A DNA stretch of 64,000 nt. Origin: an uncultured Candidatus Saccharibacteria bacterium (GTDB lineage Bacteria; Patescibacteriota; Minisyncoccia; Phycocordibacterales; UBA5272). The notes beneath the pieces were generated by a model. That model did no database searches. It had not been told where the DNA came from and saw only the letters and a program-made list of their open reading frames with translations. The position numbers and the translations under genes were made by a program. The stretch is taken from positions 570 to 64,569 of the forward strand of contig CAZIHL010000002.1 of NCBI GenBank assembly GCA_964538815.1, written 5' to 3'. This document shows positions 1 to 64,000 of the stretch, piece by piece (positions within the stretch are counted from its first letter, which is position 1; each line of letters starts with the position of its first letter).

Positions 1-1369
1 AGTGAGTTTTTAAATTGTTTATATTAAGATTTTTTCCATCAATAATATCCTGATATTCACTATCATTACGAATATCAAATAGTAATTGCCCATAAGGATA
101 ATCATTATTTACAAGATATAAGTTGTCATCCCAAGTGGTCATACCTTGATACCAAGCATCTGGAAGACCATACTCATAAGTTTTGATTTCTTTTGGTACG
201 GAACATATTATTATATTTTCTCCATTACTATCATTTTGACCACATTTATCAATCAAAGTATTAAAATTCAAAGAAGATAAATCATAATCTGTAAAAGATT
301 TATTATCAAAAGATTTTTTATAAGTTTTTAATCCGTTTCCAGTCATTATAGATACTAAAATATTACTATTATTTATATTAAAATACATTCCGTTATGATT
401 TCCGTATACTTGACTAAGTTTACCTAAAGATGAGCTTCCAGTATTTAATTTATATAAATTATTTACTTCATAATATGTTGGGGTTGTATAAGCATATACG
501 GTGCCATTATTTAATAAAGATAATTTCCAATATGATAACTCTGAAGAATAAATTCTGCTTCCATAAGTTTCATTTACATCACTTATATAATACCAATCTG
601 TATAAGTATCTAGGAAACCATTTGTAGTTTTGTTTTTAGTAACTACATATGCAACTTTTTTAGCATCAGGTGAAGTGGTTATAAATTTTATATTATCTGG
701 TAAGTTTGCAATATTTAGAAGGTTAGCAGTGGAGCCATGATATTCTGGAACTATTGCAGATACAGTTTTAATCGTATTATCTTCCGAATACTGCATAAAT
801 ACTCTACTTTTTCCTCCATTTTTATCATTCATAAAGTATGCCCTAACTACATTTGGGTAAGATTTTTCTGTAACTTGTACAGGAGAAGATTGAGGATCCC
901 ATAAATCTTTCTCATAAATATATCCAGTCTCGCTATCTACGAATTGTAAAATTGTTTTATTGTCTGTTCCAGTTTTTTCTTCACTAGTTTCTTCATCTAT
1001 ATATTTGTAAGTATAAGTTTTATTATAAAATCCATAACCTGCAACTGGTCTATCCCATACTTTTATTAATCCTTCAAAATAATAATCTCCAATTACACCA
1101 TTCTCATCTTCATTTGTATTGTTATTATTATCTTCATTATTTCCACCAAAAATACTATTAAATAAATTACTAAAGCTAAAAGTAGGTAGACCAGGATTTC
1201 CACTATTGTCAGTATTTGCACTTTCCTTTTTATTAAAAAATAAGAAATAAACAAGTAAACCAAAGACTAATACTGCTAAAGTAATAATAATTATTTCTTT
1301 TTTATATTTTTTAAAAAAAGATTTTGATTCCTCCTTTGGTGTTTGGTTTTGAATTAATTCTTGCTCCAT
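1..1369 (-). CDS. Partial CDS (C-terminus off window): N-terminal single-TM anchored, secreted Asn/Tyr-rich beta-rich protein; last gene of the T4SS-like operon
   Basis: Minus-strand ATG at 1367-1369 (rc of ctccat gives M-E-Q-E-L...), 5 nt from the stop of the upstream gene. Hydrophobic segment IIITLAVLVFGLLVYFLFF after a Lys-rich N-terminus. The reading frame appears open to the window edge and is absent from the ORF track only because it runs off the window. Confidence 0.55.
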   Translation of the reverse strand, partial: MEQELIQNQTPKEESKSFFKKYKKEIIIITLAVLVFGLLVYFLFFNKKESANTDNSGNPGLPTFSFSNLFNSIFGGNNEDNNNNTNEDENGVIGDYYFEGLIKVWDRPVAGYGFYNKTYTYKYIDEETSEEKTGTDNKTILQFVDSETGYIYEKDLWDPQSSPVQVTEKSYPNVVRAYFMNDKNGGKSRVFMQYSEDNTIKTVSAIVPEYHGSTANLLNIANLPDNIKFITTSPDAKKVAYVVTKNKTTNGFLDTYTDWYYISDVNETYGSRIYSSELSYWKLSLLNNGTVYAYTTPTYYEVNNLYKLNTGSSSLGKLSQVYGNHNGMYFNINNSNILVSIMTGNGLKTYKKSFDNKSFTDYDLSSLNFNTLIDKCGQNDSNGENIIICSVPKEIKTYEYGLPDAWYQGMTTWDDNLYLVNNDYPYGQLLFDIRNDSEYQDIIDGKNLNINNLKTH

Positions 1370-1373
1370 ATTT

Positions 1374-2954
1374 TTATCTTCCGTTATATGACCAATGAAT
1401 GTTATCTTTCGTACCTAAATTATTATAAAAACCAACTCCAAATTTACCCCCATTTTCTTTTAACCATTTAAATTCTTCACTTGTACATGTATCTTCTTTT
1501 TTACACATGCCAATAGTTGCATTTGTAAAATCCACAGCCATTCCTGTCATGTGATTACTACAACCAGAAGCACACTCCCCAGAAGTTCTTCCACATAGTT
1601 CTTTCTGGTAGTTTTGAGTTCTGTATGAAGATGTTACTTCTATTTCTTTGTTGAATTTTGCTTTGTATGCCTCATTTAAACTTACTAAACTATCTAAAAA
1701 TTCTTTTTTAACGGTACATCTTGTTGGATTAGCATTATTTTCATTACACTTTATTTTTCCCGACAAACTTACCAAATCTGAAGATTTTAAGTCTTTAACT
1801 AGGGTTGTACAGGCCTGAGACCCATATAGTGATCCACTACCCGTTGATCCTTTACAATCACTAGAAGCTGCAAAAGCTTGTTTTTTTCCATCCTTAGTTG
1901 TTCCTTCACCTGGCCCTCCATTATATGAAGCTATCAAGTTTGCATTTCCAGTGTCAAATGTATACCCTTCTATGTTTTGTATTGTTCCACTAAGAGTGAA
2001 TCCAATAGATGGTCTATTTTTACTTTGATGTAAAGATTGTTTTGATTTTATAACTTTTGCAGCACAAGAAATTTGTTTATAACCAGTACTTTTCCAATCA
2101 GAGTCACAACCCGCACTACTTGCTGTACCATCTAATATTTGCATTAAACCATACGCATTAGCATCACTTTTTACAGATAAACTACTACAAGCTCCAGACT
2201 CTTGTGTACCTATAGCCATAAGAAAATCTTTTGGTATACCCGACTCTGATGCTACTTTAGTAAATTCGGCGTCATATTTTTTACAACCAGAATTTGGACC
2301 ACTTCCTTCCCATGGTTTTTCTTTTTGATATCCTTGTACTTTTTTTACATATTTTTGCGTTTCATCAAAACCTCCTGGATTTATAGGACATTGCCATGCA
2401 TAGGCTGAAGTATAAGCTCCAGATCCTCCTGTTCCACCATTATTTACTCCTTCAATTCTAACTTTACCAGCATATTCTGTAGCCACAGTCCAACCTGTTA
2501 GATCTGGATTAATAAAGGAAAGAATTGCATAAGCAAAAATAAATATAATTAGAGCTGTGCCTGCTGTTTTAATATAACTTCTTCCTTTTGTTTGATCGTA
2601 AATATTATCAAATGTGCCTTTGATCACAGCCCCTTGAAGAAGTCTATAAATAACTAATAAAACAATAGCCACTGCCATTAATGTTAACAAATAATTAAAT
2701 ACTGTTCCCACATCTCTTGTGTTTTGATTATCAAAAGTTTTTACAGTTTCTGATCCATCAAAAGAAGAAACATATTTATAGGTTTCATTAGCTCTAGTAT
2801 ATACATCGCCACTTTCTTCTGAAGGGGTAGAATTTGTAGAGCTAGAAGTCGTACTTGTGACTTCAGTAGAAGTTGGTGTTTGAGAATAAGTGAAATTAAA
2901 GGTTATACTAAAAATTATTAAAAAAACAGAAATGATTATTGATCTTTTAAGCAT
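1374..2954 (-). CDS. Secreted cell-wall hydrolase: lytic transglycosylase (SLT) domain plus C-terminal LAS/M15-type peptidase motif; VirB1-like function
   Basis: Signal/TM N-terminus and Ser/Thr-rich linker. SLT catalytic signature ...AIGTQESG...AYGLMQI... The C-terminus carries SGCSNHMTGMAVDF, matching the SxHxxGxAxD zinc-binding motif of D-Ala-D-Ala carboxypeptidase/VanY-like M15 peptidases. Confidence 0.7.
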   Translation of the reverse strand: MLKRSIIISVFLIIFSITFNFTYSQTPTSTEVTSTTSSSTNSTPSEESGDVYTRANETYKYVSSFDGSETVKTFDNQNTRDVGTVFNYLLTLMAVAIVLLVIYRLLQGAVIKGTFDNIYDQTKGRSYIKTAGTALIIFIFAYAILSFINPDLTGWTVATEYAGKVRIEGVNNGGTGGSGAYTSAYAWQCPINPGGFDETQKYVKKVQGYQKEKPWEGSGPNSGCKKYDAEFTKVASESGIPKDFLMAIGTQESGACSSLSVKSDANAYGLMQILDGTASSAGCDSDWKSTGYKQISCAAKVIKSKQSLHQSKNRPSIGFTLSGTIQNIEGYTFDTGNANLIASYNGGPGEGTTKDGKKQAFAASSDCKGSTGSGSLYGSQACTTLVKDLKSSDLVSLSGKIKCNENNANPTRCTVKKEFLDSLVSLNEAYKAKFNKEIEVTSSYRTQNYQKELCGRTSGECASGCSNHMTGMAVDFTNATIGMCKKEDTCTSEEFKWLKENGGKFGVGFYNNLGTKDNIHWSYNGR

Positions 2955-2986
2955 AATAATTACATTTTAACATATTAAAAGTTTAA

Positions 2987-3760
2987 TTATTTGAATACAA
3001 AATTCAAATTTTCTTCACTAGATTGTAAGGTTTTACTTTTGTTGGTAACTTTTACCCCTACTCCAAAATTATTATAAGCACTTGTAGGTGCAGAATATGA
3101 AAAAATATTCGTAGAATTTGTATTTCCAGGAATTTTATTTACTGACCAAATATATGAAAGATTTGAATCTGTACTTCTATTTGTAGAAAAATAGAATGGT
3201 TCAGCTTTAATATTAAAACTCTCCCCTCTTGATACAGTATAATTTTCATATCTTTTATTTATCGCATTTGCATAAGTTAGTATTGGGTTACCTAGATCTT
3301 TGTATAGAAAAGCTTTAGATACCCTTGGGTAGATAGTTATTCTTTTTTCAGTAAGTAAAGTCTCAAGTGTATTATTTGTATAGACTTTTAATTCTATAAT
3401 ATTTTGATTTACTAATTCATCAAGTGGAAAAATTAGAAAATTTCCACCAGTTTTTGAATAAGTATTACTATAATAATCATTTATTTTCCAAGAATAGAAA
3501 AATTTTGATGCATCAAATGTTCCAGCTGGAGTATTTACTTCTACATTCGCCATAACTTTTATAGCAGCTTCCTCTCCAGGAAGAGGTTTTCCTTCGTAAA
3601 AAAGAGGAACATAACTATCAAGCACTTGCCAATCAAGATTAATATTTGTACTTACCCCTAAACTCTGTGCAGAAACTTTTAAAATAAAAATTTGTGCCAC
3701 AAGTATAAAAAGAAAAAAGATAGTAAAAGAAGTTTGGAAAGATATGTTTATTTTTTTCAT
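2987..3760 (-). CDS. Secreted hypothetical protein (signal peptide)
   Basis: N-terminal hydrophobic signal FFLFILVAQIFILKVSAQS, no recognizable motif. Sits within the operon. Confidence 0.5.
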   Translation of the reverse strand: MKKINISFQTSFTIFFLFILVAQIFILKVSAQSLGVSTNINLDWQVLDSYVPLFYEGKPLPGEEAAIKVMANVEVNTPAGTFDASKFFYSWKINDYYSNTYSKTGGNFLIFPLDELVNQNIIELKVYTNNTLETLLTEKRITIYPRVSKAFLYKDLGNPILTYANAINKRYENYTVSRGESFNIKAEPFYFSTNRSTDSNLSYIWSVNKIPGNTNSTNIFSYSAPTSAYNNFGVGVKVTNKSKTLQSSEENLNFVFK

Positions 3761-3781
3761 TATATATATTATATCAAATAA

Positions 3782-5593
3782 TTACACTCCAGCATTTTCC
3801 TCTTCCCTTCTCTTTTTTGCAGCTAAAAGTTGTTCTGGATTTGTTGTTACGATTTGATCTTCCACATAAGAAGATATAACTTTTATAGCTACATGTTTTT
3901 GCCCAGCAAAAAATATACCTTCTCCTACCCCAGATTGTAATAATAAATATTTTTCTTCATCTGTTAAATTAAAAGTTTTTTGAACCAAATCTATACTAGA
4001 AGGAGATTGTTTTAATAATAATTGCATACTACTATTAGTTATTATAGGTAAACCATACGGAGAACGTAAAAAATCACCAACATCTTGAGTAATAGTAGCA
4101 AGTCCTAAATAGTATTTTCTACCTCTTTTTGCCATACCAAAGAGAAATGATGCGGTATCTTCATTTTTCATCATTATCCAAGCCTCGTCAATAATTAATA
4201 ATCTCTTTTTTAATTCTTTTCTTATTTCACCCCAAATAAAGTGAGTAATAATATACATAGCCACAGGTTTTAATTCATCTTCCATATCACGAATAGAAAA
4301 ACAAATTAATTTTTTATTAATATCTATGTTTGATGGTTGTCCTATAAATCCTGACCATACTCCATCAATATATTTTGATAATCTTTGAGAAATATTTTCA
4401 CTTCCTTCAATACCAGAAAGAATATCAGCAAAATCTTTTAATATTGGGAATTCTATATTTTCTAAACTTTCTGTTTCTGAAGTAATATCTTTTATAGCAT
4501 AAGTCTCGGTAAGAGCTCTATCAACAATAGCATCCTCTTCTGGAGTAAGGCCACCAAGCATTACTCTAATTAAACCAACTAAATTTATAATATTACTTCT
4601 TAAAATATCAGAAATAGACTCATCTTCTCCTGGAGTTGGTAAATCAAAAGGATTTATATGATGATCAGAATTTAATGAAATATCAAAATATCTACCACCT
4701 ACAGATTCAGCCAAATATTCATATTCTTTTTCTGGGTCTATAATAATCACATCAGTATCAAACATTAAGGTTCTTAAAATTTCTAATTTTGTATAGTAAG
4801 ATTTACCAGAACCAGAAACTGCAAATACAGTACTATTATAATTTTCTAAAGAAAATCTATCAAAAAGTATAAGAGAACCATTATGTCTATTTAATCCATA
4901 TAGAATACCTCTATCTGTAGATAAATCAAAAGATAAAAATGGAAAAAAAGAAGAAAGTGGAGAAGTATTTAATTGGTTGGTTATTTTTAATGTATCTAAA
5001 GCAAAAGGAAAAACAGTTTTTAAAGCTTCTGCTTGTTGAAAAAGGGCTGGGCGAATATAAATAAGTCTACTTTCTGTAAGATTTTTTATTTCTGTTTCGG
5101 TTCTTTTTAACTCATCCTCTGTGTCTCCATAAATAGTTATATATAAAGCAACTTCAAACATTTTTTCACTTGCTTGTTGAAGCGAATCTCTCAAATCTTC
5201 AAGATCTTGTAAAGCTGTTTCAAGTTTTGGATCACGAACTTCTCCTTTTTCTTGTTTTGTGTAAATTTGAGACTCTATTTCTACTACTTTTTTTTGAAAT
5301 TTTTTCATTACTTCAGATGTAGCAAGAGGAGTTATGTGTATAGAAACATTAAAAACTTTATCTAAATTTATAATGGGTGCAAGCCAAGACTCATCTAAAT
5401 ATCTCGGATAAGAAATTACAAAAAAACTTTTTGCTATTTTTCCAGACAAATTTAATGATTGTGCTTCTATTTTTACACCAGCTGGGGCTAAAATACTTTT
5501 TAATTCCTCACTCGCTTTATTATAAACCTCATCTTTAGAAGGTTCGCCTATTTGTTTAGTATTTGATTTTAAAAATATATCTAAAAGTCCCAT
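3782..5593 (-). CDS. virB4: VirB4/TrbE/PrgJ-family type IV secretion ATPase, C-terminal ATPase domain
   Basis: Walker A AVSGSGKSY, NPFDL motif, Walker B LLIIDEAWIMM (DEAW typical of VirB4), and GLATITQ motif D. Confidence 0.8.
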   Translation of the reverse strand: MGLLDIFLKSNTKQIGEPSKDEVYNKASEELKSILAPAGVKIEAQSLNLSGKIAKSFFVISYPRYLDESWLAPIINLDKVFNVSIHITPLATSEVMKKFQKKVVEIESQIYTKQEKGEVRDPKLETALQDLEDLRDSLQQASEKMFEVALYITIYGDTEDELKRTETEIKNLTESRLIYIRPALFQQAEALKTVFPFALDTLKITNQLNTSPLSSFFPFLSFDLSTDRGILYGLNRHNGSLILFDRFSLENYNSTVFAVSGSGKSYYTKLEILRTLMFDTDVIIIDPEKEYEYLAESVGGRYFDISLNSDHHINPFDLPTPGEDESISDILRSNIINLVGLIRVMLGGLTPEEDAIVDRALTETYAIKDITSETESLENIEFPILKDFADILSGIEGSENISQRLSKYIDGVWSGFIGQPSNIDINKKLICFSIRDMEDELKPVAMYIITHFIWGEIRKELKKRLLIIDEAWIMMKNEDTASFLFGMAKRGRKYYLGLATITQDVGDFLRSPYGLPIITNSSMQLLLKQSPSSIDLVQKTFNLTDEEKYLLLQSGVGEGIFFAGQKHVAIKVISSYVEDQIVTTNPEQLLAAKKRREEENAGV

Positions 5594-5597
5594 AATT

Positions 5598-6182
5598 TTA
5601 ATTAATATCAGGAGTATTTAACTCATTAGGATTGAATAATTTATAATATAAATTTATTATTTCTTCTGTATCTGTGAGTTTAATATTTAAACCTAGAGAA
5701 ACTAATCCACTTGTAACAATAGAAATTCTTTGCATAAGTTGATTTTGATTTTTAATAAACTCAGCATCTTCCATTCTTTTTGTTGAATTTGTTATAGAAG
5801 GTATATCGTATGGTACGACTATATAAAAATTTTTAGTCATAATATTTTGTTCTTCAGTAAATTTTTGAATAAAATTTATATATTCTTTTATTTGTATTTT
5901 TAATAAATCTTCCTTTATATCTCTTTCCCTATCTTTTAAAAGTTCAATATAGTTACGAATATCTAATTTTTTAGATTGTAAAAATATTTGAATATTAAAA
6001 TCTAATGAATTTAAAAATGTTTGAAAGGCAGTAATAATACCCATCTGTTCGTCCTCACTTTTAAGAGATAAATTTATAGAAGTAGATGAAAGTATGGCTC
6101 TCATATTGCCATCATCTAAAATAACTATACCGTTTCTAATTTCTCTTATAGGTACAAAATTTTGAGTAGCATTTTTTATCAT
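5598..6182 (-). CDS. VirB4 N-terminal domain encoded as a separate ORF
   Basis: FVPIREIRNGIVILDDGNMRAILSSTSINLSLKSEDEQ... resembles the N-terminal domain of Gram-positive VirB4 (PrgJ/TcpF). It ends with TAA only 4 nt before the ATG of the ATPase-domain ORF. Confidence 0.6.
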   Translation of the reverse strand: MIKNATQNFVPIREIRNGIVILDDGNMRAILSSTSINLSLKSEDEQMGIITAFQTFLNSLDFNIQIFLQSKKLDIRNYIELLKDRERDIKEDLLKIQIKEYINFIQKFTEEQNIMTKNFYIVVPYDIPSITNSTKRMEDAEFIKNQNQLMQRISIVTSGLVSLGLNIKLTDTEEIINLYYKLFNPNELNTPDIN

Positions 6183-6199
6183 TTTTTTATTATAACATT

Positions 6200-6697
6200 T
6201 TATATTTTATATTTATCATTTCTTTTTAATAATTCTTCTTTTAAATTTAAATTATTTATTTTTTCTTCACCCAAAATATCTAACCTACTAGATAATTCTT
6301 TAAGTTTTTCATGTGTTATATGCTTAGCTTCTATTTCTTTATTCTTTTTTATTTCTGCTTCTCTTTTTAAATTTTCTATAATTCTAAGCTCACTTTTTTC
6401 TGGTGCTATTTCTTCTTTCTTTTTTATCCAAACATAAGTTTTATTTCCTAATATAAATTTATAAGCAGCCTCTAAAATATCCGCAAAAGGTCTATTGTTA
6501 ATTTTAACAAAAGCCAAAGCTAAAAAGGTACCAGAAAATATAAGTATAAATAAAATAGAAATTATTTTAAAAGGTATTAATTTCCAAAAAATATAAGCAA
6601 AAGCTAAAGCCCCAAGCAAATAACCAAACTGTTTAAATGTAAAAGGTCCAAAAACTTTATCTTCAATATCTAAGAATTGGGGAAGTCTAAATTGCAT
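6200..6697 (-). CDS. PrgI/VirB3-like small membrane protein
   Basis: Two hydrophobic helices (GYLLGALAFAYIFWKLIPFKIISILFILIFSGTFLALAFV) immediately upstream of virB4, the canonical position of VirB3/PrgI. C-terminal charged coiled-coil tail. Confidence 0.55.
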   Translation of the reverse strand: MQFRLPQFLDIEDKVFGPFTFKQFGYLLGALAFAYIFWKLIPFKIISILFILIFSGTFLALAFVKINNRPFADILEAAYKFILGNKTYVWIKKKEEIAPEKSELRIIENLKREAEIKKNKEIEAKHITHEKLKELSSRLDILGEEKINNLNLKEELLKRNDKYKI

Positions 6698-6727
6698 AAA
6701 TATATTTTAACATTAATAATATATTTT

Positions 6728-7843
6728 TTAGATAGTTTCTCTATATGGATCAAAATTTTCATTATCAACATTATTTTCATTATATTCATCATTTTCTAAA
6801 AGCATTCTATTATAAGCTGTATTTTTAGTTTTTTGTATTTCTACTTCTTCAATACCTCTTTTTTCACGAAGAAAATTTAAATCTGCATTTTCATTTTCTT
6901 TAGATAAAAGCTTTTCTTTTAAAGTGTCAGCAAATTCTTTACTTAAATTTACAGTATTTTCTTGAGCATTTTCTATATTTTCTTTTTCTGATTCATCTTT
7001 AATATTTGATAATTCTTTTATTTTTTCCACTCTTTCTATTTCTTTATTTTCTTTACTTTTTGTTCTTTCTAATCTTTCATCTTCTTCTTTTTTTATTTGA
7101 GCCATTCTATCTTTTATTTTATCTATATCAGAAACATTTTGTAAGTTTATTTTTGCCAAAAGAGAATCCCTGTTAAACTCTTGTTTTTTTTCTTTTTCAA
7201 TTTCTTTTTCTTCCAAAATAGAATTTTTTATTGGTTTTTGTAATTCTCTTTCTTTATATTGTATAATAGGTGAATTTTTACCATTTAAATTACCGGTTCT
7301 TTCAAGTAATATTTTTCTTAATTCTTCCTTTTCAGCGGCTTCCTCCTTTTCTTTTAAGGTTAAATGTCTAATTTCTTTTTTTTCTTCTATTTTACTTTCT
7401 AAAACTTGTTTACGAATATCAGATAAAATGTAAGCGTCTATATTTTTCATTATCATACCCGCTGTAAAAGATTCTATAAGTATTCCGCTAGATCTAAAAC
7501 TTTCTATAAGAGTGTCTTTTGCTGAACTAATTGGTAAAATACCAACTAAAATGGATATTGTTATATTTTCAATTATAATTTTTGCTTTATCTTCATCTAA
7601 TTTTTCGATTTTACAAATAAGCTTTACATTCTCTTCTAATTTATCTCCTAAAATATAGTTTTGTATGACAGGAGAAGCATTTTTAAAAGCATTATCAAAT
7701 TGATTAGTGATTATGTCGTCATTATTTATAGATTTTTTTTGAGGATCAAGAAAATCATAAGAAGCTGTTTCTTCTTGCTCTTGGTTTTCTATATTTACAT
7801 TTTCTAGTATAGAATTGTTTTCTTCAATTTTGTCTTGAGGCAT
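6728..7843 (-). CDS. Acidic Glu/Lys-rich coiled-coil cytoplasmic protein, unknown function, in the T4SS-like operon
   Basis: 371 aa, highly charged EK-rich heptad-like sequence, no TM apart from a central hydrophobic patch. Confidence 0.5.
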   Translation of the reverse strand: MPQDKIEENNSILENVNIENQEQEETASYDFLDPQKKSINNDDIITNQFDNAFKNASPVIQNYILGDKLEENVKLICKIEKLDEDKAKIIIENITISILVGILPISSAKDTLIESFRSSGILIESFTAGMIMKNIDAYILSDIRKQVLESKIEEKKEIRHLTLKEKEEAAEKEELRKILLERTGNLNGKNSPIIQYKERELQKPIKNSILEEKEIEKEKKQEFNRDSLLAKINLQNVSDIDKIKDRMAQIKKEEDERLERTKSKENKEIERVEKIKELSNIKDESEKENIENAQENTVNLSKEFADTLKEKLLSKENENADLNFLREKRGIEEVEIQKTKNTAYNRMLLENDEYNENNVDNENFDPYRETI

Positions 7844-7903
7844 AAATAATAAATGAGACCTTTTGTCTCATTTATTATATCAAATATTTTTTATTTTATT
7901 TTT

Positions 7904-10900
7904 TTATCTATTTATATAATCGTTTCCATCAAGATTATCTTTTCTTGTAGATTTTACATTTACTTTTTTTTCTACTTTTTCTGGTTTAATATTTGTTCTT
8001 ACAGGTTCTATTCTACCTACCGGCATACTTTCCATCCTTAAGTTATGTGCCATTTCTGATAATGCTCTTTGACTTTGATTTTGCATAGAGTTTCCACCTA
8101 TTTCTGCAACTATATTTGGTTTGGTATTTTCTTCAGGTTTTATTACATCTATTTTAGAATTGCTTTCAGTTCTTGCTCTATTTATTAAAGATATATTTTT
8201 TAAGGTGTTTGCATAATCTTTAGTTGTTACCGTAAGATCTTTTATATCTTTTGATATAGACTCTAAATTTTCTCTTATTTTTTGCGTATTATTTGTCTGA
8301 TTTTTTGATCTATTTTTTTCTTCCAGGTCTTGTAATACTGTCTTTTGATACTGGTCTGATGTATATCTTTGATTTTCTTCTTTTCTTAATTTATTCTCTT
8401 TTTTAAGATTTGTTTCTATATCTCCTCTTTTTTCTTCTAGAGCTTTTCTCCTGTTGCTAATTCTGTCCGCAAGTTCTTTATCTAATATTTCTTGATTCAT
8501 AACTCCTCCATTATTTTTAATCTTATTTCCCAAGCTAGCATTATGTTTTTCAAACTCTTCTTTATTTTTTGATTGTGCTTGACTAAATTGTAATCTGCTT
8601 TTTAAAGATTCTTGAGCAGAAACATTTTTTATAGAAGGAGCTGGGACACTGTTTTGATTTTGAGTTGTATTATTTGTATTTTGGGCAGTATTTTGATTTT
8701 GAGTTATATTATTTGTATTTTGATTCTGTTGGTTTTGGGTATTTGTTGTATTATTTGTATTTTGATTTTTCTTGTTCTTTTCTTCAAATTCAGATATTGA
8801 TTTCATTATTTTTTCTTTTCTTTTATTTTCATCAGGCTCATCTTTAATAATTTTATCAAAATCTTCTTTTAATTTACTGTTTTTTGGTTTTTCTAATTCT
8901 TTACTAAAATACTCTTCACCTTTTCCATTTTCTTTAAAATGATTATTTATAAATTTGATCATTTTTTCTTTTCTCTTGTCTTTGTCAGATTCTTTATTAA
9001 TTTTATTAAAATTACCCGCTAATCTATTATTAGTATCTATTTTTTCTTCAAAAGAAAGATTTTTATTTTTAGATTCTAATCTATCAGCTACCCTATTTCC
9101 GTTAAATATAACTGAAGTACCAGTCCAACCAGATCTTAAATTATTTATATGTTTCCCTTTTGCATCATCATTTAATCTGTCATAAAAGTGTTTCTCTTTC
9201 GCATATCTCTTTCTAAAAGAAGAATCTATTGTGGTATTTCCACCCTTACCAAAAGTCCCTTTTGTTGCAGCTTGAAAAACTTTTGAATTCCTAGCATCAA
9301 AAGTACTATTTTGAGCATAGTCTTGTAGTTTTAATGCTAATCTGCCTCGAGTGCCTCCTTTGGCTATCCATCCATCAAATTTCTTACTATTTACCACTTT
9401 TCCCGCACCCATTCGTAGAGCTTTTGAGGCTCCACCAAAAGCCAGACTACCAATAGTACCAGAAATTTTTCCTGAAACTTTTGCACCAATTTCTCCACTT
9501 AAGTTTTTCGCTGTTGTTATTGCGAGTTGTAGGATAATTATAGAAATAACACCAGATATAGCAGCACCCGTCAATTGTCCAGAAATATTTTCTGTAGTCA
9601 AGGCAGAAGTATTTTGTATTAAGGCACTACCAGCATCACCAACTTTCATCGCTATAAGTAGTAAGAATAAAAATATAGGCGCCATAATTGTAGCATTGGT
9701 AAAATATTTAATTACCATATCTCTATATTTATCTATATAACTATTTATGCCAGCTGGCAGTAGCATAACTGGAGAGAAGATCATGCACAGAACAAGAGTT
9801 ATACCACGAATAAATATTAATATTGCTGCTTGGAAAAATATTATTATTGCTACACCAGTTATTAATACTTGTATCCCAAATGCTGGAACGGAATCCCAAG
9901 CACCTAAACTTATAATTTCTTGACTTTTTAAGGAAGGATCTCCAATAATTAATCTTTCCATACTAGAAGCAATACTTTGATTTGGATTATGTAAAGATCT
10001 ATAGATATATATTGAAAATACATTTGCTTGATCAATTAAAAACCCTACAATACTAAATGAAAAGTATACAAATAATGCAGTAAATAAAATCTTAGGAAGA
10101 ATTTTTTGTATTTGAGCAGTGTCATTATCTATCAGCATTCTGATAATGTAATAAAAGACAATTGGCAATAGAAGTGAAGTAACAAGAGCCAAAATTACCT
10201 TTCTCCACACTTCATAAGCACCAGAATTACTAACTAAGTCGCTAAAATTATAAACACTAAAACCCATTACCCAGTCAAAAAGCTTTTCAGATAAAGTTAG
10301 AATCATTTTGAATAAAGAATTTAAACCTTGCAAAAGCATATTTATCAAATATGCAACTATACTACAATTTGTAGCTCCAATAAATGTATCCCAAAAGCCT
10401 GCAGTAGGAGAACATTGTTTTACTGTTGACGTTTGTGCCGCTCCTCCAGTCTCTGGATCTTTTATCGGTTCATTTTGTTCATTTATAATTAAAGGAAAAT
10501 CTCTACCTTTTCGACTAACTTTTCCATAAACTCCCCCTGTTGGATTGATCTCGTCTTCTCTTAGTTTTTCTTCTTCTCCTGACCAATTCCAAGGACCTCC
10601 GTCGTAAGACTTATTTATCATTTCATTAATAATTTTAGAGGTTTCTGTATCTAGATTCTGGTATTTATCTTGAATAACTTTTAGTTGTTTATATAGATAT
10701 ATCCTTCTTTGTCTAACAAGTATTATTTTAAAATCATCAAATCCGTAAATCTCTTCTACATTAAGTACATCATTATATAAAGATTGAAAACTTGTGGTTG
10801 TTGCACCAACCATACCAGTATAAGTTTTTGTATTATCTATTATTTTTGTAAGTTCTGCAATAAGAGGTGTTGTAGTAGCATTTACTTTAATTTGTGTAAT

Positions 10901-11293
10901 TTTATCAGTATAGTTTATTTTTACTGATTGAGAATATTCTTTAGTAAACTCTTCTGAGTATTTTGTTAAACTAGTAGTAATAAGAGTTTTTATTTCAGAG
11001 GATGTTAGAAGTATGTCTGAGTCAGAATAAAAATAACATCCAGTATTTGCCTTATTTAATTTATCTATAGTTATAGAGTCATTTACTGGAACAGTATTTA
11101 TGTACACTTGAGTTCCTTTTATTATGTAGTCAATATTTAATTTTGAATTGCCTGCCCCTTCACATTTTTCTCCTGAATGAATATATACAGAAGCTTTAGA
11201 AATATTTATATTAAAAGTAAAAAATAGAATAACGATCCAAAATACTTTTAATATTTTTTTAGAAAAAATATCAGAAAATAAATTTCTTTTCAT
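7904..11293 (-). CDS. VirB6/TrbL-like polytopic membrane protein with N-terminal secreted domain and ~500-aa Asn/Gln/Lys/Glu-rich cytoplasmic tail
   Basis: Signal peptide, ~300-aa ectodomain, at least 6 predicted TM helices in the central region, then a long low-complexity tail with an internal KDKRKEKMIKFINNHFKEN / ENKRKEKIMKSISEFEEKN duplication and a QNQNTNN tract. Confidence 0.6.
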   Translation of the reverse strand: MKRNLFSDIFSKKILKVFWIVILFFTFNINISKASVYIHSGEKCEGAGNSKLNIDYIIKGTQVYINTVPVNDSITIDKLNKANTGCYFYSDSDILLTSSEIKTLITTSLTKYSEEFTKEYSQSVKINYTDKITQIKVNATTTPLIAELTKIIDNTKTYTGMVGATTTSFQSLYNDVLNVEEIYGFDDFKIILVRQRRIYLYKQLKVIQDKYQNLDTETSKIINEMINKSYDGGPWNWSGEEEKLREDEINPTGGVYGKVSRKGRDFPLIINEQNEPIKDPETGGAAQTSTVKQCSPTAGFWDTFIGATNCSIVAYLINMLLQGLNSLFKMILTLSEKLFDWVMGFSVYNFSDLVSNSGAYEVWRKVILALVTSLLLPIVFYYIIRMLIDNDTAQIQKILPKILFTALFVYFSFSIVGFLIDQANVFSIYIYRSLHNPNQSIASSMERLIIGDPSLKSQEIISLGAWDSVPAFGIQVLITGVAIIIFFQAAILIFIRGITLVLCMIFSPVMLLPAGINSYIDKYRDMVIKYFTNATIMAPIFLFLLLIAMKVGDAGSALIQNTSALTTENISGQLTGAAISGVISIIILQLAITTAKNLSGEIGAKVSGKISGTIGSLAFGGASKALRMGAGKVVNSKKFDGWIAKGGTRGRLALKLQDYAQNSTFDARNSKVFQAATKGTFGKGGNTTIDSSFRKRYAKEKHFYDRLNDDAKGKHINNLRSGWTGTSVIFNGNRVADRLESKNKNLSFEEKIDTNNRLAGNFNKINKESDKDKRKEKMIKFINNHFKENGKGEEYFSKELEKPKNSKLKEDFDKIIKDEPDENKRKEKIMKSISEFEEKNKKNQNTNNTTNTQNQQNQNTNNITQNQNTAQNTNNTTQNQNSVPAPSIKNVSAQESLKSRLQFSQAQSKNKEEFEKHNASLGNKIKNNGGVMNQEILDKELADRISNRRKALEEKRGDIETNLKKENKLRKEENQRYTSDQYQKTVLQDLEEKNRSKNQTNNTQKIRENLESISKDIKDLTVTTKDYANTLKNISLINRARTESNSKIDVIKPEENTKPNIVAEIGGNSMQNQSQRALSEMAHNLRMESMPVGRIEPVRTNIKPEKVEKKVNVKSTRKDNLDGNDYINR
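8640..8800 (-). repeat. In-frame ~39-bp imperfect tandem repeat (about 3-4 units) encoding the Asn/Gln/Thr tract of the VirB6-like protein
   Basis: ttttgattttgagtt(g/a)tattatttgtattttg recurs at 8652 and 8691 with further degenerate copies. This corresponds to the QNQNTNNITQNQNTAQNTNNTTQNQN stretch in the protein. Confidence 0.6.
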
Positions 11294-11325
11294 TTTAGTA
11301 TTTTACCATGAGAAAAGGAAAAAAA

Positions 11326-11356
11326 TTAAAAAACCCCAAATCCTGGGGTTTATTTT
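11326..11356. terminator. Intrinsic terminator/attenuator hairpin between the 831-aa secreted protein gene and the VirB6-like gene
   Basis: aaaaaccccaaatcctggggtttattttttt: a CCCCA/TGGGG stem with T-tracts on both strands. Confidence 0.5.
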
Positions 11357-11372
11357 TTTGTTTTATTATTTA

Positions 11373-13868
11373 TTATTCCGGTGAACAGAAGTTTCTACCT
11401 GCATTTATTAAGTCTTGTTTTTGTGTTGCATTTTGACATTGGCGTATGAGAGAAGGATCAGTCGTTAATTGGCAGTCTTTTTCTACGGAAGCTACAACAT
11501 CTACACAATATGCGTCCATTTCTGATTCTGACGGTAATTGCATACTTAATTGTTGTGCATAATTATTTAGTAAGCTTGTCATAACCTCATCATCACATAC
11601 AGTATTTTCAAGTCCTAAAGTATTACAGAATTTTAATTCAGACCAACTTTTTGTATTATCTGGATCTAATACGTTTACTACATTTTTTGTCCCAAGCATT
11701 GGAATTTCTGGAGAAACATCTTCTTGTTTAGACATTCCATATCTTGGGAGTAATGTTGACGATAGAGTATTTTCAGATTTTTTACCAAATAGTTTTGATA
11801 ATGTAAAAGATCTATTGGCACCTTTTTTATAAGTATTCCAAGCCCGCACTCTCAAATAGAATACATTTTGACTAGTAAAAGGTCCTTCTCTCTCATCTTT
11901 TGTTGGTATTAATAGTTTACTATTTCCCGCTTCATCATTATTTGATGAAGTAGGGTCATTATGATAGTCTTGATATCTAGGAGTATAATTCCATATTGAC
12001 AGCATACTAGCATATTCTTTTTGTGTTAATCCTTTACCTAGTACGGATTCTAAAATCTCCTGATTGTCTTCTGTTCGACTGTCTGTGCTTTGGAATTCTT
12101 TTAATAGTTTTTCCATTTGTTGCTGATCATAATTATTTTTAGCCATATCTGTAATAAGATATCTTATGTCTTTGGTTATAGTAATTAAAGCTTCACTAAG
12201 TCCTACTACAGCTTGTTGAGTGTTATTAGCAACCTGTGTTGCTTTTCTCGCTTTTTTACCACCACCAAATAAATTTCCTATAGGATTAAAAATGGATAAG
12301 ATAACAGCATCTCTTTTTGCACTGTCTGCGACCTGGCTTGTAACATCTATAGAGTCGTTTCCTCCACCAATAGCTAGTACTAAGAATGTGTAAGTAAATA
12401 CTTCCTCATTTAGTTTTGTAGTATTTAATACATTTATATCATTATACAATTTAATTCTGTCTTTTAGATCATCTATAGTGTATTTAGTTGTTGTACCATT
12501 ATTATAATCTTGTTGTGCTTGATTTGCATCAGCATATAGTTGAGATTGTGCATTTTGAGAATCCACTATATTTTGTAAATTATTAACAAGTCTTGAATAC
12601 GGATTATCTTCCCTATTTAATGTCATATTAGTATTTTTTGCACCAATATTTAATACTCCTGAAATATTGTTCATGATATTACTAGCAGCACTTAAACATG
12701 AATTAATCAATCCTGTGTTTGTTTGAGTCGTACCCTGACCAGTCCATTTATCATTAGATCCATTATTTTGACATTCTTTCTTTTTATTGTTTATGGCTGA
12801 TGCTCTTGCAAGCATAGAGAAATATGGACCAAGTAGAGAAGCTGCTGTCCTATCTTTTACTACGGTACCACTTTGTTCAGGCACACTATCTTGACTATAA
12901 CAAGCTCTCTCTAAGCTACTACTTGCTGCTGGATCATACTTTACTTTCTTTCCATTTTTATCAAAACATACTTGTTGACCAATTGTTAATTCTGTAGCTT
13001 CTACTTGCTTTGAAGCCATGTCTTCAGCCGTTTGTTTTTTAGAGAGTACTCTTGAAAGAGTTGATGAGATTACTCCACTTGCAGTATTTGCTGGATCGTA
13101 TAGTGCTGCATCTGTTTTTTCTCCTCCATATCCTGCTTTTGCAAGTCCTGTAAAGGTTGCTTGATCTTCAGCAGACATTATAGATACAGCAGAAGAATTA
13201 CATAATTTATCAATATCTACATTTCCAACTGCTGGTTTTGGCTTTGTAAAAGTAGAAGGCTCACCATTTTTAATAATATTTTTTAATTTTGGATCACTAC
13301 ATATTTCATTTCTAGCGATAATAGGAAGATTAAAAGATATAAGCTTTCCAGCCGCAGTATCCGCAACATTTTTTGCAAAGTCCGTGATTTGTTTTTTAAT
13401 TTCTCCAGAATATATTGAAGTATTTTGTGGCTCTTTAAAATCATTAATCGCTTTTTTAATTTCATTTACTCCTGTTTTATCTATATAGTTTTTAAGATTT
13501 GTAATAACTTGATTACCATCAGTGTTTATATTTATACCTATTCCTTGATTGCCGGTCACTACTTTCAAAGCTGTTTCAGCGTAATTCAAAATTTGATCAG
13601 ATCCAATATTTTTTGCGAAAGTTGATAAGTCAAAATTCTTTACAGTTTGAACTACTCCTTTAGCAGACTGGTAAGTATTATATAGAGTCTGTGCTGTTGC
13701 TATATAATCTTTTATATCCATTTGCCCATCCCATATTTTTTTAGCTGTATCTTGTCCAAAGATTAAAGGTGTAAAAGGATCAACAGCATAAGTTTTTTCT
13801 ACTTTTATTATAAGAATAAGAATAAAAGTAGTAACTAAAATTATTTTTTTGAAATTATTTATTTTCAT
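11373..13868 (-). CDS. Large secreted protein (831 aa), unknown; possible surface or pilus-associated component of the cluster
   Basis: Signal peptide LVTTFILILIIKVEKTYA. Gln/Asn/Thr-rich with scattered Cys. Followed by a terminator hairpin, which suggests higher expression than the downstream genes. Confidence 0.5.
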   Translation of the reverse strand: MKINNFKKIILVTTFILILIIKVEKTYAVDPFTPLIFGQDTAKKIWDGQMDIKDYIATAQTLYNTYQSAKGVVQTVKNFDLSTFAKNIGSDQILNYAETALKVVTGNQGIGININTDGNQVITNLKNYIDKTGVNEIKKAINDFKEPQNTSIYSGEIKKQITDFAKNVADTAAGKLISFNLPIIARNEICSDPKLKNIIKNGEPSTFTKPKPAVGNVDIDKLCNSSAVSIMSAEDQATFTGLAKAGYGGEKTDAALYDPANTASGVISSTLSRVLSKKQTAEDMASKQVEATELTIGQQVCFDKNGKKVKYDPAASSSLERACYSQDSVPEQSGTVVKDRTAASLLGPYFSMLARASAINNKKKECQNNGSNDKWTGQGTTQTNTGLINSCLSAASNIMNNISGVLNIGAKNTNMTLNREDNPYSRLVNNLQNIVDSQNAQSQLYADANQAQQDYNNGTTTKYTIDDLKDRIKLYNDINVLNTTKLNEEVFTYTFLVLAIGGGNDSIDVTSQVADSAKRDAVILSIFNPIGNLFGGGKKARKATQVANNTQQAVVGLSEALITITKDIRYLITDMAKNNYDQQQMEKLLKEFQSTDSRTEDNQEILESVLGKGLTQKEYASMLSIWNYTPRYQDYHNDPTSSNNDEAGNSKLLIPTKDEREGPFTSQNVFYLRVRAWNTYKKGANRSFTLSKLFGKKSENTLSSTLLPRYGMSKQEDVSPEIPMLGTKNVVNVLDPDNTKSWSELKFCNTLGLENTVCDDEVMTSLLNNYAQQLSMQLPSESEMDAYCVDVVASVEKDCQLTTDPSLIRQCQNATQKQDLINAGRNFCSPE

Positions 13869-13887
13869 ATATTTTTAAATTAAAGAA

Positions 13888-14745
13888 TTATAATCCAGAA
13901 CTTCTAAAATAATTGTTAAAAGAGTCAATTATACTAGATATATCACTATCAAATTTTTGTTCAAAACTTTCTCCATTATTTAAAACATATTTAGCAGGAT
14001 CTGTGTCTATATAAAGTAAAGATTTTATATAGACATTTTGTTGCGATATAAGATTAATAAGTTGGAGCTGATATGTGGCACCAGTACTTGTAGTTGGTAT
14101 AGAAATAAGATCGTTTATAAAAGAATTATTTATGGCTATCTTTTTTAATGCGTTAGATGTTATGGCCGCTTTCATACTTACAATATTTTCTTCAGAAGGA
14201 TTGCTAGAATATTGTGAGATATCTGTGAGATTCAAATTTTGAATAGATTTTTTATAGTTTGTAAGTGCTCTATTTATATCGGTATAATATTCTCTTATAG
14301 ATTCTAAATCATCATTTCTAATGACATTTAAATCTTTTTCTGTGTATATTTTACCTTTGGCTTGTTTTTGATATTCTAAAATTATATTTGCCAATATTTG
14401 TCCTTTGGCAGTAGGATCTGTTAAACCATTTTGGTCAAGGAACATATTAGTTAATAGTAGTGATTGAGAAAGATCTTGAGTTAAATTATGGTCTATACTA
14501 TTTGTATAGTCTACAGAACCAATATCTCCATCTTCACTCAAGTCTAACCCATAATCAGCGGCAATTTGGTCTATATTAAGATAAAATTTTCCATCTTTGT
14601 GGACACTTCCATACTTACTTGGTCCTGTGACATTAATAAGTATTGCAATAAGTACAGCCATTACACCTATTGCGTATAGGTAAGTTTTTAAACTTACATT
14701 GGATAAGACTTCTCGCAATCTTGTCCAAATATTTTCATTTTCCAT
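13888..14745 (-). CDS. Bitopic membrane protein (N-terminal TM, extracytoplasmic domain), first gene of the operon; VirB8-like topology, by inference only
   Basis: TM helix LYAIGVMAVLIAILINV near the N-terminus and a 285-aa size. No motif recognized. Confidence 0.4.
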   Translation of the reverse strand: MENENIWTRLREVLSNVSLKTYLYAIGVMAVLIAILINVTGPSKYGSVHKDGKFYLNIDQIAADYGLDLSEDGDIGSVDYTNSIDHNLTQDLSQSLLLTNMFLDQNGLTDPTAKGQILANIILEYQKQAKGKIYTEKDLNVIRNDDLESIREYYTDINRALTNYKKSIQNLNLTDISQYSSNPSEENIVSMKAAITSNALKKIAINNSFINDLISIPTTSTGATYQLQLINLISQQNVYIKSLLYIDTDPAKYVLNNGESFEQKFDSDISSIIDSFNNYFRSSGL

Positions 14746-14828
14746 ATTTATAAATTATGATTTAAATACCAAAACAAACTATTAATATAGCTATATTTTA
14801 TCACGGATATGTTTATAAATATTTTATT

Positions 14829-15617
14829 TTAGGTGTTTTCCACAATTTTTAAGAAATCTTCGGTGTTAAGATTTTCCGCACGAATCTTTTTATCTATTTT
14901 TAATTTTTCAAAAATTCTTTCAAAATCTATATCTTTAATTTCATTTTTTAAATTACTTAGCATCACTTTTCTTTTGTGAGCAAATGCTGTTTTTACAATT
15001 TTGAAATATTTTTCTTCTATTTTTTCTTCTATTTTTTGATTTTTGATATCAATTAGTAGTACCGCACTATCAACTTTTGGTTTTGGGAAAAAACTTCCAG
15101 CAGAAACTTTGTAAATAAGCTTTGGATTACCGTATAATTTTACAGCAAGGGAAAGGATAGATTCTTTTTTATCTTTTGCTACAATCCTTTCCGCCACCTC
15201 TTTTTGTACTAAAAGAACCATTTTTGAAGGTTTTTTATTGAGTGAAAGGAATTTTTCAATAATTGCTCCGGTAATATAGTAAGGAATATTTGCTATTAAT
15301 TTATAGTCTTTATCTTTTATTTCTTTCTTTAAAAATTTATCAATGTCAATGTTTAAAATATCTTCTTCTATTAAATTAAATTTTTTATTTTTTATTTCTT
15401 TTTTAAATTTTTCTTTTAAAAACGGGATTAATTCTCTATCTTTTTCAATCGCTATAAGTCTTGCTCCTGTTTCTAAAATTTTTTCAGTCAAAGCTCCTTT
15501 TCCTGGTCCAATTTCTAGTATAATATCTTCTTTTTGAATATCTCCAGCTTGAATTATTTCAAAAACAGCTTTTCCACTTGTTAGGAAGTTTTGCCCGAGG
15601 GATTTTTTAGGTTTCAT
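14829..15617 (-). CDS. rsmA: 16S rRNA (adenine1518/1519-N6)-dimethyltransferase
   Basis: SLGQNFL and EIGPGKGALT signature motifs of KsgA/RsmA. Confidence 0.9.
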   Translation of the reverse strand: MKPKKSLGQNFLTSGKAVFEIIQAGDIQKEDIILEIGPGKGALTEKILETGARLIAIEKDRELIPFLKEKFKKEIKNKKFNLIEEDILNIDIDKFLKKEIKDKDYKLIANIPYYITGAIIEKFLSLNKKPSKMVLLVQKEVAERIVAKDKKESILSLAVKLYGNPKLIYKVSAGSFFPKPKVDSAVLLIDIKNQKIEEKIEEKYFKIVKTAFAHKRKVMLSNLKNEIKDIDFERIFEKLKIDKKIRAENLNTEDFLKIVENT

Positions 15618-15794
15618 GAGGGTATTGTAGCATTAAAGCAGAAAACTTTGAAAATTTAAAAGTAAAATAGATTGACATTAAAAACAAATAAATGTTTTTG
15701 AGAACTGACGACGCTCAGCAGAGTCTAGGAAGTTTGAAAAAATATTTTTTGTTTTTTAGAAAACTTTTGGAAACTTTGAAAGTTTAACAAAAAA

Positions 15795-15830
15795 TACTGG
15801 GTAGCGCCGAAGGCGCTACCCAGTATTTTA
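15795..15830 (-). terminator. Rho-independent terminator downstream of uvrD; member of the CCGAAGG-apex hairpin family
   Basis: tactgggtagcgccgaaggcgctacccagta followed by a T-tract on the minus strand. Confidence 0.6.
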
Positions 15831-17846
15831 GAATTCCAAGAAATCTTCATCCTCATATTCATCATCTCCAAAATCCCAAACCCTTTTTTTCTTTTGGTTA
15901 GTCTCTTCTCCGGCATCACCATAATATATATCGTGATAAATTATCTTTTCTGCTGGAAGTTCATTTATATCTTCTAAAAATTCACTTGGAATATTTATTT
16001 TCTTCTCTCCATAAATAGTTCTCATCTCGGCATAACAAAGGAAAAGTTTTTTCTTGGCACGAGTTACGGCTACATAAAAAAGTCTTCTCTCTTCTTCTGA
16101 CTCCTCAAGAGACTTTTTACTATTTCCAATATCAATATGTGGAAATAAATCTTCTTCAAGTCCTACAATAAATACATAATCAAACTCTAATCCTTTTGCT
16201 GAATGAATTGTCATCAATCTTACTCCATTTTTTGATTCATCATTATCATCCTGATCACTTTTTAAAGAAGTTTCATCTATAAAAATTTCATAAGCTTCAC
16301 TTGCTTTTAAATTATCAAACTTTTTAGTTATAGATACTAATTCACGTATATTTTCTAGTCTTTCTTTGTCCTCAGTGCTTCCATTTAAAAGTTCTTGCTC
16401 AATCCCAGAATCCACAATTATCATTGTCATAATTTCTGAAAGTTTATTATCACTATAATCAATTTCATTTTGAATTTTATCTAAAAATTCATATACATTT
16501 TGAATTTTTTGTCTAGTAGATGCGGAGATTGTTTCTTCTTCGCCTGCAAAAACTTTCATAATACTTGCTTTACCAATTCCTCTTTTTGGAGTTTCAAAGA
16601 CTCTTTTTAAGTCTCCAAGATTTGCTCTATTTTTACTTACTCTCAAATAACTCATTACATCTTTAATTTCTTTTCTTTCAAAGAATTTTGTCCCAAGCAA
16701 ATTGTATGGAATATTAGCTTTTATAAAAGCTTCTTCTAAAATACGTGATTGGAAATTTGTTCTATAAAGTACTGCAAAGTTTTTTAAATCTTCTCCTTTC
16801 TCTCTTACAATTTCTTTTATTTTTTTAGTAATAAAATCACCTTCTCTTCTTTCATCAAAAGTAGGACAAATCTCTATCTCTTCCCCTTCATTTTGATTGG
16901 TAAATAAATTTTTAGGAAAACGAGCTTTGTTTTTAGCTATAGAAATATTAGCTAAATTTAAAATATTTTGTGTTGAACGATAATTTTCTTCAAGCAAAAT
17001 TGTCTTTCCATTTGGAAAATCTTTTTCAAAATTTAAAATATTTTTAAGATTTGCTCCGCGCCAAGAATAAATATTTTGATCAATATCTCCTACCACACAA
17101 ACATTTCTATTTTCAGAGTCTATAAGGCATTTTATAAGTTCATATTGTGAATTGTTAGTATCCTGATACTCATCAATATGAATATATTTAAATTTATCTT
17201 CATAATACTTTTTAATATTTTCATTTTTTAGAAGTTCAATAGTTTTAATGATTAAGTCATCGAAATCTACCGCACATCTTTTTTTTAGTTCAGCATCATA
17301 ATTCCTCCAAACTTTTTCAATAACTTCCATGTTATAGCTAGAAATTTTCTTAGCATAATCTTCCACTGTATTATCAGAAGATTTTTCACGACTTATTGCA
17401 TTTTTAATCTTACTTGCATCGTGGAGTTTTGGGTCAAGTGATAAATTTGTAAGTATTTCTTTAATTATATTGTTTGCATCACTTGGATCTAATACTGTTA
17501 AATTTTTATTAAAGCCAAGACCATGTCCATGTTCACGAAGTATTGAAAGACCAAGTGAGTGAAAAGTTTTAATAGTCGGAAGGTTTCTATTTGTCCAAAT
17601 ATTTTTTTCATATTCTTCTATTAATCCCTCATCACTCATACGAGAAATTATTCTTTCAAGCATTTCTTTAGCGGCCTTATTTGTAAAAGTTACACATAAA
17701 ATATTTCTTGGTTCCACACCACTTTTTATAATATTTACTACTCTTTCAGTAATTGTTTTAGTTTTACCAGCTCCTGCTCCAGCTAAAATTAAAAGCGGCC
17801 CACTTATAGTATTGACCGCTTCTAATTGTTTTTCATTTAAATTCAT
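15828..17846 (-). CDS. pcrA: ATP-dependent DNA helicase UvrD/PcrA family
   Basis: N-terminal LNEKQLEAVNTISGPLLILAGAGAGKTKTITERV (helicase motif I) and a 672-aa UvrD-like architecture. Confidence 0.85.
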   Translation of the reverse strand: MNLNEKQLEAVNTISGPLLILAGAGAGKTKTITERVVNIIKSGVEPRNILCVTFTNKAAKEMLERIISRMSDEGLIEEYEKNIWTNRNLPTIKTFHSLGLSILREHGHGLGFNKNLTVLDPSDANNIIKEILTNLSLDPKLHDASKIKNAISREKSSDNTVEDYAKKISSYNMEVIEKVWRNYDAELKKRCAVDFDDLIIKTIELLKNENIKKYYEDKFKYIHIDEYQDTNNSQYELIKCLIDSENRNVCVVGDIDQNIYSWRGANLKNILNFEKDFPNGKTILLEENYRSTQNILNLANISIAKNKARFPKNLFTNQNEGEEIEICPTFDERREGDFITKKIKEIVREKGEDLKNFAVLYRTNFQSRILEEAFIKANIPYNLLGTKFFERKEIKDVMSYLRVSKNRANLGDLKRVFETPKRGIGKASIMKVFAGEEETISASTRQKIQNVYEFLDKIQNEIDYSDNKLSEIMTMIIVDSGIEQELLNGSTEDKERLENIRELVSITKKFDNLKASEAYEIFIDETSLKSDQDDNDESKNGVRLMTIHSAKGLEFDYVFIVGLEEDLFPHIDIGNSKKSLEESEEERRLFYVAVTRAKKKLFLCYAEMRTIYGEKKINIPSEFLEDINELPAEKIIYHDIYYGDAGEETNQKKKRVWDFGDDEYEDEDFLEF

Positions 17847-17866
17847 TTTTTTATTTTAACATATTT

Positions 17867-18808
17867 TTATTTTTCTTGAATATATTTTTTTAAATAGCAC
17901 TTTTTTAAGTAATCTCCAATATTTTCTTCTTCATTTGGTTCTATATTTAATTCATTTTTCAAATTATTCAATATTTCTTCTATTTTATCTTTATCTTCTA
18001 TATCTAAATCTGTATATTCTTCTCTATTTTTTAAAAAATCTTTAGTGTTTAAATTTTTAATCGATGTTATAAAAGTATTTTTCTTAAATAAAAATCCACT
18101 TTTTTCAAATTTTGGTAAAATAGCTTTTATTTTTTCATTTATATAATTTACTTTTTTTGTATACAAAGGATCATCTTCTGAAAGGGTAGAAGAAAAATCA
18201 GTATCAATTATTTCTTTATCTTCTTTTTCTTTTAAAGTGTCAGGAGACTCTTGATTTAAATCTATACTTTTTTCTTCTTTTTGTTTTTTTTCATTTGTTA
18301 AACTAGTTTTTTTCTCATCTTTTTTTATAGTTTCGATTTTGAAAATTGGTTCATTGTCAGTACTTTTATATTCATTTGTATTTTTGTCTATTTTTTCTTC
18401 TAAAGATTTTGAAAAATAGTCTAAATTTTCTACTTTTGTTTCAATTTCAGAAATTAAAATATTTAACTCTTGTAATTTTATATCCAATTCTTTGCCTATA
18501 GCACGTCCTAAAAAATCTACGTTTTCTTTTACTTTATAATCCAAAGTATTGTTAACATTATCAAGTATCCTATTTTCTAGGTTAGAAAATTCAGTAGAAA
18601 TTTCATGACTAGCAACTTCTGCAAATTTTTTAATTTCTTCTCCAACAATTTTTTTACTTATATTTGTGATCTTCTGACGAAGAAGAGTGTCGCTAGATCC
18701 TTTATTTTCATTTGTAGAAAAGGCTAAAATGTTAGCTCTAGTTTTTTCTATACCATGAATATTATTTTTTATATATGGGTTGTGAGAATCTAAATAATTA
18801 TCCTTCAT
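17867..18808 (-). CDS. Hypothetical Lys/Glu-rich protein
   Basis: 313-aa ORF with no recognizable motif. Confidence 0.4.
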   Translation of the reverse strand: MKDNYLDSHNPYIKNNIHGIEKTRANILAFSTNENKGSSDTLLRQKITNISKKIVGEEIKKFAEVASHEISTEFSNLENRILDNVNNTLDYKVKENVDFLGRAIGKELDIKLQELNILISEIETKVENLDYFSKSLEEKIDKNTNEYKSTDNEPIFKIETIKKDEKKTSLTNEKKQKEEKSIDLNQESPDTLKEKEDKEIIDTDFSSTLSEDDPLYTKKVNYINEKIKAILPKFEKSGFLFKKNTFITSIKNLNTKDFLKNREEYTDLDIEDKDKIEEILNNLKNELNIEPNEEENIGDYLKKCYLKKYIQEK

Positions 18809-18986
18809 ATGTAAAATTATAACATATTTATTTTTTATATTTCTATTTAATTAAAATTAAAAATGTTAATAATTTTTTGTCTTTTAATATATGAATAAAT
18901 ATGTTATAATAAATCATAAATAAAAATCTTAATATTTACAGAAATAATTCTACCCCAGATGAGAAAATAAGAATTATTTAATTATT

Positions 18987-20021
18987 ATGAAAATTACACA
19001 TACAGCAAAAAGAAATATTTTCAATTTATTTCTTTTTATATTTATAGTTTCAGGAATTCTTGGTATTACAAGAGCTAATGCTTCTATTTTTGATAAAATC
19101 TTAAGTTTGTTTACTAAAAATGCTTCGGCCAATGCAAAAGAAATAAAAAGTATTTTAACAAATGATAATTTATTAAAACCAAATCCAAATAATATTTCTA
19201 CAGAAGAAAATGATTCTGAGAGACTTACTTTAAATAATGATGGAACAATATCTGTGCAATCTGGAACAATGAGAATTTCAACTGAAAAGGAAAAAATAAC
19301 AGACGGCACTATTAGTTTATATGAAGTAAAAGATGGAGACACATTAGACAGTGTAGCTAAACTTTTTGGTGTTACAAAAAATACTATAGTCTGGGCAAAT
19401 AGTTTAAAGGATAAAAATATTAAATCGGGAGACACTCTTCTTATCTTCCCTATGGTTGGTGTTGAATATACTGTAAAAAGCGGTGGAACTCTTCAAGATG
19501 TTGCTGATAAATATAAAGCAGATGTGGTGGAAATAGCTGAGTATAATGGTATATCAGTGAATGCAAAACTTGCAAAAGGAGATACTCTTTTTATACCAAA
19601 TGCAGAATTAGAAGTAAAAGCGGAAACAACTAAAACAAGTACAAAGGTTGCTATAAAAAAGAATGCAACATCTGGATACTTTATGATGCCAGTATCAGGA
19701 TGTGTGAAAACACAAGGTCTTCATGGGCCATATGGTACAGCAGTAGATATTGGTTGCCATATCGGTACTACAGTTGTAGCTGCTGCAGAGGGAACAATTA
19801 TTAAGGCGGCAAGCTCTGGATATAATGGAGGATATGGAAATGTAATTATTATTTCTCATTCAAATGGAACCCAATCAATTTATGCTCATCTTTCGACTGT
19901 TGGAGTCCAGGTTGGACAAAAAGTAAAACAAGGACAAGTTATAGGTACAACAGGAAATACAGGTAAATCATCTGGACCGCATCTACATTTTGAAACTCGT
20001 GGTACAGGGAATCCATTTTAA
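18987..20021 (+). CDS. LysM-domain M23 family peptidoglycan endopeptidase
   Basis: Two LysM repeats (GDTLDSVAKLFGVTKNTIVWAN; GGTLQDVADKYKADVVEIAEYN) and a C-terminal M23 motif GNTGKSSGPHLHFETR. N-terminal signal/TM. Confidence 0.85.
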   Translation: MKITHTAKRNIFNLFLFIFIVSGILGITRANASIFDKILSLFTKNASANAKEIKSILTNDNLLKPNPNNISTEENDSERLTLNNDGTISVQSGTMRISTEKEKITDGTISLYEVKDGDTLDSVAKLFGVTKNTIVWANSLKDKNIKSGDTLLIFPMVGVEYTVKSGGTLQDVADKYKADVVEIAEYNGISVNAKLAKGDTLFIPNAELEVKAETTKTSTKVAIKKNATSGYFMMPVSGCVKTQGLHGPYGTAVDIGCHIGTTVVAAAEGTIIKAASSGYNGGYGNVIIISHSNGTQSIYAHLSTVGVQVGQKVKQGQVIGTTGNTGKSSGPHLHFETRGTGNPF

Positions 20022-20054
20022 AAGATGAAAATACCGAATAGGTTTTATTTTTGA

Positions 20055-21611
20055 TTAATTATTTATCTTTGGCCTATATTGCAAAGCTTCTAAAATGTGT
20101 GCTAGTTCTATATTTTCTTTTTCATCTAAATCAGCAATAGACTGTGCCACCCGCAATACTCTATGATAAGCACGTGGTGAGAGGGCAAGCTTTGTAGCAT
20201 ACATATCTAGTTCTTTTTTAATTTCCGGTGAAAGATTTAGATATTTTGTAATATCTTTTGAGGACATGTCACGGTTCATCTCAAGATTTTTATTTTCATT
20301 AAATCTTTCTTTCATCTTCTCTCTTGCTTTCAAAATTTTATTTTTATAAATCTCACTACTCTCACCACTTTTTTCTTTTGTTCCCAAATCACTATATGAG
20401 ATATTTGAAACATTGACCCAAATATCAATTCTGTCCATTATTGGCCCCGACAACTTTCTTTCATATCTTGCGATGTCGTGCGAAGTACAAATACATTTTT
20501 TGTCTTTGTTGCCTCTGTTGCCACAAGGGCATGGATTCATAGCCGCTATTAAAATAAATTTAGCTGGAAACTTTTCAGTCCCTTTGGCGCGTGAAATAGA
20601 AATCTGTCCTTCTTCAAGTGGCTCACGAAGTGCCTCAATACTTTTCTTTTCAAATTCTGGAAACTCATCTAGAAAAAGTATTCCGCCATGTGCCAGAGTA
20701 ATCTCTCCTGGTTTTAAATTGCTTCCACCACCAACAAGTGAAACATGACTTGATGTGTGATGTGGTGATCGGAATGGAGCTTCTAAAATTAAATTTTCAT
20801 TTTCTAAATTATTTAGTCCAGCAATAGAATGAATCTTTGTAATTTCTAAAATATTTTTATAGTCTAGATTTGGAAGGAGATTTCTGGATGCACGAGCAAG
20901 CATTGTTTTACCTGTGCCTGGTGGGCCATAAAGTGCGATATTGTGTCCGCCTGCCATAGCTATGAGAAGAGCTCTCTTTGCTGCAGTCTGCCCTTTTACA
21001 TCTTCTATACCAGTATTGTATTTCTTAGAAATATTTTTTAAAAGATTTTCAATATTTGTCTTTTTAGCTTTTTCTAAAATTTCTTTACCTGTTAAATGAT
21101 CAATTACTTCATTTAAATTTTTTATTGCATACACATTAATATTTTCTACAAGCGCAGCTTCTTCTACATTTTCTTTTGGTAAAAATAGATTTTTAATTTT
21201 ATTATTTTCACATAACTCTGCTATTGCGAGCGCTCCTTTTAATTTTGTAGTTTCACCTTTTAGTGATAATTCTCCTACAAAAAGTGAATCTTCTAATATT
21301 TCTTCTTTTACAGTTATTTCTTTATTTGCAATTAAGTATGATAAAGCAATTGCTAAATCAAAATTAGTTCCTTCTTTTTTAAGATCACCTGGCGCTAGAA
21401 AAATAGTAGTTTTTTGATTGACTTGTTTTGGATTTGAAAAGTCACTATTACGAAGTGCGGAGCAGACTCTGTCTTTACTTTCATCAATTGCTTTATCGCC
21501 AAGACCAATAAGTGAAAAAGAATTTATTCCTCTACCAATATCACATTCTACTTTTACTATTTTAGCTTTTAATCCTGAAACGAATGCAGATTTGATAGAT
21601 GTGAAATGCAT
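20055..21611 (-). CDS. comM: YifB/ComM family Mg-chelatase-like AAA+ ATPase
   Basis: YGPPGTGKTMLA Walker A, ChlI-like N-terminal domain, and a C-terminal Cys cluster CPCGNRGNKDKKCICT typical of YifB. Confidence 0.85.
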   Translation of the reverse strand: MHFTSIKSAFVSGLKAKIVKVECDIGRGINSFSLIGLGDKAIDESKDRVCSALRNSDFSNPKQVNQKTTIFLAPGDLKKEGTNFDLAIALSYLIANKEITVKEEILEDSLFVGELSLKGETTKLKGALAIAELCENNKIKNLFLPKENVEEAALVENINVYAIKNLNEVIDHLTGKEILEKAKKTNIENLLKNISKKYNTGIEDVKGQTAAKRALLIAMAGGHNIALYGPPGTGKTMLARASRNLLPNLDYKNILEITKIHSIAGLNNLENENLILEAPFRSPHHTSSHVSLVGGGSNLKPGEITLAHGGILFLDEFPEFEKKSIEALREPLEEGQISISRAKGTEKFPAKFILIAAMNPCPCGNRGNKDKKCICTSHDIARYERKLSGPIMDRIDIWVNVSNISYSDLGTKEKSGESSEIYKNKILKAREKMKERFNENKNLEMNRDMSSKDITKYLNLSPEIKKELDMYATKLALSPRAYHRVLRVAQSIADLDEKENIELAHILEALQYRPKINN

Positions 21612-21615
21612 ATTT

Positions 21616-22425
21616 TTATTTAAGACTATTTATTGTCTCAAAATAATCTTTCAAAGTTGTGGTAAATACTACATATTTTTTACCAGAATAGCCATAAATT
21701 AAAGTTAAAACTCCAGCATTAGCCACTTCAAAATCTTGGTTTTTTAAAGTTTTACTTTCCCAAGATAAATCATTTTCTAAAATTGGTTTAGGTTTAGATA
21801 TAAATGAACTAAAAATTTGATTTTTAGTTTCAATATTATTGTCAGGTGAATCAAAATCATTTAAATTGTTTTTTTCTAAATAATTTAAATCTAATCCATT
21901 ATCTGTTTGTAAATAATCCACAATATCTTGTATTTTAAAAGCATAAAATAAATCGCTGTTTAAATCTTTTTTGTGAGCTAAAATATAAGCATAAAATAAA
22001 GTATAATTATCAATATTCAAATCGGAGTCTTTAATAGTTAAAATCACAATATTATTTTTCTGCGTAGCTTGAGAAATATAAGGCGATATACCTAGAGCAA
22101 GTTTTGGAAATATTTTTGATAAGTCATTTTGAAGACCATCATTGACTGGGATTTGTTGTATAATATTATTATTTAAATTATTTTCATTTTGTTTTATTTT
22201 CCATTTACTATAAAAATAATAAACTACCACACTTATACAGGCCAATATAAGTAATACAGATATAAAAGTTAAAATTTTTTTAGTTAAAGAACCGTCTTTT
22301 TTTTCAGTTACTAATATATTACTTGTATTGTACTTATCAACACCACCAGAAATAGGAGCTTCATCAAAAGCTCTATTTTCATTCACGTCGTCTTCAAAAG
22401 TATGAATAGTAGGAATATACGCCAT
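21616..22425 (-). CDS. Hypothetical single-TM membrane protein
   Basis: TM ILTFISVLLILACISVVVYYF. No motif. Confidence 0.4.
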   Translation of the reverse strand: MAYIPTIHTFEDDVNENRAFDEAPISGGVDKYNTSNILVTEKKDGSLTKKILTFISVLLILACISVVVYYFYSKWKIKQNENNLNNNIIQQIPVNDGLQNDLSKIFPKLALGISPYISQATQKNNIVILTIKDSDLNIDNYTLFYAYILAHKKDLNSDLFYAFKIQDIVDYLQTDNGLDLNYLEKNNLNDFDSPDNNIETKNQIFSSFISKPKPILENDLSWESKTLKNQDFEVANAGVLTLIYGYSGKKYVVFTTTLKDYFETINSLK

Positions 22426-22508
22426 AAGAAAAAGATTTTATATAAAAATTATATCATAAAAAGAAATTATGAAATTAAAAGGACAATATTTTAATATTGT
22501 CCTTTTAA

Positions 22509-23054
22509 TTATTTTTTATAGTTTGTTTTTTTATTTATACGCTTTACACCTTTATGAAAAATAATAAATTTTTCTGGATTTTCTGACATGTCTATAAAAT
22601 CTTCACACACATCACGAAGTCTAGAAGAAGTAGATCTGCCAAATGATATCACTTCTACTTGAGTAAAGTTTTTTAAATACTCTACAAGCGGTTCAAAGTC
22701 ACCATCTCCAGTAGCTAAAATAACAGTATCTACTTTTGTTGCTAATCTAATAGCATCAATAGCTAAACCTACATCCCAATCACCTTTTTTGTTTCCACCT
22801 AAAAATACTTGTAAATCTTTTGTTTTTGTTTCAATCCCTATTTTAGTTAATGCATCAAAAAAGTCTTTCTCGTCTCCTGCTTCTGTTTTTATAACATAAG
22901 CAATAGCTCGGATAAGTTTTCTACCAGATAATGCTGTGTCTAGGATATTTTTAAAATTTACTTTTGCATTATATAAATTTTTTGCACTATGATATAGATT
23001 TTGAGTATCTATAAATAAAGCAACTCTTTGCTCTTTATGTTTAATAATTGACAT
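22509..23054 (-). CDS. NYN/LabA-like (PIN-related) domain protein
   Basis: VALFIDTQNLYHSAK ... VDTVILATGDGDFEPLVEYLK matches the NYN/LabA (DUF88) acidic-residue pattern. Confidence 0.7.
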   Translation of the reverse strand: MSIIKHKEQRVALFIDTQNLYHSAKNLYNAKVNFKNILDTALSGRKLIRAIAYVIKTEAGDEKDFFDALTKIGIETKTKDLQVFLGGNKKGDWDVGLAIDAIRLATKVDTVILATGDGDFEPLVEYLKNFTQVEVISFGRSTSSRLRDVCEDFIDMSENPEKFIIFHKGVKRINKKTNYKK

Positions 23055-23084
23055 ATATTTGTTATATAAAAATTTATTTAGTTA

Positions 23085-23172
23085 TAGAATTTTTCAGAAA
23101 ACAATCTATGATGCTTCGGCGTAGACCCCCTTTGGGGTAAAGACGAACTGAAGAAATTGGTTTCTGAAAAAT
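23085..23172. other. Nested inverted-repeat structure downstream of rpsO (complex terminator or small structured RNA)
   Basis: Outer 14-bp stem tttcagaaaacaat / attggtttctgaaa enclosing a CCCC-N5-GGGG hairpin and a gcttc...gaag stem. Confidence 0.4.
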
Positions 23173-23258
23173 CCTGAATGTTTTTAATATTAAAATTTAA
23201 ACCTATTTAATTATATCAAGATAATAAAAATATCTTCATTATAATGAAGATATTTTTA

Positions 23259-23525
23259 TTATGCACGGAGCCCTAGTGTTTTTGACACTTTCTTTAAAGA
23301 TGTCGGTTTATTTTTTTCTAAGTATTTTATATGTTTTCTTCTATCGGCAACCATTTGGATTAGACCTCTTCTTGAATGGTTATCTTTTTTATGTATTTTA
23401 AGATGAGAAGTAACCTCTTCAATTCTTCTTGTTAAAAGAGCAATCTGCGATTCAGCAGATCCTGTATCAGTACCATGAAGTTGAACTTCTTTTATAGCAT
23501 TAGCCTTTTTTCTTTTTGTAAGCAT
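23259..23525 (-). CDS. rpsO: 30S ribosomal protein S15
   Basis: HLKIHKKDNHSRRGLIQMVADRRKHIKYL is the S15 signature. Confidence 0.9.
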   Translation of the reverse strand: MLTKRKKANAIKEVQLHGTDTGSAESQIALLTRRIEEVTSHLKIHKKDNHSRRGLIQMVADRRKHIKYLEKNKPTSLKKVSKTLGLRA

Positions 23526-23631
23526 ATTTATAATTAATTATCTTGACTTAAATAAGTTTTTATATCATATCACACTTTACAAAAAAATGCAAGTCTTAAA
23601 TACTTTAATTTTAGTATGTTAAAATTAATCT

Positions 23632-24654
23632 ATGTCGCACAATATTTCAGCTAAAGAATTAGAAAATCTTAAATTTTCCTTTTTGGAATATGTAGAAATA
23701 GAAAAAGGAAGGTCTCTTTTGACTGTCCGTAATTATGATCACTATATAAATAGATTCATAAAATTCTTAAAAGACAATAAATATACAAATATTGATGATA
23801 GAGTTATGCGCGAATATAGACTTTTTCTTAACCGCCTCCCTTCTAAAGTAAATAAATCTTCTAAAAATAAGTTAGCAGAAACACTTGATAAAAAAACTCA
23901 AAATTATCACTTGATAGCACTAAGAGCTTTCTTTAAATATTGTAGAAAAAAGGGATTTTTATTATATGACCCAGAAAAAATAGAACTTGCAAAGACAATA
24001 CAAAGAGAATTGGATTTAATTACAGAAAAGGATTTGGAAAATTTATTAAATGCTCCAGAAGAATGGTATAAATCACACTTAAAAAAAGAGACTAAAAATA
24101 AAAACTCCGAGCAAGATAAAAAAACAAAATATTTAGTAATGTTAAGAGATAAGACAATACTAGAAACTTTTTTCTCAACAGGATTGCGTGTATCTGAATT
24201 ATGTTCTCTAGATAGAGACGAAGACTTATCAAGTGGTGAGGTGTCAGTACGAGGAAAAGGAGGGAAAATTAGAGTAGTTTTCTTTTCAGATTTTGCAATA
24301 GAGAGCATTAAAAATTATTTAAAAGAAAGAATAGATGTAGATGACGCTATGTTTATTGATTTATCTTTTAGAGGTAAAGGCAGAATCCAAAATGGAGAAG
24401 ATATGAGATTAACTTCAAGAAGTGTTGAAAGAATTATTAAAAAGTATGCTGAGTTTGTAGGTATTTCAAAAAAGTGCACACCACATGTTCTACGTCACTC
24501 TTTTGCTACAGACCTATTAAAAAATGGAGCAGATTTGAGAACAGTACAAATGATGCTTGGTCACGCTAGCATTTCCACAACTCAGATCTATACCAATGTT
24601 ACAAATAAATTTTTAAAAGATCAGTTTGCAAAATATCATTCAAGGAGGAAGTAG
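23632..24654 (+). CDS. Tyrosine site-specific recombinase (XerC/XerD/integrase family)
   Basis: C-terminal HVLRHSFATDLLKNGADLRTVQMMLGHASISTTQIYTNV contains the catalytic R...HxxR...Y tetrad region. Confidence 0.85.
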   Translation: MSHNISAKELENLKFSFLEYVEIEKGRSLLTVRNYDHYINRFIKFLKDNKYTNIDDRVMREYRLFLNRLPSKVNKSSKNKLAETLDKKTQNYHLIALRAFFKYCRKKGFLLYDPEKIELAKTIQRELDLITEKDLENLLNAPEEWYKSHLKKETKNKNSEQDKKTKYLVMLRDKTILETFFSTGLRVSELCSLDRDEDLSSGEVSVRGKGGKIRVVFFSDFAIESIKNYLKERIDVDDAMFIDLSFRGKGRIQNGEDMRLTSRSVERIIKKYAEFVGISKKCTPHVLRHSFATDLLKNGADLRTVQMMLGHASISTTQIYTNVTNKFLKDQFAKYHSRRK

Positions 24655-24728
24655 GTTTTGAATTATATAAAAATTTTTAGTTATTTTTATCTAACCACAT
24701 ATTTTTGTTTCTATGTTAAAATATTTTT

Positions 24729-25502
24729 ATGAAGATAATAACTTGGAATGTGAATGGTTTGCGGGCAATTGAGAAAAAAGGAGAATTTGATAATTTGATT
24801 AAACAATTTTCTCCAGATATTGTTTGCTTACAAGAAACAAAATCGGAAATTCATCAACTGAAAGATAATACAAGAGATAAAGAGGGATATTTTTCATTTT
24901 TTGAATCAGCAAAAAATAGAAAGGGATATTCTGGCGTTGCTATCTATACTAAAGTAAACCCAAAAAAAGTGACCTCCACAATGGGGTATAAAGAAAAAGA
25001 TTTTTTAGATAATGAAGGTAGAACATTGATTGCGGAGTATGAAGGTGTTTACTTAATAAATTGTTATTGGCCTAATGGCGGTAAAAGTAAAGAACATTTT
25101 CAATATAAGTTAGAATATTATAAAAGATTTTTAAAATTGGCTAAAAATTTAGAAAAGAAAAAACCGATCATATTTTGTGGAGATGTAAATGCAACAGTAG
25201 AAGATATTGATTTAGCAAGACCAAAAGAAAATGCTGATAAATTGGGCTGCACAAAAGAAGAAAGAGATTTATTAAAAGAGTGGAAAAAATATTTTATAGA
25301 TGTTTGGAGAGAAAAAAATCCAAAAAAAGCAGAGTATACTTGGTGGGATATGAAAACTAGAGCAAGAGAAAGAAATATTGGTTGGAGAATTGATTATTTT
25401 TTTATTTCAAAATCTTTAGAAAAAAAAGTAAAAAAAATAGAAATTTTAAATGATATTTATGGATCAGATCATTGTCCAGTAATTATGGATATACAATTTT
25501 AA
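24729..25502 (+). CDS. xth: Exodeoxyribonuclease III (AP endonuclease)
   Basis: MKIITWNVNGLRA, CLQETK, WRIDYFFIS and GSDHCPV motifs. Confidence 0.9.
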   Translation: MKIITWNVNGLRAIEKKGEFDNLIKQFSPDIVCLQETKSEIHQLKDNTRDKEGYFSFFESAKNRKGYSGVAIYTKVNPKKVTSTMGYKEKDFLDNEGRTLIAEYEGVYLINCYWPNGGKSKEHFQYKLEYYKRFLKLAKNLEKKKPIIFCGDVNATVEDIDLARPKENADKLGCTKEERDLLKEWKKYFIDVWREKNPKKAEYTWWDMKTRARERNIGWRIDYFFISKSLEKKVKKIEILNDIYGSDHCPVIMDIQF

Positions 25503-25507
25503 TAAAT

Positions 25508-25541
25508 AAAAAGACATCTTTGATGTCTTTTTATTTATTAA
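25508..25541. terminator. Bidirectional terminator hairpin between xth and the convergent surface-protein gene
   Basis: aaaagacatctttgatgtctttttattt. Confidence 0.55.
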
Positions 25542-25552
25542 AATAAGTATAT

Positions 25553-26677
25553 TTACTTTAGCATTATATTAGGAGGAGTATTATTATTCCCAATTACGGT
25601 AAAAGGTTCAGACATGGGTACTGCAAAAAATTGTATATCACAATACCAACCATTACAAGTTGGTGAAGGACTGGGTGTGCCCCCACCACCACCAATACCT
25701 CCACTAATACCTCCACCTTCGTCCAACTCATCTATATACATCATAAGAGCTTGAGCAGATTTTATACCAAAGATATTTAATATAGATGAATATAATTTTG
25801 AATTTTTATTATTATCATTATTATACCCATAAGATGAATTATTCCAAAGTCCTGTATTTGGGTTTCTAAAAGGGGTATTTGATGTAAAAGAAGGATTTAT
25901 AGTTAATTGTGCTACATAGTTACCAAATTCTGCATTTTGAGGAACAGTAAAATAATTTGGAGCATTGAGAGTACCAAAAATATAAGTGTTATCTTGTATA
26001 GGCCTATTATTTGTTGTTGTTATGTAAGAGTTCGGTGTAAATATTTCTACATTGCGGCCATTATCTGCTGGATCCACAGTAATATTATAGGATAGAACAT
26101 TATCTAAGTGATAGGTGTATGTTTCAAATTCTGGATTATAATCACATCTTTGATTGTTAGAATTATAATAATTACCATCAGATTGTATAACACAATAAGT
26201 ATTATAAGAAGCTTTCAATTCTCCATTAAGTATACGTATATTCTTAATAGAATTTGGGACAATAGAAAATCCGCTAAAATCAATGCTCGGTATAGTGAAT
26301 AATTTATTATTCTTATAATAAATCCCATTATCTTTAGTATTATAATATAAATTAGTACTAGGTGTATTTACAGTATTTAAGGTTAAATAAGTTGAAAGAT
26401 TTGGTTTTCCAGATTCAAATATTTCTCTCATATAAATAGGTCTATCAATACTAGATCCATTGGAACAAGTAATATGTCCCGTAGAATAAATTTTAGTAAT
26501 GTAAATTTTTTCATTTGGAGCATAAGATTCTTTATCTAAATGTAGCTCTACTTGTATTGATAAAGTATGAGTTTTATTAGTATTTGTAAAAACCACCACT
26601 CTGGTATCGGCATTTGCTATTTTCACACTAAAAATTATTATAAAAAAAGGTAGTATTTTTAAAAGTGTTTTTTTCAT
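25553..26677 (-). CDS. Secreted Asn/Tyr/Thr-rich surface protein with Gly-rich C-terminus
   Basis: Start reassigned to MKKTLLKILPFFIIIFSVKIANA (signal peptide). C-terminus GGGISGGIGGGGGTPSPSPTCNGWYCDIQFF. Confidence 0.55.
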   Translation of the reverse strand: MKKTLLKILPFFIIIFSVKIANADTRVVVFTNTNKTHTLSIQVELHLDKESYAPNEKIYITKIYSTGHITCSNGSSIDRPIYMREIFESGKPNLSTYLTLNTVNTPSTNLYYNTKDNGIYYKNNKLFTIPSIDFSGFSIVPNSIKNIRILNGELKASYNTYCVIQSDGNYYNSNNQRCDYNPEFETYTYHLDNVLSYNITVDPADNGRNVEIFTPNSYITTTNNRPIQDNTYIFGTLNAPNYFTVPQNAEFGNYVAQLTINPSFTSNTPFRNPNTGLWNNSSYGYNNDNNKNSKLYSSILNIFGIKSAQALMMYIDELDEGGGISGGIGGGGGTPSPSPTCNGWYCDIQFFAVPMSEPFTVIGNNNTPPNIMLK

Positions 26678-26681
26678 ACAA

Positions 26682-28004
26682 TTAAATATTTTTATCTTTT
26701 TTTCTAAAAACCAAAATACCATAACCAATAAGTACTAATATTATTACAAATAAAACTATATAGAATTTATTTATATTCATATTGCCAATTTTTGCTTTAG
26801 GTATATTTGGATTTATATTTACCTTATCTACACGACTATTTAAATCAATAGTTTGATTAGCTAAAATATTTCCTTGGCTATCTACAATATTTATCGAAGC
26901 TATAGCATTATTACAATCTTTGTTTATTGCCACACTAGCAATAGTAGAATTTAAATCATAACCTTTAGTTAGTTTTTTTGATGATTTTCCACAGATTTCT
27001 CCAAAACTATCAGTAACTTTTGTATTTAAAACATAATTATCTCCTGTTCCGCCATGTCTTGAAAATGGAAAAGAGTCAGCAGAAGGTGTCCAAAATACTT
27101 CTACAAAAGCAGTTTCTCCTAGTTTATAATTATTTTTATCTAAAAATGTATTTTGAATAGTTGCAGAATTACCACTTATAACATAATGTATATAAATTGA
27201 AGGAGAAATTTTCTCCCCTTTTTCATTTATAAAGAAAGTATCTATATCATAAGCCTGAGGGTTTGATAAAGAAGGAATTTTAAAAGTAATGTTATCTGTA
27301 GTATTACCTTTAATGGAGAATTTTTGATCTAAAATTTTATTATCTAATATATCACCATATTGATCACGATTATGAGTAATAAGTTGTAATTTTAAATCTG
27401 AATTTCCTAAAATAGCATTATTTGTTATTTCGCAAGTAGCATATAGTTCTTCATTCGAGAAAATATCTATACCTTGATTGATATTGTATTTAGTTGAAGT
27501 AGCATCTGTAGGTATTGTTAAATAACAATTATTTATGTTTATTCCATTTGCATCATTGTCTATAGTTATTAATTTTTCTGGAAAACCTATAGGTGAACTT
27601 GATAAACGTATACCAGAAGCATTTTGAGAAACTATATTTATTTTATACACACCATTAGGTATATAAGAAGGTATAGTGTAAGTTGTATTTATGGTTTTAG
27701 ACTCACCTTCACCCAATGTTATAGCTTCATTAGATAAATCCATATCAACTACTTCGCCAGTAGATTTTTTTATTAATTGTACACCATACCTAATATCAGG
27801 CTGTATGCCAGTTTTATTTTTAAGTCTAAAAGAAATATTGTATGTATTGTTATTTATTTTTGTATTCGTTGCGTCATATATATTTACTGTAGCTACAAGC
27901 ATAGTTTTTACTATTTGTGGCTCAGTAGATTGTGCAAAAGATATATTTGTCCATATAGCAAAAGCTAAAAGTGAAAAAATAAATCCAGTTAATAATTTTT
28001 TCAT
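26682..28004 (-). CDS. Secreted surface protein with C-terminal TM anchor
   Basis: N-terminal signal FSLLAFAIWTNISFAQS and a C-terminal hydrophobic anchor FYIVLFVIILVLIGYGILVF followed by RKKDKNI. Confidence 0.55.
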   Translation of the reverse strand: MKKLLTGFIFSLLAFAIWTNISFAQSTEPQIVKTMLVATVNIYDATNTKINNNTYNISFRLKNKTGIQPDIRYGVQLIKKSTGEVVDMDLSNEAITLGEGESKTINTTYTIPSYIPNGVYKINIVSQNASGIRLSSSPIGFPEKLITIDNDANGININNCYLTIPTDATSTKYNINQGIDIFSNEELYATCEITNNAILGNSDLKLQLITHNRDQYGDILDNKILDQKFSIKGNTTDNITFKIPSLSNPQAYDIDTFFINEKGEKISPSIYIHYVISGNSATIQNTFLDKNNYKLGETAFVEVFWTPSADSFPFSRHGGTGDNYVLNTKVTDSFGEICGKSSKKLTKGYDLNSTIASVAINKDCNNAIASINIVDSQGNILANQTIDLNSRVDKVNINPNIPKAKIGNMNINKFYIVLFVIILVLIGYGILVFRKKDKNI

Positions 28005-28160
28005 AATATATTAATAAGGTTAAGATTTATAATAAATAATAAATGAATATAAAAACTTCATCTATAATAAAATTATATCAATAAAATAAATTTTATTTTT
28101 TATTTATGCACATAAAATAGAATATCTCACATTTTTATATAATGTGAGATATAAATATTT

Positions 28161-28412
28161 TTATAAATTTCTCTCTGATTCTTCGTCATCATCATCTAAA
28201 ATATTTTTATTATTAAAATATTTTAGATTTTCTTTTTGGGCTTTATTTAAAGTCTTAGTTTCAGAGGAGGAAGTTATTATGGTATCTATATTTAATAATT
28301 TTTGATTATTTTGTTGTCCACTTCCTAAAAATATTGTAGATGCAAGTGTCACACCAGAAACCCCTAAAAGAATATTCTTTTGTAATCTTTCTAATTTATA
28401 TTTTCTTGTCAT
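28161..28412 (-). CDS. Small hypothetical secreted/TM protein
   Basis: 83 aa with one hydrophobic segment. Weak. Confidence 0.3.
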   Translation of the reverse strand: MTRKYKLERLQKNILLGVSGVTLASTIFLGSGQQNNQKLLNIDTIITSSSETKTLNKAQKENLKYFNNKNILDDDDEESERNL

Positions 28413-28632
28413 AATTAAATGTTTTTGAGTTATTTGTTAATAATTGATAATTTTTTAAATATTATTTAATTTTATAAGTTTATTTTATCGTTCAACCTTT
28501 TAAATCTATAAATATCAAATTTTTACTCTTTTTGTATATAAACTTATACAATATATTTTATAAAATATTACAAAAAAGCTAGGTTTTTCTCTTAATTTTT
28601 TCTTAATATTGTCTTAACAATCTAAAAACCTT

Positions 28633-29727
28633 TTATTTTAAAGCTAAAATACCAGGAAGTTTTCCATCTTTTACTAAAAATTCAAGCATTGATCCTCCAC
28701 TTGTAGAAATATGCATATTGACACTTTCTTTCATTTTTGTTTTTTTTACTAATACTAGAGTATCTCCTCCACCAATTAATATGTTTACTTTAACTTTTTT
28801 TAATTCTTTCAAGATTGCAAGAGTTCCAGCATTAAATCCTTTTTCATATATTCCAAGTGGACCATTCATTATGATATTTTTAGTTTTTGATAGTTGATTT
28901 TTTAATATGGAAAAAGTTGCTGGACCAATATCGCATATATAATCTTCATTTTTAAGCTCCTCTAAAAGTTTTATTTTATTATCTTTTAAGATAGCGTCAA
29001 TCGGTAAGATAATATTTTTATTTTTAATTTCTTTTAAAAATAATTTCTTAAAAGCCGGAGTTATTATAAAATCCTTTTCTATAAATGATTTACCAATTTC
29101 TATATTTAAAACATCTTTTAAAATTTGATTTGCAATTCCTCCACTCACAAATACTTTAGCTTTTAAATCTAAAAACTTTTTAATTAATGGAAGCTTTGTA
29201 GAGATTTTTGCTCCAGACAAGATTAATAAAGTATTATTTTTTGCATTCTTTGCAAGTTTTAAAGATTTTTCTATTTTTTTAATTTCTTGTTTAGAGTATT
29301 CTCCAAGCTTTATATTTTTTCCTTGTTTTTTAAATAATTTTGGTATTCCAACTATTGAAGCGTTGTCTCTATGCATTACTGAGAAAGCGTCATCTATATA
29401 TTCATCTCCCAAATTTGCAAAATCTTTTGCTGTCTCATTCCATTCTTTACTCCCCGCTTTTGCTGTCTCCCCTTTTATCCACCTAGTATTTTTTTCTATT
29501 ATGAGATTTTTATTTTCTTCTTTTGAAAGCTTTTTTCTTAAATATTTTTCAATAGGTTCTAAGGTGTCAGTTTTTTCGCCCTTTCCGAGATGTGAAAGTA
29601 TTACAACATTATTTTTCTTTAAAAGTTTTTGCAAACTTGGGACTATCACATCTATTCTGCTAGTATCTATTATTTTTCCATTCGCAATTGGCACATTTAA
29701 ATCAAGTCTTAAAATTATTTTTTTCAT
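28633..29727 (-). CDS. pgk: Phosphoglycerate kinase
   Basis: N-terminal RLDLNVPIANGKIIDTSRI and C-terminal STSGGSMLEFLVKDGKLPGILAL match PGK termini. Confidence 0.85.
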   Translation of the reverse strand: MKKIILRLDLNVPIANGKIIDTSRIDVIVPSLQKLLKKNNVVILSHLGKGEKTDTLEPIEKYLRKKLSKEENKNLIIEKNTRWIKGETAKAGSKEWNETAKDFANLGDEYIDDAFSVMHRDNASIVGIPKLFKKQGKNIKLGEYSKQEIKKIEKSLKLAKNAKNNTLLILSGAKISTKLPLIKKFLDLKAKVFVSGGIANQILKDVLNIEIGKSFIEKDFIITPAFKKLFLKEIKNKNIILPIDAILKDNKIKLLEELKNEDYICDIGPATFSILKNQLSKTKNIIMNGPLGIYEKGFNAGTLAILKELKKVKVNILIGGGDTLVLVKKTKMKESVNMHISTSGGSMLEFLVKDGKLPGILALK

Positions 29728-29780
29728 ATTTAAGTATTATAACAAATATGAATTGTTGGGAGGAATTGTTTTTTACTTTA

Positions 29781-30782
29781 TCAACATATTTCAGCTAATA
29801 TTTTTGCAAAAAATTTTGGATAAACCGATTCTTCATTTAATAATACACCATCCACACCACCATTTTCTAGTATTTCTTTAATATTTGTATTATCTATTCT
29901 TCCTCCGTATATTATCCTAACTTTTTTAGCATTATCAATTCCAAACATATTAGCGATTGTCCTTCTTATTACTATAATTTTTTCTTGACAATCATCAATA
30001 TCTGTTTTATCTATATTTGTCATACTTTTTACTGTTTCATAACAAATAATCAAATTATTAAATAAATTATAATGAATATTTTTAATTATTTTTTTTATAA
30101 AATCTATAAATGATTCTAAATCTTCTTCTGTATTTTGTAATACTAATACTACAGACATATTATTATTTAAAGAGGTTTTTACTTTTTCTTCTAATATTTG
30201 AAGCTCTTTATTGTATAGTTTTTTCAAAAGAGTTATCTCCTCTTTTGTTTCAATATTTTCCCCTGACTTTTTCTCATTATTTATTTCAGGAACTTTTTTA
30301 CTAATACTATTTAATCTTTGAAGTAAAATATCATTTGCGGTATTTTCTTCTTTCTTTTTTATTTTTTCATTTTTAGATTCTATATTTTCTGGTTCAAGTT
30401 TTGGTATAGTAATTTGGGAGGTTGCATATTCATCATTTAAAATTACAAATTTTGCTCCCACACTTTTGATTTGAGAGAAAGTTATTTGATTATTTTTATT
30501 TGTTTTTTCTATTTCATCAAAATTCTGAGCCCCAACAATAATATTCTTTAAATTTTTATTTGCTTTTATAAAATCTTGGATAGGATAGATAAAAGGAGAT
30601 GGAAGTGATAAGTAAAAAGATAAATCTTTTTTAGCTGGCTTTCTTTTTAAAGCTTTATTCTTAGCTTTTAGAAGAGTTCCATATTCTTTATCTATATTTT
30701 TTAAAATATTCTTAGCTTCTAGTATGTCAGAAACATTCCCTCTCCAGTTAGCAATAATGATAGGTGTTTTACTTTTACTCAT
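29781..30782 (-). CDS. tpiA: Triosephosphate isomerase homolog, divergent: ~90-aa insertion and substitutions at canonical catalytic Lys and His
   Basis: Collinear with TIM: PIIIANWRGN versus GNWKMN; IIVGAQNFD versus GAQNVD; ICYETVKS versus YEPVWAIGTG (Glu kept); RIIYGGRIDNTNIKEIL versus IQYGGSVNASNAAEL; GVDGVLLNEESV versus DIDGALVGGASL. The GHSERR position reads NDEYAT. Adjacent to pgk. Confidence 0.65.
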   Translation of the reverse strand: MSKSKTPIIIANWRGNVSDILEAKNILKNIDKEYGTLLKAKNKALKRKPAKKDLSFYLSLPSPFIYPIQDFIKANKNLKNIIVGAQNFDEIEKTNKNNQITFSQIKSVGAKFVILNDEYATSQITIPKLEPENIESKNEKIKKKEENTANDILLQRLNSISKKVPEINNEKKSGENIETKEEITLLKKLYNKELQILEEKVKTSLNNNMSVVLVLQNTEEDLESFIDFIKKIIKNIHYNLFNNLIICYETVKSMTNIDKTDIDDCQEKIIVIRRTIANMFGIDNAKKVRIIYGGRIDNTNIKEILENGGVDGVLLNEESVYPKFFAKILAEIC

Positions 30783-30824
30783 AAAATCATTTTAACATAG
30801 ATATTTTTGGTAAATGTAAATAAA

Positions 30825-30850
30825 TTGTCCCGCGCCGAAGGCGCGGGACA
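30825..30850 (-). terminator. Terminator hairpin (CCGAAGG-apex family)
   Basis: ttgtcccgcgccgaaggcgcgggacaa, with a U-rich tract on the minus strand. Confidence 0.55.
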
Positions 30851-30905
30851 AAAATAAAACCACTCTTTATTTTTAGAATGGTTTTTGGTTTAAGAATAAA
30901 ATTAA

Positions 30906-31301
30906 TTAAGCAACTTTTTCCCCTACTGACATGATAAAATCATTGTAATCTTTCAAATTGTTCTTAATCTGAATAAAACTTTTTTTGAAATTGGCTGATA
31001 GCTCATCCATACGTCTACGTATTTCTAGCAACACCTCTTCAGGTGTATTAATGGAATCATCTTTGTCAATTGTATATTCAAAGCTTTCAGTAATATTCAA
31101 ATACACAAAACAGTTTTTCCAACCTTTTTCGCCAGTTATTTCATAGAAAAAATTAAAAGCAACTGTTTCTTTCTTATTTTGATAAAAAATAGATGCTATA
31201 GCACTTGTGCTAAGTGGGTTAATATCTATATCGTTTCCACACGGGAAAAGAAAAGGGTCTCTTACGCAAATTTCTTTAATAAAGAAAGTTTTTTGGGTCA
31301 T
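30906..31301 (-). CDS. Hypothetical protein
   Basis: 131-aa ORF followed by a terminator. No motif. Confidence 0.4.
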   Translation of the reverse strand: MTQKTFFIKEICVRDPFLFPCGNDIDINPLSTSAIASIFYQNKKETVAFNFFYEITGEKGWKNCFVYLNITESFEYTIDKDDSINTPEEVLLEIRRRMDELSANFKKSFIQIKNNLKDYNDFIMSVGEKVA

Positions 31302-31652
31302 TTTGTTAAATTTAAAAGGTTTTAAAATAAATATATTTATATATAGAGTTAATTATTTTAGAAAGTTTTAAATTCGTTCTTAATTTTATTGAAAAAGAAC
31401 AAATCATATATCTATATATAGTATAGCATAGTGAGTTTTGTTTGTCAAGGGGTGGAGAGGTGGTTTTGGGGAGGAATTTTAGGGGGCGGCACGAAGCGCC
31501 GGCCCAGTATTTTTAAATTTCTTAAATTTTTGACTTTTTATTTTTTGTGTGATAACATATAAGTATTATTAAGGGTGTTATAAGTGTGGGGCTAGGTCGA
31601 GCGGTTGCTCGATTTTTTCTTTCACTTTTTATTATTTATTATTTTAATTATT

Positions 31653-32960
31653 ATGTTAGATGTAAAAGCATTAAACGTAGCTTTAGACACACTAGAGCAA
31701 GAAAAAAGAGTGCCTCGCGAGAAGATTATTGACGCTGTTGAGAAATCTCTCGCTGCAGCTTACCAAAAAGAATACGGTAAAAAAGGTCAACTTATAAAAT
31801 GTAATATTAATTTTGAAACAGGAGAAACAACTTTTGAGCAAATTAAAATTGTAGTTGATGAGTCTACTGTTCGTATGATTGATGAAGAAGAGGAAGAGAG
31901 AGAAAGATTGGAAAGAGAAGAAAATTCTACTAGCGAAGAAGTTATATTACTTCCAAGATACAATGAAGAAAAGCATATTCTTATTTCAACAGCAAGACTT
32001 TTAAAGAAAAATGCTGAACTGGGAGATGAAATTTCATTTTCACTTGAAAATAAAAATGATTTTGGGCGTATTGCAGCACAAACAGCAAAGCAAGTTATTG
32101 TACAAAAGATTCGTGAAGCAGAAAATGAATCAATAGCTGACGAATTTGAAACAAAAGAAGGAAGTATTGTTTCTGGAGTTGTACAAAGAATTGAAAGAGG
32201 AAATATCTTTGTGGATCTTGGTAGAACTACAGCAGTATTACCTTTTGATGAACAAATTAGAAGTGACAGATTTCATCCAGGACAAAGAATTAAAGCATAC
32301 CTTTACTCGCTTGAAGAAGGAAATAGAGGTCTTTCAATTCGTTTATCTCGCACCCATCCAAAATTTTTAATAGAATTATTTAAAATCGAATCATCGGAAA
32401 TTGCTGAAGGTGTTGTAGAAATTGTATCTGTTGCGCGTGAACCAGGCGGAAGAAGTAAAATCGCGGTAAAAAGTAATGATTCTAGAGTTGATCCAATAGG
32501 GGCATGTGTTGGACAGCGTGGAGTTCGAGTAAATACTATCACTAATGAGCTTGGCGGTGAAAAGATAGATATTATTGAATGGAGTGATGATATTAGAAGA
32601 AATATTGCGTCATCTCTATCTCCTGCAAAAGTTATTGAAATAGAAATTGACGAAGAAGAAAAGAAAGCTAAAGTTAAGGTTTCATCAGAAGAACAATCTC
32701 TCGCTATTGGTCGTGGTGGACAAAATGCGCGTCTCGCAGCAAAGCTTACAGGGTGGAAAATAGATATTGAAAGTGAAGGAGGTTTAATATTAGAAGCAAA
32801 TAATGAAGGGGTGATAGACAGAGATTCTCTAGAAGAGGATCCTCTAACTGAAATAGATACTATAGAAGAAGAAATAAAAGAAGAATTAGAAGAAAATGAA
32901 AATAAGTCAGAAGAAGATGTAAATCATTTAGCAGAAGGACAAAAAATAATAGAAGATTAA
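31653..32960 (+). CDS. nusA: Transcription termination/antitermination factor NusA
   Basis: Start reassigned to MLDVKALN. NusA N-terminal domain ALDTLEQEKRVPREKIIDAVEKSLAAAYQKEYG, S1 domain, and KH repeats GACVGQRGVRVNTITNELGGEKIDII / GRGGQNARLAAKLTGWKIDI. Confidence 0.9.
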   Translation: MLDVKALNVALDTLEQEKRVPREKIIDAVEKSLAAAYQKEYGKKGQLIKCNINFETGETTFEQIKIVVDESTVRMIDEEEEERERLEREENSTSEEVILLPRYNEEKHILISTARLLKKNAELGDEISFSLENKNDFGRIAAQTAKQVIVQKIREAENESIADEFETKEGSIVSGVVQRIERGNIFVDLGRTTAVLPFDEQIRSDRFHPGQRIKAYLYSLEEGNRGLSIRLSRTHPKFLIELFKIESSEIAEGVVEIVSVAREPGGRSKIAVKSNDSRVDPIGACVGQRGVRVNTITNELGGEKIDIIEWSDDIRRNIASSLSPAKVIEIEIDEEEKKAKVKVSSEEQSLAIGRGGQNARLAAKLTGWKIDIESEGGLILEANNEGVIDRDSLEEDPLTEIDTIEEEIKEELEENENKSEEDVNHLAEGQKIIED

Positions 32961-32961
32961 T

Positions 32962-33492
32962 ATGACAAATATCATTTTAAATAAAATAACACCTCTTAAT
33001 TCTAGTAATACTATAAATGTATTTATAGAAATAGAAAAAGGATCTAAAAATAAATATGAGCTTGATAAAGAAACAGGTCTTATAAAATTAGATCGAGTAA
33101 TGTATACAACTCAAACTTATCCATTTGATTATGGATTTGTACCAAATACTCTTTGGAAAGATGGAGACCCTCTCGATGTTGTATTATTAACATCATATCC
33201 AATTCATTCAGGTGTACTTGTAGAAGCAAGACCTATTGCTTATATAGATATGGTTGATAACGGTGAGTCTGATGCTAAAGTTATTGCTGTGCCAGCATTT
33301 GATCCTCGTTTTGATGAAATGCAAGATTTAGAAGACATTAATCAACACACCATAGATGAAATTAATCATTTTTTTGAGACATATAAAATGCTTGAACATA
33401 AAACAGTTCAGATTCCAAATATTCACAATAAAGAAGAAACTTTTAAAATTATAAAAGAATCAATAGAATTATTTAAAAAAAATAATTATTAA
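32962..33492 (+). CDS. ppa: Inorganic pyrophosphatase (family I)
   Basis: YPFDYGFVPNTLWKDGDPLDVVLL and DAKVIAV motifs. Confidence 0.9.
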   Translation: MTNIILNKITPLNSSNTINVFIEIEKGSKNKYELDKETGLIKLDRVMYTTQTYPFDYGFVPNTLWKDGDPLDVVLLTSYPIHSGVLVEARPIAYIDMVDNGESDAKVIAVPAFDPRFDEMQDLEDINQHTIDEINHFFETYKMLEHKTVQIPNIHNKEETFKIIKESIELFKKNNY

Positions 33493-33503
33493 AAACAGAA
33501 AAT

Positions 33504-34658
33504 ATGAAAGCAGAATTTGAAAAAATAGATAACGGTGAAATGAAAGCAAGTGTTTCATTAGATAAGAATGAATTTGAAAAATATAGAACAAATGGACTTA
33601 AAAAAGTTCAAGAATTTGTCCAAATTGATGGGTTTAGAAAGGGTAATGCTCCAGAAAATTTGATAGTACAAAAATATGGCGAAATGATTATTTTAGAAGA
33701 GATGGCACATTTAGCAATTAATGAAACTTATTACACCTCTATTATTAAAGAAAATGAGAATAGAAAAGAAAATGAAAAAATAGTACCAATAGGAGAACCA
33801 AAAATCAATATTACAAAAATAGGACAAGGTTCAGAGTTTGAATATAATGCTATTTTTCCTGTAATGCCAGAAATTAAACTTGCAAATTATAAGAAAATTT
33901 CTAAAGAAGTAGTTGATAATGTAGAAAAAGAAGCTGTAGAAGAATTAAGAAAAGATAATGACAAGGCTAATAAAGAAGATCTTTTAAATGTAAGCGACCA
34001 AGAAGTAATGGATGTTTTGGTAAGTCTCCAAAAAGGAAGGAATGCTGGAGCTCACGTACACGAAGACGGTACAGTTCACGCTGAAAGTGATGATGAAGAT
34101 ACTGCAAAAGTGAAGATAGAAACTAAAGAAGATTTACCACCTATTGATGATGCTTTTGCACAAAGTTTTGGAGAACATTTTAAAACCCTCGATGATTTAA
34201 AAAATAAAGTAAAAGAAAATCTAATCCTTGAGAAAAAAGCAAAATTAATAGAGAAAAAAAGAACATCTATTTTAGAAAAGCTTGTATCTGAAACTAAAAT
34301 AACCATTCCAGAAGCTTTGATTAAAGATGAACTTGAAAGAATGAAAGCTCAGATGAAAGCAGATGTAGAAAGATTTGGTTCTAAATGGGAAGAATATCTA
34401 GAACATCTTAAAAAGACGGAAGAAGAATTAAAAGAAGAATGGAAAGATGTAGCAAACAAAAGAGTTTCTTCACAATTGATTGTAAATGAGATTGCAAAAG
34501 AAGAAAAAGTTAAACCTACAAAAGAAGAAATCGATGTTGAAGCTATAAAAATTCTTTCTCAGATGCCAGAAGCAAATGAAAATCATGTAAATAATTATGT
34601 GGAACAAGTTCTTACAAATGAAAAGGTAATGAGAATTTTAGATGGAGAAGATAAATAA
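33504..34658 (+). CDS. tig: Trigger factor (ribosome-associated chaperone), short form
   Basis: N-terminal ribosome-binding domain with the GFRKGNAP signature (VQIDGFRKGNAPENLIVQKYG). Confidence 0.75.
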   Translation: MKAEFEKIDNGEMKASVSLDKNEFEKYRTNGLKKVQEFVQIDGFRKGNAPENLIVQKYGEMIILEEMAHLAINETYYTSIIKENENRKENEKIVPIGEPKINITKIGQGSEFEYNAIFPVMPEIKLANYKKISKEVVDNVEKEAVEELRKDNDKANKEDLLNVSDQEVMDVLVSLQKGRNAGAHVHEDGTVHAESDDEDTAKVKIETKEDLPPIDDAFAQSFGEHFKTLDDLKNKVKENLILEKKAKLIEKKRTSILEKLVSETKITIPEALIKDELERMKAQMKADVERFGSKWEEYLEHLKKTEEELKEEWKDVANKRVSSQLIVNEIAKEEKVKPTKEEIDVEAIKILSQMPEANENHVNNYVEQVLTNEKVMRILDGEDK

Positions 34659-34668
34659 TAAAATAAAT

Positions 34669-34700
34669 ATAAGCGGTGCCGAAGGCACCGCTTATATTTA
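34669..34700. terminator. Bidirectional terminator (CCGAAGG-apex family)
   Basis: ataagcggtgccgaaggcaccgcttat followed by a T-tract. Confidence 0.6.
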
Positions 34701-34702
34701 TT

Positions 34703-35218
34703 TTATATAATTACTTTTGTTTTTCTAAATTGTACCACTCTTTTTTTACTTACAGGTTTTTTTGCTGTACCAGCATTTGTTAATGCAGTTTTTATAGCAG
34801 TTATTTCTTTTTTATGATATTTGTTACAAATTTCACATTTACAATTATCAGAGTGTCCCAATTTTTCAAGTTTTTGAGCTGCCTCATTACTTAACATTTT
34901 TCCACCTTTCCAAAATATATAATTTAAAGTTTCTATAGATTTTGTTTTTAATAAATCATTTTTTATATTTGTAAAAAACATATCTTTTGATAATTCACCT
35001 TTTCCTTGTTTATAAATTAGTATTTTTTTATTTAAATCATTAGTATTTTGATAAGCTTTAGAAAGTAATGCTATCTTTTTTATTTCATTTTTTTCCAGTT
35101 TAGCTTTTTCAAAAAGTAAATCAAATTTATCATCTTGTTTTTTTTCTATAGTTTTTTTAACTATTTTTTCAGCTGACTTTGGTAATTTATGTATTCCATA
35201 AAGAAAATGTTCTTTCAT
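34703..35218 (-). CDS. Hypothetical protein with C-terminal Cys cluster
   Basis: 171 aa with SDNCKCEICNKYH near the C-terminus. Confidence 0.4.
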   Translation of the reverse strand: MKEHFLYGIHKLPKSAEKIVKKTIEKKQDDKFDLLFEKAKLEKNEIKKIALLSKAYQNTNDLNKKILIYKQGKGELSKDMFFTNIKNDLLKTKSIETLNYIFWKGGKMLSNEAAQKLEKLGHSDNCKCEICNKYHKKEITAIKTALTNAGTAKKPVSKKRVVQFRKTKVII

Positions 35219-35274
35219 ATATTTATTTTATATATAAAAATTATAGCATAAAGTTTTTTAAAATATTTAAAAAA

Positions 35275-35997
35275 TTATTTTTCAATAAATTTAAATGCAG
35301 ATACTATAGCTGATGTTTCCGCCCTAAGTATATTTTTCCCAAAAGATGCTATTTTTAAATTATATTTTTTAAATAATTCTCTTTCTTCTTGTGTCCATCC
35401 ACCTTCTGGCCCAATAAAAATATATAATTTATTAGTATTGTTATTTATTTCTCTATTTTCTTTTTCAATAATATCTAAAACTATAACTTTTTTAATTTCC
35501 CCTTTCTTTTCAATATCTAGTAAAAATTCCTTTAATTTTTTTTCTTTATTTAATACTGGAACACTTCCCCATCCAGACTGCTCCGTAGCCTCCATTATTA
35601 GCCTCTCAGCCCTTTCTTTATTAAAGCTAGCAATATTCTTCTTTTCCACTCTGTCAGATATTATAGGTGTAAATTCTGACACTCCTATCTCAGTACATTT
35701 TTCTAGAACAAGATCTAGATTATCTTTTTTAAGCAAAGATACACATAAGTTTATTGTCATCTTTTCTTCTTTTTGTAAAAGGTTTATAGCCTTTTCTTTT
35801 AAAGAAAGTTTTACTTCTCTTTTTTTAATATCTTTAATGGTATATACATAGTCAAATTTCTCTTTACCGTTAAAGAGAATTAGATTTTCATCTATTTTAA
35901 ATTTGAGTACATTATTCCATTGATGTAATAATTGTTTTTCTTTTATTAAAACTTCTTCACCAAGAGGATTGTTTAAAAAGAATCTGTGTATCTTCAT
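35275..35997 (-). CDS. rsmE: 16S rRNA (uracil1498-N3)-methyltransferase RsmE
   Basis: Start reassigned to MKIHRFF. C-terminal FIGPEGGWTQEERELF...KNILRAETSAIVS matches the RsmE signature. Confidence 0.8.
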   Translation of the reverse strand: MKIHRFFLNNPLGEEVLIKEKQLLHQWNNVLKFKIDENLILFNGKEKFDYVYTIKDIKKREVKLSLKEKAINLLQKEEKMTINLCVSLLKKDNLDLVLEKCTEIGVSEFTPIISDRVEKKNIASFNKERAERLIMEATEQSGWGSVPVLNKEKKLKEFLLDIEKKGEIKKVIVLDIIEKENREINNNTNKLYIFIGPEGGWTQEERELFKKYNLKIASFGKNILRAETSAIVSAFKFIEK

Positions 35998-36059
35998 AAA
36001 AGTATGAATTAAAAATAATTTACAAGAAACAATACGACATTGCAAATATTTAAAAAGAC

Positions 36060-36440
36060 AATATTTTTCAATGTCATTTTATGATAAAAAATTTATAAAG
36101 GACATAAAATAAAAGAGACATAAAGGACAAATTATAAAAATAATTTATAAAGGACAGTTATCCACAATCATTTATTAAAAACATATTGCAAATATTTTTA
36201 TGTCCTTTATAATAAGTACAGGGTGAGCAGCTTAGGATAAAAGCACTACCCGGCTTACGGGAAAAATATAAATAATATCCTCGCAAGCTGGTCTCACTAA
36301 ATAGTTCATTACAATAGCAACGCATTAGTTGCAAATAATAAATAATAGCCCAAAAACTTATATATTTGTCCTTTATAAAATTTAAAAGGACAGACTCGTC
36401 TTTTAAAAATATTATTAAAGATTTAAAAGGCATATTATTA
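36060..36440. repeat. Cluster of TTATAAAGGACA motifs (at least 5 copies, both orientations) plus a perfect DnaA box TTATCCACA (about 36148)
   Basis: tataaaggacataaaat, gacataaaggacaaat, tataaaggacagttatccacaatc, tatgtcctttataat, tttgtcctttataaaatttaaaaggacag. Modules are shared with the repeats at 43440-43640, 53671-53790 and 54397-54512. Confidence 0.6.
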
Positions 36441-36479
36441 ACTTGTGAAAGTTAATAAAAATTTATCTCAAATACCAGA

Positions 36480-36716
36480 GAGATAAACTATAAGGACGAC
36501 ACCTTTAAAACAGTCAAAATTATTTTTCGTGTCCAGTGATCTGCATATGAGGGAATGTAGCTCGCTGGACATGAGACAACCCCTCTAAAATTCCCCAATC
36601 TCATGTTCAGGTCAGGTAGAGCCTTTGCTCCCGCTGATAATATTATGGGGAGTTTTTTATTTCTAAAATTTAATAAAGAAATATAAAAAACGCTTGTAAA
36701 ACAAGCGTTTTTGTTT
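36480..36716 (+). ncRNA. Candidate structured small RNA of unknown identity, bounded by two T-tract hairpins
   Basis: Inverted repeats gtccag...ctggac and catgaga...tctcatg; ctcccgctgataatattatggggag followed by tttttt (about 36657); and aacgcttgtaaaacaagcgtttttgttttt (36688-36716). Relatively GC-rich in an AT-rich spacer with no ORF. Confidence 0.3.
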
Positions 36717-36730
36717 TTGGTGGTTATTTT

Positions 36731-37369
36731 TTAATGTGTGGAAGCATATTTTGAGACTTTTTTTGGATCAGGATCTCTGAAAATAAATCTTTCAAGATTC
36801 TTCCTAACACTTTCTGCAACTTTTTCTGACATACTTGCATCTAAATTCATATTCAAAGCTAAATGTTCATAAATGATTTTAGCAAGCTCAGAGCATTTTT
36901 CTTGGTCTAACGCTTCATAAAATTCTTCTTCTTGAGATTTTATACTCATTTCAAGATAAATTTTCATGTTTTTGTGCTCTACACCTATTTTTTTATAAGC
37001 TTTTTTAATTTTAATATATTCATTAATTAATGAATATATTAAATAAGGAAGACAGAAAAATGTAAAAAAACTAAAAGAAATATAAAAAATCTCTCTTTTT
37101 GTTTCAATTAATTCATAATATGAAAAATAAGAAGCAAAAGAAGAGATGATCAATAATATTAAATAAAATTTAAAAGAAATAAATATTGTTTCTCTTCTTT
37201 TTTTTAGACTTTTTAGTATCTCTGATTTCTTAATATAAGAAGTCTCGGAGAGCCTACTCGTTAAAATTTCGTCTTTAGAGTTTTTTATTAAACTCAAATA
37301 AGTATCTTTTTCCATTTTTTTATTTTTTTTGTTGGTTAAAGAATTAAATTTGCTTATAAAAGAATACAA
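36731..37369 (-). CDS. Hypothetical membrane protein (2-3 TM)
   Basis: Hydrophobic segments ILLIISSFASYFSYY and FFTFFCLPYLIYSLI. Confidence 0.45.
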   Translation of the reverse strand: MYSFISKFNSLTNKKNKKMEKDTYLSLIKNSKDEILTSRLSETSYIKKSEILKSLKKRRETIFISFKFYLILLIISSFASYFSYYELIETKREIFYISFSFFTFFCLPYLIYSLINEYIKIKKAYKKIGVEHKNMKIYLEMSIKSQEEEFYEALDQEKCSELAKIIYEHLALNMNLDASMSEKVAESVRKNLERFIFRDPDPKKVSKYASTH

Positions 37370-37554
37370 AAAGATGAGATTTTTGTCAAGTTGTGTTTTT
37401 TATTAAAATAGTCTTATAATATAAGGGTATTCTTAGAATTCGTTTTTAAAATCAAAAAATGAATTAAAAGAATGTGCACATATTAATAATAATTTTAAAA
37501 TATTCCTAGGAAAATATTTTAAATTTTAAAAACAATTTTAAATTAAATAAAAAT

Positions 37555-37827
37555 ATGAATAAAGTAGCACTCGCAGAAGAAATAAATAAAGTATTAAACA
37601 CCTCAAAAGCAGAAGCTGAAAGAGTGGTAGAAGCTTTATTTGATTCTATAGCACACGCTCTTAAAAAAGGAGAAGAAGTATCAGTGGCTGGATTTGGTAA
37701 GTTTTCTGTAAAAATGAGAAAGGCTCGCGAAGCGAGAAATCCAAAGACTGGTGAGACTGTTAAAGTTCCAGCATCAAAAGCTGTGAAGTTTTCAGTTGCT
37801 AAAGCCCTTAAAGAGTCTGTAAAGTAA
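37555..37827 (+). CDS. hup: DNA-binding protein HU
   Basis: GFGKFSVKMRKAREARNPKTGETVKVPASKAVKFSVAKALKE is the HU/IHF arm signature. Confidence 0.9.
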   Translation: MNKVALAEEINKVLNTSKAEAERVVEALFDSIAHALKKGEEVSVAGFGKFSVKMRKAREARNPKTGETVKVPASKAVKFSVAKALKESVK

Positions 37828-37848
37828 TCTTACTTTGGTTTTTAAATA

Positions 37849-37886
37849 AAATGCCCCACGCCGAAGGCGTGGGGCATTTTATTTTT
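37849..37886 (+). terminator. Rho-independent terminator after hup (CCGAAGG-apex family)
   Basis: aaatgccccacgccgaaggcgtggggcattttattttt. Confidence 0.7.
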
Positions 37887-38050
37887 CATGTGAAATTTTC
37901 ATATAAAACACAAAATTCTCTTTTAATTATTATATTTATTATTTCTCCCCTTTGTGATATAGTATCAAAATACTGAAAGATCGAATTACTGTAAATGGTT
38001 GATATGATAAAAATCCTTTATTAAATTTTATTTTTGAAACTTAAAACAAT

Positions 38051-38635
38051 ATGTTAATACCGACTGTATTAGAAAAAACCCAAAATGGTGAAAGAGCTTA
38101 TGATATTTATTCTCGTCTATTAAAAGAAAGAATTATATTTCTTCATGATCAAGTAAATCATCAAACAGCCTCTATAGTAATTGCACAATTACTATTTTTA
38201 GAAGCAGAAGATCCAAAAAAAGATATTACTATGTATATAAATTCTCCAGGCGGAGAAATTCAATCAGGGCTTGCTATTATTGACGCTATAAATCATCTTA
38301 AATGCGATGTTTCTACAATTTGTACAGGTATGGCGGCTTCAATGGGTGCAATGATACTTTCACAAGGAACAAAAGGCAAAAGATTTGCTCTTCCAAATTC
38401 TGAAGTTATGATTCATCAGCCTTTATCAGGAATTGAAGGACAGGCTTCTGATATTGAAATCACAGCAAAACATATTTTAAAATTAAAAGAAAAGCTTTAT
38501 AAAATGCTTTCAGAATCTACAGGTAAATCTTTTGAGCAGGTTCAAAAAGATGGTGACAGAGATTTCTGGATGGATGCAAATGAAGCAAAAAAATACGGTA
38601 TTATCGATGAAGTTTTAAAACCTAAGAAAAAATAA
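38051..38635 (+). CDS. clpP: ATP-dependent Clp protease proteolytic subunit
   Basis: Catalytic Ser motif [12 protein letters not shown], His MIHQP, and an overall ClpP architecture. Confidence 0.9.
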
Positions 38636-38655
38636 ATAAGTAATTGTTTATTTAA

Positions 38656-38690
38656 GTGCTCGGGCTGCACCGAAGGTGCAGCCCGAGCAC
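38656..38690 (+). terminator. GC-rich hairpin (CCGAAGG-apex family) between clpP and rny; weak T-tract
   Basis: gtgctcgggctgcaccgaaggtgcagcccgagcac. Confidence 0.4.
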
Positions 38691-38702
38691 AAATCTAAAT
38701 TT

Positions 38703-40193
38703 ATGAATATAGTTTTAATTTATACAATAATAGCTGCTATCGCTGGGATAGCTCTTGGCTACACAGGAAGGCATTATATTGCTCTTCTTCGCAAAAACTC
38801 AATTGAAAATGAACTAGAAGAGAAAGTACTAGAAGCTAAAAAAAATGCTAAAAAAATAGAAGAAGAAGCTTTAAAATTTTCAGAAGATATAAAACAAAGA
38901 TTAGACAAAACAGAAACAAGACTTGATAAAAAAGAAGATGAATTAGAATCTCGTGAAGAAGCTGTAAAGTTTGAAAAAGAGAAACTTTTAAATGCAGGAG
39001 AAGAATTAAAACAAATTAAAGAAAATTTAATTAAAAAAGAAAAGAGTATTGATTCGCAGCTTGAAAAAATAGCCGGATATTCTAAAGAAGAGGCAAGAAA
39101 TATTTTAATACAAAATATTGAAAGAGAATATGAAGAAGATTTTCGTTCTCGCCTTTTAAAACTTTCTCGTGATGGTGAACAAAAACTTGAAGAAAAAGCG
39201 AAAGAGATTTTAGCAACTATTATACACAGAATGGCAAATTCAAATATTACAGAATTTATGTCTAGTGTGGTAGAACTTTCTGACGATGAAATAAAAGGAA
39301 AAATAATTGGTAAAGAAGGAAGAAACATAAAAACTTTTGAAAGAGCAAGTGGTGTAGAAGTGTTGATAGATGAAATACCAAATGCTGTTGTAGTGTCATG
39401 TTTTGATCCAGTGCGTCGTGCTATAGCAGTAAATGCACTAGAAATGCTCATAAAAGATGGTAGAATCCAACCTGTAAAAATAGAAGAATTTTTAGAAAAA
39501 GCTAAAAAGGAGATCGGTACTTTTATAAGAAAGAAAGGTGAAGAGGCAGTTCTTGAGTGTGGGTTATTAAATATCCCAGATGAAATTATTCCAATTATTG
39601 GAAGACTGTATTTTAGAACAAGTTATGGGCAAAATGTTTTAGATCATTCAATTGAAATGACTCATATTGCAGGGATGCTTGCGGTAGAATTAGGAGCTAA
39701 TGTACAAGTCGCTAAAGCTGGAGCTTTATTACATGATATTGGAAAAGCTGTCGATCATGAAATTGAAGGGACACATGTAGAGATTGGTAGAAGAATTTTA
39801 ATGAAATACGGAGTAGATGAAAAAGTAATACTAGCAATGCAAGCACATCATGAAGAATATCCATATGAAACTATTGAATCTATTATTGTTCAAGTCGCCG
39901 ATGCTATTTCTGGAGGAAGGCCAGGCGCCAGAAGAGATTCTGTTGAAAATTATATTAAAAGGTTAAATGATCTTGAAAAAATAGCTATGAGTTTTATGGG
40001 TATTGAAAAGGTATATGCTCTTCAGGCAGGAAGAGAAGTTCGAGTATTTGTAGAACCAACTCAAATAAATGATTTGGATGCGTTAGCACTTGCTAGAAAT
40101 ATAGCTCTTCGTATAGAAACAGAAATAAAATATCCAGGAGAAATTAAAATCAATGTCATACGTGAAAGTAGAGTCATAGAATTTGCTAGGTAG
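38703..40193 (+). CDS. rny: Ribonuclease Y
   Basis: Start reassigned to MNIVLIY (N-terminal TM), coiled-coil, KH domain KGKIIGKEGRNIKTFERASGVEVLIDE, and HD domain LLHDIGKAVDHEIEGTHVEIG. Confidence 0.9.
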   Translation: MNIVLIYTIIAAIAGIALGYTGRHYIALLRKNSIENELEEKVLEAKKNAKKIEEEALKFSEDIKQRLDKTETRLDKKEDELESREEAVKFEKEKLLNAGEELKQIKENLIKKEKSIDSQLEKIAGYSKEEARNILIQNIEREYEEDFRSRLLKLSRDGEQKLEEKAKEILATIIHRMANSNITEFMSSVVELSDDEIKGKIIGKEGRNIKTFERASGVEVLIDEIPNAVVVSCFDPVRRAIAVNALEMLIKDGRIQPVKIEEFLEKAKKEIGTFIRKKGEEAVLECGLLNIPDEIIPIIGRLYFRTSYGQNVLDHSIEMTHIAGMLAVELGANVQVAKAGALLHDIGKAVDHEIEGTHVEIGRRILMKYGVDEKVILAMQAHHEEYPYETIESIIVQVADAISGGRPGARRDSVENYIKRLNDLEKIAMSFMGIEKVYALQAGREVRVFVEPTQINDLDALALARNIALRIETEIKYPGEIKINVIRESRVIEFAR

Positions 40194-40305
40194 ATTAAAG
40201 ATAAATAAATATAAATTGTCCTACGCCTCTGGTGTGGGCAATTTTAGTTAAGTCTATTTAACATTGTCCTTTTCACACACTTTATTTTCTGATATATTAT
40301 TAATA

Positions 40306-40866
40306 ATGAAAAATATTAATATAAGGGTATTTACAATATTATCTGTAGCAATAGTTGTGGGTACTTTTTCTTTTGCTACAGCTCAAACATCTACAGATGT
40401 TAAAACAAATTCAAAAGTTGAAATTTCTCTTCCAGTTGAGAAGGATGATTTTCTTTTATTTTATGGAGTTACTAATGATACACAAGTAAATGCAGAACTG
40501 TCAGATTTAAGAAAAGATTTTGTTGAAAAGTTTAATAATCTTAAAGATGAATATAAGAAATCTTTCAATACTATAGTCAATAATTCAGAATTAAAGCCGG
40601 GGGTACCAGAAGAAAAGTCTGGAGAAGTAAAACCAGTAACTGCCCAAGCCACTTTAAAAGCCTCAGTAAATTCTAAAGCAATGGTAGATTCAAAAGCTCT
40701 AAAAGAGTCTGCTACTAGTGTAACTAACACAATTAAGAAATATGTTATAGAAGATACTAAAAATGTGGTGATAACTCCTATTGTAAATATTGTAAACGAT
40801 AAAGCCGCAGTAAAAACAGAAGCTAGCTCTTGGTTTCAAAAAATAAAATCTTGGTTTGGTTGGTAA
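40306..40866 (+). CDS. Secreted hypothetical protein
   Basis: Start at MKNINIRVFTILSVAIVVGTFSFATAQTS (signal peptide). Confidence 0.45.
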   Translation: MKNINIRVFTILSVAIVVGTFSFATAQTSTDVKTNSKVEISLPVEKDDFLLFYGVTNDTQVNAELSDLRKDFVEKFNNLKDEYKKSFNTIVNNSELKPGVPEEKSGEVKPVTAQATLKASVNSKAMVDSKALKESATSVTNTIKKYVIEDTKNVVITPIVNIVNDKAAVKTEASSWFQKIKSWFGW

Positions 40867-41144
40867 AAAAATTCTTCTTATTAAGAAGAATTTTAGTTTT
40901 TTCTATATTTTTATTCCTACTTCTTCATTGTTTTTTATAATAAGGTCTATAGGTATAGAACTTATTATAATAGTCAGTAAAAATAATAAAGGACTAAGCA
41001 TTATTCCTGCCAATATCCATAAAATAATTTTTATTTTCATTTTTTATTTTTTTTAATTAAAAAGAAGAATATCTATTTATTTTATAGCATAATATTTTTA
41101 TATTATGCAAGTTTTTGGTTAAAATTAATGTTGAAATATAATTT

Positions 41145-41176
41145 AAAGAGCAGCACCGAAGGTGCTGCTCTTTAAA
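41145..41176. terminator. Terminator hairpin (CCGAAGG-apex family) just 3' of tRNA-Pro
   Basis: aaagagcagcaccgaaggtgctgctcttt. Confidence 0.55.
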
Positions 41177-41190
41177 TTATATAAACTTTT

Positions 41191-41263
41191 GTCGGAGTGC
41201 CGGGATTCGAACCCGGAGTCGCTGGTACCCAAAACCAGAATGTTAGCCGTTACACCACACTCC
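41191..41263 (-). tRNA. tRNA-Pro (anticodon UGG), no encoded CCA
   Basis: rc is CGGAGTG-TG-GTGTAACGGCTAACA-TTCTGGT-TTTGGGT-ACCAGCGAC-TCCGGGTTCGAATCCCGG-CACTCCG-A. Acceptor, D, anticodon (loop UUUGGGU) and T arms fold canonically. Confidence 0.85.
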
Positions 41264-41410
41264 GTTATTCAATTTTATTTTTAACTTTTGAGTATAGTCC
41301 AGCGACTCGTTGTCTAACTCATATTGCAAATCAGTTAGATGTTAAGCTGCTACACTGCACTCTATTATTTCTTTTTAGCAAAGATATTTTATCATAAATT
41401 AAAAAATAAA

Positions 41411-41447
41411 TACAGGGCGGCGCCGAAGGCACCGCCCTGTATTTATT
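41411..41447. terminator. Terminator hairpin (CCGAAGG-apex family) after the 373-aa membrane protein gene
   Basis: tacagggcggcgccgaaggcaccgccctgta followed by atttatttt. Confidence 0.6.
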
Positions 41448-42569
41448 TTAATAAACCATTATATTCTGCAATCCTACAAGTCTTCCATCTGCAAGCACTC
41501 TGACTCTCCACTCCCCTTTCGAAATATTACTAATTTGTGTGTATCCTCTATAGCCCTCTTCTCTACCCCCAGAAATAGGATAACCTATTTCAGCTTCTTT
41601 TATCCAAATTTTTCTCTCAGCATCATACTTTTCCCAGACATGGGTAATATCTGCCGATACATTTGCTGGTGAAATTATACTTGAGTAAAAATACATCTCC
41701 CCTCCATTTATTTCTTTAAGTGTTAGTAAATCATAATGATCTTTATTTAAGATAAAAAATTTTTTATCTTGTACCAGCCCTCTATCTTCCCTATTATAAG
41801 TATATCCACCACCAACATCTATCTTTTCAACTTTTGTATAAAATCCAGAATCCCCTAATGCTAGAGGCACTGCTGGGATATAGTTTATAAAATAAAGTCT
41901 AAGCATTAAAAACGGAAAGAATATAGAAAATATTATAAGAAATATAAAATCTCTACTAGATAAATATATTCTTTGCAATAAAACTGTGAGTATAGAAGTT
42001 AAAATAACAGCAATTAAAATAGAAACAAAAAAAGTATAAGTATTAACTTTATTTACTACAATAGGCACATTAAAGATTATGTAAAAAGTTAATCCTATAT
42101 AAAATAGAATCAAATCAGGAACTCTTCCATACATAAATTCATTCAGAATGATAGCAATAAGAATAATTAAAAATATTGGCCACATTTGAATAACATCAGA
42201 GCTTCTAAAATAATAGACTAAAGTATTGGATAAAAGCGTTCCCAAGAAAAATGAAACCCAGAATGTTGCCCAGCGAGTAGCTTTTTCTATCCTTTTATAA
42301 CCTTTTGTTTTTAAATCATCAAAAGTTTTCTTTTCCTCTGTTTCTTGTGAAACTTTTAATTCTTTCTTTATTTTCTTTGTACGTTTTATCAGATTCCCCT
42401 GTACTGCCTGTCTTGCAAAAATGAAAATTAAAATAACAGTAATATTAATTGGTCCTACCCATATATAATACGGAGATGTGGTTTTTGGTAAAATTAATAT
42501 ATCTGTAATAAAACCAGTAAAAAAAGAAATAGTTTTAAAATGTTTTATACAAAATTTAACGAAAGACAT
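41448..42569 (-). CDS. Polytopic membrane protein with C-terminal soluble domain, unknown function
   Basis: At least 7 hydrophobic helices, then a ~130-aa C-terminal domain. Confidence 0.5.
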   Translation of the reverse strand: MSFVKFCIKHFKTISFFTGFITDILILPKTTSPYYIWVGPINITVILIFIFARQAVQGNLIKRTKKIKKELKVSQETEEKKTFDDLKTKGYKRIEKATRWATFWVSFFLGTLLSNTLVYYFRSSDVIQMWPIFLIILIAIILNEFMYGRVPDLILFYIGLTFYIIFNVPIVVNKVNTYTFFVSILIAVILTSILTVLLQRIYLSSRDFIFLIIFSIFFPFLMLRLYFINYIPAVPLALGDSGFYTKVEKIDVGGGYTYNREDRGLVQDKKFFILNKDHYDLLTLKEINGGEMYFYSSIISPANVSADITHVWEKYDAERKIWIKEAEIGYPISGGREEGYRGYTQISNISKGEWRVRVLADGRLVGLQNIMVY

Positions 42570-42589
42570 AATTATTTATAATAATTATA

Positions 42590-43012
42590 TTACAAAATAA
42601 AGTCTTTATACATTTTTATCTTCGCTTGCTGTGAATTTGTTTCTATAAAAACTATTACGGCGATAACTTTTATATCTATATCACTTTCTTTTATTTTTCT
42701 ATAAGACAGATAATGTTTTATGGCCTTTAAAAGTCTTTGTCGTTTAGAGGTGGTTAAATTGTTTTCAGGAGAGAAAGGGTTGTCTTTTATTTCTTCAAAG
42801 TTTTTAATTTTTTTAGTTTTTACTTCAATAAAAGCTAGATTTCTTAGTTTCACATGAAATTTTTTTATGTCTTTTATCTTTTGGGTCGCAATAATATCTA
42901 TTTCCCCTCCTTTCATGTGAAAATTTCTTTCAATAATATCAAAATCTTTAGAAATAAGATATTTCACAGCAATATTTTCACCCAATTTTCCTATTTCATT
43001 ATGTTCTGCCAT
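42590..43012 (-). CDS. yraN: YraN/UPF0102 family endonuclease-like protein
   Basis: GKLGENIAVKYL...NFHMKGGEIDIIA...FIEVKTKK matches the YraN pattern (GE..A..YL, GEIDLIA, FVEVKTR). Confidence 0.6.
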   Translation of the reverse strand: MAEHNEIGKLGENIAVKYLISKDFDIIERNFHMKGGEIDIIATQKIKDIKKFHVKLRNLAFIEVKTKKIKNFEEIKDNPFSPENNLTTSKRQRLLKAIKHYLSYRKIKESDIDIKVIAVIVFIETNSQQAKIKMYKDFIL

Positions 43013-43039
43013 TATACTTTATATTTTAGCACTATTTTA

Positions 43040-43400
43040 GAATTAATTGTCTTATTTCACAAGAAACAATATAAATACACTATATTTCATTTTTTGTTAA
43101 GTAAAAAATATCACATTTTATGTTAAGAATCATTTCATATAAAATAATGAAATACAAATATTTTATTAACACTTCATTACATTTTTCAACTAGGTTTATT
43201 ATCATATATTTCATATGAAACTTTAGAATATTATGAAATACTCATTTCACACGAAACAAACTCAAGTATGCTTGGAGAAAGCATATAAAAAATAAGTATT
43301 TCACATGAAAACCTTAATGTATTTCTTTTGGGTTTTTTGATTTATATTTTAATAAAACATAAGAGATTAAATTAGTTTCACGTGAAACAATTATATAGAT
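43040..43400. promoter_or_regulatory. Array of at least 6 palindromic TTTCAC-N(1-3)-GTGAAA-like sites in a 650-bp AT-rich spacer at a gene-strand switch (candidate operator array or origin-associated repeats)
   Basis: atttcacaagaaac (43052), tttcatatgaaact (43209), tgaaatactcatttca and atttcacacgaaac (43235-43258), tatttcacatgaaaac (43297), and the perfect palindrome gtttcacgtgaaac (43375). One more copy at 44686 (rc atttcacaagaaacg). Confidence 0.55.
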
Positions 43401-43439
43401 TACTGGTATAATTCGAGACAAATAGATATAAAAGACAAA

Positions 43440-43640
43440 AAAGCTTGAAAATAAAGGACTTTTTAAAGGACAAGTATTATATGTCTTTTTATGCTTGTCT
43501 TTTTAAATGTCGTTTATACACATATGCACTGATTTATCCACCATTTTTGACAAAAGGACAAAATATCTCACAAAAAAGACAGTATTTAATGTCTTTTTGA
43601 TAATATATAAAATATATGTCTTTGACGGTATTATAAATCT
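43440..43640. repeat. Degenerate copy of the dispersed intergenic repeat family (AAGGACA modules, AAATGTCGTTTATA, DnaA-box-like TTATCCACC)
   Basis: aaatgtcgtttata (43506) is identical to the module in the 115-bp repeats. Also gatttatccacca, and multiple aaaggaca/tgtcttt copies. Confidence 0.5.
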
Positions 43641-43659
43641 AATATGATAAAATACTTTT

Positions 43660-44346
43660 ATGACCAAAGGGGAGAAAGAAATAAATATAAATGAAGAATG
43701 GAAGCTTGTTTTACAAGAGTTTTTTGCTACAGAAGACTGGAAAAGTCTCTCAGAGTTTATAAAGAAAGAATATTTAGATAAAAATAAAACAATATTTCCA
43801 TCATCAGAAGATATTTTTAAAGCTTTTGATTTAACACCATTTTCACGTGTAAAGGTTGTGATATTAGGACAAGATCCATATCATGATAAAGGACAAGCTC
43901 ACGGACTTTCTTTTTCTGTCCCTGATAACACTCCTTTACCTCCATCTTTAAAAAATATTTATAAAGAAATAGAAGAGGATTTAGGTATAAAAAAAGATTT
44001 CACAAAGGGGAGTCTAGAAAGTTGGGCAAAGCAAGGAGTCTTTCTTTTAAATACTATTTTGACTGTCATAGCTCATACTCCAGCAAGTCATAGAAATAAA
44101 GGTTGGGAGAAATTTACAGATTATATTATTAAAACTCTTTCTGATAAAGGACAAAATATGGTCTTTATGCTTTGGGGTAATTATGCTCGTTCCAAAAGGA
44201 CATTAATAGACGATAAAAGACATTTAATACTCGAATCAGTCCACCCATCACCATTCTCTGCAAATAATGGCTTTTTTGGCTCTAAACATTTTTCTAAAGC
44301 GAATAAATATTTAAAAGAACATAGGAAAGGGGAAATAGACTGGTAA
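43660..44346 (+). CDS. ung: Uracil-DNA glycosylase (family 1)
   Basis: KVVILGQDPYHDKGQAHGLSFSV and HPSP motifs. Confidence 0.9.
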   Translation: MTKGEKEININEEWKLVLQEFFATEDWKSLSEFIKKEYLDKNKTIFPSSEDIFKAFDLTPFSRVKVVILGQDPYHDKGQAHGLSFSVPDNTPLPPSLKNIYKEIEEDLGIKKDFTKGSLESWAKQGVFLLNTILTVIAHTPASHRNKGWEKFTDYIIKTLSDKGQNMVFMLWGNYARSKRTLIDDKRHLILESVHPSPFSANNGFFGSKHFSKANKYLKEHRKGEIDW

Positions 44347-44350
44347 ATTA

Positions 44351-44376
44351 TTATTTTGTGCGGCGTAGGAGAATCG
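44351..44376. repeat. Direct repeat of the tRNA-Gly(GCC) 3' end (partner copy at 44526-44551)
   Basis: ttattttgtgcggcgtaggagaatcg at 44351 versus ttatttttgtgcggcgtaggagaatcg at 44526. Degenerate tRNA-like fragments (gctcagttcgattcttc) lie between. Confidence 0.6.
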
Positions 44377-44534
44377 GTCACCAAACATAGTCGCTTTGCT
44401 CCTTGTTTCGCGACCCCGGCTTCGCTGTCTCAAAAATTTTTACAAATTTTTGGCTTCGCAGACAGCTCAGTTCGATTCTTCTACTTGCCAAAAATATATT
44501 CCAAAAATCTTTCAGCTTTTTCTCATTATTTTTG

Positions 44535-44605
44535 TGCGGCGTAGGAGAATCGAACTCCTGTCTCATCCTTGGCAAGGACGTGTTCTACCACTAAACCAAC
44601 ACCGC
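44535..44605 (-). tRNA. tRNA-Gly (anticodon GCC), no encoded CCA
   Basis: rc is GCGGTGT-TG-GTTTAGTGGTAGAACA-CGTCC-TTGCCAA-GGATG-AGAC-AGGAGTTCGATTCTCCT-ACGCCGC-A. Confidence 0.85.
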
Positions 44606-44724
44606 ATTTATACAAATAAATATATCATAAAAATCTTTTTTAGGAAAATTAATCCTTATTATTTTTCATGTAAAATATAAAAGTCGTTTCTTGTGAAATG
44701 ATTTTAAGTTTGGTAAAATATAAA

Positions 44725-45012
44725 CCTCTTCCTCAAATGATCGCGATTTCTAACTTATTTTAGGAATTGAGGAAAGTCGGAACACATACTTCTTTATAGT
44801 TAAAATGGTAGTGGGTAACACCCATCCGCCGTGAGGCGCGAGTTGCGAACAGAGACGAGCCGGTTTAGTCCGGTTGAAACGGCTAAATACTTACCTATGT
44901 GCAAGGTCGTGCTTTGATTCATTTCAAAGAGTGCCGCTTGAGGTGAAAGGAAACTTTTATCCCAGATAAATGATCATATAAACAGAATTCCGCTTATGAT
45001 GAAGAGATAAGA
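44725..45012 (+). ncRNA. rnpB: RNase P RNA (bacterial, reduced); boundaries approximate to about 20 nt
   Basis: P4 5' strand GAGGAAAGUCGGAAC, GGGUAACACCCAUC, ACAGAGACGAGCC, GGUUGAAACGGCUAAA (GNRA-rich module), AGAGUGCCGCUUGAGG, and P4 3' strand ACAGAAUUCCGCUUAU. These match conserved RNase P RNA elements. Confidence 0.75.
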
Positions 45013-45013
45013 A

Positions 45014-45052
45014 AAACTACTCGTAAGACGAGTAGTTTTTCTTTTTTGAAAA
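45014..45052 (+). terminator. Rho-independent terminator after rnpB
   Basis: aaaaactactcgtaagacgagtagtttttctttttt. Confidence 0.65.
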
Positions 45053-45083
45053 TTTTTAAAAATGTGATAGAATGCTTTTGTTC

Positions 45084-45154
45084 GCGGTGTTGGTTTAGTG
45101 GTAGAATACCTGCCTTCCAAGCAGGGGACAAGGGTTCGATTCCCTTACGCCGCA
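45084..45154 (+). tRNA. tRNA-Gly (anticodon UCC), no encoded CCA
   Basis: GCGGTGT-TG-GTTTAGTGGTAGAATA-CCTGC-CTTCCAA-GCAGG-GGAC-AAGGGTTCGATTCCCTT-ACGCCGC-A. Confidence 0.85.
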
Positions 45155-45222
45155 CAAGATGATAAGAGAAATTTTAAAGTTCTTAATTCTAGTTTTATAA
45201 AAATGTTATTATAGTATTGTAA

Positions 45223-45294
45223 GCCTTCGTGGTGAAATGGATATCACAGCGGTCTTCGGAACCGTTATTCTGGGTTCGAGTCCTGGCGGAGGCA
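45223..45294 (+). tRNA. tRNA-Arg (anticodon UCG), no encoded CCA
   Basis: GCCTTCG-TG-GTGAAATGGATATCAC-A-GCGGT-CTTCGGA-ACCGT-TATT-CTGGGTTCGAGTCCTGG-CGGAGGC-A. The T-stem has two G-U pairs. Confidence 0.7.
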
Positions 45295-45340
45295 CAAAAG
45301 ATCTAATTATATTATTTCAATAATTGAAATCTAAAAAATA

Positions 45341-46846
45341 ATGACTACAAAAATAGAAAATAGAATAAACAAAACAAAGATCCTAAAAGATATAATCTGG
45401 GTGTGTAGTGAATTGTCAAAAAATAATTTTGATAGTTATCTTGTGGGTGGATGTGTACGCGATTTGATTTTAGGAAGAGAGCCAAAAGACTATGATATTA
45501 CAACGAATGCAACCCCCGAAGAAATTATTAAAATTTTTGGTGGAGAAAAAGGAGAAGATACTGTATATTCCAATAGTTTTGGAACTGTAGGAATAAAAAT
45601 TAGAGATGAAGAAAGTGATGAAGTAGAAATTATAGAAGTTACTACATATAGAAAAGAAGGTGAGTACGAAGACTTTCGCAGACCAAGTAAAATAGAATGG
45701 GGAAAAAGTATTGAGGAAGATCTTGAAAGAAGAGATTTTAGAATGAACGCAATAGCTTTTGACCCTATTAAAAATATTGTAGTAGATATTTTTGATGGAG
45801 AAAAAGATATTCAAAATAAAATTATAAATTGCGTTGGTAATCCTGAAGAAAGATTTAATGAAGACGCGCTTCGAATGTTGCGTGCCGTTAGATTTTCAGC
45901 ACAGCTTGATTTTGTAATTGGAGGAGAAACTTTTAATGCAATATTTAAGCTTGGTGAAAATCTTAGTAAGATTTCAAAAGAAAGAATAAGAGATGAGTTT
46001 ATAAAAATAATAATGAGTCCGAATGCAATGCAGGCGATTATTATTTTACACAAATTAAATATTTTAAAATATATTTCTCCTGAGCTAGAGGTGTCTGTTG
46101 GTGTTAGTCAAAATGGGCATCACGCTTATGATGTGTTTGAGCATCTATTGCGATCACTTAATCATGCAGTGGAGAAAAATTATGATCTTGAGACAAGACT
46201 CGCTGCATTATTTCACGATATTGGAAAGCCAAAAACAAGAAGATTTGATAATAAGAAAAATGACTATACCTTTTATAATCATGAAGTAGTAGGCGAGAGG
46301 ATGGTGAAGAATATTTTAGAAAACTTAAAATTTAAAAAAGAAATAATTGAAAAAGTTGAAAGACTTGTAAGATGGCATATGTTTTTCTCGGATACTGAAG
46401 AAATTACATTAGCATCTGTGCGAAGACTAATTGTGCGAGTCGGCAAAGAAAATATTTGGGATTTGGTGAATGTAAGAATTTGTGACAGGATAGGATCTGG
46501 GACAAAAAAAGAAGAACCGTATCGCTTGCGAAAATTTGAAAGTATGATTGATGAGGCGCTACGTGATCCAGTCTCACTTAAAACTTTAAAAATAAATGGA
46601 GAAGTGATAATGAAAGAGTTAAGCATAAAACCTAGTAAAAAAGTGGGATTAATTTTGAATGCTCTTTTTGAAGAAGTAATAGATGATACAGGAAAAAATA
46701 ATGAGGATTATCTAGTAAAGAGAGCAAAAGAATTAAATAATTTAGAAGAAAAAGAATTGATAGAGCTCGCAGAAAAAGGAAAAGAAAAAATGGAAGAGAA
46801 AAATGAGGAGAAATTGGAAGAGATAAAAAAGAAGTTTAAAGTTTAA
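45341..46846 (+). CDS. cca: CCA-adding tRNA nucleotidyltransferase (with HD domain)
   Basis: Head domain VGGCVRDLILGREPKDYDITT, RxxRxxxF (LRMLRAVRFSAQL), and HD motif FHDIGKPKT. All tRNAs in the window lack an encoded CCA. Confidence 0.8.
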   Translation: MTTKIENRINKTKILKDIIWVCSELSKNNFDSYLVGGCVRDLILGREPKDYDITTNATPEEIIKIFGGEKGEDTVYSNSFGTVGIKIRDEESDEVEIIEVTTYRKEGEYEDFRRPSKIEWGKSIEEDLERRDFRMNAIAFDPIKNIVVDIFDGEKDIQNKIINCVGNPEERFNEDALRMLRAVRFSAQLDFVIGGETFNAIFKLGENLSKISKERIRDEFIKIIMSPNAMQAIIILHKLNILKYISPELEVSVGVSQNGHHAYDVFEHLLRSLNHAVEKNYDLETRLAALFHDIGKPKTRRFDNKKNDYTFYNHEVVGERMVKNILENLKFKKEIIEKVERLVRWHMFFSDTEEITLASVRRLIVRVGKENIWDLVNVRICDRIGSGTKKEEPYRLRKFESMIDEALRDPVSLKTLKINGEVIMKELSIKPSKKVGLILNALFEEVIDDTGKNNEDYLVKRAKELNNLEEKELIELAEKGKEKMEEKNEEKLEEIKKKFKV

Positions 46847-46850
46847 AAAC

Positions 46851-46889
46851 AAAATGCCCCGCGCCGAAGGCGCGGGGCATTTTGTTTTT
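46851..46889 (+). terminator. Rho-independent terminator after cca (CCGAAGG-apex family)
   Basis: aaaatgccccgcgccgaaggcgcggggcattttgttttt. Confidence 0.7.
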
Positions 46890-47042
46890 CATTTTATAAA
46901 TTTTAAAAATAAAAAAGGCCACCGCATTGCTGCTGGCGACCCTTACTAACCCATTAAATTCTAATATAATTTAGCACACATTAAACATATTTGCAAGCTT
47001 TGTTAAATTAATGTTAATACTGGTATAATCATTATTACGATT

Positions 47043-48695
47043 ATGCTTCTTACAGACTTACAAAGACTTATTTTAGAAAAAAAAGGATTTGATTTAAATG
47101 ATAATGACAAAATAGAAAAATTTTTAAATCCAAATTGGGAGAGAGATGTTTTTGATGCTAGTAAAATAAAAGATATTGATAAGGGAGTAGAGAGAATTAA
47201 AAAGGCGATAACTAATAATGAAAAAATAGTTATTTATGCTGATTATGATTGTGATGGGATACCCGGAGCAGTAGTTTTAAATGACTTTCTTGAGAAAGTG
47301 GGATATAAAAATTTCTCGATATATATACCACATCGTCACAATGAAGGATATGGCCTAAACAAGAATGCGATTCAAAGGTTTATTGATGAGAAAGTATCTC
47401 TTATGATAACTGTTGACCTAGGTATTACAAATATAGAAGAAATAAATCTCGCTAGAGAAAATGGAATAGACATTATATTAACAGATCATCACTTACCTAT
47501 AATAGACGAAAAAGGAAAACAGATAATACCTCAAGCTTTTGCTGTAATTAATACTAAGCAAGATGAATGCGAATATGAAGAAAAGTTTCTGTGTGGGGCT
47601 TCGACTGCGTGGAAATTAGTGAATGCGTTTTTAAATAAATACAGAAATGAATTTAATGTAGTAAAAGGATGGGAGAAATGGTTACTTGATATGGTTGGGA
47701 TTGCGACTATTGCAGACCTTGTGCCATTAAAAGGTGAAAATAGACTTTTTGCAAAATATGGACTTGAAGTACTCAAAAAAAGTAAAAGACCAGGGCTACA
47801 GAAAATTTTATTTTCTAGTAAAGTGAATCAGAAAAATATAACCGAAGATGATATTGCATTTTATTTAGCGCCTCGCATAAATTCAGCAAGTCGTATAGCA
47901 GAGCCAATACATGCATTTTACGCACTTCTTCAAAATGAAGACTCTGTAAAATTTGCTATGGAGCTTGAGAGATATAACACTGCTCGTAAAGAAGATACAA
48001 AAAGTGCGAATGATAGTTTAGATTATGAAAAATTTAAAAGTGAAAAAATTGTACTCGTTGGAAGCGAAGAATGGACTCCAGGAATAATAGGACTCGTCGC
48101 AAGTAAGATTGTAGAGAGAACTGGTAAAACAACTTTTGTCTGGGGAATAGGTGAAGATAAAAATATTTTAAAGGGGTCAGTGAGAGCGGGAAGTGATGGA
48201 TACAATGTTGTGCATATAATGACAGAAGCAAAAAATATTTTATCCAATTTTGGTGGACATGAGATGGCGGGAGGATTTGCGATTCATAAAAATAATTTAG
48301 AGAGTTTTATAAATTTTTTAAGAGAGTATGGAGAGAAAAATATTTTGGAAAATTTAAACATGCAAGACGAAAATATTTTAGAAGAAAATTTTATAAATTT
48401 AAAAGCTAGTGATATAAGTCGTAAACTTTTTGACGAGGTAAAAATCTTTGCACCTTTTGGAGTGGAAAATGAAAAACCAGTTTTTAGAATAATTTTGAAT
48501 GATGATGAAAAAGTTTTGAGTAAGAGATTTGGAAAAAGTGGAGAACATTTAGAAATTTTAATTGGGAAGGTTAGATGTGTAGAATTTTTTGCAAACAAAG
48601 AAAGAGAGGAAGAGATAATTTCTAAAAAAGAATTTTTGGTAAATGTGGAGTGGGATAATTTTAGGGGGGATGTGATGGTCAGATTGGTAAAATAA
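47043..48695 (+). CDS. recJ: Single-stranded-DNA-specific exonuclease RecJ (DHH/DHHA1)
   Basis: DYDCDGIPGAVVL, ILTDHHLP (DHH), and a GGHEMAGG DHHA1 motif. Confidence 0.85.
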   Translation: MLLTDLQRLILEKKGFDLNDNDKIEKFLNPNWERDVFDASKIKDIDKGVERIKKAITNNEKIVIYADYDCDGIPGAVVLNDFLEKVGYKNFSIYIPHRHNEGYGLNKNAIQRFIDEKVSLMITVDLGITNIEEINLARENGIDIILTDHHLPIIDEKGKQIIPQAFAVINTKQDECEYEEKFLCGASTAWKLVNAFLNKYRNEFNVVKGWEKWLLDMVGIATIADLVPLKGENRLFAKYGLEVLKKSKRPGLQKILFSSKVNQKNITEDDIAFYLAPRINSASRIAEPIHAFYALLQNEDSVKFAMELERYNTARKEDTKSANDSLDYEKFKSEKIVLVGSEEWTPGIIGLVASKIVERTGKTTFVWGIGEDKNILKGSVRAGSDGYNVVHIMTEAKNILSNFGGHEMAGGFAIHKNNLESFINFLREYGEKNILENLNMQDENILEENFINLKASDISRKLFDEVKIFAPFGVENEKPVFRIILNDDEKVLSKRFGKSGEHLEILIGKVRCVEFFANKEREEEIISKKEFLVNVEWDNFRGDVMVRLVK

Positions 48696-48711
48696 ATGTT
48701 AAAATATTTTT

Positions 48712-49230
48712 ATGAAAATAACTTTTTATACTGATGGAGCAAGCCGTGGAAATCCTGGAAGAGGTGGTTGGGGAGTATATACAGAAATCGAAAGTAGTAA
48801 CGGGCAAAAAAAAGAATTTAAACTTTCTGGTGGAAAATTTTCTACAACAAATAATAGAATGGAATTAACTGCAGCTATACAAGCACTACGATTTTTGAAT
48901 TCTGTAATTTTAAATAAATATTTTGTAGACAAAAAACATCTCGGTAAGGAATTTTTTGTAACTATTAAAACTGACTCTAAATATGTGAAAACTGGTATTG
49001 AGGAATGGATTATAAATTGGGAGAAAAATAATTGGAAAAGTGCAAATAAAAAGCCTGTCCTTAATAAAGATCTTTGGCAAGAGCTTTTGTCCATTAAAAA
49101 TCTTATAAACGACAAACTTGTAAAGGACAATTTTGAAGAAATCAAATGGGAATATGTTAAAGGACATTTTGGTATAACAGGAAATGAAATAGCGGATTCT
49201 TTAGCTACAAAAGCAATAGACAACATATAA
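48712..49230 (+). CDS. rnhA: Ribonuclease HI
   Basis: YTDGASRGNPGRGGWG, TNNRMELTAAIQAL, KTDSKYV, and WEYVKGHFGITGNEIAD align with E. coli RNase HI catalytic DEDD residues. Confidence 0.9.
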   Translation: MKITFYTDGASRGNPGRGGWGVYTEIESSNGQKKEFKLSGGKFSTTNNRMELTAAIQALRFLNSVILNKYFVDKKHLGKEFFVTIKTDSKYVKTGIEEWIINWEKNNWKSANKKPVLNKDLWQELLSIKNLINDKLVKDNFEEIKWEYVKGHFGITGNEIADSLATKAIDNI

Positions 49231-49289
49231 ATATAATATAGTATTGAAATATTTTATTAAAAGTGGTATATTTTTATAAATTGTAATAA

Positions 49290-49565
49290 ATGGAAGTGTA
49301 TAAAAAAATAAGAATGACACTATATGAAGGAGAAATTTCTTTAAAAAATACCTTTCTATATTTTCAAAAAGAAGATTGGGACGATCTTTTGTCAGTAATG
49401 AGTTCAGATAAAAGATTCTTAGAAAAATATTTAAAAGGAAAAAAAATAGAAGAATTAATAAATAATTCTAAAAATTATAATGATCTTGAAAAATTAGTTC
49501 AAGATTTTATAAGAGAAAGATATTTTAAAAAATTGACACTTAAAATTAATTTTATAGTTACCTAA
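49290..49565 (+). CDS. Small hypothetical protein
   Basis: 91-aa ORF with no motif. Confidence 0.3.
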   Translation: MEVYKKIRMTLYEGEISLKNTFLYFQKEDWDDLLSVMSSDKRFLEKYLKGKKIEELINNSKNYNDLEKLVQDFIRERYFKKLTLKINFIVT

Positions 49566-49671
49566 AACGGTAACTATTTTTATATACTTTTTAAAATTTT
49601 TCATTTTTTTTATTATTTATAATAATTATAAATATATTTCTATACGAAATCTAGCATGATAAAATATTCTT

Positions 49672-51213
49672 ATGAAACATTTTTATCTTATAGTTACTTA
49701 TGTAGGATTATTTTTAGGTATTTGTTTCGCCCTCGGATCAGATTTCTCTTCACAGTTATTTGTTGTTTCATCTGTTTTGAGTCTTATAAACTTTTTTATT
49801 TATAAATTTTCTAGAAGAAAAATCGGCGGCACTAAAAGTGAAACACCGATTTTTCTTTTTATCTTATTTATTTTTTTGTCTACTGGAATCTTATTTGGAC
49901 AAAATAATGTTTCAAAAAATATTTCACAAAAAAATGATTTTAATAATTTTATTTCACAAAACACATCATATAGCGGAATAATTTATAAAATTAAAAATAC
50001 TGAAAATTCACAGCAGTTATTTGTGAAACTTTATACAGAAGATCAAAATAACACTTTTAATATAAAAATCATTACTCAAAAATTTCTAAAATACAAAGTT
50101 GGGGATACTTTGTCCTTTACAGGAAAGATATCTGAAGGAAATGTCCTTTTGCCAGAAGTTGAGAATGAGCTAAATAAATCTTTTGACCTTAATCAATACG
50201 ATAACTTACAAGGAGTAAATGCTGAAGTGGTTTTCCCTAAAATTGAAGTCATGGGAAATGAAAAAAATATTTTTTCAAAATTTAAAAATCTTAAAAATAA
50301 ATTTGTAATAGCTTTGGATGAATTTGCACCTCGAAGTGTGGCTGCACTTTCTGCGGGTACAACTCTCGGGGACGCATCACTTTTTTCTAAAATCGATATT
50401 GATAATTTTCGCGGTAGCGGACTTTCTCATATTATAGTTTTGTCTGGGTTCAACATCACTGTGCTGGCCATATTTTTTGGAATGATATTTTTGCGTCTTC
50501 GCATAAGACTTTATTTTAGAGTTTTGCTTACAATTTTGTCTATCATTCTTTTTATAATTTTTGTGGGAGCGGAACCATCAATACTAAGAGCTGGTATCAT
50601 GGGTAGTATGCTGCTAATCGCTACGACTTTTGGGCGGCAATATGTTGCTAAACAATTTTTATTTTTAGCAGCAATCATTATGATTATAATAAATCCAAAA
50701 ATTGCACTTTATGATATTTCTTTTCATCTCTCATTTTTAGCAACAGCCGCAATTTTGTATATAGCACCAATCTTAGAAAATTATAAATTTTTCCAAAAAG
50801 AAAATAAAAATAGATTTACAAAAAATATTTTTGAAATTTTGAGAATAACTTTGGCTGTACAAATTTTAGTGACACCATACATTATGTTCACTTTTGGGAA
50901 AGTTTCGCTTTTTGGAATTTTTGCAAATATTTTAGTCGTGCCATTTGTGCCGATTGTGATGTTACTCGGAGTATTCATAATTTTATTTTCATTTTTATTT
51001 TCACCTCTTGCAATTTTCTTTTCTTATATCTCTTTAATTTTTACTAAATATATTTTTTGGGTAGCAGAACAATTTTCTAAAATTTATATTTCAAATGTTG
51101 AATCTCACATTTCACTTCTTTCTATGATTTTGATTTATATAATAATTTTATTTTTAATTTATTTTGAAAAGAAAAGAATTAGAATTAAAAAATATTTAGC
51201 CAAAGAAAATTAG
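49672..51213 (+). CDS. comEC: ComEC/Rec2 DNA-uptake channel protein (DUF4131 plus competence domain), lacking a fused MBL domain
   Basis: LSAGTTLGDASLFSKIDIDNFRGSGLSHIIVLSGFNITVLA and AGIMGSMLLIATTFGRQY match ComEC competence-domain motifs. Polytopic. Confidence 0.8.
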   Translation: MKHFYLIVTYVGLFLGICFALGSDFSSQLFVVSSVLSLINFFIYKFSRRKIGGTKSETPIFLFILFIFLSTGILFGQNNVSKNISQKNDFNNFISQNTSYSGIIYKIKNTENSQQLFVKLYTEDQNNTFNIKIITQKFLKYKVGDTLSFTGKISEGNVLLPEVENELNKSFDLNQYDNLQGVNAEVVFPKIEVMGNEKNIFSKFKNLKNKFVIALDEFAPRSVAALSAGTTLGDASLFSKIDIDNFRGSGLSHIIVLSGFNITVLAIFFGMIFLRLRIRLYFRVLLTILSIILFIIFVGAEPSILRAGIMGSMLLIATTFGRQYVAKQFLFLAAIIMIIINPKIALYDISFHLSFLATAAILYIAPILENYKFFQKENKNRFTKNIFEILRITLAVQILVTPYIMFTFGKVSLFGIFANILVVPFVPIVMLLGVFIILFSFLFSPLAIFFSYISLIFTKYIFWVAEQFSKIYISNVESHISLLSMILIYIIILFLIYFEKKRIRIKKYLAKEN

Positions 51214-51215
51214 AT

Positions 51216-52193
51216 ATGAAAGAAAATCTTTTAAAAATAAAAAATAGAATATTTCTCTTTTTTAAAAATTATGGAAGGATTTTATTTTTAATATTAGCTG
51301 TAATTTTATTTTTCTCTACAATTTATTTTTATCAAAATTTTGCATCTCTGAAAAAGTTAATTGTCCGATTTTTAGACATCGGACAAGGTGATAGTATTTT
51401 GATAGAAATGCCAAGCCGAGAAAATATTTTAATAGATGCTGGACCAAGTGATGCTGTAATTAATAAACTTGAAAAGTATTTATCTGTCTTTAATAAAAAA
51501 ATAGATTTAGTTATTTTTACTCATTCAGACGCAGATCATATAACTGGCTTTTATTATATTTTGCAAAAATATAATGTTGCAAAAATTATACAAAATGGTG
51601 ACAACAATAAAGAAAGTGAGGTATATAAAGAAGTAGGAAATAAAATAGAAAAGGAAGTAGAGAAAATTAGCGCAGAAAAAATTACTGCAAATTGTGGCGA
51701 TAAAATAACTTTTGAAGGAAGTATTGAAAATAATCCTACTATTTATATTCTTCACCCAATAAAAAATGAATTAGTTATAAATGATAGCAATGATAATTCT
51801 ATAGTAGCATTACTAATATATGGAAATTACAGTTTTCTTTTCATGGGAGATGCCAGTAAAGATGTAGAGCGAAAATTATTTTTTGATATAGAAAGATGTT
51901 TCAGGGAAAAAGATAAAAACATTATTGAAAGTGCTTTAAAAAAAATAACAGTATTAAAAGCTTCACATCACGGCTCAAATACGGGAAGTGGTGAAGAATT
52001 TTTAAAGAAAATAAAGCCAGAATATAGTGTTGTAAGTGCCGGCAAAGATAATAGATACGGACATCCTGCAAAAGAAACGATAGAAATATTAAATAAATAT
52101 AGTAAAAATATTTTATCTACTATAGATAATGGAGACATTTCTTTTTTAACCAACGGAAAAGATTTTGAAGTAAAATTAGAAAAAGTAAAATAA
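51216..52193 (+). CDS. ComEC-associated metallo-beta-lactamase-fold nuclease domain protein (separate ORF)
   Basis: N-terminal TM; RFLDIGQGDSILIE, IFTHSDADHITG (HxHxDH), and KASHHGSNTGSGEEFL...GHP. Begins 2 nt after the comEC stop, in a different frame. Confidence 0.75.
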   Translation: MKENLLKIKNRIFLFFKNYGRILFLILAVILFFSTIYFYQNFASLKKLIVRFLDIGQGDSILIEMPSRENILIDAGPSDAVINKLEKYLSVFNKKIDLVIFTHSDADHITGFYYILQKYNVAKIIQNGDNNKESEVYKEVGNKIEKEVEKISAEKITANCGDKITFEGSIENNPTIYILHPIKNELVINDSNDNSIVALLIYGNYSFLFMGDASKDVERKLFFDIERCFREKDKNIIESALKKITVLKASHHGSNTGSGEEFLKKIKPEYSVVSAGKDNRYGHPAKETIEILNKYSKNILSTIDNGDISFLTNGKDFEVKLEKVK

Positions 52194-52257
52194 TTTGGAA
52201 ATAGAAATAAGATGTGATATCTTTTAAGAATTAATTTGTTCTTTTAACCATTTAAAT

Positions 52258-52590
52258 TTGATAAAAATGACCAGCTTGCTTACATTTGTGTCTGATATAG
52301 AAGATATAAGAATCATATCATTTAATGAAGATTTGAGTGTGGAAACTCAAAATGCTTTCAGAGATGCTCTTTTGACGCATAATTTATGTCTATATTTTGA
52401 TATAGAAAATGTTTTGAGGTCTAAAAATACTTTTGAAAATATAAAAAATAGAGCCTTTTCCTTATTAATAGAGGAAAAAGATATTAAAAAAGTAAAAAAG
52501 ACTTTAGAATATATTATTAAAAAATCAGAGCAGAATCATTCCTTATTTAAAAGATGTGAAAAGTATTTAGCTTTATTTCAAAGTTCTTAA
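52258..52590 (+). CDS. Hypothetical protein
   Basis: 110-aa ORF followed by a terminator. Confidence 0.35.
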   Translation: MIKMTSLLTFVSDIEDIRIISFNEDLSVETQNAFRDALLTHNLCLYFDIENVLRSKNTFENIKNRAFSLLIEEKDIKKVKKTLEYIIKKSEQNHSLFKRCEKYLALFQSS

Positions 52591-52591
52591 T

Positions 52592-52625
52592 AAAATCCCA
52601 GAGTTTATAGCTCTGGGATTTTTTA
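52592..52625. terminator. Bidirectional terminator hairpin
   Basis: aaaatcccagagtttatagctctgggatttttt. Confidence 0.6.
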
Positions 52626-52826
52626 CGCTTTCACCTCAAGATGTACTCCTCTTTTTATACAACTAGTACAAATCTTTATTCTTGGACCATTTGGTATTCT
52701 TGCCCACTGTAGATTAGGGTATTTTCTTCTTTTTCCTGCTGGATTAAACTTTGTAGCACGAACAGAGTTGGAGTATTTACCAACAACTTTAGTTCCTTTC
52801 AAGCATGATAGGCAGATATTTGACAT
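52623..52826 (-). CDS. rpmB: 50S ribosomal protein L28 (zinc-ribbon form)
   Basis: CLSCLKGT...NSVRATKFNPAGKRRKYPNLQWARI...CTSCIK: the PNLQ motif and a Cys4 ribbon. Confidence 0.7.
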   Translation of the reverse strand: MSNICLSCLKGTKVVGKYSNSVRATKFNPAGKRRKYPNLQWARIPNGPRIKICTSCIKRGVHLEVKA

Positions 52827-52927
52827 AAGTTTGTTTTCTTAAAATATTTATTAATATTATCATAAAATCTATTTTTTCACAAGTTTTCTTTAAGTTCAGC
52901 TTTTATTTTAAAGGTCTATTTGATATA

Positions 52928-53653
52928 ATGGGTTTAATTTATATGTTTTCCCCTATTTTATTTATTTTTTTTATAATAATTTTATTTTATTCTATTATAT
53001 TTCATGAAATTGCTCATGGATATGCTGCATATAGAAATGGAGATAATACTGCTTTAAATGCTGGAAGATTAACTTTAAATCCAGTTTCACATATTGATTT
53101 TATTGGATCTATTATAGTACCCATATTCTCATATTTTATTTTTAATTATCCATTTGGTTGGGCAAAACCTGTACCATATAATCCAAATAATATAAAACAT
53201 AAAAAATATGCTGAATTAGAAGTGTCTTCTGCTGGTATAATGGTTAATTTTTTTATAGCATTTTTAGCGGTGATTTTATTTTATATTTTCAGATATTTTG
53301 GTATTTTAAATACAAATATTACTTATATATTTCAATTAATTACCTCTATAAATTTATTTTTAGCACTATTTAATCTTTTACCATTTCCTCCAGCCGATGG
53401 TTTTTCTATATTTACTGAATTATTTTCACATTTAAAAAGTTTTATTCTTAAAATTAAGTTTTTTTTTGAATCTAAAAAAGAATATAAGATAGCTTATATT
53501 GAAGAAAATAAATCAAGAAACAATATGTTTCGTATAAAATCTTTGTTTTCTAGTCCCATTATGATGATAATCATTATATTTTTAGCGGTAAATGTATTTC
53601 AAATGATAGCTCCTTACATATTGTCTTTTATAAATTATATATATTCTTTTTAG
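52928..53653 (+). CDS. Site-2 protease family (peptidase M50) membrane metalloprotease
   Basis: HEIAHGYAAYRNGDNTALNAGRLTLNPVSHIDFIGS matches HExxH...NPxxHID in YwhC-like S2P homologs. Polytopic. Confidence 0.75.
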   Translation: MGLIYMFSPILFIFFIIILFYSIIFHEIAHGYAAYRNGDNTALNAGRLTLNPVSHIDFIGSIIVPIFSYFIFNYPFGWAKPVPYNPNNIKHKKYAELEVSSAGIMVNFFIAFLAVILFYIFRYFGILNTNITYIFQLITSINLFLALFNLLPFPPADGFSIFTELFSHLKSFILKIKFFFESKKEYKIAYIEENKSRNNMFRIKSLFSSPIMMIIIIFLAVNVFQMIAPYILSFINYIYSF

Positions 53654-53670
53654 ATATATTTTATATTATA

Positions 53671-53790
53671 TAAGACAAAGTTATCCACAATAACTTTTAT
53701 ATAAAATATTGTCCTTTATAAAATGTCGTTTATAATATAAATATATAAGACATTGGGTCAGCATTTTGCTGGTCTTTTTGTTTTATAACT
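53671..53790 (+). repeat. ~115-bp dispersed repeat copy A with perfect DnaA box (TTATCCACA) and TTATAAAGGACA module, immediately upstream of a PG-binding protein gene
   Basis: tataagacaaagttatccacaataacttttatataaaatattgtcctttataaaatgtcgtttataatataaatatataagacattgggtcagcattttgctggtc. About 97% identical to 54397-54512. Confidence 0.85.
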
Positions 53791-54342
53791 ATGTATAAAA
53801 ATATGATTTTTTTTAAAAAAATATTAATATCAATATTAACTATTTTAATATATTTTGTTGGAATAAGATATTCTTTTGGACAAACTGGTTATTCTATAGA
53901 TTCTTTTGCTCCAATACAAATGGATATACCTTGTATAGATGCTAAATATGATCTTAAGTTAGGTTCAAGAGATTATGCGCTATTTGGAAATGTTATGAAA
54001 TTACAATTATTTTTATACCAAAATGAAATGATGTATTATCCGCCAACTGGATATTTTGGACCAATAACACAAAATGCGTTGATAAAGTATCAAATAGCAA
54101 GAAAATTAAATACTACAGGAATATTTGATATAAATACAAGAAATATCTTAGCCCAGGAAACTTGTGGAGTTGGTAATTTTAATTTAAATGATTATTCAAT
54201 TCAAACTAATACCAATACTGGTAATGTTATAAATATTGATAATATATTTAATTCAAATACTAATAGTCAAAGCAATAATCAGGTCCAAAATTCAAATAAT
54301 TCTAATATGCAAAACGTATCAAGTGATATATTTTCAAATTAA
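53791..54342 (+). CDS. Secreted peptidoglycan-binding-domain protein with Asn/Gln-rich C-terminus
   Basis: Signal/TM; PG_binding_1-like repeat NVMKLQLFLYQNEMMYYPPTGYFGPITQNALIKYQIARKLNTTGIFD. Confidence 0.6.
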   Translation: MYKNMIFFKKILISILTILIYFVGIRYSFGQTGYSIDSFAPIQMDIPCIDAKYDLKLGSRDYALFGNVMKLQLFLYQNEMMYYPPTGYFGPITQNALIKYQIARKLNTTGIFDINTRNILAQETCGVGNFNLNDYSIQTNTNTGNVINIDNIFNSNTNSQSNNQVQNSNNSNMQNVSSDIFSN

Positions 54343-54396
54343 TTTATATTATTTTAGATAAAAGACACTCTATAATATAGAGTGTCTTTTATCGTA

Positions 54397-54512
54397 TAAG
54401 ACAAAGTTATCCACAATAACTTTTATATAAAGTATTGTCCTTTATAAAATGTCGTTTATAATATAAGTATATAAGACATTGGGTCAGCATTTTGCTGATC
54501 TTTTGTGTTTAT
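54397..54512 (+). repeat. ~115-bp dispersed repeat copy B (DnaA box plus TTATAAAGGACA module), immediately upstream of the next gene
   Basis: Near-identical to 53671-53790, with 3-4 mismatches. Confidence 0.85.
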
Positions 54513-54951
54513 ATGCTGTTTTAAGTATACATTTATTATGAATAATAAAAAGATAAAAATTTTTTTAGAAGAAAACAGGTTACCTTTATCTGGAAATCTT
54601 TATATAAAAAATAAAAGAAGAATAAATTTAAATAGATTTTTTAAATTTAGTCTTTTAACAATATCTTTTATATTTATAGTATTTATATCTATATATGCTT
54701 TTTTTTTAAAAAACAAAACAAATGCAGAATCTATAAATCAAACAACTATTTTAAATCAACTTTCAAAAAATATAATTTTGCCAAAAGAAGAAATTATAAA
54801 CATTATGAGAATATCTAATGCAAAAGAACTTTCTTCACAAGATAAATTTTATGAAAATATTGAAAATGGTGATTATATTTTAATTTTTAAAAATATGTCT
54901 ATGATTTATGATTTTGATAAAAACCTTATTAAAAATATAAAAACTTATTAA
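54505..54951 (+). CDS. Hypothetical single-TM protein
   Basis: TM FKFSLLTISFIFIVFISIYAFF. Confidence 0.4.
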   Translation: MFICCFKYTFIMNNKKIKIFLEENRLPLSGNLYIKNKRRINLNRFFKFSLLTISFIFIVFISIYAFFLKNKTNAESINQTTILNQLSKNIILPKEEIINIMRISNAKELSSQDKFYENIENGDYILIFKNMSMIYDFDKNLIKNIKTY

Positions 54952-54964
54952 TTTATCAAAAAAT

Positions 54965-57900
54965 ATGAAAAAAATATTATTCATACTAACAATCATTCTT
55001 TCTTTCTCTTTCATATCAGTAAATGCTCAATCTTGCTATAAATACACATCTCCAATGAGTGTTGGAAGTAAAGACTCTACTACAAATGGAGAAGTTTCAA
55101 AATTGCAAGCATATCTATATGACCTCGGTTATTTAAATGTAAAACCAACAGGATATTTTGGCGAATTAACAAAAGCTGCCGTTATAAAATATCAGCAAAG
55201 TAGAGGTATAGATCCAGTAGGGTCAGCAGGACCTATTACAAGATTATCTTTGTCAAATGAATGTAATACAGCAAATAATAATAATAATAATAATAATAAT
55301 TATTATGCTGGAAATTATAATTTAAGTAACAATAAAGATGTTTTAAATAATGCAAGTAATCAAACCGGCACACAATCTCAAGTGCAAGTTACTTTTTATT
55401 CATTAGATGAAAATGTAACTTTAAAAGTTCCACTAGGATCAATTTTAAATCTACCAAGCTTACCTACTAGAAGTAAATTCTCTTCATATGTATTCGTTGG
55501 TTGGTATGTTGATCAATCATATACTACAGCATATAGCAATCAACCAATTGTTAATAATACAAATCTTTATGCAAAATGGGTAAAGAATTGTTCTACAAAT
55601 GGAGTCGTGTATCCAAATGATTGTGATAGTACAAATATTGCAAGCAGTACAGCAAATAAGACAGAAGTGGTTTCTACAAAAGTATGTATTATAAACGGTA
55701 TTTCTATAACAGTAGCTTCTAATATTAATTGCGATACTTTAAAAACAAATGCAAATAATATGGCGACTTCAACAGCAACTTCAACAGCAAATAAAGATAA
55801 TTCAAATAATAGTGGCGGAATTTATAAATATCCAAATAGTAATGTTACAGGAGTGATTAAGTATTGTATAATATATAGAAATATTAATAAATACGCACCA
55901 GTTGGTAATGCTAAAGGACAGACTTATGCGTATAAACTACCACAAGTAATAGCTTATGTAGATTTAGGAGGTATGGATTGTGCAGAAGGAGTGTCTTTTA
56001 ATTATATTGATAAAGCTTTTGTAAAAGTAGAGCCATACACACAATCAAAAGTATATAAATGTTCAATAAATAATAATAATATTCTGCCTTATTACACTAG
56101 CATAGAAACTGGATGTCGCGAAATTCTAGATGATATTGCTGGAGTCCCAAACTGGAAAGCTACTGAAAAAATTGTAGATGTTTCAGAGACCACTTCTTTT
56201 TTTAATGAAGATAAAGAAAACAACATCCCTTCAGCTGGGCTACCCCCAGTTTGGTATAATGACGAAAATCATTATAAAGATGTACTTAATTGGCCTGGAG
56301 TTAAAAAATGTACTGCTGGTATATGGACTATCAAATGGCCAAGTAATTTAGATTGTCCGATAGGTTATGATGTGCGTAATAATTTACCAGGAGGCGCGAC
56401 AAATGAAAATAACGGCATGTCACATATATATTCAGATATGAATGAAAAATCTACAGAGAAAAAACTTCTTGATGATGGTATTGTGAATATTGTAAAAAAT
56501 GGAGAATATCCTTTCACTTATCATGGAGTTGCCTTAGAGACTGAAATGGTTAAATACACTGCAAGATATTGTATATGGGGTAATATATTGTATTATGCTA
56601 AAATTGATAGAGAATATTCATCAAAATGTCCTAAACCTGACTCAACAAATAATTGGACTATAAATTTCCAAAAAGATTTATTCCCTAAATATTATGGAAA
56701 ACTTTATAATGGAGATTCTATAGATTATTGGCGTAATCCTATTAAAATTGAGAAAGCTAATCCAATACCATTAGAAGATAAATATTTACCTATAGAAATA
56801 TTCTATAACACTACTACAGAATTAAATTTTTCAAAGTACTCTTTAGATGGATATTATTTTGACGGTGTATATAGTGATTTTACTTACAAAAACTTAGTAT
56901 CAGATACAAAAATAGTAGCACCTGATGGAGTTAATAATTTGATAAATTATGTCAAATGGTCTAAAGTTTGTCCTAATGGTAAAAAAATAATCTGGCCAAA
57001 TACATGTAATTATGTTGAGAAGAATAGTCATTATGGTATTTATGCAGTAAATGACAGCAATATAAATGGAAGTATGATACCGCTTATGATGTGGAACATA
57101 CAAAATCCTATATCAGATAATTGGCTTAAACAAGCAAACAGAATCCCTCATGAGTTTGCTGGAGCATTTTCAGATAAAGAATATAAAAACAAAATAGCTT
57201 TATCAGGGGCCACTTACTTAACATCAGATATGTATCTTAAATGGACTTTAAATTGTTCTGACGGAAGTACAGTTGTATATCCTGATTATTGTCCTGCTAA
57301 TACTAAAATAGCCACATCAACATATACTATTAATTTTAATTACAGATCTAAAGGAGAAAATAGAAAAGTATTAATACCTACTAATGCACCTTTGACTTTG
57401 TCTATAGATATGCCAAAAGATGAATTTGTAAGTCATAAAACAAGAGCTTGGCTTGTAAATTTAGATAAACAGAAGAAATTTATAGGAGATAAAAGTCCAA
57501 AAGGATATGTTATTGATAAATGGTCTTATGAAAGTGTTTCTATGACCACAGATGGTTTCAATCCAAAAATAACTAAAATAGATGTTAAGATTTCAGAGAA
57601 TTATGAACCTGGGAAATATGTAATAATGTTCTGTACTCCTGAGCAGCCAGTAGCTTGTCTTGATTATAACGAAAAAGATGGTGTGTCAGATGTTTTTGAA
57701 TTAGTAACTTCATTATCTGGAGTAGGATCAGGGCAACAAGGATCAGTACTCGGAGTATCCACATATCAATTTTCTGATGAATTAAAGAAAGGAGATAAAG
57801 GAGAAGAAGTGTTAAAATTGCAAAAAATATTAATTTCTTTTGGTGAAAATATTGAAGCAACAGGGTATTTTGGAAAAAAAACAAAAGAGGCACTTAAAAG

Positions 57901-58027
57901 ATTTCAAGAAAATCATAAAGAAGATATTTTAAAGCCAATAAAATTAAAAGAAGGTACTGGATATTTTGGTACATCTACTAGAAAATATTTAAATAATTTA
58001 TTTATAAATATAGTAACAGTTGATTAA
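54965..58027 (+). CDS. Large secreted Cys/Tyr/Asn-rich surface protein with PG-binding domains at both the N- and C-terminus
   Basis: Signal peptide; N-terminal GEVSKLQAYLYDLGYLNVKPTGYFGELTKAAVIKYQQSRGIDPVG and C-terminal GEEVLKLQKILISFGENIEATGYFGKKTKEALKRFQ (PG_binding_1-like); an Asn9 tract. Confidence 0.6.
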   Translation: MKKILFILTIILSFSFISVNAQSCYKYTSPMSVGSKDSTTNGEVSKLQAYLYDLGYLNVKPTGYFGELTKAAVIKYQQSRGIDPVGSAGPITRLSLSNECNTANNNNNNNNNYYAGNYNLSNNKDVLNNASNQTGTQSQVQVTFYSLDENVTLKVPLGSILNLPSLPTRSKFSSYVFVGWYVDQSYTTAYSNQPIVNNTNLYAKWVKNCSTNGVVYPNDCDSTNIASSTANKTEVVSTKVCIINGISITVASNINCDTLKTNANNMATSTATSTANKDNSNNSGGIYKYPNSNVTGVIKYCIIYRNINKYAPVGNAKGQTYAYKLPQVIAYVDLGGMDCAEGVSFNYIDKAFVKVEPYTQSKVYKCSINNNNILPYYTSIETGCREILDDIAGVPNWKATEKIVDVSETTSFFNEDKENNIPSAGLPPVWYNDENHYKDVLNWPGVKKCTAGIWTIKWPSNLDCPIGYDVRNNLPGGATNENNGMSHIYSDMNEKSTEKKLLDDGIVNIVKNGEYPFTYHGVALETEMVKYTARYCIWGNILYYAKIDREYSSKCPKPDSTNNWTINFQKDLFPKYYGKLYNGDSIDYWRNPIKIEKANPIPLEDKYLPIEIFYNTTTELNFSKYSLDGYYFDGVYSDFTYKNLVSDTKIVAPDGVNNLINYVKWSKVCPNGKKIIWPNTCNYVEKNSHYGIYAVNDSNINGSMIPLMMWNIQNPISDNWLKQANRIPHEFAGAFSDKEYKNKIALSGATYLTSDMYLKWTLNCSDGSTVVYPDYCPANTKIATSTYTINFNYRSKGENRKVLIPTNAPLTLSIDMPKDEFVSHKTRAWLVNLDKQKKFIGDKSPKGYVIDKWSYESVSMTTDGFNPKITKIDVKISENYEPGKYVIMFCTPEQPVACLDYNEKDGVSDVFELVTSLSGVGSGQQGSVLGVSTYQFSDELKKGDKGEEVLKLQKILISFGENIEATGYFGKKTKEALKRFQENHKEDILKPIKLKEGTGYFGTSTRKYLNNLFINIVTVD

Positions 58028-58044
58028 TATTAAATATTTAAAAT

Positions 58045-58080
58045 CAAAACACCCTAAATCAATTTAGGGTGTTTTGATTT
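58045..58080 (+). terminator. Rho-independent terminator
   Basis: aaaacaccctaaatcaatttagggtgttttgattt. Confidence 0.65.
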
Positions 58081-58278
58081 GTAGTAGTATCTTTACTTTT
58101 ATTTGCGTGTTTTATTTGCATATTTGTTAAATATGTGATAATATTTAGAGTATTCACTTGATATTAAGTTAAGTTTTTTCTCAAGTGGCTATTATTATTA
58201 GAATAAATAAGTCCAATATTATTTCGCGAATAGATGTAGAAATAACAACGACTTTTAATTAATTTATATAAATTTATT

Positions 58279-59472
58279 ATGGCAGAATTTTCAAGAACAA
58301 AGCCACATGTAAATGTGGGAACAATTGGTCATGTAGACCATGGAAAAACAACTTTAACAGCCGGTATTCTTAATGTGCTTCATCTTCAAAATCCAAATAT
58401 TAAGATAAAAGGTGTAGATGAAATCGATAAAGCGCCAGAAGAAAAGGCGCGTGGAATCACAATTTCTCTTTCTCACTCAGAATATGAGTCAGATGCAAGA
58501 CATTACGCACACATTGACGCTCCAGGGCACGCGGATTACATTAAAAATATGATCACTGGTGCAGCTCAAATGGATGGTGCTATTCTAGTGGTAGCAGCTA
58601 CTGATGGACCTATGCCACAAACTCGTGAGCATGTTCTTCTAGCAAAGCAAGTAGGAGTTCCAAGATTTGTAGTTTTCTTAAATAAATGTGATATGGTCGA
58701 AGATCAAGATATGCTTGAGCTTGTAGAAGAAGAAATTAGAGAACTTCTAACAAAGAATGGATATGACGGAGCTAATACTCCAGTCATCAAAGGCTCAGGG
58801 TTAAAAGCTTCAGAAGCGAAAGATCTTAATGACCCTTGGGCACAAAAAATTGTTGAACTTATGAATGCTCTTGATACATGGATTCCAGAGCCAGTTCGTG
58901 AATTAGACAAACCTTTTCTAATGCCAATTGAAGATATTTTCACAATCGAAGGTCGTGGAACAGTGGTAACAGGAAGAATTGAAAGAGGACAAATCAAATT
59001 AAACGAAGAAGTTGAAATTGTTGGTCTTAGTGATACAGCAAAAACAACAGTTACAGGTATTGAAATGTTTAATAAACAACTTTCAGAAGGTATGGCCGGT
59101 GATAATGCTGGACTACTTTTAAGAGGTGTTAAAAAAGAAGATTTAATGAGAGGACAAGTTTTAGCAAAGCCAGGTTCAATTACTCCTCATACAGAATTTG
59201 AATGTGAAGTTTATGTTCTTAAAAAAGAAGAAGGAGGAAGACATACACCATTTTTAAATGGATATAAACCTCAATTCTATGTACGTACAACTGATGTAAC
59301 TGGAGAATGTACACTTCCAGCAGGTTCAGAAATGGTTATGCCAGGAGATACAATTAAAGGTATGAATGTAAAACTTATTGCGCCTATTGCTCTTGAAGAG
59401 CAAGGAAGATTTGCTATTCGTGAAGGAGGCAAAACTGTTGGTGCTGGAGTTGTAACAAAAATTATTGCTTAG
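58279..59472 (+). CDS. tuf: Elongation factor Tu
   Basis: [22 protein letters not shown], and 397 aa full length. Confidence 0.95.
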
Positions 59473-59524
59473 TATTAATTAATAAAATCAAATCGTTCTT
59501 TTAATTAAATTATTTGTAAAAAAT

Positions 59525-59965
59525 ATGGCAGAAAAAAAAGTTATAAAAGAAAAAAAAACAGCCACTAAAAAAGTAGCTACTAAAAAAGCTATTGTTAAAA
59601 AAAATTCAACAAAATCTGACAATGATTTTCCAAAATCAAAATCTATTAAGAAAAGTGATGAAAATAAACTTCGTATCTTAGTAAAAGCTTATGAACCAAA
59701 AGTATTAGATTTATCTGTTAAACAAATAATTGATACAGCAAAGAGATTTGATGTTAATATCTGTGGACCAATACCGCTCCCAATTGAAATATCAAAATAT
59801 ACAGTAAATAGATCTACATTTATTTATAAAAATGCGAGAGAACAATTTGAAATTAGAGTTCATAAAAGATTAATTGATATTCTTAACCCAAACCCAAAAC
59901 TAATTGAATCTTTAACAAATTTATCGCTACCTTCAGGAGTAGATATAAATGTTAAAATGGGTTAG
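59525..59965 (+). CDS. rpsJ: 30S ribosomal protein S10 with ~45-aa Lys-rich N-terminal extension
   Basis: Core RILVKAYEPKVLDLSVKQIIDTAKRFDVNICGPIPLP...RVHKRLIDI, preceded by MAEKKVIKEKKTATKKVATKKAIVKK... Confidence 0.85.
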   Translation: MAEKKVIKEKKTATKKVATKKAIVKKNSTKSDNDFPKSKSIKKSDENKLRILVKAYEPKVLDLSVKQIIDTAKRFDVNICGPIPLPIEISKYTVNRSTFIYKNAREQFEIRVHKRLIDILNPNPKLIESLTNLSLPSGVDINVKMG

Positions 59966-60043
59966 TTTTAAAAAATTACTAATTAAATAAATCGACCAAT
60001 GTCTACATCTTTAAAGATTGTAGTTATGTCGTTTCTGAAAAAT

Positions 60044-60655
60044 ATGAAATTTACAATTGCCGTAAAACAGAACATGACTCAATTTTTTGACGATGAAGGA
60101 GTAGTACATCCTGCGACTATATTGTCAGCGAGTCCACTTACTGTTACTCAAGTAAAGACAAAAGAAAATGATGGTTATGAGGCGGTGCAAATAGCATCTA
60201 TTCCTCAAAAGAAAGAAAGAGTTTCAAAGAGTGTTTTAGGACACACTGGGAATGAAGCTTTCAAAGTTCTTAAAGAATTTAAAACAAATCCTGGCGATTT
60301 GCAAAAAGGTGCTAGTATAAATCTTGATATATTCCAAGCTGGAGATATTGTAACTATTTCTGGTGTATCTAAAGGTAAAGGATTTCAAGGTGTAGTTAAA
60401 AGACATGGCTTTAAAGGAGGTTGGGGACAGCATGGTCAAAAGCACTCTCTTCGTGAGCCAGGATCTATCGGAGGTGGAGGTCGTGCCGGAGGTAGAGTTG
60501 CTAAAGGTATGCGCATGGCAGGAAGAATGGGTTCTGATAAGATTACACAAAAGAATGTAAAAGTTTTAGATGTGGATGCTACGAATGGAATTATTCTTGT
60601 TCAAGGTGCGGTGCCAGGAAAAAGAGGAACAATTATTGAAATAACTCAAAAATAA
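60044..60655 (+). CDS. rplC: 50S ribosomal protein L3
   Basis: Start reassigned to MKFTIAVKQNMTQFFDDEG (compare MIGLVGKKVGMTRIFTEDG); GKGFQGVVKRHGFKGG. Confidence 0.85.
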   Translation: MKFTIAVKQNMTQFFDDEGVVHPATILSASPLTVTQVKTKENDGYEAVQIASIPQKKERVSKSVLGHTGNEAFKVLKEFKTNPGDLQKGASINLDIFQAGDIVTISGVSKGKGFQGVVKRHGFKGGWGQHGQKHSLREPGSIGGGGRAGGRVAKGMRMAGRMGSDKITQKNVKVLDVDATNGIILVQGAVPGKRGTIIEITQK

Positions 60656-60659
60656 ATTT

Positions 60660-61322
60660 ATGAAAATAAAAGTATATAATCAACAAGCGAAAGAAGTACG
60701 CGAAATTGATCTACCAGAAAATATTTTTGGGTTAGATTTTAATGGAGATTTAGTTTCTCAAGTGCTTTATATTCAAAGATCAAATCAAAGAGCCGGTACT
60801 GCTCACACTAAAGATAGAAGTGAAGTAAGAGGATCAAATCAAAAACCTTGGAAACAAAAAGGCACAAGTAGAGCTCGTCATGGGTCAAAAAGATCACCAA
60901 TTTGGAAAGGGGGAGGAGTTACTCATGGGCCTAAGAGTGATAAAAGCTATAAAAGAGATCTTCCAAAAAATATGAGAAATGCAGCATTATTTAATATTCT
61001 TTCTGCAAAATTAAAAGATGGAAAAATTCTCTTTGTAGATGAGATAAAATCAGCAAATGCAAAAACAAAAGATTCTGTTGAAATAATGAAAAATATTGCT
61101 ACTATTAAGAATTTTGAAAATTTAACTTTCAAGAAAAAAGGAAATGTTTATATGACTTTTCCAAAGCTTGAAATAAATGAGAAAAGATCATTTAGAAATA
61201 TTCCATATGTCTTAGCACATAATATGGAAGATCTAAATCCTTCAGATTTAGCAAATGCTAGATATCTTGTTATTACAAATCCAGAAACTACAGTCGAGTA
61301 TCTTCAAAATAAATTAAAGTAA
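60660..61322 (+). CDS. rplD: 50S ribosomal protein L4
   Basis: KPWKQKGTSRARHGSKRSPIWKGGGVTHGPK. Confidence 0.9.
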   Translation: MKIKVYNQQAKEVREIDLPENIFGLDFNGDLVSQVLYIQRSNQRAGTAHTKDRSEVRGSNQKPWKQKGTSRARHGSKRSPIWKGGGVTHGPKSDKSYKRDLPKNMRNAALFNILSAKLKDGKILFVDEIKSANAKTKDSVEIMKNIATIKNFENLTFKKKGNVYMTFPKLEINEKRSFRNIPYVLAHNMEDLNPSDLANARYLVITNPETTVEYLQNKLK

Positions 61323-61326
61323 AACT

Positions 61327-61653
61327 ATGGCTAAGAAAATAGAAAAAGAAACAAAAGAAGTGGTAGCAAAAGAGAATGCTAAAAGTGAATCTTTAATTAT
61401 TTCACCAAGACTGACTGAAAAAGCTTCAAATCTTTCATCACAAAATGTTTATACATTTAATGTAAAAGAAAATGCTACTAAAATTTCTTTAGCGAAAGAA
61501 ATTGAAAAAGTTTATAAGGTAAAACCAATAAAAATAACAGTGATTAACAATCCAAGACAAGCTGTATTTTCTAGAGGCAAATTAGGATTTAAGTCTAGAT
61601 TTAAGAAAGCGTCAGTATTTCTAAAAAAGGGAGATAAAATAAATCTAGCTTAA
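61327..61653 (+). CDS. rplW: 50S ribosomal protein L23
   Basis: ISPRLTEKAS...YTFNVKENATKISLAKEIEKVYKVKPIKITVIN. Confidence 0.85.
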   Translation: MAKKIEKETKEVVAKENAKSESLIISPRLTEKASNLSSQNVYTFNVKENATKISLAKEIEKVYKVKPIKITVINNPRQAVFSRGKLGFKSRFKKASVFLKKGDKINLA

Positions 61654-61704
61654 ATTATTAAATAATGGCCGATTAAGCCGACAATTAATCAAGTATTGAA
61701 AACT

Positions 61705-62547
61705 ATGAAAAAATATAAACCAACAACTCCGTCGAGAAGAACAATGACAGGAATTGATTACAGAAAAGTTCTTTCTGGGGATAAACCTTTGAAATCTTTG
61801 AAAAAAGGTTTTAGTAGAGGAACTGGAAGAAATGCTATGGGTAGAATTACCACATACTATAAAGGTTCTGGACACAAAAGAAGTTACAGAGATGTAGACT
61901 TCAAATACAACAAAATTGATATCCCTGCAAAAATTACTACAATTGAATATGATCCAAACAGATCAGGATTCATCGGACTTGCAGTGTTTGCCGATGGAGA
62001 AAAAAGATATATACTTCTTCCAAAAGAAGTAAAAGTAGGAGATAAATTTATCGTTTCAGAAAAGACCGATCTTAATCCTGGAAATAGATGTATATTAAGA
62101 AATATTCCTGTAGGAACTAATATTTATAATATTGAGATTAAAAAGGGAGCTGGAGCAAAAATGGTAAGAAGTGCTGGAAGTTTTGCACAAGTAGTAGCTC
62201 ATGATAATGGATGGACATCAATTAAACTTCCTTCAACAGAAGTTCGTAAAATTCCAGATTTTTGTTATGCATCAATTGGCTCGGTATCAAACGATGAATA
62301 TAGATTAAGAGTTATAGGAAAGGCAGGAAGAAGTAGATGGCTTGGACTACGTCCTAAAACTCGTGCTAAAGCTAAAAATCCAGTAGATCATCCATATGGA
62401 GGAGGAGAAGGTTCACAACCAAGAGGTACAAAGAAGCCAAAAACAGCAACAGGTAAAATTACAGGAGGTCGTAAAACAAGAAGAAGTAAAAAATACTCAA
62501 ATCCTCATATTATCACAAGGAGAGTTAAGGGTAGAAAGTCTAAATAA
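61705..62547 (+). CDS. rplB: 50S ribosomal protein L2
   Basis: MKKYKPTTPSRRTM... and the GGGEGSQPRGTKKPK C-terminal region. Alternative TTG start at 61696. Confidence 0.9.
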   Translation: MKKYKPTTPSRRTMTGIDYRKVLSGDKPLKSLKKGFSRGTGRNAMGRITTYYKGSGHKRSYRDVDFKYNKIDIPAKITTIEYDPNRSGFIGLAVFADGEKRYILLPKEVKVGDKFIVSEKTDLNPGNRCILRNIPVGTNIYNIEIKKGAGAKMVRSAGSFAQVVAHDNGWTSIKLPSTEVRKIPDFCYASIGSVSNDEYRLRVIGKAGRSRWLGLRPKTRAKAKNPVDHPYGGGEGSQPRGTKKPKTATGKITGGRKTRRSKKYSNPHIITRRVKGRKSK

Positions 62548-62596
62548 TTAACTATTTTTGCAAAAAAAGTCAAAATATAGTATATTTTAAAATAAT

Positions 62597-63031
62597 ATGC
62601 CCACAATTAATCAATTAATTAAAAATAAAAGAAAGAAAATTACCAAAAAGTCAAGGTCTGTAACATTGGCTCAAGGTTGGAATTCTGTACATAATAGAGC
62701 TAATTTCTATAATTCTCCTTTCAAAAGAGGTGTTTGTGTTAAAGTTACAACAACAACTCCTAAAAAACCTAACTCAGCTTTACGTAAAATAGCTAGGGTG
62801 AGATTGACAAATCAGCAAGAAGTTACGGCATACATTCCTGGTATTAAACATAAATTACAAGAACATTCTGTAGTTATGATTCGTGGCGGTAGAGTAAAAG
62901 ACTTGGCTGGTGTTAGATATCATATCGTGCGTGGCCGTCTTGATGCTACAGGGGTAGAAAATAGAAAACAGGGGCGTTCAAAATATGGTGCTAAAAAACC
63001 AAAAACTGGAACTGCTACAGTTAAAAAATAA
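62597..63031 (+). CDS. rpsL: 30S ribosomal protein S12 (with ~10-aa insertion near the N-terminus)
   Basis: [69 protein letters not shown] aligns residue-for-residue with S12. Confidence 0.9.
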
Positions 63032-63048
63032 TTTAGTAAAATCTACAA

Positions 63049-63078
63049 AAAGAGACATAAAAATGTCTCTTTTTGTAT
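63049..63078 (+). terminator. Rho-independent terminator after rpsL
   Basis: aaagagacataaaaatgtctctttttgtattttt. Confidence 0.65.
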
Positions 63079-63180
63079 TTTTATAGATAAAACTTTTCCA
63101 CAAAAAACCTTTTACTATAAAGCTTTTTTTAACTTTTTAAGTGTATAATGTATATGATGGGTAATAGAATTTAATTTTGT

Positions 63181-64000
63181 GTTTAATCCATTTAAAAATA
63201 TAAAAACTTACAGCAAACTAAACATAGTCAAGAGATTAATACTTGGCAGTATTTTGTCATTGTCTATAACAAATTCCATAGCGGCTGTTAATATTAAAGA
63301 ATTATCAAGTTGGGATACTTTTTCTGTAAAAGTATATTGTGGATTAAATGATTTTCTTGGTTTAAAAGATTCCAAGTGTGATACAAATATTTATGATCTA
63401 AATAAAGTACAAAACGAAGCTTTTAAAGAAAATTTAGTAAATCAAATTACAGTTATTCAAAATCAACTTAATAATTTAAGTAATAATTCCACCCCTATAC
63501 TAAGTTATATAAATAACACCACAGGAAAAGAGATAATTTTTTTACAAGGACCTAAAGGTGAAAAAGGAGATAGAGGTGACAAAGGAGAACAAGGTTTAGA
63601 TGGTGTAAACGGTCAGAGTGTAAGTGTAAGTCCTAGTTATCAGTATGTTCCAATAAATCCTTCTGTGATAAATGGACAAGATGGTAAAGATGGTTCATAT
63701 ATAAATTTGATAACTCAAAATGCTACTTCTACTATATATTATATTTATAATCCAAATGATTTATCAACATCAACAATAGTCGTACCAGCACCAACTAGTA
63801 CTGGTAATTTTTCAACATCTACAATATTACAAATTGTAGATGACGCTTTAATAAATTCACTTTTATATTCATCATCAACAAACACTTTTATATCAAATGT
63901 TAATGGTAAAATCTCTTCCACGACAATAGGATCATTAAATAATATTTCTTTAAACGGTACAACGACAGCAGATAATTTCTTCTCAAATATCTTAAATGCT
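63181..64000 (+). CDS. Partial CDS (runs off window): secreted protein with collagen-like Gly-X-Y repeats and a Ser/Thr/Asn-rich region
   Basis: GTG start at 63181; signal-like KRLILGSILSLSITNSIAAV; GPKGEKGDRGDKGEQGLDGVNGQ and DGKDGS triplet repeats. The frame is open to the window end. Confidence 0.5.

Follow-up and report, generated by a model that had tools for sequence, protein, structure and literature searches.

What kind of machine is encoded by a compact set of genes with T4SS-like components when neither a relaxase nor a coupling protein accompanies them? The question is raised by ten ORFs, all on the minus strand, at the left end (positions 1-14745) of the window, by which we mean the whole stretch of 64,000 nucleotides analyzed here. 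Translation of the window confirmed the ten ORFs where the first-pass annotation had placed them (Table 1), with intergenic gaps, from the g10 side to g1, of 4, 32, 21, 4, 17, 30, 60, 79 and 19 bp. The ORFs are not a product of chance, because their homologues were found in the same order in 80 other genomes, and the cluster is kept as a unit in relatives, a point that the first-pass annotation had raised for checking. We consider it likely that the cluster represents, in its Paceibacteria form, the T4SS that Patescibacteria carry on the chromosome, derived from monoderm (MPF-FATA) conjugation machinery.

Table 1. Features of the ten-gene cluster and their positions in the window.
Feature	Position	Strand	Description
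g10	<1-1369	-	456 aa within window; left edge cuts off ~15 aa relative to 471-aa orthologues
g9, pilin-domain/SLT/M15 protein	1374-2954	-	526 aa
g8	2987-3760	-	257 aa
VirB4-family ATPase	3782-5593	-	603 aa
TrsD-like protein	5598-6182	-	194 aa
PrgI/VirB3-like protein	6200-6697	-	165 aa
g4	6728-7843	-	371 aa
g3, VirB6-like protein	7904-11293	-	1129 aa
Terminator-like hairpin between g2 and g3	11331-11351	-	GC stem and U-run
g2	11373-13868	-	831 aa
g1	13888-14745	-	285 aa

The ATPase core: VirB4, TrsD and PrgI

The ATPase consists of a core and a C-terminal P-loop domain, and carries all the motifs on which its initial assignment to the VirB4 family had been based: Walker A (GSGKS) at residue 261, NPFDL at 314 and Walker B (DEAW) at 469. 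It exceeded the cut-off of the NCBIfam model NF045971 conju_CD1110 (E 1.3e-110, 370.9 bits; cut-off 325), the runner-up profile being the VirB4 of Mycoplasma ICE, and it also matched Pfam P-loop_TraG (E 1.8e-22); the MPF-T profile VirB4_CagE reached only 94 bits. On these profile scores the protein groups with the MPF-FATA (monoderm) class, and its identity to the VirB4 proteins of the 80 Patescibacteria genomes is 64-86%. The possibility, raised in the first-pass annotation, that the ATPase might turn out to be an FtsK/HerA protein was rejected, since the HerA central domain DUF87 scored 27 bits against 371 for the VirB4 family and FtsK families were absent from the Pfam and NCBIfam profile matches.

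The PrgI/VirB3-like gene had been described as lying directly upstream of virB4, which is incorrect: the gene for the TrsD-like protein intervenes. The product of this gene matches NF041427 TrsD/TraD (E 2.3e-9), Pfam TraC_F_IV (positions 39-176) and, over their N-terminal stretches, the VirB4 profiles NF045975 and NF045971. Profile comparison identifies it, at the sequence level, as the VirB4 N-terminal domain carried on a gene of its own. The split into 194-aa and 603-aa proteins is not a sequencing frameshift, because the TrsD-like ORF is separate from virB4 in 77 of the 80 loci; the junction in the window, read directly, comprises a stop codon and a 4-nt gap. The 165-aa protein matches Pfam PF12666 PrgI above its cut-off (E 2.5e-9, 38 bits; cut-off 27). 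PrgI was detected by tblastn in 75/80 loci, and the gene order PrgI-TrsD-VirB4 is kept in 75-77 of them.

Envelope and accessory proteins of the cluster

In the VirB1 position, g9 had been read as a secreted bifunctional cell-wall hydrolase. Its two hydrolase domains are borne out, with both SLT (aa 233-360, E 2.7e-7) and VanY/M15 (aa 415-509, E 1.6e-8) above the Pfam cut-offs and with the motifs TQESG at 250, SSYRT at 442, HMTGMAVD at 468 and HWSY at 520. The protein is not simply secreted, however, as it combines a signal peptide with the two TM helices of a VirB2-like pilin domain at approximately aa 82-148. The pilin-domain matches of g9 itself are sub-threshold (PF18895, E 0.028; NF045849, E 0.023). 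Across its family, 40 of 50 orthologues match PF18895 (best E 4.7e-10) and three match TrbC, and an iterated profile of the domain finds 70 ORFs across loci, so that a putative VirB2-like pilin near virB4 is recognized at the family level. Given a globular extension of ~380 aa, the g9 pilin may be a membrane anchor only and not polymerise. The fusion of pilin and hydrolase represents an incremental point on an otherwise known system.

The large protein g3 comprises a signal/anchor, an ectodomain of ~300 aa, six TM segments predicted by a simple hydropathy scan at aa 366-592, and a long hydrophilic tail rich in Lys, Asn and Gln. This agrees with its earlier description as a polytopic VirB6-like protein, and g3 qualifies as an extended VirB6-like polytopic protein near virB4, although its sequence similarity to VirB6 is weak. 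A Pfam scan of all family members returned only weak TrbL matches in 2 of 40, a profile search against PDB sequences yielded nothing usable, and the structure model, of moderate confidence (pLDDT 65.8), gave a Foldseek match that is not significant (E 0.39). As a single-sequence database query the g3 core obtained only two matches; an alignment query did better. The hairpin noticed behind the 831-aa gene, upstream of g3, is indeed present and terminator-like (-19.4 kcal/mol, z -2.0): its 9-bp stem, which includes 4 GC pairs, leads into a T-run and then into TGGTAAAAT, which ends 6 nt upstream of the g3 ATG. Leaderless starts are predicted as well. Similar hairpins occur at the same site in relatives L001, L002, L006, L014 and L024, and a simple scan placed a hairpin at the g2-g3 junction in 14/61 loci.

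Five further families (g1, g2, g4, g8 and g10) are co-inherited in fixed order. Both g1 and g10 are anchored at the N-terminus (g10 through a predicted TM at residues 26-44), in keeping with the two anchored ectodomain proteins previously described. By position g1 is the best candidate for VirB8 at the cluster, and a structural comparison with VirB8, among others, had been suggested for it; its ectodomain is instead predicted to be all-helical, and the model is that of a helical bundle that is neither VirB8-like nor NTF2-like. The Pfam scan of the g1 family found TSP3 repeats only, and its profile search against PDB sequences gave nothing usable. With g1 assessed by modelling and g8 and g10 by profile, no VirB8-like component was identified at the cluster. 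The g10 family, present in 59/80 loci and always at the cluster end, is extracytoplasmic; Pfam and NCBIfam scans returned no match, and its profile matched TolB entries in the PDB consistently though not strongly (best E 0.006), a weak signal on which g10 is probably a TolB-like beta-propeller.

The g8 protein is secreted, with a hydrophobic, signal-like N-terminus, and its family occurs immediately after VirB4 in 72/80 loci. Its repeats have conserved W/G/P columns and its profile matches the Ig-like phage protein Hoc in the PDB (E 5e-4), weakly suggesting that the repeats are Ig-like. The g4 family lies between VirB6 and PrgI in 68/80 loci. The product is acidic (pI 4.9), in line with the acidic protein initially reported, and is rich in Lys and Glu. 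It lacks a signal peptide, its N-domain is conserved, and the DPYRE motif at its C-terminus hardly varies, D365, P366, Y367 and E369 each being conserved in 90% or more of 48 sequences. No known family includes it, with no Pfam match across its members and no PDB match by profile. The large secreted protein g2 is Cys-rich (12 Cys) and fast-evolving and likewise falls in no known family. A role as a VirB5/TrbJ-like tip protein was considered and left unsupported, with no profile support from Pfam, NCBIfam or the PDB, where the profile search gave nothing usable. The idea had been prompted by motifs, for example GVGDIV.DP, near the N-termini of homologues occupying the same slot. One member of the g2 family matches DUF4141.

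Chromosomal context and probable function

The gene directly upstream of the cluster is ksgA, and in relatives dnaA-dnaN-like ORFs, assigned by N-terminal sequence without a family-library scan, lie ~1.3 kb downstream. Dozens of species have these same flanks, with ksgA-uvrD at one end of the cluster and dnaA-dnaN at the opposite end, as expected under vertical inheritance and not for a mobile element. Contrary to the first-pass annotation, which saw no integrase, a tyrosine recombinase gene is present at 23632-24654, ~9 kb from the cluster and amid housekeeping genes; it is the sole recombinase gene noted. Neither a variable insertion site nor an integrase at the cluster boundary was observed, and an origin as an ICE or other mobile element was rejected on the conserved chromosomal context. 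Near 24 kb, where the GC skew has its minimum, DnaA boxes showed no clustering. The initial statement that the cluster has no coupling protein or relaxase holds: scans of the ten cluster proteins and of 28 other ORFs in the window gave no match to a relaxase or T4CP.

The cluster would most likely serve an epibiotic or host-dependent life, with proteins exported to, or macromolecules taken from, a host cell. This functional proposal draws entirely on homology and on experiments in another class, the Saccharimonadia. PrgI/VirB3 and the extended VirB6 would form a cytoplasmic-membrane translocon, with the VirB4/TrsD ATPase docking via PrgI on the VirB6 platform. Driven by the ATPase, pilin-domain proteins could then assemble into a stalk or short pilus that crosses the wall, with the tethered hydrolases opening the cell wall locally, and the envelope proteins might form or tip the external part that touches the host cell.

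An unlikely reading that nonetheless retains appreciable weight is that the machine exports nothing and, in the manner of Helicobacter ComB or Sulfolobales Ced, imports host nucleic acids or macromolecules for a bacterium devoid of nucleotide biosynthesis. Patescibacteria lack de novo nucleotide synthesis, reviews have speculated on uptake via the T4SS pilus (PMC12857230), and a 2026 preprint on a parasite that feeds on RNA ties VirB4 to the transfer of macromolecules. The window VirB4 does match the CedB-like family NF041017 (E 4.6e-9), but this match is weak, its 35 bits falling far short of the 700 that the family requires; the scans detected no partner families of Ced or ComB, and the cluster has no recognisable nuclease or nucleic-acid-binding component. 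Sequence cannot tell the direction of transport. Furthermore, loss of ComEC in Southlakia epibionticum ends competence but leaves viability intact, and DNA uptake by natural transformation is therefore not the reason why its T4SS is essential.

It is very improbable that the genes encode an envelope or division machine acting on the cell's own wall, in which the pilin-like domain merely anchors hydrolases and nothing is transported between cells. The fusion of hydrolase domains to a pilin-like anchor, the TolB-like protein within the cluster and the adjoining replication genes would fit such a machine, and essentiality in Saccharibacteria would also suit a housekeeping role. The combination of VirB4, VirB3 and VirB6, however, is known solely from T4SS-type translocons, the TolB similarity is weak, and the genes were reported as essential in Saccharibacteria epibiotic co-culture, where the pilins are both free-standing and essential (PMC10633639). 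Very improbable, too, is that an integrated element (ICE) uses these genes as its T4SS for conjugation or mobilisation, sending DNA into other cells with a relaxase and a coupling protein that are located elsewhere or too divergent to recognise. Among curated families the nearest are those of conjugation ATPases (CD1110, Mycoplasma ICE VirB4, TraC); Gram-positive conjugative plasmids typically encode TrsD, PrgI and the hydrolase; a recombinase gene lies nearby; and a recent survey (PMC12102498) reports VirD4 homologues far from virB4 in many Patescibacteria genomes. Relaxases, on the other hand, are rare in Patescibacteria (109 homologues in 103 genomes). With no relaxase or coupling protein among the window ORFs scanned, and with a fixed site beside ksgA and dnaA-dnaN, the cluster would not be a conjugation device.

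The proposal of a stripped-down, Gram-positive-type T4SS used for host contact rather than conjugation is the one that we retain, and it matches the published T4SS of Patescibacteria, one of few machines implicated in the life of ultrasmall host-dependent bacteria on other cells. The window locus is no new kind of system; it offers a clean, compact example of ten colinear genes from Paceibacteria, a class with few cultivated members, and a component list for structural work that includes the fused pilin and hydrolase, the extended form of VirB6, TrsD as a protein of its own and five conserved proteins without a family assignment.

Comparison with known systems

Identity between g3 and R388 TrwI/VirB6 (PDB 7O3V) or "extended VirB6" proteins is only 12%; unlike R388, the window has no identified VirB5 partner and the organism's envelope is monoderm. 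Comparison with the Gram-positive conjugative T4SSs of pGO1/pSK41 (Trs, with TrsD and TrsE), pIP501 (Tra), pCF10 (Prg/Pcf) and Clostridioides CTn2 (CD1110) reveals a common set made up of a CD1110-family VirB4 above cut-off, a separate TrsD-like N-domain protein, PrgI, a VirB6-type protein and a membrane-anchored two-domain wall hydrolase (cf. PrgK; TraG of pIP501), together with the absence of VirB7/9/10/11. The window differs from these systems in having no relaxase, T4CP, oriT or plasmid/ICE context, in possessing a VirB2-like pilin domain, which they lack, in pairing SLT with M15/VanY instead of CHAP, and in that no homologue of their NTF2-like VirB8 (PrgL/TraM/TcpC) was found by modelling g1 and by the profiles of g8 and g10.

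The T4SS of Patescibacteria has been described as kin to monoderm conjugation machinery, without a relaxase and near dnaA/ksgA (Wang 2023, PMC10633639; Quinonero-Coronel 2025, PMC12102498). The system, typical of ultrasmall Patescibacteria and located beside replication genes, is thus real but already known. Like the window cluster, the locus SEML1_0005-0019 of S. epibionticum ML1 (Wang et al. 2023, Cell, PMC10633639) adjoins replication genes, recF being SEML1_0003 and the T4SS locus beginning at SEML1_0004/0005. Both contain a core run of exported Ig-like protein, hydrolase (lysozyme-type in S. epibionticum), VirB4, a small protein in the TrsD position, PrgI and a large VirB6-like protein, and they also share PF18895 pilins and the lack of a relaxase or T4CP. 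The S. epibionticum locus encodes six pilins as separate genes, an NTF2-like (VirB8-like) protein and a pair of large VirB6-like proteins. In the window the only pilin domain is joined to SLT and M15, there is just one VirB6, a VirB8 is not recognisable, and the g4, g1 and g10 families come in addition. That the T4SS is essential for epibiotic growth was established by Tn-seq in S. epibionticum only (PMC10633639).

It is possible, if somewhat unlikely, that the Paceibacteria form constitutes a distinct architectural subtype, in which the pilin domain is fused to hydrolases whose C-terminal domains are swapped between lineages, g1, g2, g4, g8 and g10 replace the VirB8 scaffold, adhesins and free pilin array as a new wall-spanning host-contact module, and the hypervariable g2 acts as a determinant of host specificity. 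The pilin-hydrolase fusion and the fixed-order g1, g2, g4, g8 and g10 families were not seen described in the available sections of the Quinonero-Coronel 2025 survey (Microb Genom, PMC12102498). Nothing essential sets the surveyed systems apart from the window, with which they share an MPF-FATA-affine VirB4, an adjacent TrsD, PrgI/VirB3 and VirB6, PF18895 VirB2-like pilins, VirB1-type hydrolases linked to virB4 in Paceibacteria, the absence of a nearby relaxase or T4CP, and a locus near ksgA and dnaA/dnaN.

Translocon core of the cluster

The left end of the window (~28% GC over its whole length) carries ten minus-strand ORFs in a row, here g1 to g10 in transcription order, packed with gaps of 4-79 bp as the first-pass annotation had described; the tenth runs past the window end. 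The ATPase motifs quoted in that annotation are all present in the 603-aa protein (GSGKS at 261, NPFDL at 314, DEAW at 469), which is, by its profile matches, a VirB4-family ATPase: NCBIfam conju_CD1110 was matched with E 1.3e-110 and 370.9 bits (curated cut-off 325 bits), followed by the Mycoplasma ICE VirB4 and TraC families. Because this family scores above its cut-off, whereas HerA/DUF87 reaches only 27 bits, the FtsK/HerA identity named beforehand as the alternative was ruled out. The anticipated PrgI/VirB3-like protein was also recovered (g5, 165 aa; PF12666 above cut-off), but it is not the immediate neighbour of VirB4, since a previously undiscussed 194-aa ORF (g6) lies directly upstream of the ATPase gene. 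This ORF matches TrsD/TraD (NF041427, E 2.3e-9) and the N-terminal parts of two VirB4 profiles, which identifies it at the sequence level as a separately encoded VirB4 N-terminal domain, similar to TrsD/TraD of staphylococcal and enterococcal plasmids, where this domain is likewise its own protein. A frameshift origin of the split was ruled out, because 77 of 80 related loci (the best 80 of 547) likewise encode the TrsD-like protein in an ORF of its own.

No match to g3, the polytopic 1129-aa protein, was found in current Pfam or NCBIfam. A database protein identical to it has a precomputed PF19590 TrbL_3 match marked weak, as do 13 of 19 homologues of that protein, and two remote g3 homologues match Pfam TrbL/VirB6 over most of the profile (E 0.003-0.01). 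A Foldseek search with the g3 model returned TrwI/VirB6 as the sole high-probability match (0.85), with a non-significant E of 0.39. The sequence signals, though weak, agree with the stronger fold result on VirB6, and g3 was accepted as a putative extended VirB6, upholding the earlier proposal on a weak sequence signal and an only moderate model.

A family scan gave no T4CP, relaxase or VirB9/10/11 among the other window ORFs it covered, in line with the first-pass annotation. Housekeeping functions account for almost all of these ORFs (KsgA, UvrD/PcrA, M23-LysM peptidase, ComM, Xer-type recombinase, PGK, TIM, NusA, trigger factor, RNase Y, CCA enzyme, RecJ, ComEC, EF-Tu and a ribosomal protein); four have no family match.

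Conservation and accessory proteins

A search of species-representative genomes identified VirB4 relatives in 547 stretches; the 80 best, which were retrieved, all come from Patescibacteria MAGs, most of them with a Paceibacteria or Parcubacteria label. Their colinear order is UvrD-KsgA-g1-(g2)-g3-g4-PrgI-TrsD-VirB4-g8-g9-g10, complete in 24 of the best 80 loci (just 2 of these 24 having a g2 that was recognisable by sequence), and nearly all remaining loci are truncated at contig ends or carry local duplications. ORFs that resemble dnaA and dnaN, as judged by their N-terminal sequence only, lie ~1.3 kb downstream of g10 in relatives, a position just past the window's left end. The shared order and flanking genes therefore argue for a vertically inherited chromosomal unit, and hence against the contrary outcome envisaged earlier, a polytopic protein unrelated to VirB6 in a cluster not kept together among relatives. 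In a close relative, a MAG labelled Saccharibacteria (L003, 85% VirB4 identity), VirB4, VirB6, g9 and g10 are each split into several ORFs, reflecting either pseudogenisation or assembly error.

The 526-aa g9 product contains SLT and VanY/M15 domains, both above threshold, and is thus the bifunctional cell-wall hydrolase initially described. Its N-terminus comprises a signal peptide and two TM helices, with sub-threshold matches at the same residues to PF18895 T4SS_pilin (E 0.028) and an ICE pilin-like family (E 0.023). PF18895 is found in 40 of 50 positional g9 orthologues (best E 4.7e-10) and TrbC/VirB2 in 3 of 50, and an iterated pilin-domain profile recovers 70 ORFs across the related loci; judged by these matches, the hydrolase is a pilin-domain protein as well. 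C-terminal extensions in the family vary by lineage (VanY, M15_4, SLT, SLT_3, NlpC/P60, lysozyme, Amidase_5, CHAP), the window-type M15 domain being limited to the 6-7 closest relatives. In several relatives two paralogous g9-family genes flank g10, where the window has one. Some relatives also have, between VirB4 and g8, an ORF of 128-190 aa with at least one predicted TM helix, absent from the window, which may be another pilin-like gene.

Accessory families were assembled with HMM searches iterated across the ORFs of the best 80 of 547 loci. Within this set, g4 (371 aa, pI 4.9, lacking a signal peptide) occurs in 68 loci, g8 (257 aa, secreted) in 72 and N-anchored g10 in 59. The g4 family ends in a near-invariant DPYRE, each residue at least 90% conserved in 48 sequences, the remainder of its C-terminal half being of low complexity and poorly conserved. 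Weak likenesses were detected between g8 and Ig-like Hoc (E 5e-4) and, consistently, between g10 and the TolB beta-propeller (E 0.006); g4 matched no known family, nor did g2 in profile searches. The latter (831 aa, secreted, 12 Cys) is fast-evolving and was found directly in only 4 of the best 80 loci, most of which fill its slot with secreted proteins; a profile of distant slot proteins matches the close relatives L002 and L001, not the window g2 itself. A bacterial TSP3 (calcium-binding) repeat lies just past the membrane anchor in 10 of 41 g1-family members (alignment A3) and is absent from the window g1.

Coordinates of features in the window and in related loci (L numbers)
Feature	Location	Strand	Detail
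Ten-ORF cluster	1-14745	-	
g1	13888-14745	-	
g10	<1-1369	-	starts at 1369
g2-g3 hairpin	11351-11331	-	
DPYRE motif	last 9 residues of g4, 6728-7843	-	alignment A6
Upstream-motif examples	11294-11310, 6698-6715, 6183-6199, 3761-3781, 2955-2975, 15618-15640		
GC-skew minimum	~24.0 kb (~22500-24700)		cumulative
Xer-type tyrosine recombinase	23632-24654		
Overlapping ORFs	25553-28004	-	391 aa, 440 aa
333-aa ORF	29781-30782	-	TIM domain, residues 188-330 only (profile positions 96-243)
ComEC halves	49672-52193	+	513-aa Competence domain protein, 325-aa metallo-beta-lactamase domain protein
1020-aa protein	54965-58027	+	two PG_binding_1 domains, one Listeria-Bacteroides repeat
Paralogous pilin-domain genes	L006:12824-13636 and L006:15010-15999; also L020, L063, L071		
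Extra small ORF	L022:11861-12247, L032:11817-12224, L037:11751-12323, L058:11793-12212		
Broken genes	L003:4442-7624 and L003:10001-11824		

Transcription signals and other window features

The hairpin previously noted 3' of the 831-aa gene resembles an intrinsic terminator, and several relatives have one in the same position. Next comes TGGTAAAAT, ending 6 nt before the g3 ATG; this extended -10-like motif also ends 6-9 nt ahead of the ATG start codons of g5, g6, g8, g9, ksgA and uvrD. Across the window, no Shine-Dalgarno-like motif was found 4-15 nt upstream of any of 52 genes, and in 11 of the 52 the extended -10-like TGnTAnnAT stops exactly 6 nt short of the ATG (15 within 6-9 nt). This pattern suggests leaderless-type transcription starts, several of them inside the cluster. 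Given the terminator-like hairpin and the motifs before internal ATGs, the 'operon' probably consists of several units with predicted starts of this type.

Elsewhere, gene orientation flips at the GC-skew minimum, minus-strand genes giving way to plus-strand genes from left to right; the recombinase gene lies nearby, and no DnaA-box cluster was seen there. ComEC is encoded by two adjacent ORFs 2 nt apart rather than as a single polypeptide, the 1020-aa protein is likely a wall-bound surface protein, and the N-terminal 187 residues of the 333-aa ORF may reflect a mis-called start or a fusion. The overlapping 391-aa and 440-aa ORFs match no Pfam family at E 1e-5.

Proposed mechanism and comparison with known systems

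Component identities, the fusion architecture and colinearity are established, and conjugation-specific genes are missing among the window ORFs scanned. In the mechanism proposed here, VirB4/TrsD would dock via PrgI onto a VirB6 platform and build a stalk or short pilus across the wall out of pilin-domain proteins; tethered hydrolases would open the cell wall, and envelope proteins would form an external, host-contacting part, with hypervariable g2 as a candidate specificity determinant. Such a machine may either export effectors or import macromolecules of the host.

The system is already described in the literature, the feature is real, and the overall T4SS interpretation of the first-pass annotation is supported and agrees with the published view. 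A survey of T4SS in Patescibacteria (Quinonero-Coronel et al. 2025, PMC12102498) describes a VirB4 clade that is monophyletic and akin to MPF-FATA, TrsD abundant beside virB4, PrgI/VirB3, VirB6, PF18895/VirB2-like pilins and, in Paceibacteria specifically, VirB1 homologues tied to virB4. In the same survey relaxases are nearly absent, T4CP genes seldom lie near virB4, and dnaA, dnaN and ksgA are close by. These systems count as an established new branch of the superfamily in a 2025 review (PMC12857230), whose authors speculate that a pilus is a conduit for signals or uptake; a 2026 preprint reports tubular structures, possibly T4SS pili, at a parasite-host interface. What this locus adds is incremental: the fusion of pilin and hydrolase domains, evidence that speaks against g1 acting as a VirB8, the set of conserved accessory proteins and a terminator-like hairpin that recurs. 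The homologous Southlakia epibionticum locus, which has no coupling protein or relaxase, is essential in co-culture by Tn-seq (Wang et al. 2023, PMC10633639). According to the tables of that study, it adjoins replication genes and has the same core run as the window: an exported Ig-like protein, a lysozyme-type hydrolase, VirB4, a small protein in the TrsD position, PrgI, large VirB6-like proteins and pilins.

Follow-up and report, generated by a model that had tools for sequence, protein, structure and literature searches.

The yraN-ung spacer and its genomic setting

The window (the whole 64-kb stretch of DNA that was analyzed) has a GC content of ~28% and a gene content typical of Patescibacteria, and its host is a Patescibacteria (Paceibacteria-type) bacterium. 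A type IV secretion cluster at the left end is followed by KsgA, UvrD, NusA, trigger factor, HU, ClpP, and RNase Y, and beyond the divergent genes yraN and ung lie tRNAs, RNase P RNA, the CCA-adding enzyme, RecJ, ComEC, and EF-Tu (Table 1). The 3' end of a tRNA-Gly is present here as a 23-nt duplicate, at 44354-44376 and 44530-44552. The nearest relatives are metagenome-assembled genomes labeled Patescibacteria, Paceibacterota, or Candidatus Elulimicrobiales, which share 72-76% identity in Ung and 86-92% in VirB4.

The gene-free spacer between yraN and ung ranks second-longest among the 60 intergenic gaps of the window (647 bp, against a median of 62 bp), which bears out the unusual length of ~650 bp remarked on in a preliminary description of this DNA. 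Its AT richness, presented there as a special feature, is ordinary for the locus, with a GC content of 21.5% versus a mean of 23% in the other intergenic DNA. Open reading frames in the spacer are exclusively of low complexity and 54 aa or fewer, Rfam searches over it at permissive E-values returned nothing credible, and a terminator scan found none. A plasmid/phage similarity search matched only the coding sequence of ung and left the spacer without a match.

A global switch of gene strand had also been placed at the spacer, but gene strand changes ~10 times across the window. To the left, 29 of 39 genes are on the minus strand and 10 on the plus strand, with plus-strand blocks that include 31.6-34.7 kb and 37.6-40.9 kb; to the right, 22 of 23 genes are on the plus strand and one tRNA is on the minus strand. 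The switch at yraN/ung is not kept in the relatives.

Table 1. Features of the window, with parS-like sites and other repeats in and around the yraN-ung spacer
Feature	Position	Strand	Remarks
VirB4/PrgI type IV secretion cluster	1-14 kb		
Two outlying parS-like cores, TTTCATGTGAAA and TTTCATATAAAA	37882..37910	.	hup-clpP interval
Outlying parS-like site TGTTTCTTGTGAAACT	42339..42354	.	3 mismatches; within DUF2914 gene
yraN (UPF0102 family)	42590..43012	-	Left neighbor of spacer; two parS-like sites inside; Pfam PF02021, E = 2.9e-19; NCBIfam YraN family
parS-like site, core TTTCACATGAAA	42846..42861	.	Within yraN; encodes F-H-V-K, residues 52-55
parS-like site, core TTTCATGTGAAA	42909..42924	.	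Within yraN; encodes F-H-M-K, residues 31-34
yraN-ung spacer	43013-43659		Gene free, 647 bp, between divergent genes
parS-like site TATTTCACAAGAAACA	43053..43068	.	3 mismatches to 16-mer
Weak, doubtful parS-like site CATTTCATATAAAATA	43131..43146	.	1 core mismatch, 6 to 16-mer
Degenerate parS-like site TATTTCATATGAAACT	43207..43222	.	Core exact, 4 mismatches to 16-mer; aligns with AGTTTCACATGAAA of L002-L004
Degenerate parS-like site CATTTCACACGAAACA	43243..43258	.	1 core mismatch, 4 to 16-mer
Degenerate parS-like site TATTTCACATGAAAAC	43297..43312	.	12-mer core exact, 4 mismatches to 16-mer; aligns with parS-like cores in L002-L004
Anchor parS site AGTTTCACGTGAAACA	43374..43389	.	1 mismatch to canonical TGTTTCACGTGAAACA; homologous position kept in all relatives (columns G363-A375 of alignment A1 are invariant)
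Right half of spacer, 8 TGTCNTTT / AAARGACA boxes	43420..43640	+	Boxes in both orientations
Most conserved spacer block TTTATACACATATGCACTGATTTATCCAC	43513..43541	+	0-6 mismatches; in L001-L008 only
ung (uracil-DNA glycosylase)	43660..44346	+	Right neighbor of spacer; Pfam PF03167; relatives 55-76% identity
Two weak parS-like cores, TTTCATGTAAAA at 44664 and TTTCTTGTGAAA at 44687	44662..44700	.	Upstream of rnpB
RNase P RNA (rnpB)	44725-45011		
Further ORFs	59.5-63 kb	+	

Palindromes of the array and their match to parS

The motif TTTCAYRTGAAA has 6 exact occurrences in the window, 5 of them within 42848-43387. Allowing up to 1 mismatch it occurs 15 times, compared with 3.1 +/- 1.6 in shuffles, and 11-12 of these 15 fall inside ~2.4 kb (42341-44698). 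The spacer itself holds 6 copies at this threshold where a first-order Markov model of the spacer predicts 0.046, and simulation from the model gave a maximum of 2 matches in 5000 runs. The palindrome repeats are real and far beyond chance, and the earlier count of at least 6 copies in the spacer stands.

In the preliminary description the repeat had been drawn as two arms around a central N, and the array had been given the coordinates 43013-43659. The perfect copy cited there exists (GTTTCACGTGAAAC at 43375-43388), but the form with a central N (TTTCACNGTGAAA) has 0 matches in the window. The repeat unit is instead an even palindrome of 12-16 bp with a CAYRTG-type center in every copy, in which the central CG is frequently replaced by CA, TG, or TA in degenerate copies. 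The six spacer copies lie where they had been placed, but two more are found within yraN, beyond those limits, and the additional copy reported upstream of rnpB is present at 44687 with 1 mismatch, accompanied by another at 44664.

The anchor site is identical to canonical parS at 15 of 16 bases, and no other 16-mer of the window comes within 2 mismatches. In a review of chromosomal ParB systems the parS consensus is TGTTNCACGTGAAACA, with the variant AGTTTCACGTGAAACT in Streptococcus pneumoniae, and chromosomal parS clusters are described as normally origin proximal. The array contains a 16-bp inverted repeat like TGTTNCACGTGAAACA, its sites are conserved in related genomes, and it falls within the origin-proximal ~20% of the chromosome around oriC, as placed by synteny rather than from the source genome itself. 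A "centromere-like parS/iteron array" had been mentioned in passing in the preliminary description, and parS is the element that the 15/16 match and the published consensus support. The remaining copies in the window have 3-6 mismatches to the parS 16-mer, often at the outer positions, and how well a canonical ParB would bind them is uncertain.

The array at the divergent yraN/ung pair is kept in six related genomes (L002-L005, L007, and L008), whose spacers have 3-5 parS-like cores each. In the spacer alignment the position of the anchor is invariant, with 1-3 mismatches to parS in these relatives. Most of the six retain one or two copies within yraN. The in-gene sites lie at nearly the same offsets from the yraN start in L003 as in the window, 101 nt in both for one site and 164 nt in the window versus 167 nt in L003 for the other (by coordinate subtraction). 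A parS-like site just downstream of ung is also found in L002 (6602), L003/L004 (10771), L005 (3449), and L007 (10886). In a second, more distant clade (L030/L034) Ung is 61-62% identical and cca, yraN, tRNA, and ung are rearranged, and here 7-9 sites differ from the 16-mer at 0-4 positions, one of them, in L034, being a perfect match. Copies also occur within the cca coding sequence, besides those in yraN. In Patescibacteria still further removed, the vicinity of ung has 0-1 cores.

A scan of 1.77 Mb at up to 2 mismatches to parS returned matches nearly confined to the yraN/ung locus and to distantly related genomes from the dnaA search, where several adjoin parAB and provide a positive control for the scan. 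Within 10 kb of dnaA, a parS-like core is absent in 7 of the 8 close relatives checked, the exception being L086 with one core ~2 kb past dnaA. This distribution indicates a single concentrated cluster and not a dispersed regulon.

Several copies of the 1-mismatch TTTCTTGTGAAA type coincide with -35-like TTGTGA promoter hexamers and are perhaps not centromere sites. The rnpB-side core at 44687 (1 mismatch) overlaps a TTGTGA-17-TAAAAT promoter-like site, and the reverse complement of TATTTCACAAGAAACA forms the TTGTGA -35-like hexamer of a leftward (yraN) promoter-like site. These two overlaps, the placement of sites between divergent genes, and the copies upstream of clpP and, in relatives, at the 5' end of cca are what would be expected if the palindromes were operators of a dimeric transcription factor co-regulating yraN, ung, rnpB, clpP, and cca, or, in a variant of this idea, if ParB acted mainly as a local repressor. 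We consider such a role, which the preliminary description had offered as a multi-operator site, very improbable. The extended 16-mer is parS, copies lie deep within the yraN and cca coding sequences, which would be ordinary for parS sites but atypical of operators, and six to nine copies per spacer are too many. There is moreover no adjacent regulator gene, the neighboring ORFs being without matches to DNA-binding families, and the palindrome was not found elsewhere in the ~330 kb sampled for the clade. For the two cores in the hup-clpP interval no counterpart was seen in L005, the one relative whose examined locus includes a clpP-sized ORF.

DnaA-box-like sequences and the position of the replication origin

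The right half of the spacer carries repeats of another type. The AAGGACA repeats that had been reported here are present, as are TGTCTTT repeats; AAARGACA occurs 7 times in 260 bp versus 0.18 expected by length, and the TGTC boxes are conserved in L002-L004 as tandem ~14-bp units. An AAGACA-17-GATAAT promoter-like site is located at 43576-43604. The idea that AAAGACA/TGTCTTT pairs are all terminators holds for some pairs in the window (25509/25524 and 54360/54383), but not for the direct repeats of the spacer, and was rejected. The most conserved block of the spacer holds two DnaA-box-like 9-mers 20 bp apart, TTATACACA at 43514 and TTATCCACC at 43534. The second of these had been picked out in the preliminary description and is present as described, although DnaA-box-like 9-mers are not enriched across the window (27 versus 19.3 expected). 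Next to the pair, no unwinding element stands out from the intergenic DNA, which is AT rich in general.

Exact TTATCCACA is found in three copies in the window (36158, 53681, and 54407), all within a promoter module that consists of GTTATCCACA, then two to four TTGTCYTTTATA units, and TGTCGTTTATAAT at the end. Neighboring units of this module can be read as putative TTGTCY -35-like and TATAAT -10-like hexamers ~16-17 nt apart. The combination of TTATCCACA and TGTC boxes stands at these three other promoters in the window and in nine more copies in the relatives, with none in the relatives' dnaA loci. Since a related module recurs at other promoters, this type of DnaA-like and TGTC box combination is not origin specific. 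The box module of the spacer is oriented toward ung and has TGTCGTTTATA in common with the promoter modules, which suggests that the right half is most likely an element separate from the parS array, namely the promoter/leader region of ung. TGTCYTTTATAA was also tried as a general promoter motif and rejected; ordinary promoters here resemble TTGaca-N17-TGTGATAAT.

The preliminary description had put forward the spacer as a candidate replication origin, while remarking that no dnaA is adjacent. Searches with Pfam and tblastn found no dnaA in the window. Long contigs of the relatives have a fixed order of UvrD, KsgA, secretion genes, VirB4, three further genes, yidC-rnpA-rpmH, and dnaA-dnaN, the last two groups lying on opposite strands. 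The leftmost ORF of the window, which is partial (2-1369, minus strand), is orthologous at 58% identity to the gene immediately preceding yidC in this order. Based on this orthology and the conserved order, the start of dnaA is predicted ~1.6 kb to the left of window position 1, and the dnaA-dnaN spacer should lie ~3 kb beyond the left end, ~45-46 kb from the anchor parS. Secretion genes near dnaA have been published for Paceibacteria (PMC12102498), which agrees with the synteny seen here. The relatives' contigs are 612-631 kb long, and the distance between parS and dnaA-dnaN corresponds to roughly 7% of a ~0.6 Mb genome.

The layout of the relatives' dnaA-dnaN spacer is that of a classical origin, with DnaA boxes of the TGTGAATAA type in tandem, an extended AT-rich segment, and a distal box, TTATCAACA or TTATTCACA, that is conserved. 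The tandem boxes are degenerate in the closest relatives, where only one or two are good. From this layout and the gene order, the replication origin lies most probably at dnaA-dnaN.

Nucleotide skew was examined for a signal at the spacer. The cumulative GC-skew minimum of the window, which should fall near 43.3 kb if the spacer were the origin, is at 22-31 kb, but raw GC and AT skew cannot locate an origin here because they follow gene strand. To control for strand, GC skew was taken in coding sense at third codon positions (GC3 skew). On the left of 43.3 kb it is 0.25 in plus-strand genes (95% interval 0.17-0.33) and 0.10 in minus-strand genes (0.03-0.16), and on the right it is 0.22 in plus-strand genes (0.12-0.31). 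Pooled relatives give the same ranking with overlapping intervals (left-plus 0.15, left-minus 0.05, right-plus 0.10, right-minus 0.03). An origin at 43.3 kb predicts that left-minus genes resemble right-plus genes and exceed left-plus genes; the opposite is seen, which argues against an origin at this position. The pattern fits a replication fork arriving from the dnaA side, a weak signal that is evidence and not proof. Around dnaA in the relatives, the pooled skew is 0.20 versus 0.04 on the left, a difference that an origin at dnaA would predict but in which the minus set is the same three genes repeated, and shows no difference on the right. When third-position skew was regressed gene by gene on an origin of variable position, no clear optimum emerged, and skews at four-fold sites were too noisy for use.

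These data bear on whether the spacer could be an oriC displaced from dnaA, in which DnaA would bind TTATACACA and TTATCCACC, the AT-rich DNA would unwind, and bidirectional forks would account for the divergent genes. Across seven genomes no part of the spacer is better conserved than the block of the two DnaA-like 9-mers, the strand bias to either side is of the kind expected, parS clusters are usually origin proximal, and the dnaA-dnaN spacer of the closest relatives has few good boxes. We nevertheless hold a displaced oriC to be improbable. By synteny, rpmH-dnaA-dnaN lies ~45 kb leftward, with a boxed and AT-rich spacer in the relatives, and the yraN-ung spacer has just two boxes and no DnaA-trio-like periodicity visible by eye. 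The GC3 ranking on the left is opposite to the prediction and follows the same trend in the relatives, the box combination recurs at ordinary promoters, and the strand switch is not conserved. A skew minimum elsewhere, such as next to dnaA, together with a palindrome scattered genome-wide as a generic regulator site, had been named in the preliminary description as what would speak against its proposal. Half of this is borne out: the origin does appear to be beside dnaA, but the palindrome forms one concentrated cluster.

A candidate partition site and its known counterparts

We regard the palindromes as likely to form a chromosomal parS cluster, a loading and partition-complex site for ParB (Spo0J) within the origin domain; parS is the nearly universal centromere site of bacteria. 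Sequence identity, local enrichment, conservation across relatives, and position by synteny are the basis of this reading, and a distance to dnaA of ~45 kb by synteny puts the cluster in the domain around the origin, where parS would be expected. The locus is thus most likely an ordinary chromosome-segregation site ~45 kb from the origin and not the origin itself.

The mechanism that we propose is drawn from the established ParABS model, and from it we infer ParB binding, spreading, and SMC recruitment at the array, along with a ParB gene in the genome. CTP-bound ParB dimers would recognize the anchor at 43374-43389 and bind more weakly to the 7-11 degenerate copies around it. Bound ParB would then close into clamps and slide across the flanking few kb (yraN, ung, and rnpB). 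The partition complex formed in this way would mark the region near the origin for segregation and, probably, as a place of SMC loading.

Genes for ParB or ParA were searched for with ParB, ParA, and DnaA probe sequences and with a ParB HMM, and these probes detected their targets in distant genomes (positive controls). No ParB or ParA gene was found in the 64-kb window (Pfam, tblastn, and HMM), nor at distances of up to 10 kb from ung (~50 Patescibacteria loci) or from dnaA (11 relatives). The one match, in L062, is a fusion of a ParB-like nuclease with a methyltransferase.

The parS sites of Bacillus subtilis, Caulobacter crescentus, and S. pneumoniae are the same 16-bp palindrome (TGTTNCACGTGAAACA, and AGTTTCACGTGAAACT in S. 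pneumoniae), are likewise origin proximal, occur in several copies per chromosome, and are tolerated in coding sequences. The array differs from them in that one consensus-grade site stands amid 7-11 degenerate copies in 0.6-2.4 kb, and in that the cluster is not beside parAB, with none in the window or in the relatives' loci examined. Dense multi-parS clusters are known in Myxococcus xanthus, Corynebacterium glutamicum, and Streptomyces coelicolor, where the sites are mostly near-consensus, lie beside parAB, and nucleate a single large ParB complex. As in those clusters, many copies are packed into one short origin-proximal segment, but here the array is mostly degenerate and occupies one spacer and its flanking genes in a reduced ~0.6 Mb genome. 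The dense degenerate copies around one consensus site and the yraN-embedded copies in two clades are mildly unusual, as are the separation from any parAB genes and the adjoining conserved DnaA-like pair.

DnaA-box clusters also exist outside origins, such as the DBCs of B. subtilis and datA of E. coli. The spacer resembles oriC and these clusters in its AT-rich intergenic DNA with two conserved DnaA-box-like 9-mers spaced 20 bp apart. In contrast to them, it has two boxes only and no skew switch, dnaA-dnaN has boxes of its own 45 kb away, and the related DnaA-like and TGTC combination is found at ordinary promoters in the clade. The spacer could be imagined as a site of compound control, where the parS anchor lies ~125 bp from the strictly conserved DnaA-type pair and ParB spreading would be coupled to DnaA binding, either as an initiation-control site like datA or the DBCs or as a true or second origin displaced 45 kb from dnaA in this reduced-genome clade. 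In a related possibility, the many TATTTCAY-type copies would reflect a ParB with relaxed or shifted specificity. These readings seem unlikely to us.

Noc-binding sites (NBS) of Firmicutes offer a further comparison, as these are parS-related 16-bp palindromes that are dispersed and avoid the terminus. Several of the degenerate copies here start with TATTTCA, as does the outer half of NBS. The center of NBS is CCCGGG (TATTTCCCGGGAAATA) and not CACGTG, whereas all copies here have a CAYRTG-type center and form one cluster, and to our knowledge Noc is confined to Firmicutes. A Noc-like nucleoid-occlusion system is accordingly given very little credence, and we extend the same judgment to an integrated plasmid or other mobile element for which the array would serve as centromere or iteron region. 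For the latter, the duplicated tRNA-Gly 3' end resembles a recombination scar and the TGTC boxes of the right half are iteron-like direct repeats. The flanks, however, are housekeeping genes in synteny conserved across relatives, the only plasmid/phage similarity is in the ung coding sequence, no rep, par, or integrase gene is adjacent, and the closest integrase-family gene is 19 kb from the array.

The array leaves the understanding of how parS works unchanged. Its interest lies in the organism, since chromosome segregation and origin organization in Patescibacteria are essentially undescribed; nothing relevant on parS or ParB in Patescibacteria was found in the literature searched. The conserved and readily recognized parS array provides a practical landmark of the origin-proximal domain in fragmented metagenome-assembled genomes, and a defined DNA substrate for in vitro tests of a Patescibacteria ParB. 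It also predicts that a ParB-based system has been retained in these ultra-small cells.

Promoter-like modules and terminator-like hairpins

A promoter-like module recurs in the window and in loci from related Patescibacteria genomes (L002-L005, L007 and L008; see table). It opens with an exact DnaA-box-like GTTATCCACA, which is followed by 2-4 direct TTGTC(C/T)TTTATA units spaced about 14-15 nt apart, and it ends with TGTCGTTTATAAT. All 3 of the exact TTATCCACA copies in the window lie inside these modules. An estimate from base composition gives about 0.8 expected exact occurrences per 64 kb. The pattern points to a promoter architecture that is particular to the clade and relies on a transcription factor, for which DnaA is one possibility.

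Immediately 3' of the first module listed for the window is a GC-rich, apparently non-coding stretch (~36220-36650, plus strand; 5' start AGGGTGAGCAGCTTAGGATAAAAGC), the 5' portion of which is kept in L004, L005, and L007. The sole hint from Rfam was to tmRNA, at 36326-36394, and fell below threshold (10 bits, E = 0.08); ARAGORN made no call in this stretch. The stretch may encode a tmRNA that has diverged, or else a small RNA of some other type, in which case the ORF at 36158-36433 on the minus strand would be spurious.

Hairpins of the form AAAAGACA...TGTCTTTT are located at the ends of genes, one of them where two genes converge. Their appearance is that of AT-rich intrinsic terminators acting in both directions, of a kind that the standard terminator scan fails to recognise.

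Coordinates of modules, hairpins, and the ParB-domain protein (window positions unless a locus is named)
Feature	Location	Strand	Remarks
Promoter-like module, window	36149-36215; 53670-53735; 54395-54460
Promoter-like module, relatives	L002 7404; L003 8255, 19985; L004 1260, 19777; L005 8127; L007 14872; L008 10520, 11950
AAAAGACA...TGTCTTTT hairpins	25509-25535; 54360-54394; 22478-22505		A and T runs on flanks
452-aa protein with ParB-like domain	L062 3636-4994	-	Patescibacteria genome

RNA genes and tRNA-like repeats beside ung

An exact 23-nt direct repeat, TTTTGTGCGGCGTAGGAGAATCG, is found directly 3' of the ung stop codon (44354-44376) and again at 44530-44552, where it forms the 3' end of a minus-strand tRNA-Gly(GCC). 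Between the copies lies a GC-rich stretch (44377-44510), and within the interval positions 44466-44490 on the plus strand are similar to a tRNA T-arm and acceptor end. The region 44354-44552 looks like either decayed tRNA fragments or the scar of a recombination or integration event, and the ORF at 44396-44680 is probably spurious.

The RNase P RNA match at 44725-45011 covers 287 nt against a 367-position model and scores 102.5 bits, barely above the gathering threshold of 100. This short and marginal match suggests that the RNase P RNA is a reduced one.

ParB-domain search and orientation of the secretion block

Among the Patescibacteria loci examined, the search for ParB domains matched only the L062 protein. 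This protein is not a chromosomal ParB. Its ParB-like domain is N-terminal and fused to a further domain that, judged from sequence, looks like a DNA methyltransferase.

In the window and in both relatives examined (L082 and L118), transcription of the entire type IV secretion block with KsgA and UvrD (window 1-18808, some 18 kb) runs toward dnaA. The preliminary description had taken the yraN-ung spacer as a candidate replication origin from gene-strand divergence, and was misled by this orientation. If forks leave a dnaA-linked origin, the block would be head-on to them, and with the origin at dnaA this orientation would itself be unusual.

What the first reader, a model, noticed from the sequence alone, without database searches (positions are those of the whole stretch)
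53671..54512. Dispersed ~115-bp intergenic repeat carrying a perfect DnaA box and a TTATAAAGGACA module, duplicated upstream of consecutive surface-protein genes
Two ~97%-identical copies (53671-53790 and 54397-54512) each end exactly at the start of the downstream gene. Related modular copies occur at 36060-36440 (at least 5 TTATAAAGGACA units plus TTATCCACA) and 43440-43640. Each contains agttatccacaat, and TTATCCACA is the canonical DnaA box. Each also contains AAATGTCGTTTATA and a small cagc-atttt-gctg hairpin. This looks like a mobile or recombining promoter cassette, or a regulon marker controlled by DnaA or by a factor recognising AAGGACA. That would link expression of cell-surface PG-binding proteins to replication status.
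Basis: seen in the sequence. Interest (0 to 1): 0.6.

Follow-up and report, generated by a model that had tools for sequence, protein, structure and literature searches.

The report
Conserved promoter cassette with DnaA box
The two near-identical 107-120-bp repeats are copies of a promoter-plus-leader cassette, conserved in a group of tiny uncultured bacteria (Paceibacterota-type CPR), that sits in front of secreted and cell-wall-binding protein genes; it contains a perfect DnaA-box 9-mer at a fixed distance from the promoter, AAAGGACA-type boxes, and a terminator-like hairpin in the leader.

Summary
Window 53669-53775 and 54395-54501 are 104/107 identical, while the flanks and downstream genes are unrelated.

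It is neither a mobile element nor a duplication that includes coding sequence. The same cassette sits at the same two positions (M50 peptidase | PG-binding protein | small membrane protein | tuf) in relatives whose proteins are only 47-61% identical. It also precedes other secreted proteins and a conserved ~440-nt non-coding RNA (window 36221-36658).

Cassette order:
- DnaA-box 9-mer, whose start lies 55-57 nt before the end of the -10 hexamer in 24 of 25 promoters
- -35 TTGTCY
- TGTC(G/C)TT directly abutting TATAAT
- short AU leader
- stable hairpin plus U-tract (13 unrelated hairpin sequences)

The tuf, RNase P and tRNA promoters lack these elements, so this is a special promoter class and probably marks a regulon.

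AAAGGACA boxes occur across Patescibacteria. They are most concentrated in and upstream of the gene for a ~300-aa protein (four-helix bundle plus winged helix), which is my candidate box reader.

DnaA binding, transcription start sites and terminator read-through are all untested. The 97% identity of the window pair most likely reflects recent gene conversion.

The parts
53669..53677 (-). Copy A: inverted box variant (TATAAGACA on + strand), left edge of the repeat
   Evidence: An inverted box (TAAAnGACA) lies 1-3 nt 5' of the 9-mer in most family members.
53681..53689 (+). Copy A: perfect DnaA-box 9-mer TTATCCACA, centred about -59 if transcription starts 7 nt after the -10
   Evidence: The distance from box start to -10 end is 56 nt, as in 17 of 21 family promoters.
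53709..53714 (+). Copy A: -35-like hexamer TTGTCC (part of box TGTCCTTTATAA, 53710-53721)
53724..53736 (+). Copy A: box TGTCGTT (53724-53730) abutting the -10 hexamer TATAAT (53731-53736)
   Evidence: 16-nt spacer. TGTC(G/C)TTTATAAT is invariant in alignment A2.
53737..53754 (+). Copy A: AU-rich initial transcribed region ATAAATATATAAGACATT. Predicted start near 53743. It contains a second -10-like TATAAG and a box variant AAGACA.
   Evidence: The start site is inferred, not measured.
53755..53785 (+). Copy A: leader hairpin GGGTCAGCAttttGCTGGTCT (53755-53775) plus T-tract TTTTTGTTTT; terminator-like
   Evidence: terminator scan; -7.2 kcal/mol, z -2.55. 13 different hairpin sequences occupy this position in the family.
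53791..54342 (+). Gene for a 183-aa signal-peptide protein with a PG_binding_1 domain, driven by copy A
   Evidence: Orthologues lie behind the same cassette in L014, L104, L115 and L117.
54360..54391 (+). Separate terminator hairpin of the 183-aa gene (AAAAGACACTCTATAatatAGAGTGTCTTTT), built from box-like arms
   Evidence: fold -29.7 kcal/mol for the 110-nt stretch.
54395..54511 (+). Copy B: inverted box 54395-54403, DnaA box 54407-54415, -35 at 54435-54440, box plus -10 at 54450-54462, leader, hairpin 54481-54501, T-tract 54502-54511
   Evidence: (-10.8 kcal/mol, z -4.25).
54538..54951 (+). Gene for a 137-aa single-pass membrane protein driven by copy B, followed by the 1020-aa PG_binding_1/Flg_new protein (54965-58027)
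   Evidence: Homologues P0002-P0012 are 46-61% identical.
36145..36213 (+). Third promoter of the family: inverted box 36145-36156, DnaA box 36158-36166, -35 TTGCAA 36186-36191, TGTCCTT 36201-36207, TATAAT 36208-36213
   Evidence: 56-nt spacing; conserved in L071; nhmmer E 1.4e-4.
36221..36658 (+). Conserved structured non-coding RNA transcribed from that promoter (starts GGGUGAGC 7 nt after the -10; terminator-like hairpin plus U-run at 36627-36658). No Rfam family.
   Evidence: A homologue lies next to the candidate regulator gene in L121.
36054..36131 (-). Four boxes pointing toward rsmE (35275-35998, minus strand): the divergent side of the same control region
43431..43625 (.). Box cluster (about 10 TGTCnTTT/AAAnGACA in both orientations) with TTATACACA (43514) and TTATCCACC (43534), between yraN and ung. 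Not a canonical cassette.
   Evidence: The block TTTATACACATATGCACTG is conserved in L071.
49096..49154 (-). Cassette-like TTGTCC-17-TATAAG with TGTCGTT, antisense inside rnhA, without a DnaA box; possibly cryptic
   Evidence: nhmmer E 4.7e-5.

Best explanation
Each repeat is a complete regulated promoter-plus-leader cassette of a Paceibacterota-type (CPR) bacterium.

Core promoter. RNA polymerase with the housekeeping sigma factor uses -35 TTGTCC and -10 TATAAT, 16 nt apart.

Upstream site. A perfect DnaA-box 9-mer is held at a fixed distance: 56 nt from its start to the end of the -10, so its centre is near -59. That is the geometry of an upstream activator or co-regulator site. The most likely reader is DnaA; otherwise it is a protein with the same specificity.

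Boxes. TGTCnTTTA/TAAAnGACA boxes overlap the -35, abut the -10 and flank the 9-mer. I infer they are operators of a second, Patescibacteria-wide DNA-binding protein. My candidate is a ~300-aa protein with an Avd-like four-helix-bundle N-domain, a disordered linker and a C-terminal DeoR-type winged helix.

Leader. Transcription starts about 7 nt after TATAAT. The RNA carries a 10-12-nt AU leader and then a stable hairpin followed by a U-tract. This should act as a promoter-proximal intrinsic terminator (attenuator), so the downstream secreted-protein gene is expressed only by read-through. Where the upstream gene has no terminator of its own, the same hairpin also ends that gene's transcript.

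History. The cassette is ancient at both positions of this locus. The 97% identity of the two window copies reflects recent gene conversion between neighbours 726 bp apart.

Shown here: the sequence anatomy, its conservation, the fixed spacing, hairpin conservation with changing sequence, and the association of boxes with the candidate regulator gene. Inferred: who binds, where transcription starts, and whether the hairpin terminates.
For: Promoter. The scan finds TTGTCC-16-TATAAT in both copies. The block TTGTCYTTTATAA..TGTC(G/C)TTTATAAT is invariant in 15 aligned cassettes from about 10 contigs. In two genomes the same -10 with TGTC(G/C)TT lies 7 nt before the 5' hairpin of a conserved non-coding RNA, which fixes it as a promoter.

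Fixed spacing. The distance from 9-mer start to -10 end is 56 nt in 17 promoters, 57 in 3, and 45 in 1 (one helical turn less). It is 55-57 in four further cassettes from L115 and L117, whose intervening sequence is unrelated.

Association of the 9-mer with boxes. An exact TTATCCACA lies within 100 nt of 22 of 126 box clusters that were fetched by a pattern not containing it. Across 810 kb there are 57 exact boxes, against a mean of 8.1 for 200 same-composition 9-mers. 31 of the 57 lie within 60 nt of a box, in 4.8% of the sequence; controls average 0.3.

Special promoter class. The tuf, RNase P RNA and tRNA promoters lack both elements.

Hairpin. 13 unrelated sequences all fold (-7 to -20 kcal/mol; z -2.5 to -7.5 for the nine run through strand folding) and all are followed at once by a T-run. 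The hairpin is present whether the upstream gene is co-directional, separately terminated or divergent.

Targets. Downstream genes encode signal-peptide proteins: PG_binding_1, BNR/sortilin propellers, a collagen-like protein with a Peptidase_S74 (endosialidase chaperone) domain, and a small membrane protein.

Orthologous positions. The same gene order, with cassettes at both positions, is seen in L014, L104, L115 and L117.

Homogenisation. W m1 against W m2 is 95%; every other pair is 61-79%.

Candidate regulator.
- Its gene is in 14 of 112 loci fetched only by the box pattern.
- In four loci fetched through the protein instead, boxes are concentrated in and upstream of the gene: 17 vs 3, 7 vs 1, 10 vs 0 and 3 vs 1.
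- Inside the gene there are 7.5 boxes per kb, in all three codon frames.
- The family also occurs on the same 333-kb contig as cassette locus L055.
- The model shows a four-helix bundle plus a winged helix.
Against: - There are no transcription start site or RNA-end data for any of these organisms.
- The window encodes neither dnaA nor the candidate regulator, so their presence in this genome is assumed.
- Some cassettes carry TTATCCCCA, which departs from the DnaA consensus TTWTNCACA at a normally important position.
- Outside the cassette family, only 7 of 39 exact DnaA boxes have a good -10 at the expected distance, against roughly 3 expected. The fixed spacing could therefore be partly inherited rather than independently selected.
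- The window hairpins are the weakest of the family (-7.2 and -10.8 kcal/mol) and their U-tracts are interrupted.
- Two cassettes (L014 m1, L104 m1) have no hairpin.
- A terminator placed 12 nt after its own start site would waste most transcripts.
- The box-regulator link rests on co-localisation only. The ftsK-regulator spacer could be box-rich for another reason.
Confidence: 0.6

Rival explanations
1. The 9-mer is not read by DnaA. It is the site of another transcription factor, or part of a composite site read together with the flanking boxes, so there is no link to replication.
For: Variants TTATCCCCA and TTATCCACC occur in otherwise intact cassettes. The 9-mer is almost always flanked by boxes at 1-3 nt, which suggests a composite site. 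It is a single box, not a cluster as in known DnaA-regulated promoters of Bacillus subtilis (own knowledge).
Against: Most sites are exact matches to the strongest DnaA box. The commonest variant at the second position of the locus, TTTTCCACA, still fits TTWTNCACA. The 9-mer is about 7-fold over-represented overall in these contigs, also away from boxes: 26 against 7.8 for controls. DnaA domain IV is highly conserved among bacteria (own knowledge).
Confidence: 0.3
2. The leader hairpin is a 5' stabiliser of the mRNA (protection from RNase J/Y-type decay) rather than a terminator or attenuator.
For: In three promoters (the two ncRNA promoters and the L044/L105 cassette) the hairpin begins 7-8 nt after the -10, that is, at the RNA 5' end. 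The targets are probably highly expressed surface proteins. RNase Y is encoded in the window.
Against: In most cassettes about 10-12 unpaired nucleotides would precede the hairpin if the start is 7 nt after TATAAT. All 13 hairpins are followed immediately by 4-5 T, which a stabiliser does not need (chance about 0.02 each, by my own estimate from base composition).
Confidence: 0.3
3. The cassettes are genes for very short RNAs (promoter, ~35-45-nt hairpin RNA, terminator). The downstream protein genes would be transcribed only incidentally or from elsewhere.
For: The layout is promoter, hairpin, U-tract. The same promoter type drives a bona fide non-coding RNA.
Against: Hairpin sequences are not conserved at all between cassettes, so no common RNA product exists. 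In copy A only 5 nt separate the T-tract from the ATG, leaving no room for another promoter. Two cassettes lack the hairpin but keep the promoter and the gene.
Confidence: 0.1
4. It is a recent local duplication or a miniature mobile element (MITE-like) without regulatory meaning.
For: The two copies are 97% identical with sharp boundaries and unrelated flanks.
Against: Cassettes occupy the same two intergenic positions in genomes whose flanking proteins are only 47-61% identical. There are no terminal inverted repeats or target-site duplications. The window holds only 3-4 family members. Conservation is block-wise, matching promoter elements.
Confidence: 0.05
5. The DnaA box plus tandem AT-rich boxes are replication-origin-type elements (DnaA box next to 13-mer-like unwinding repeats), or plasmid iterons, rather than promoters.
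For: There is a formal resemblance to E. coli oriC (R1 box beside three AT-rich 13-mers; own knowledge). The cumulative GC-skew minimum and parS-like sites show that the window is origin-proximal. Long tandem box arrays next to a DnaA box exist in some contigs, for example L024.
Against: There are several cassettes per 5 kb, each directly upstream of a gene or RNA with fixed -35/-10 geometry and a leader hairpin. No rep gene is nearby.
Confidence: 0.04

Closest known systems
DnaA acting as a transcription factor at promoters carrying DnaA boxes (E. coli dnaA, nrdAB, lambda pR; Bacillus subtilis dnaA, sda, ywlC regulon) - own knowledge
   Same: The same 9-mer (TTATCCACA / TTWTNCACA) lies in a promoter region, with the potential to couple gene expression to the state of the initiator protein.
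   Different: Here there is one box at a strictly fixed upstream distance (centre about -59), on a set of secreted-protein and ncRNA promoters, always combined with a second kind of box. Known DnaA-regulated promoters usually have clusters of boxes at variable positions and belong to replication or DNA-damage genes. Binding was not tested here.
Class I activator-dependent promoters (e.g. CRP at -61.5 of lac P1) - own knowledge
   Same: A single factor site sits on a fixed helical face upstream of a sigma-70-type -35/-10. One variant is displaced by 11 bp (45 instead of 56 nt).
   Different: The -35 and -10 are already good matches, so activation may not be needed. The factor is unknown, and a second factor's boxes overlap the core promoter.
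Promoter-proximal intrinsic terminators / attenuators and processive antitermination systems for surface-structure operons (lambda Q at PR'-tR', RfaH-ops, LoaP, Bacteroides UpxY) - own knowledge
   Same: A terminator-like hairpin plus U-tract lies between the promoter and long genes for surface proteins. A conserved -10-like TATAAG lies in the initial transcribed region, as in sigma-dependent pause sites.
   Different: The leader is only about 45 nt with no conserved RNA sequence. No antiterminator gene, ops or qut-like element or leader peptide was identified. Termination itself is unproven.
Autoregulated winged-helix repressors and centromere-binding proteins whose own gene carries their sites (B. 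subtilis Spo0J/parS inside spo0J; TubR; DeoR family) - own knowledge, plus fold matches
   Same: The candidate regulator has a C-terminal winged helix (weak PF08220 hit in distant member P0123; SmtB/Fur/TubR-like fold). Its gene and upstream spacer are saturated with the boxes.
   Different: The N-terminal domain is an Avd / 'S23 ribosomal protein family'-like four-helix bundle, not a DeoR sugar-binding domain. Boxes occur in irregularly spaced, mostly co-oriented arrays. The family is restricted to Patescibacteria in the search and is unannotated.
Concerted evolution of duplicated regulatory regions by gene conversion (e.g. rrn operon promoters) - own knowledge
   Same: Two neighbouring non-coding cassettes are far more alike than their orthologues in other genomes.
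   Different: The tract is only about 120 bp between copies 726 bp apart. In other genomes the within-genome excess similarity is small (71-77% against 61-79%), so conversion is sporadic.

Membership tests
DnaA box (binding site of the replication initiator) | 9-mer matching TTATNCACA / TTWTNCACA | tested here: met
   Exact TTATCCACA at 53681, 54407 and 36158. Family variants are TTTTCCACA (fits) and TTATCCCCA (does not fit).
DnaA box (binding site of the replication initiator) | Bound by DnaA protein | not testable with these tools
   There is no dnaA in the window. Needs EMSA, DAP-seq or ChIP.
DnaA box (binding site of the replication initiator) | Occurrence above chance and in a conserved position | tested here: met
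   57 observed against 8.1 for control 9-mers in 810 kb; 31 lie next to boxes. Fixed 55-57-nt spacing to the -10.
Sigma-70-type promoter | -35-like and -10-like hexamers separated by 16-18 nt | tested here: met
   TTGTCC-16-TATAAT at 53709-53736 and 54435-54462.
Sigma-70-type promoter | Conservation of the hexamers and their spacing in orthologous regions | tested here: met
   Alignment A2; L115 and L117; ncRNA promoters in two genomes.
Sigma-70-type promoter | Mapped transcription start site | not testable with these tools
   No RNA data are available. The start is inferred from the 7-nt gap between TATAAT and the 5' hairpin of the ncRNA.
Intrinsic (Rho-independent) terminator | Stable G+C-containing stem-loop followed directly by a U-tract | tested here: met
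   The terminator scan flags both copies: 2 found against 0.4 expected. 13 distinct hairpins, -7 to -20 kcal/mol, all followed by T-runs.
Intrinsic (Rho-independent) terminator | Transcripts end at the U-tract | not testable with these tools
   Needs Term-seq or in-vitro transcription.
Miniature inverted-repeat / mobile element | Terminal inverted repeats and target-site duplication | tested here: not met
   The ends of the repeat (TATAAGACAAAG... / ...TTTTGTTTTATA) are not inverted copies of each other, and the flanks share no duplication.
Miniature inverted-repeat / mobile element | Copies at non-orthologous, variable positions | tested here: not met
   The cassettes are at the same two positions in L014, L104, L115 and L117.
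Known cis-regulatory RNA (riboswitch, leader, T-box) in Rfam | Match to a curated covariance model | tested here: not met
   The whole window at gathering thresholds gave only RNase P RNA and 4 tRNAs.
Plasmid/phage iteron origin | Tandem iterons plus DnaA box next to a rep gene | tested here: not met
   The 46 of the 56 called window genes that were scanned include no rep gene; the last six are the S10-operon ribosomal-protein genes by position and synteny. The boxes coincide with the -35 and -10 of genes.
Operator set of a DeoR-type winged-helix regulator (candidate family P0013-P0128) | Motif concentrated at the regulator's own gene across lineages | tested here: met
   7.5 boxes per kb in the gene, in all three frames; upstream arrays of up to 10 boxes.
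Operator set of a DeoR-type winged-helix regulator (candidate family P0013-P0128) | Regulator encoded in the genome that carries the cassettes | tested here: inconclusive
   Present on the same 333-kb contig as cassette locus L055. Absent from the 64-kb window. The rest of the source genome could not be read.
Operator set of a DeoR-type winged-helix regulator (candidate family P0013-P0128) | Direct binding of the protein to the box | not testable with these tools
   Needs EMSA or DAP-seq.

The most novel reading that the evidence does not exclude
In Paceibacterota-type CPR bacteria, the replication initiator DnaA would work as a position-fixed (about -59) transcription co-regulator of a regulon of secreted, cell-surface proteins and an abundant ~440-nt non-coding RNA. 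It would act together with a lineage-specific, probably oligomeric (Avd-like four-helix-bundle) winged-helix protein that reads AAAGGACA arrays and coats its own gene. Output would be further gated by promoter-proximal terminators. This would be a compact three-layer control code tying the cell surface of an episymbiont to its replication state.
Probability: 0.2. Interest if true: 0.8.

Novelty: new variant of a known kind. Interest (0 to 1): 0.6.

Why it matters
Almost nothing is known about how CPR/Patescibacteria, which have tiny genomes and very few recognisable regulators, control their genes. I found no description of these motifs in the searchable literature.

This work gives three things that can be tested directly:
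- a conserved, precisely spaced cis-regulatory cassette in front of the proteins these organisms put on their surface, which are probably the interface with their hosts;
- a perfect DnaA box in a role other than the origin;
- a concrete, unannotated candidate regulator.

If confirmed, the cassette would also be a ready-made strong, regulated promoter for the emerging genetics of these bacteria, and a marker for predicting their surface proteome from metagenomes.

Tried and rejected
- **Source lookup.** The exact 183-aa protein is not in the gene index. The 137-aa protein is (P0001; NCBI and Logan), but only a 3.8-kb Logan contig could be read.
- **First metagenome scan.** The strict two-box pattern found nothing.
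- **Literature searches** for the motifs, CPR promoters and CPR DnaA boxes found nothing relevant. One Peregrinibacteria paper only mentions 'short repeats and DnaA box-like sequences' near the origin.
- **Boxes as the general promoter or extended -10 of these organisms:** rejected. The tuf, RNase P and 26 tRNA upstream regions mostly lack them.
- **tmRNA for the 36-kb RNA:** rejected. ARAGORN found none. The only Rfam hit was 10 bits at E 0.099. No tag reading frame is shared with L071 (by eye).
- **IHF site (WATCAANNNNTTR) overlapping the 9-mer:** fits some cassettes but not the window copies or L001, so dropped.
- **ECF-sigma, PhoB-box, WalR, LexA, NrdR and CtsR motifs:** compared from memory; none matches the spacing or sequence.
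- **DNA-uptake-sequence idea:** boxes also form terminator stems at 22478-22505, 25510-25531 and 54360-54391. Judged unlikely, because the boxes cluster in a few control regions in fixed promoter geometry.
- **Window ORF 36731-37369 as a diverged copy of the candidate regulator:** not homologous.
- **Box-to-box period histogram:** only a modest peak at 14 nt, not decisive.
- **L035 DnaA-box cluster:** inspected as a possible origin; no boxes nearby, not informative.
- **PDB sequence search with the regulator profile:** nothing meaningful.
Full report
**1. The observation**

The window is 28% G+C. It has a reduced RNase P RNA and gene content typical of a CPR/Patescibacteria genome.

The two repeat copies are real. 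53669-53775 and 54395-54501 match at 104 of 107 positions without gaps. Sequence 40 nt upstream of each copy is unrelated. The two downstream proteins are also unrelated: a 183-aa PG_binding_1 protein and a 137-aa single-pass membrane protein. One of the three differences, at 53772, converts a U.G pair to U-A in the hairpin.

Copy A stops a few bases before its ATG (53791). Copy B does not reach a gene start; the likely start is ATG 54538 rather than GTG 54505.

Motif counts in the window:
- TTATCCACA occurs three times against 0.63 expected.
- The 12-mer TTATAAAGGACA with up to one mismatch occurs 15 times against 1.19 expected, and no shuffle reached that.

**2. Anatomy**

Each copy reads, 5' to 3' (copy A coordinates):
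- TATAAGACA, an inverted box variant (53669-53677)
- TTATCCACA (53681-53689)
- TTGTCC, which is both the -35 and the start of the box TGTCCTTTATAA (53709-53721)
- TGTCGTT directly abutting TATAAT (53724-53736)
- an AU-rich stretch containing TATAAG (53737-53754)
- the hairpin GGGTCAGCAttttGCTGGTCT (53755-53775)
- TTTTTGTTTT

The consensus scans flag the promoter (TTGTCC-16-TATAAT) and the terminator-like hairpin in both copies. Two terminator-like sites were found against 0.4 expected.

**3. Relatives**

A scan of species-representative genomes, with the 9-mer and one box as anchors, found one hit. It lies in a Candidatus Paceibacterota MAG (L001). The hit shows the same order of elements, but with a different hairpin sequence followed by TTTTGTTTTT, upstream of a 1165-aa secreted collagen-like protein.

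A metagenome scan with two tandem boxes only (no 9-mer, no hairpin) returned 112 loci. An exact TTATCCACA lies within 100 nt of 22 of the 126 box clusters, mostly at -11 to -13 or -29/-30 on the same strand.

- The 9-mer occurs 57 times, against a mean of 8.1 for 200 control 9-mers of the same composition.
- 31 of the 57 lie within 60 nt of a box, although only 4.8% of the sequence is that close.
- Controls average 0.3.

Fifteen full cassettes were aligned (A2). The invariant blocks are (G/C)TTATCC(A/C)CA, TTGTC(C/T)TTTATAA and TGTC(G/C)TTTATAATAT.

**4. Fixed spacing**

The distance from the first base of the 9-mer to the last base of TATAAT is 56 nt in 17 promoters, 57 in 3 and 45 in 1. This set includes the promoter at window 36158-36213 and its orthologue in L071. 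Those two use a different -35 (TTGCAA, TTGATA) and have unrelated sequence between the 9-mer and the -35.

Four more cassettes, from loci found through the downstream protein (L115, L117), have spacings of 55-57 nt, again with unrelated intervening sequence.

With a start 7 nt after the -10, the 9-mer is centred near -59. The 45-nt case is one helical turn closer. This is the geometry of a factor site that must face RNA polymerase.

One caution applies. Outside this family, only 7 of 39 exact 9-mers have a good -10 at that distance. The rule is therefore established for the family, not for every DnaA box.

**5. It is a promoter, and a special one**

In the window and in L071, TGTC(C/G)TT-TATAAT is followed after 7 nt by GGGUG. 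This is the first base of a long 5' hairpin of a non-coding RNA that is conserved over about 440 nt between the two genomes, with indels that are not multiples of three. No Rfam family matches it.

The promoters of tuf (58100-58150), RNase P RNA, and the tRNAs of the window and of other loci are ordinary TTGnnn-17-TAnAAT promoters, without boxes or the 9-mer. The cassette is therefore not simply the strong promoter type of these organisms. It marks a subset of genes.

**6. The leader hairpin**

Thirteen cassettes with unrelated hairpin sequences all fold stably. Free energies are -7.2 to -20.4 kcal/mol, with z-scores of -2.5 to -7.5 for the nine folded with shuffles. Each hairpin is followed at once by four or five T.

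The hairpin is present in three different upstream contexts:
- the upstream gene is co-directional and has no terminator of its own (copy A, L001, L014, L037a, L098b, L104b);
- the upstream gene has its own terminator (copy B, L104c, L071);
- the upstream gene is divergent (L036, L044, L105).

So the hairpin belongs to the cassette's own transcript. In copy A only about 5 nt separate the T-tract from the ATG, so the gene must be transcribed through the hairpin.

I read it as a promoter-proximal intrinsic terminator (attenuator). In some contexts it doubles as the terminator of the upstream gene. A 5' stabiliser role is the main alternative. Two cassettes (L014 m1, L104 m1) lack the hairpin, so it is not obligatory.

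**7. Targets and synteny**

Genes behind cassettes encode signal-peptide or membrane proteins:
- the small PG_binding_1 protein;
- the small membrane protein;
- BNR/sortilin-type propellers of 763-1192 aa;
- a collagen-like protein with a Peptidase_S74 (endosialidase chaperone) domain;
- others.

The window locus has this order: rnhA, a 91-aa gene, comEC, MBL, a small gene, M50 peptidase, [cassette], PG-binding protein, [cassette], membrane protein, (1020-aa PG-binding protein), tuf, S10 operon. The same order with both cassettes recurs in L014, L115 and L117, and in part in L104. The membrane protein in L115, L117 and the search hits is only 46-61% identical to the window's.

The cassettes are therefore old at these positions, which excludes a recent insertion or mobile element.

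Over 105 nt, the window pair is 95% identical, whereas all other pairs are 61-79%. The simplest explanation is a recent gene-conversion event in this lineage. Some within-genome resemblance is also visible in L014, L115 and L117: shared spacer variants and shared first bases of the hairpin.

**8. The boxes and a candidate reader**

TGTCnTTTA/TAAAnGACA boxes occur in contigs of 25-51% G+C. They lie in conserved neighbourhoods: upstream of ftsK-recA, and near cca, rpsO and yraN.

They also form the arms of terminator-like palindromes between convergent genes. Window examples are 22478-22505, 25510-25531 and 54360-54391.

A ~300-aa protein encoded divergently from ftsK turned up in 14 of the 112 loci that had been fetched only by the DNA pattern. 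A homology search found 116 relatives. All are from Patescibacteria-type sources, and they are annotated at best as 'HTH deoR-type domain-containing'. One of them (P0064) lies on the same 333-kb contig as cassette locus L055.

Four loci were then fetched through the protein rather than through the boxes. In these, box 8-mers are concentrated in the gene plus 450 nt upstream: 17 vs 3, 7 vs 1, 10 vs 0 and 3 vs 1 in the rest of each locus.

Inside the genes there are 7.5 boxes per kb. They are almost all on the sense strand and occur in all three codon frames (22/14/39). This points to a constraint on the DNA rather than on the protein.

The AlphaFold model (mean pLDDT 69.5) shows three parts:
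- a confident four-helix bundle (residues 8-112), resembling Avd and 'S23 ribosomal protein family' bundles (TM 0.8-0.86 to the targets, E 0.009-0.07);
- a disordered linker;
- a C-terminal winged helix.

If the N-domain oligomerises as Avd does, several winged helices on flexible linkers would suit arrays with irregular spacing. This is inference from co-localisation only. The window itself does not encode the protein.

**9. What the 9-mer means**

It is a perfect DnaA box. The commonest variant at the second cassette of the locus (TTTTCCACA) still fits TTWTNCACA, and the 9-mer is over-represented generally. DnaA is thus the obvious candidate.

Against that, TTATCCCCA occurs in otherwise intact cassettes. 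There is only one box per promoter. The window has no dnaA. I put DnaA binding at roughly 0.4-0.5, and a real coupling to replication state lower.

**10. Context of the window**

The cumulative GC-skew minimum lies at about 22-30 kb, and gene orientation switches in the same region. parS-like sites cluster at 43053-43389 next to the 43.4-43.6-kb box cluster. The window is therefore origin-proximal. This may be why several DnaA-box-bearing regions lie close together, but the cassettes themselves are promoters.

**11. Verdict**

The feature is a conserved, occasionally homogenised promoter-leader cassette that marks a regulon-like set of surface-protein genes and one non-coding RNA. It combines a fixed-position DnaA-box 9-mer, AAAGGACA-type boxes and a terminator-like leader.

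It is a new variant of known kinds of element (factor-dependent promoter, attenuator). To my knowledge, and within the searchable literature, it has not been described.

Noticed in passing
window 36221-36658 (+); L071 5549-6031; L121 4868-5277 (minus strand): A conserved ~440-nt structured non-coding RNA. It starts GGGUGAGC with a long 5' hairpin and ends at a hairpin plus U-run. It has no Rfam family and is not a tmRNA by ARAGORN. In L121 it lies directly beside the candidate regulator gene.
   Followed up: partly
window 43053-43068, 43246-43260, 43299-43312, 43374-43389 (also 42339-42354): A cluster of parS-like sites (TTTCACnnGAAAC; the best, AGTTTCACGTGAAACA, is 1 mismatch from the B. subtilis-type parS) in the 650-bp yraN-ung spacer. 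The same TTTCACGTGAAAC motif lies near yraN in unrelated CPR contigs (L009, L090). Together with the GC-skew minimum at about 22-30 kb, this suggests the window is origin-proximal.
   Followed up: partly
loci L020 7532-8494, L025 7019-7930, L121 4001-4867, L123, L124, L125; proteins P0013-P0128: An unannotated Patescibacteria-only protein family of about 300 aa: an Avd-like four-helix bundle, a disordered K/D-rich linker and a DeoR-type winged helix. It is always divergent from ftsK-(x)-recA. Its gene and upstream spacer are packed with AAAnGACA boxes in all three reading frames, which encode recurrent YKGH and IKD motifs.
   Followed up: partly
window 44349-44378 versus 44525-44556: About 21-25 nt of the 3' end of tRNA-Gly(GCC) (minus strand, 44534-44605) is duplicated roughly 180 bp away. 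It looks like a remnant attachment-site duplication from an integration event.
   Followed up: no
window 41280-41355: A G+C-richer stretch next to tRNA-Pro that looks tRNA-like by eye but was not called by ARAGORN or Rfam.
   Followed up: no
window 15790-15822, 30818-30850, 37844-37876, 40209-40241, 46847-46879, 41405-41440: A family of G+C-rich hairpins with a GAAG loop (for example TGTCCCGCGCC-GAAG-GCGCGGGACA) at gene ends. This is a second, distinct terminator type in this genome, again with TGTCC/GGACA at the stem base.
   Followed up: no
window 22478-22505, 25510-25531, 54360-54391; L009 601-637, L090 9331-9367: AAAGGACA/TGTCCTTT boxes also occur as inverted pairs that form terminator-like palindromes between genes. 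The same 8-mer is therefore used in promoters and at gene ends.
   Followed up: partly
window 49096-49154 (minus strand): A cassette-like promoter (TTGTCC-17-TATAAG with TGTCGTT) antisense inside the RNase H gene, without a DnaA box. It may be a cryptic antisense promoter or a coincidence of coding sequence.
   Followed up: no
window 3782-7843: A type-IV-secretion-like gene set (TraG/VirB4-like ATPase 3782-5593, PrgI-family protein 6200-6697), followed by very large proteins with no Pfam match (7904-11293 and 11373-13868).
   Followed up: no
window 31440-31510: An unusually G-rich segment (GGGGTGGAGAGGTGGTTTTGGGGAGG...GGGGGCGGCACGAAGCGCCGGCCC) upstream of nusA in an otherwise 28% G+C genome. 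It could be a structured leader or a small RNA.
   Followed up: no
window 44725-45011: The RNase P RNA is strongly reduced (287 nt against a 367-position model) and scores 102.5 bits, just above the family threshold of 100.
   Followed up: no
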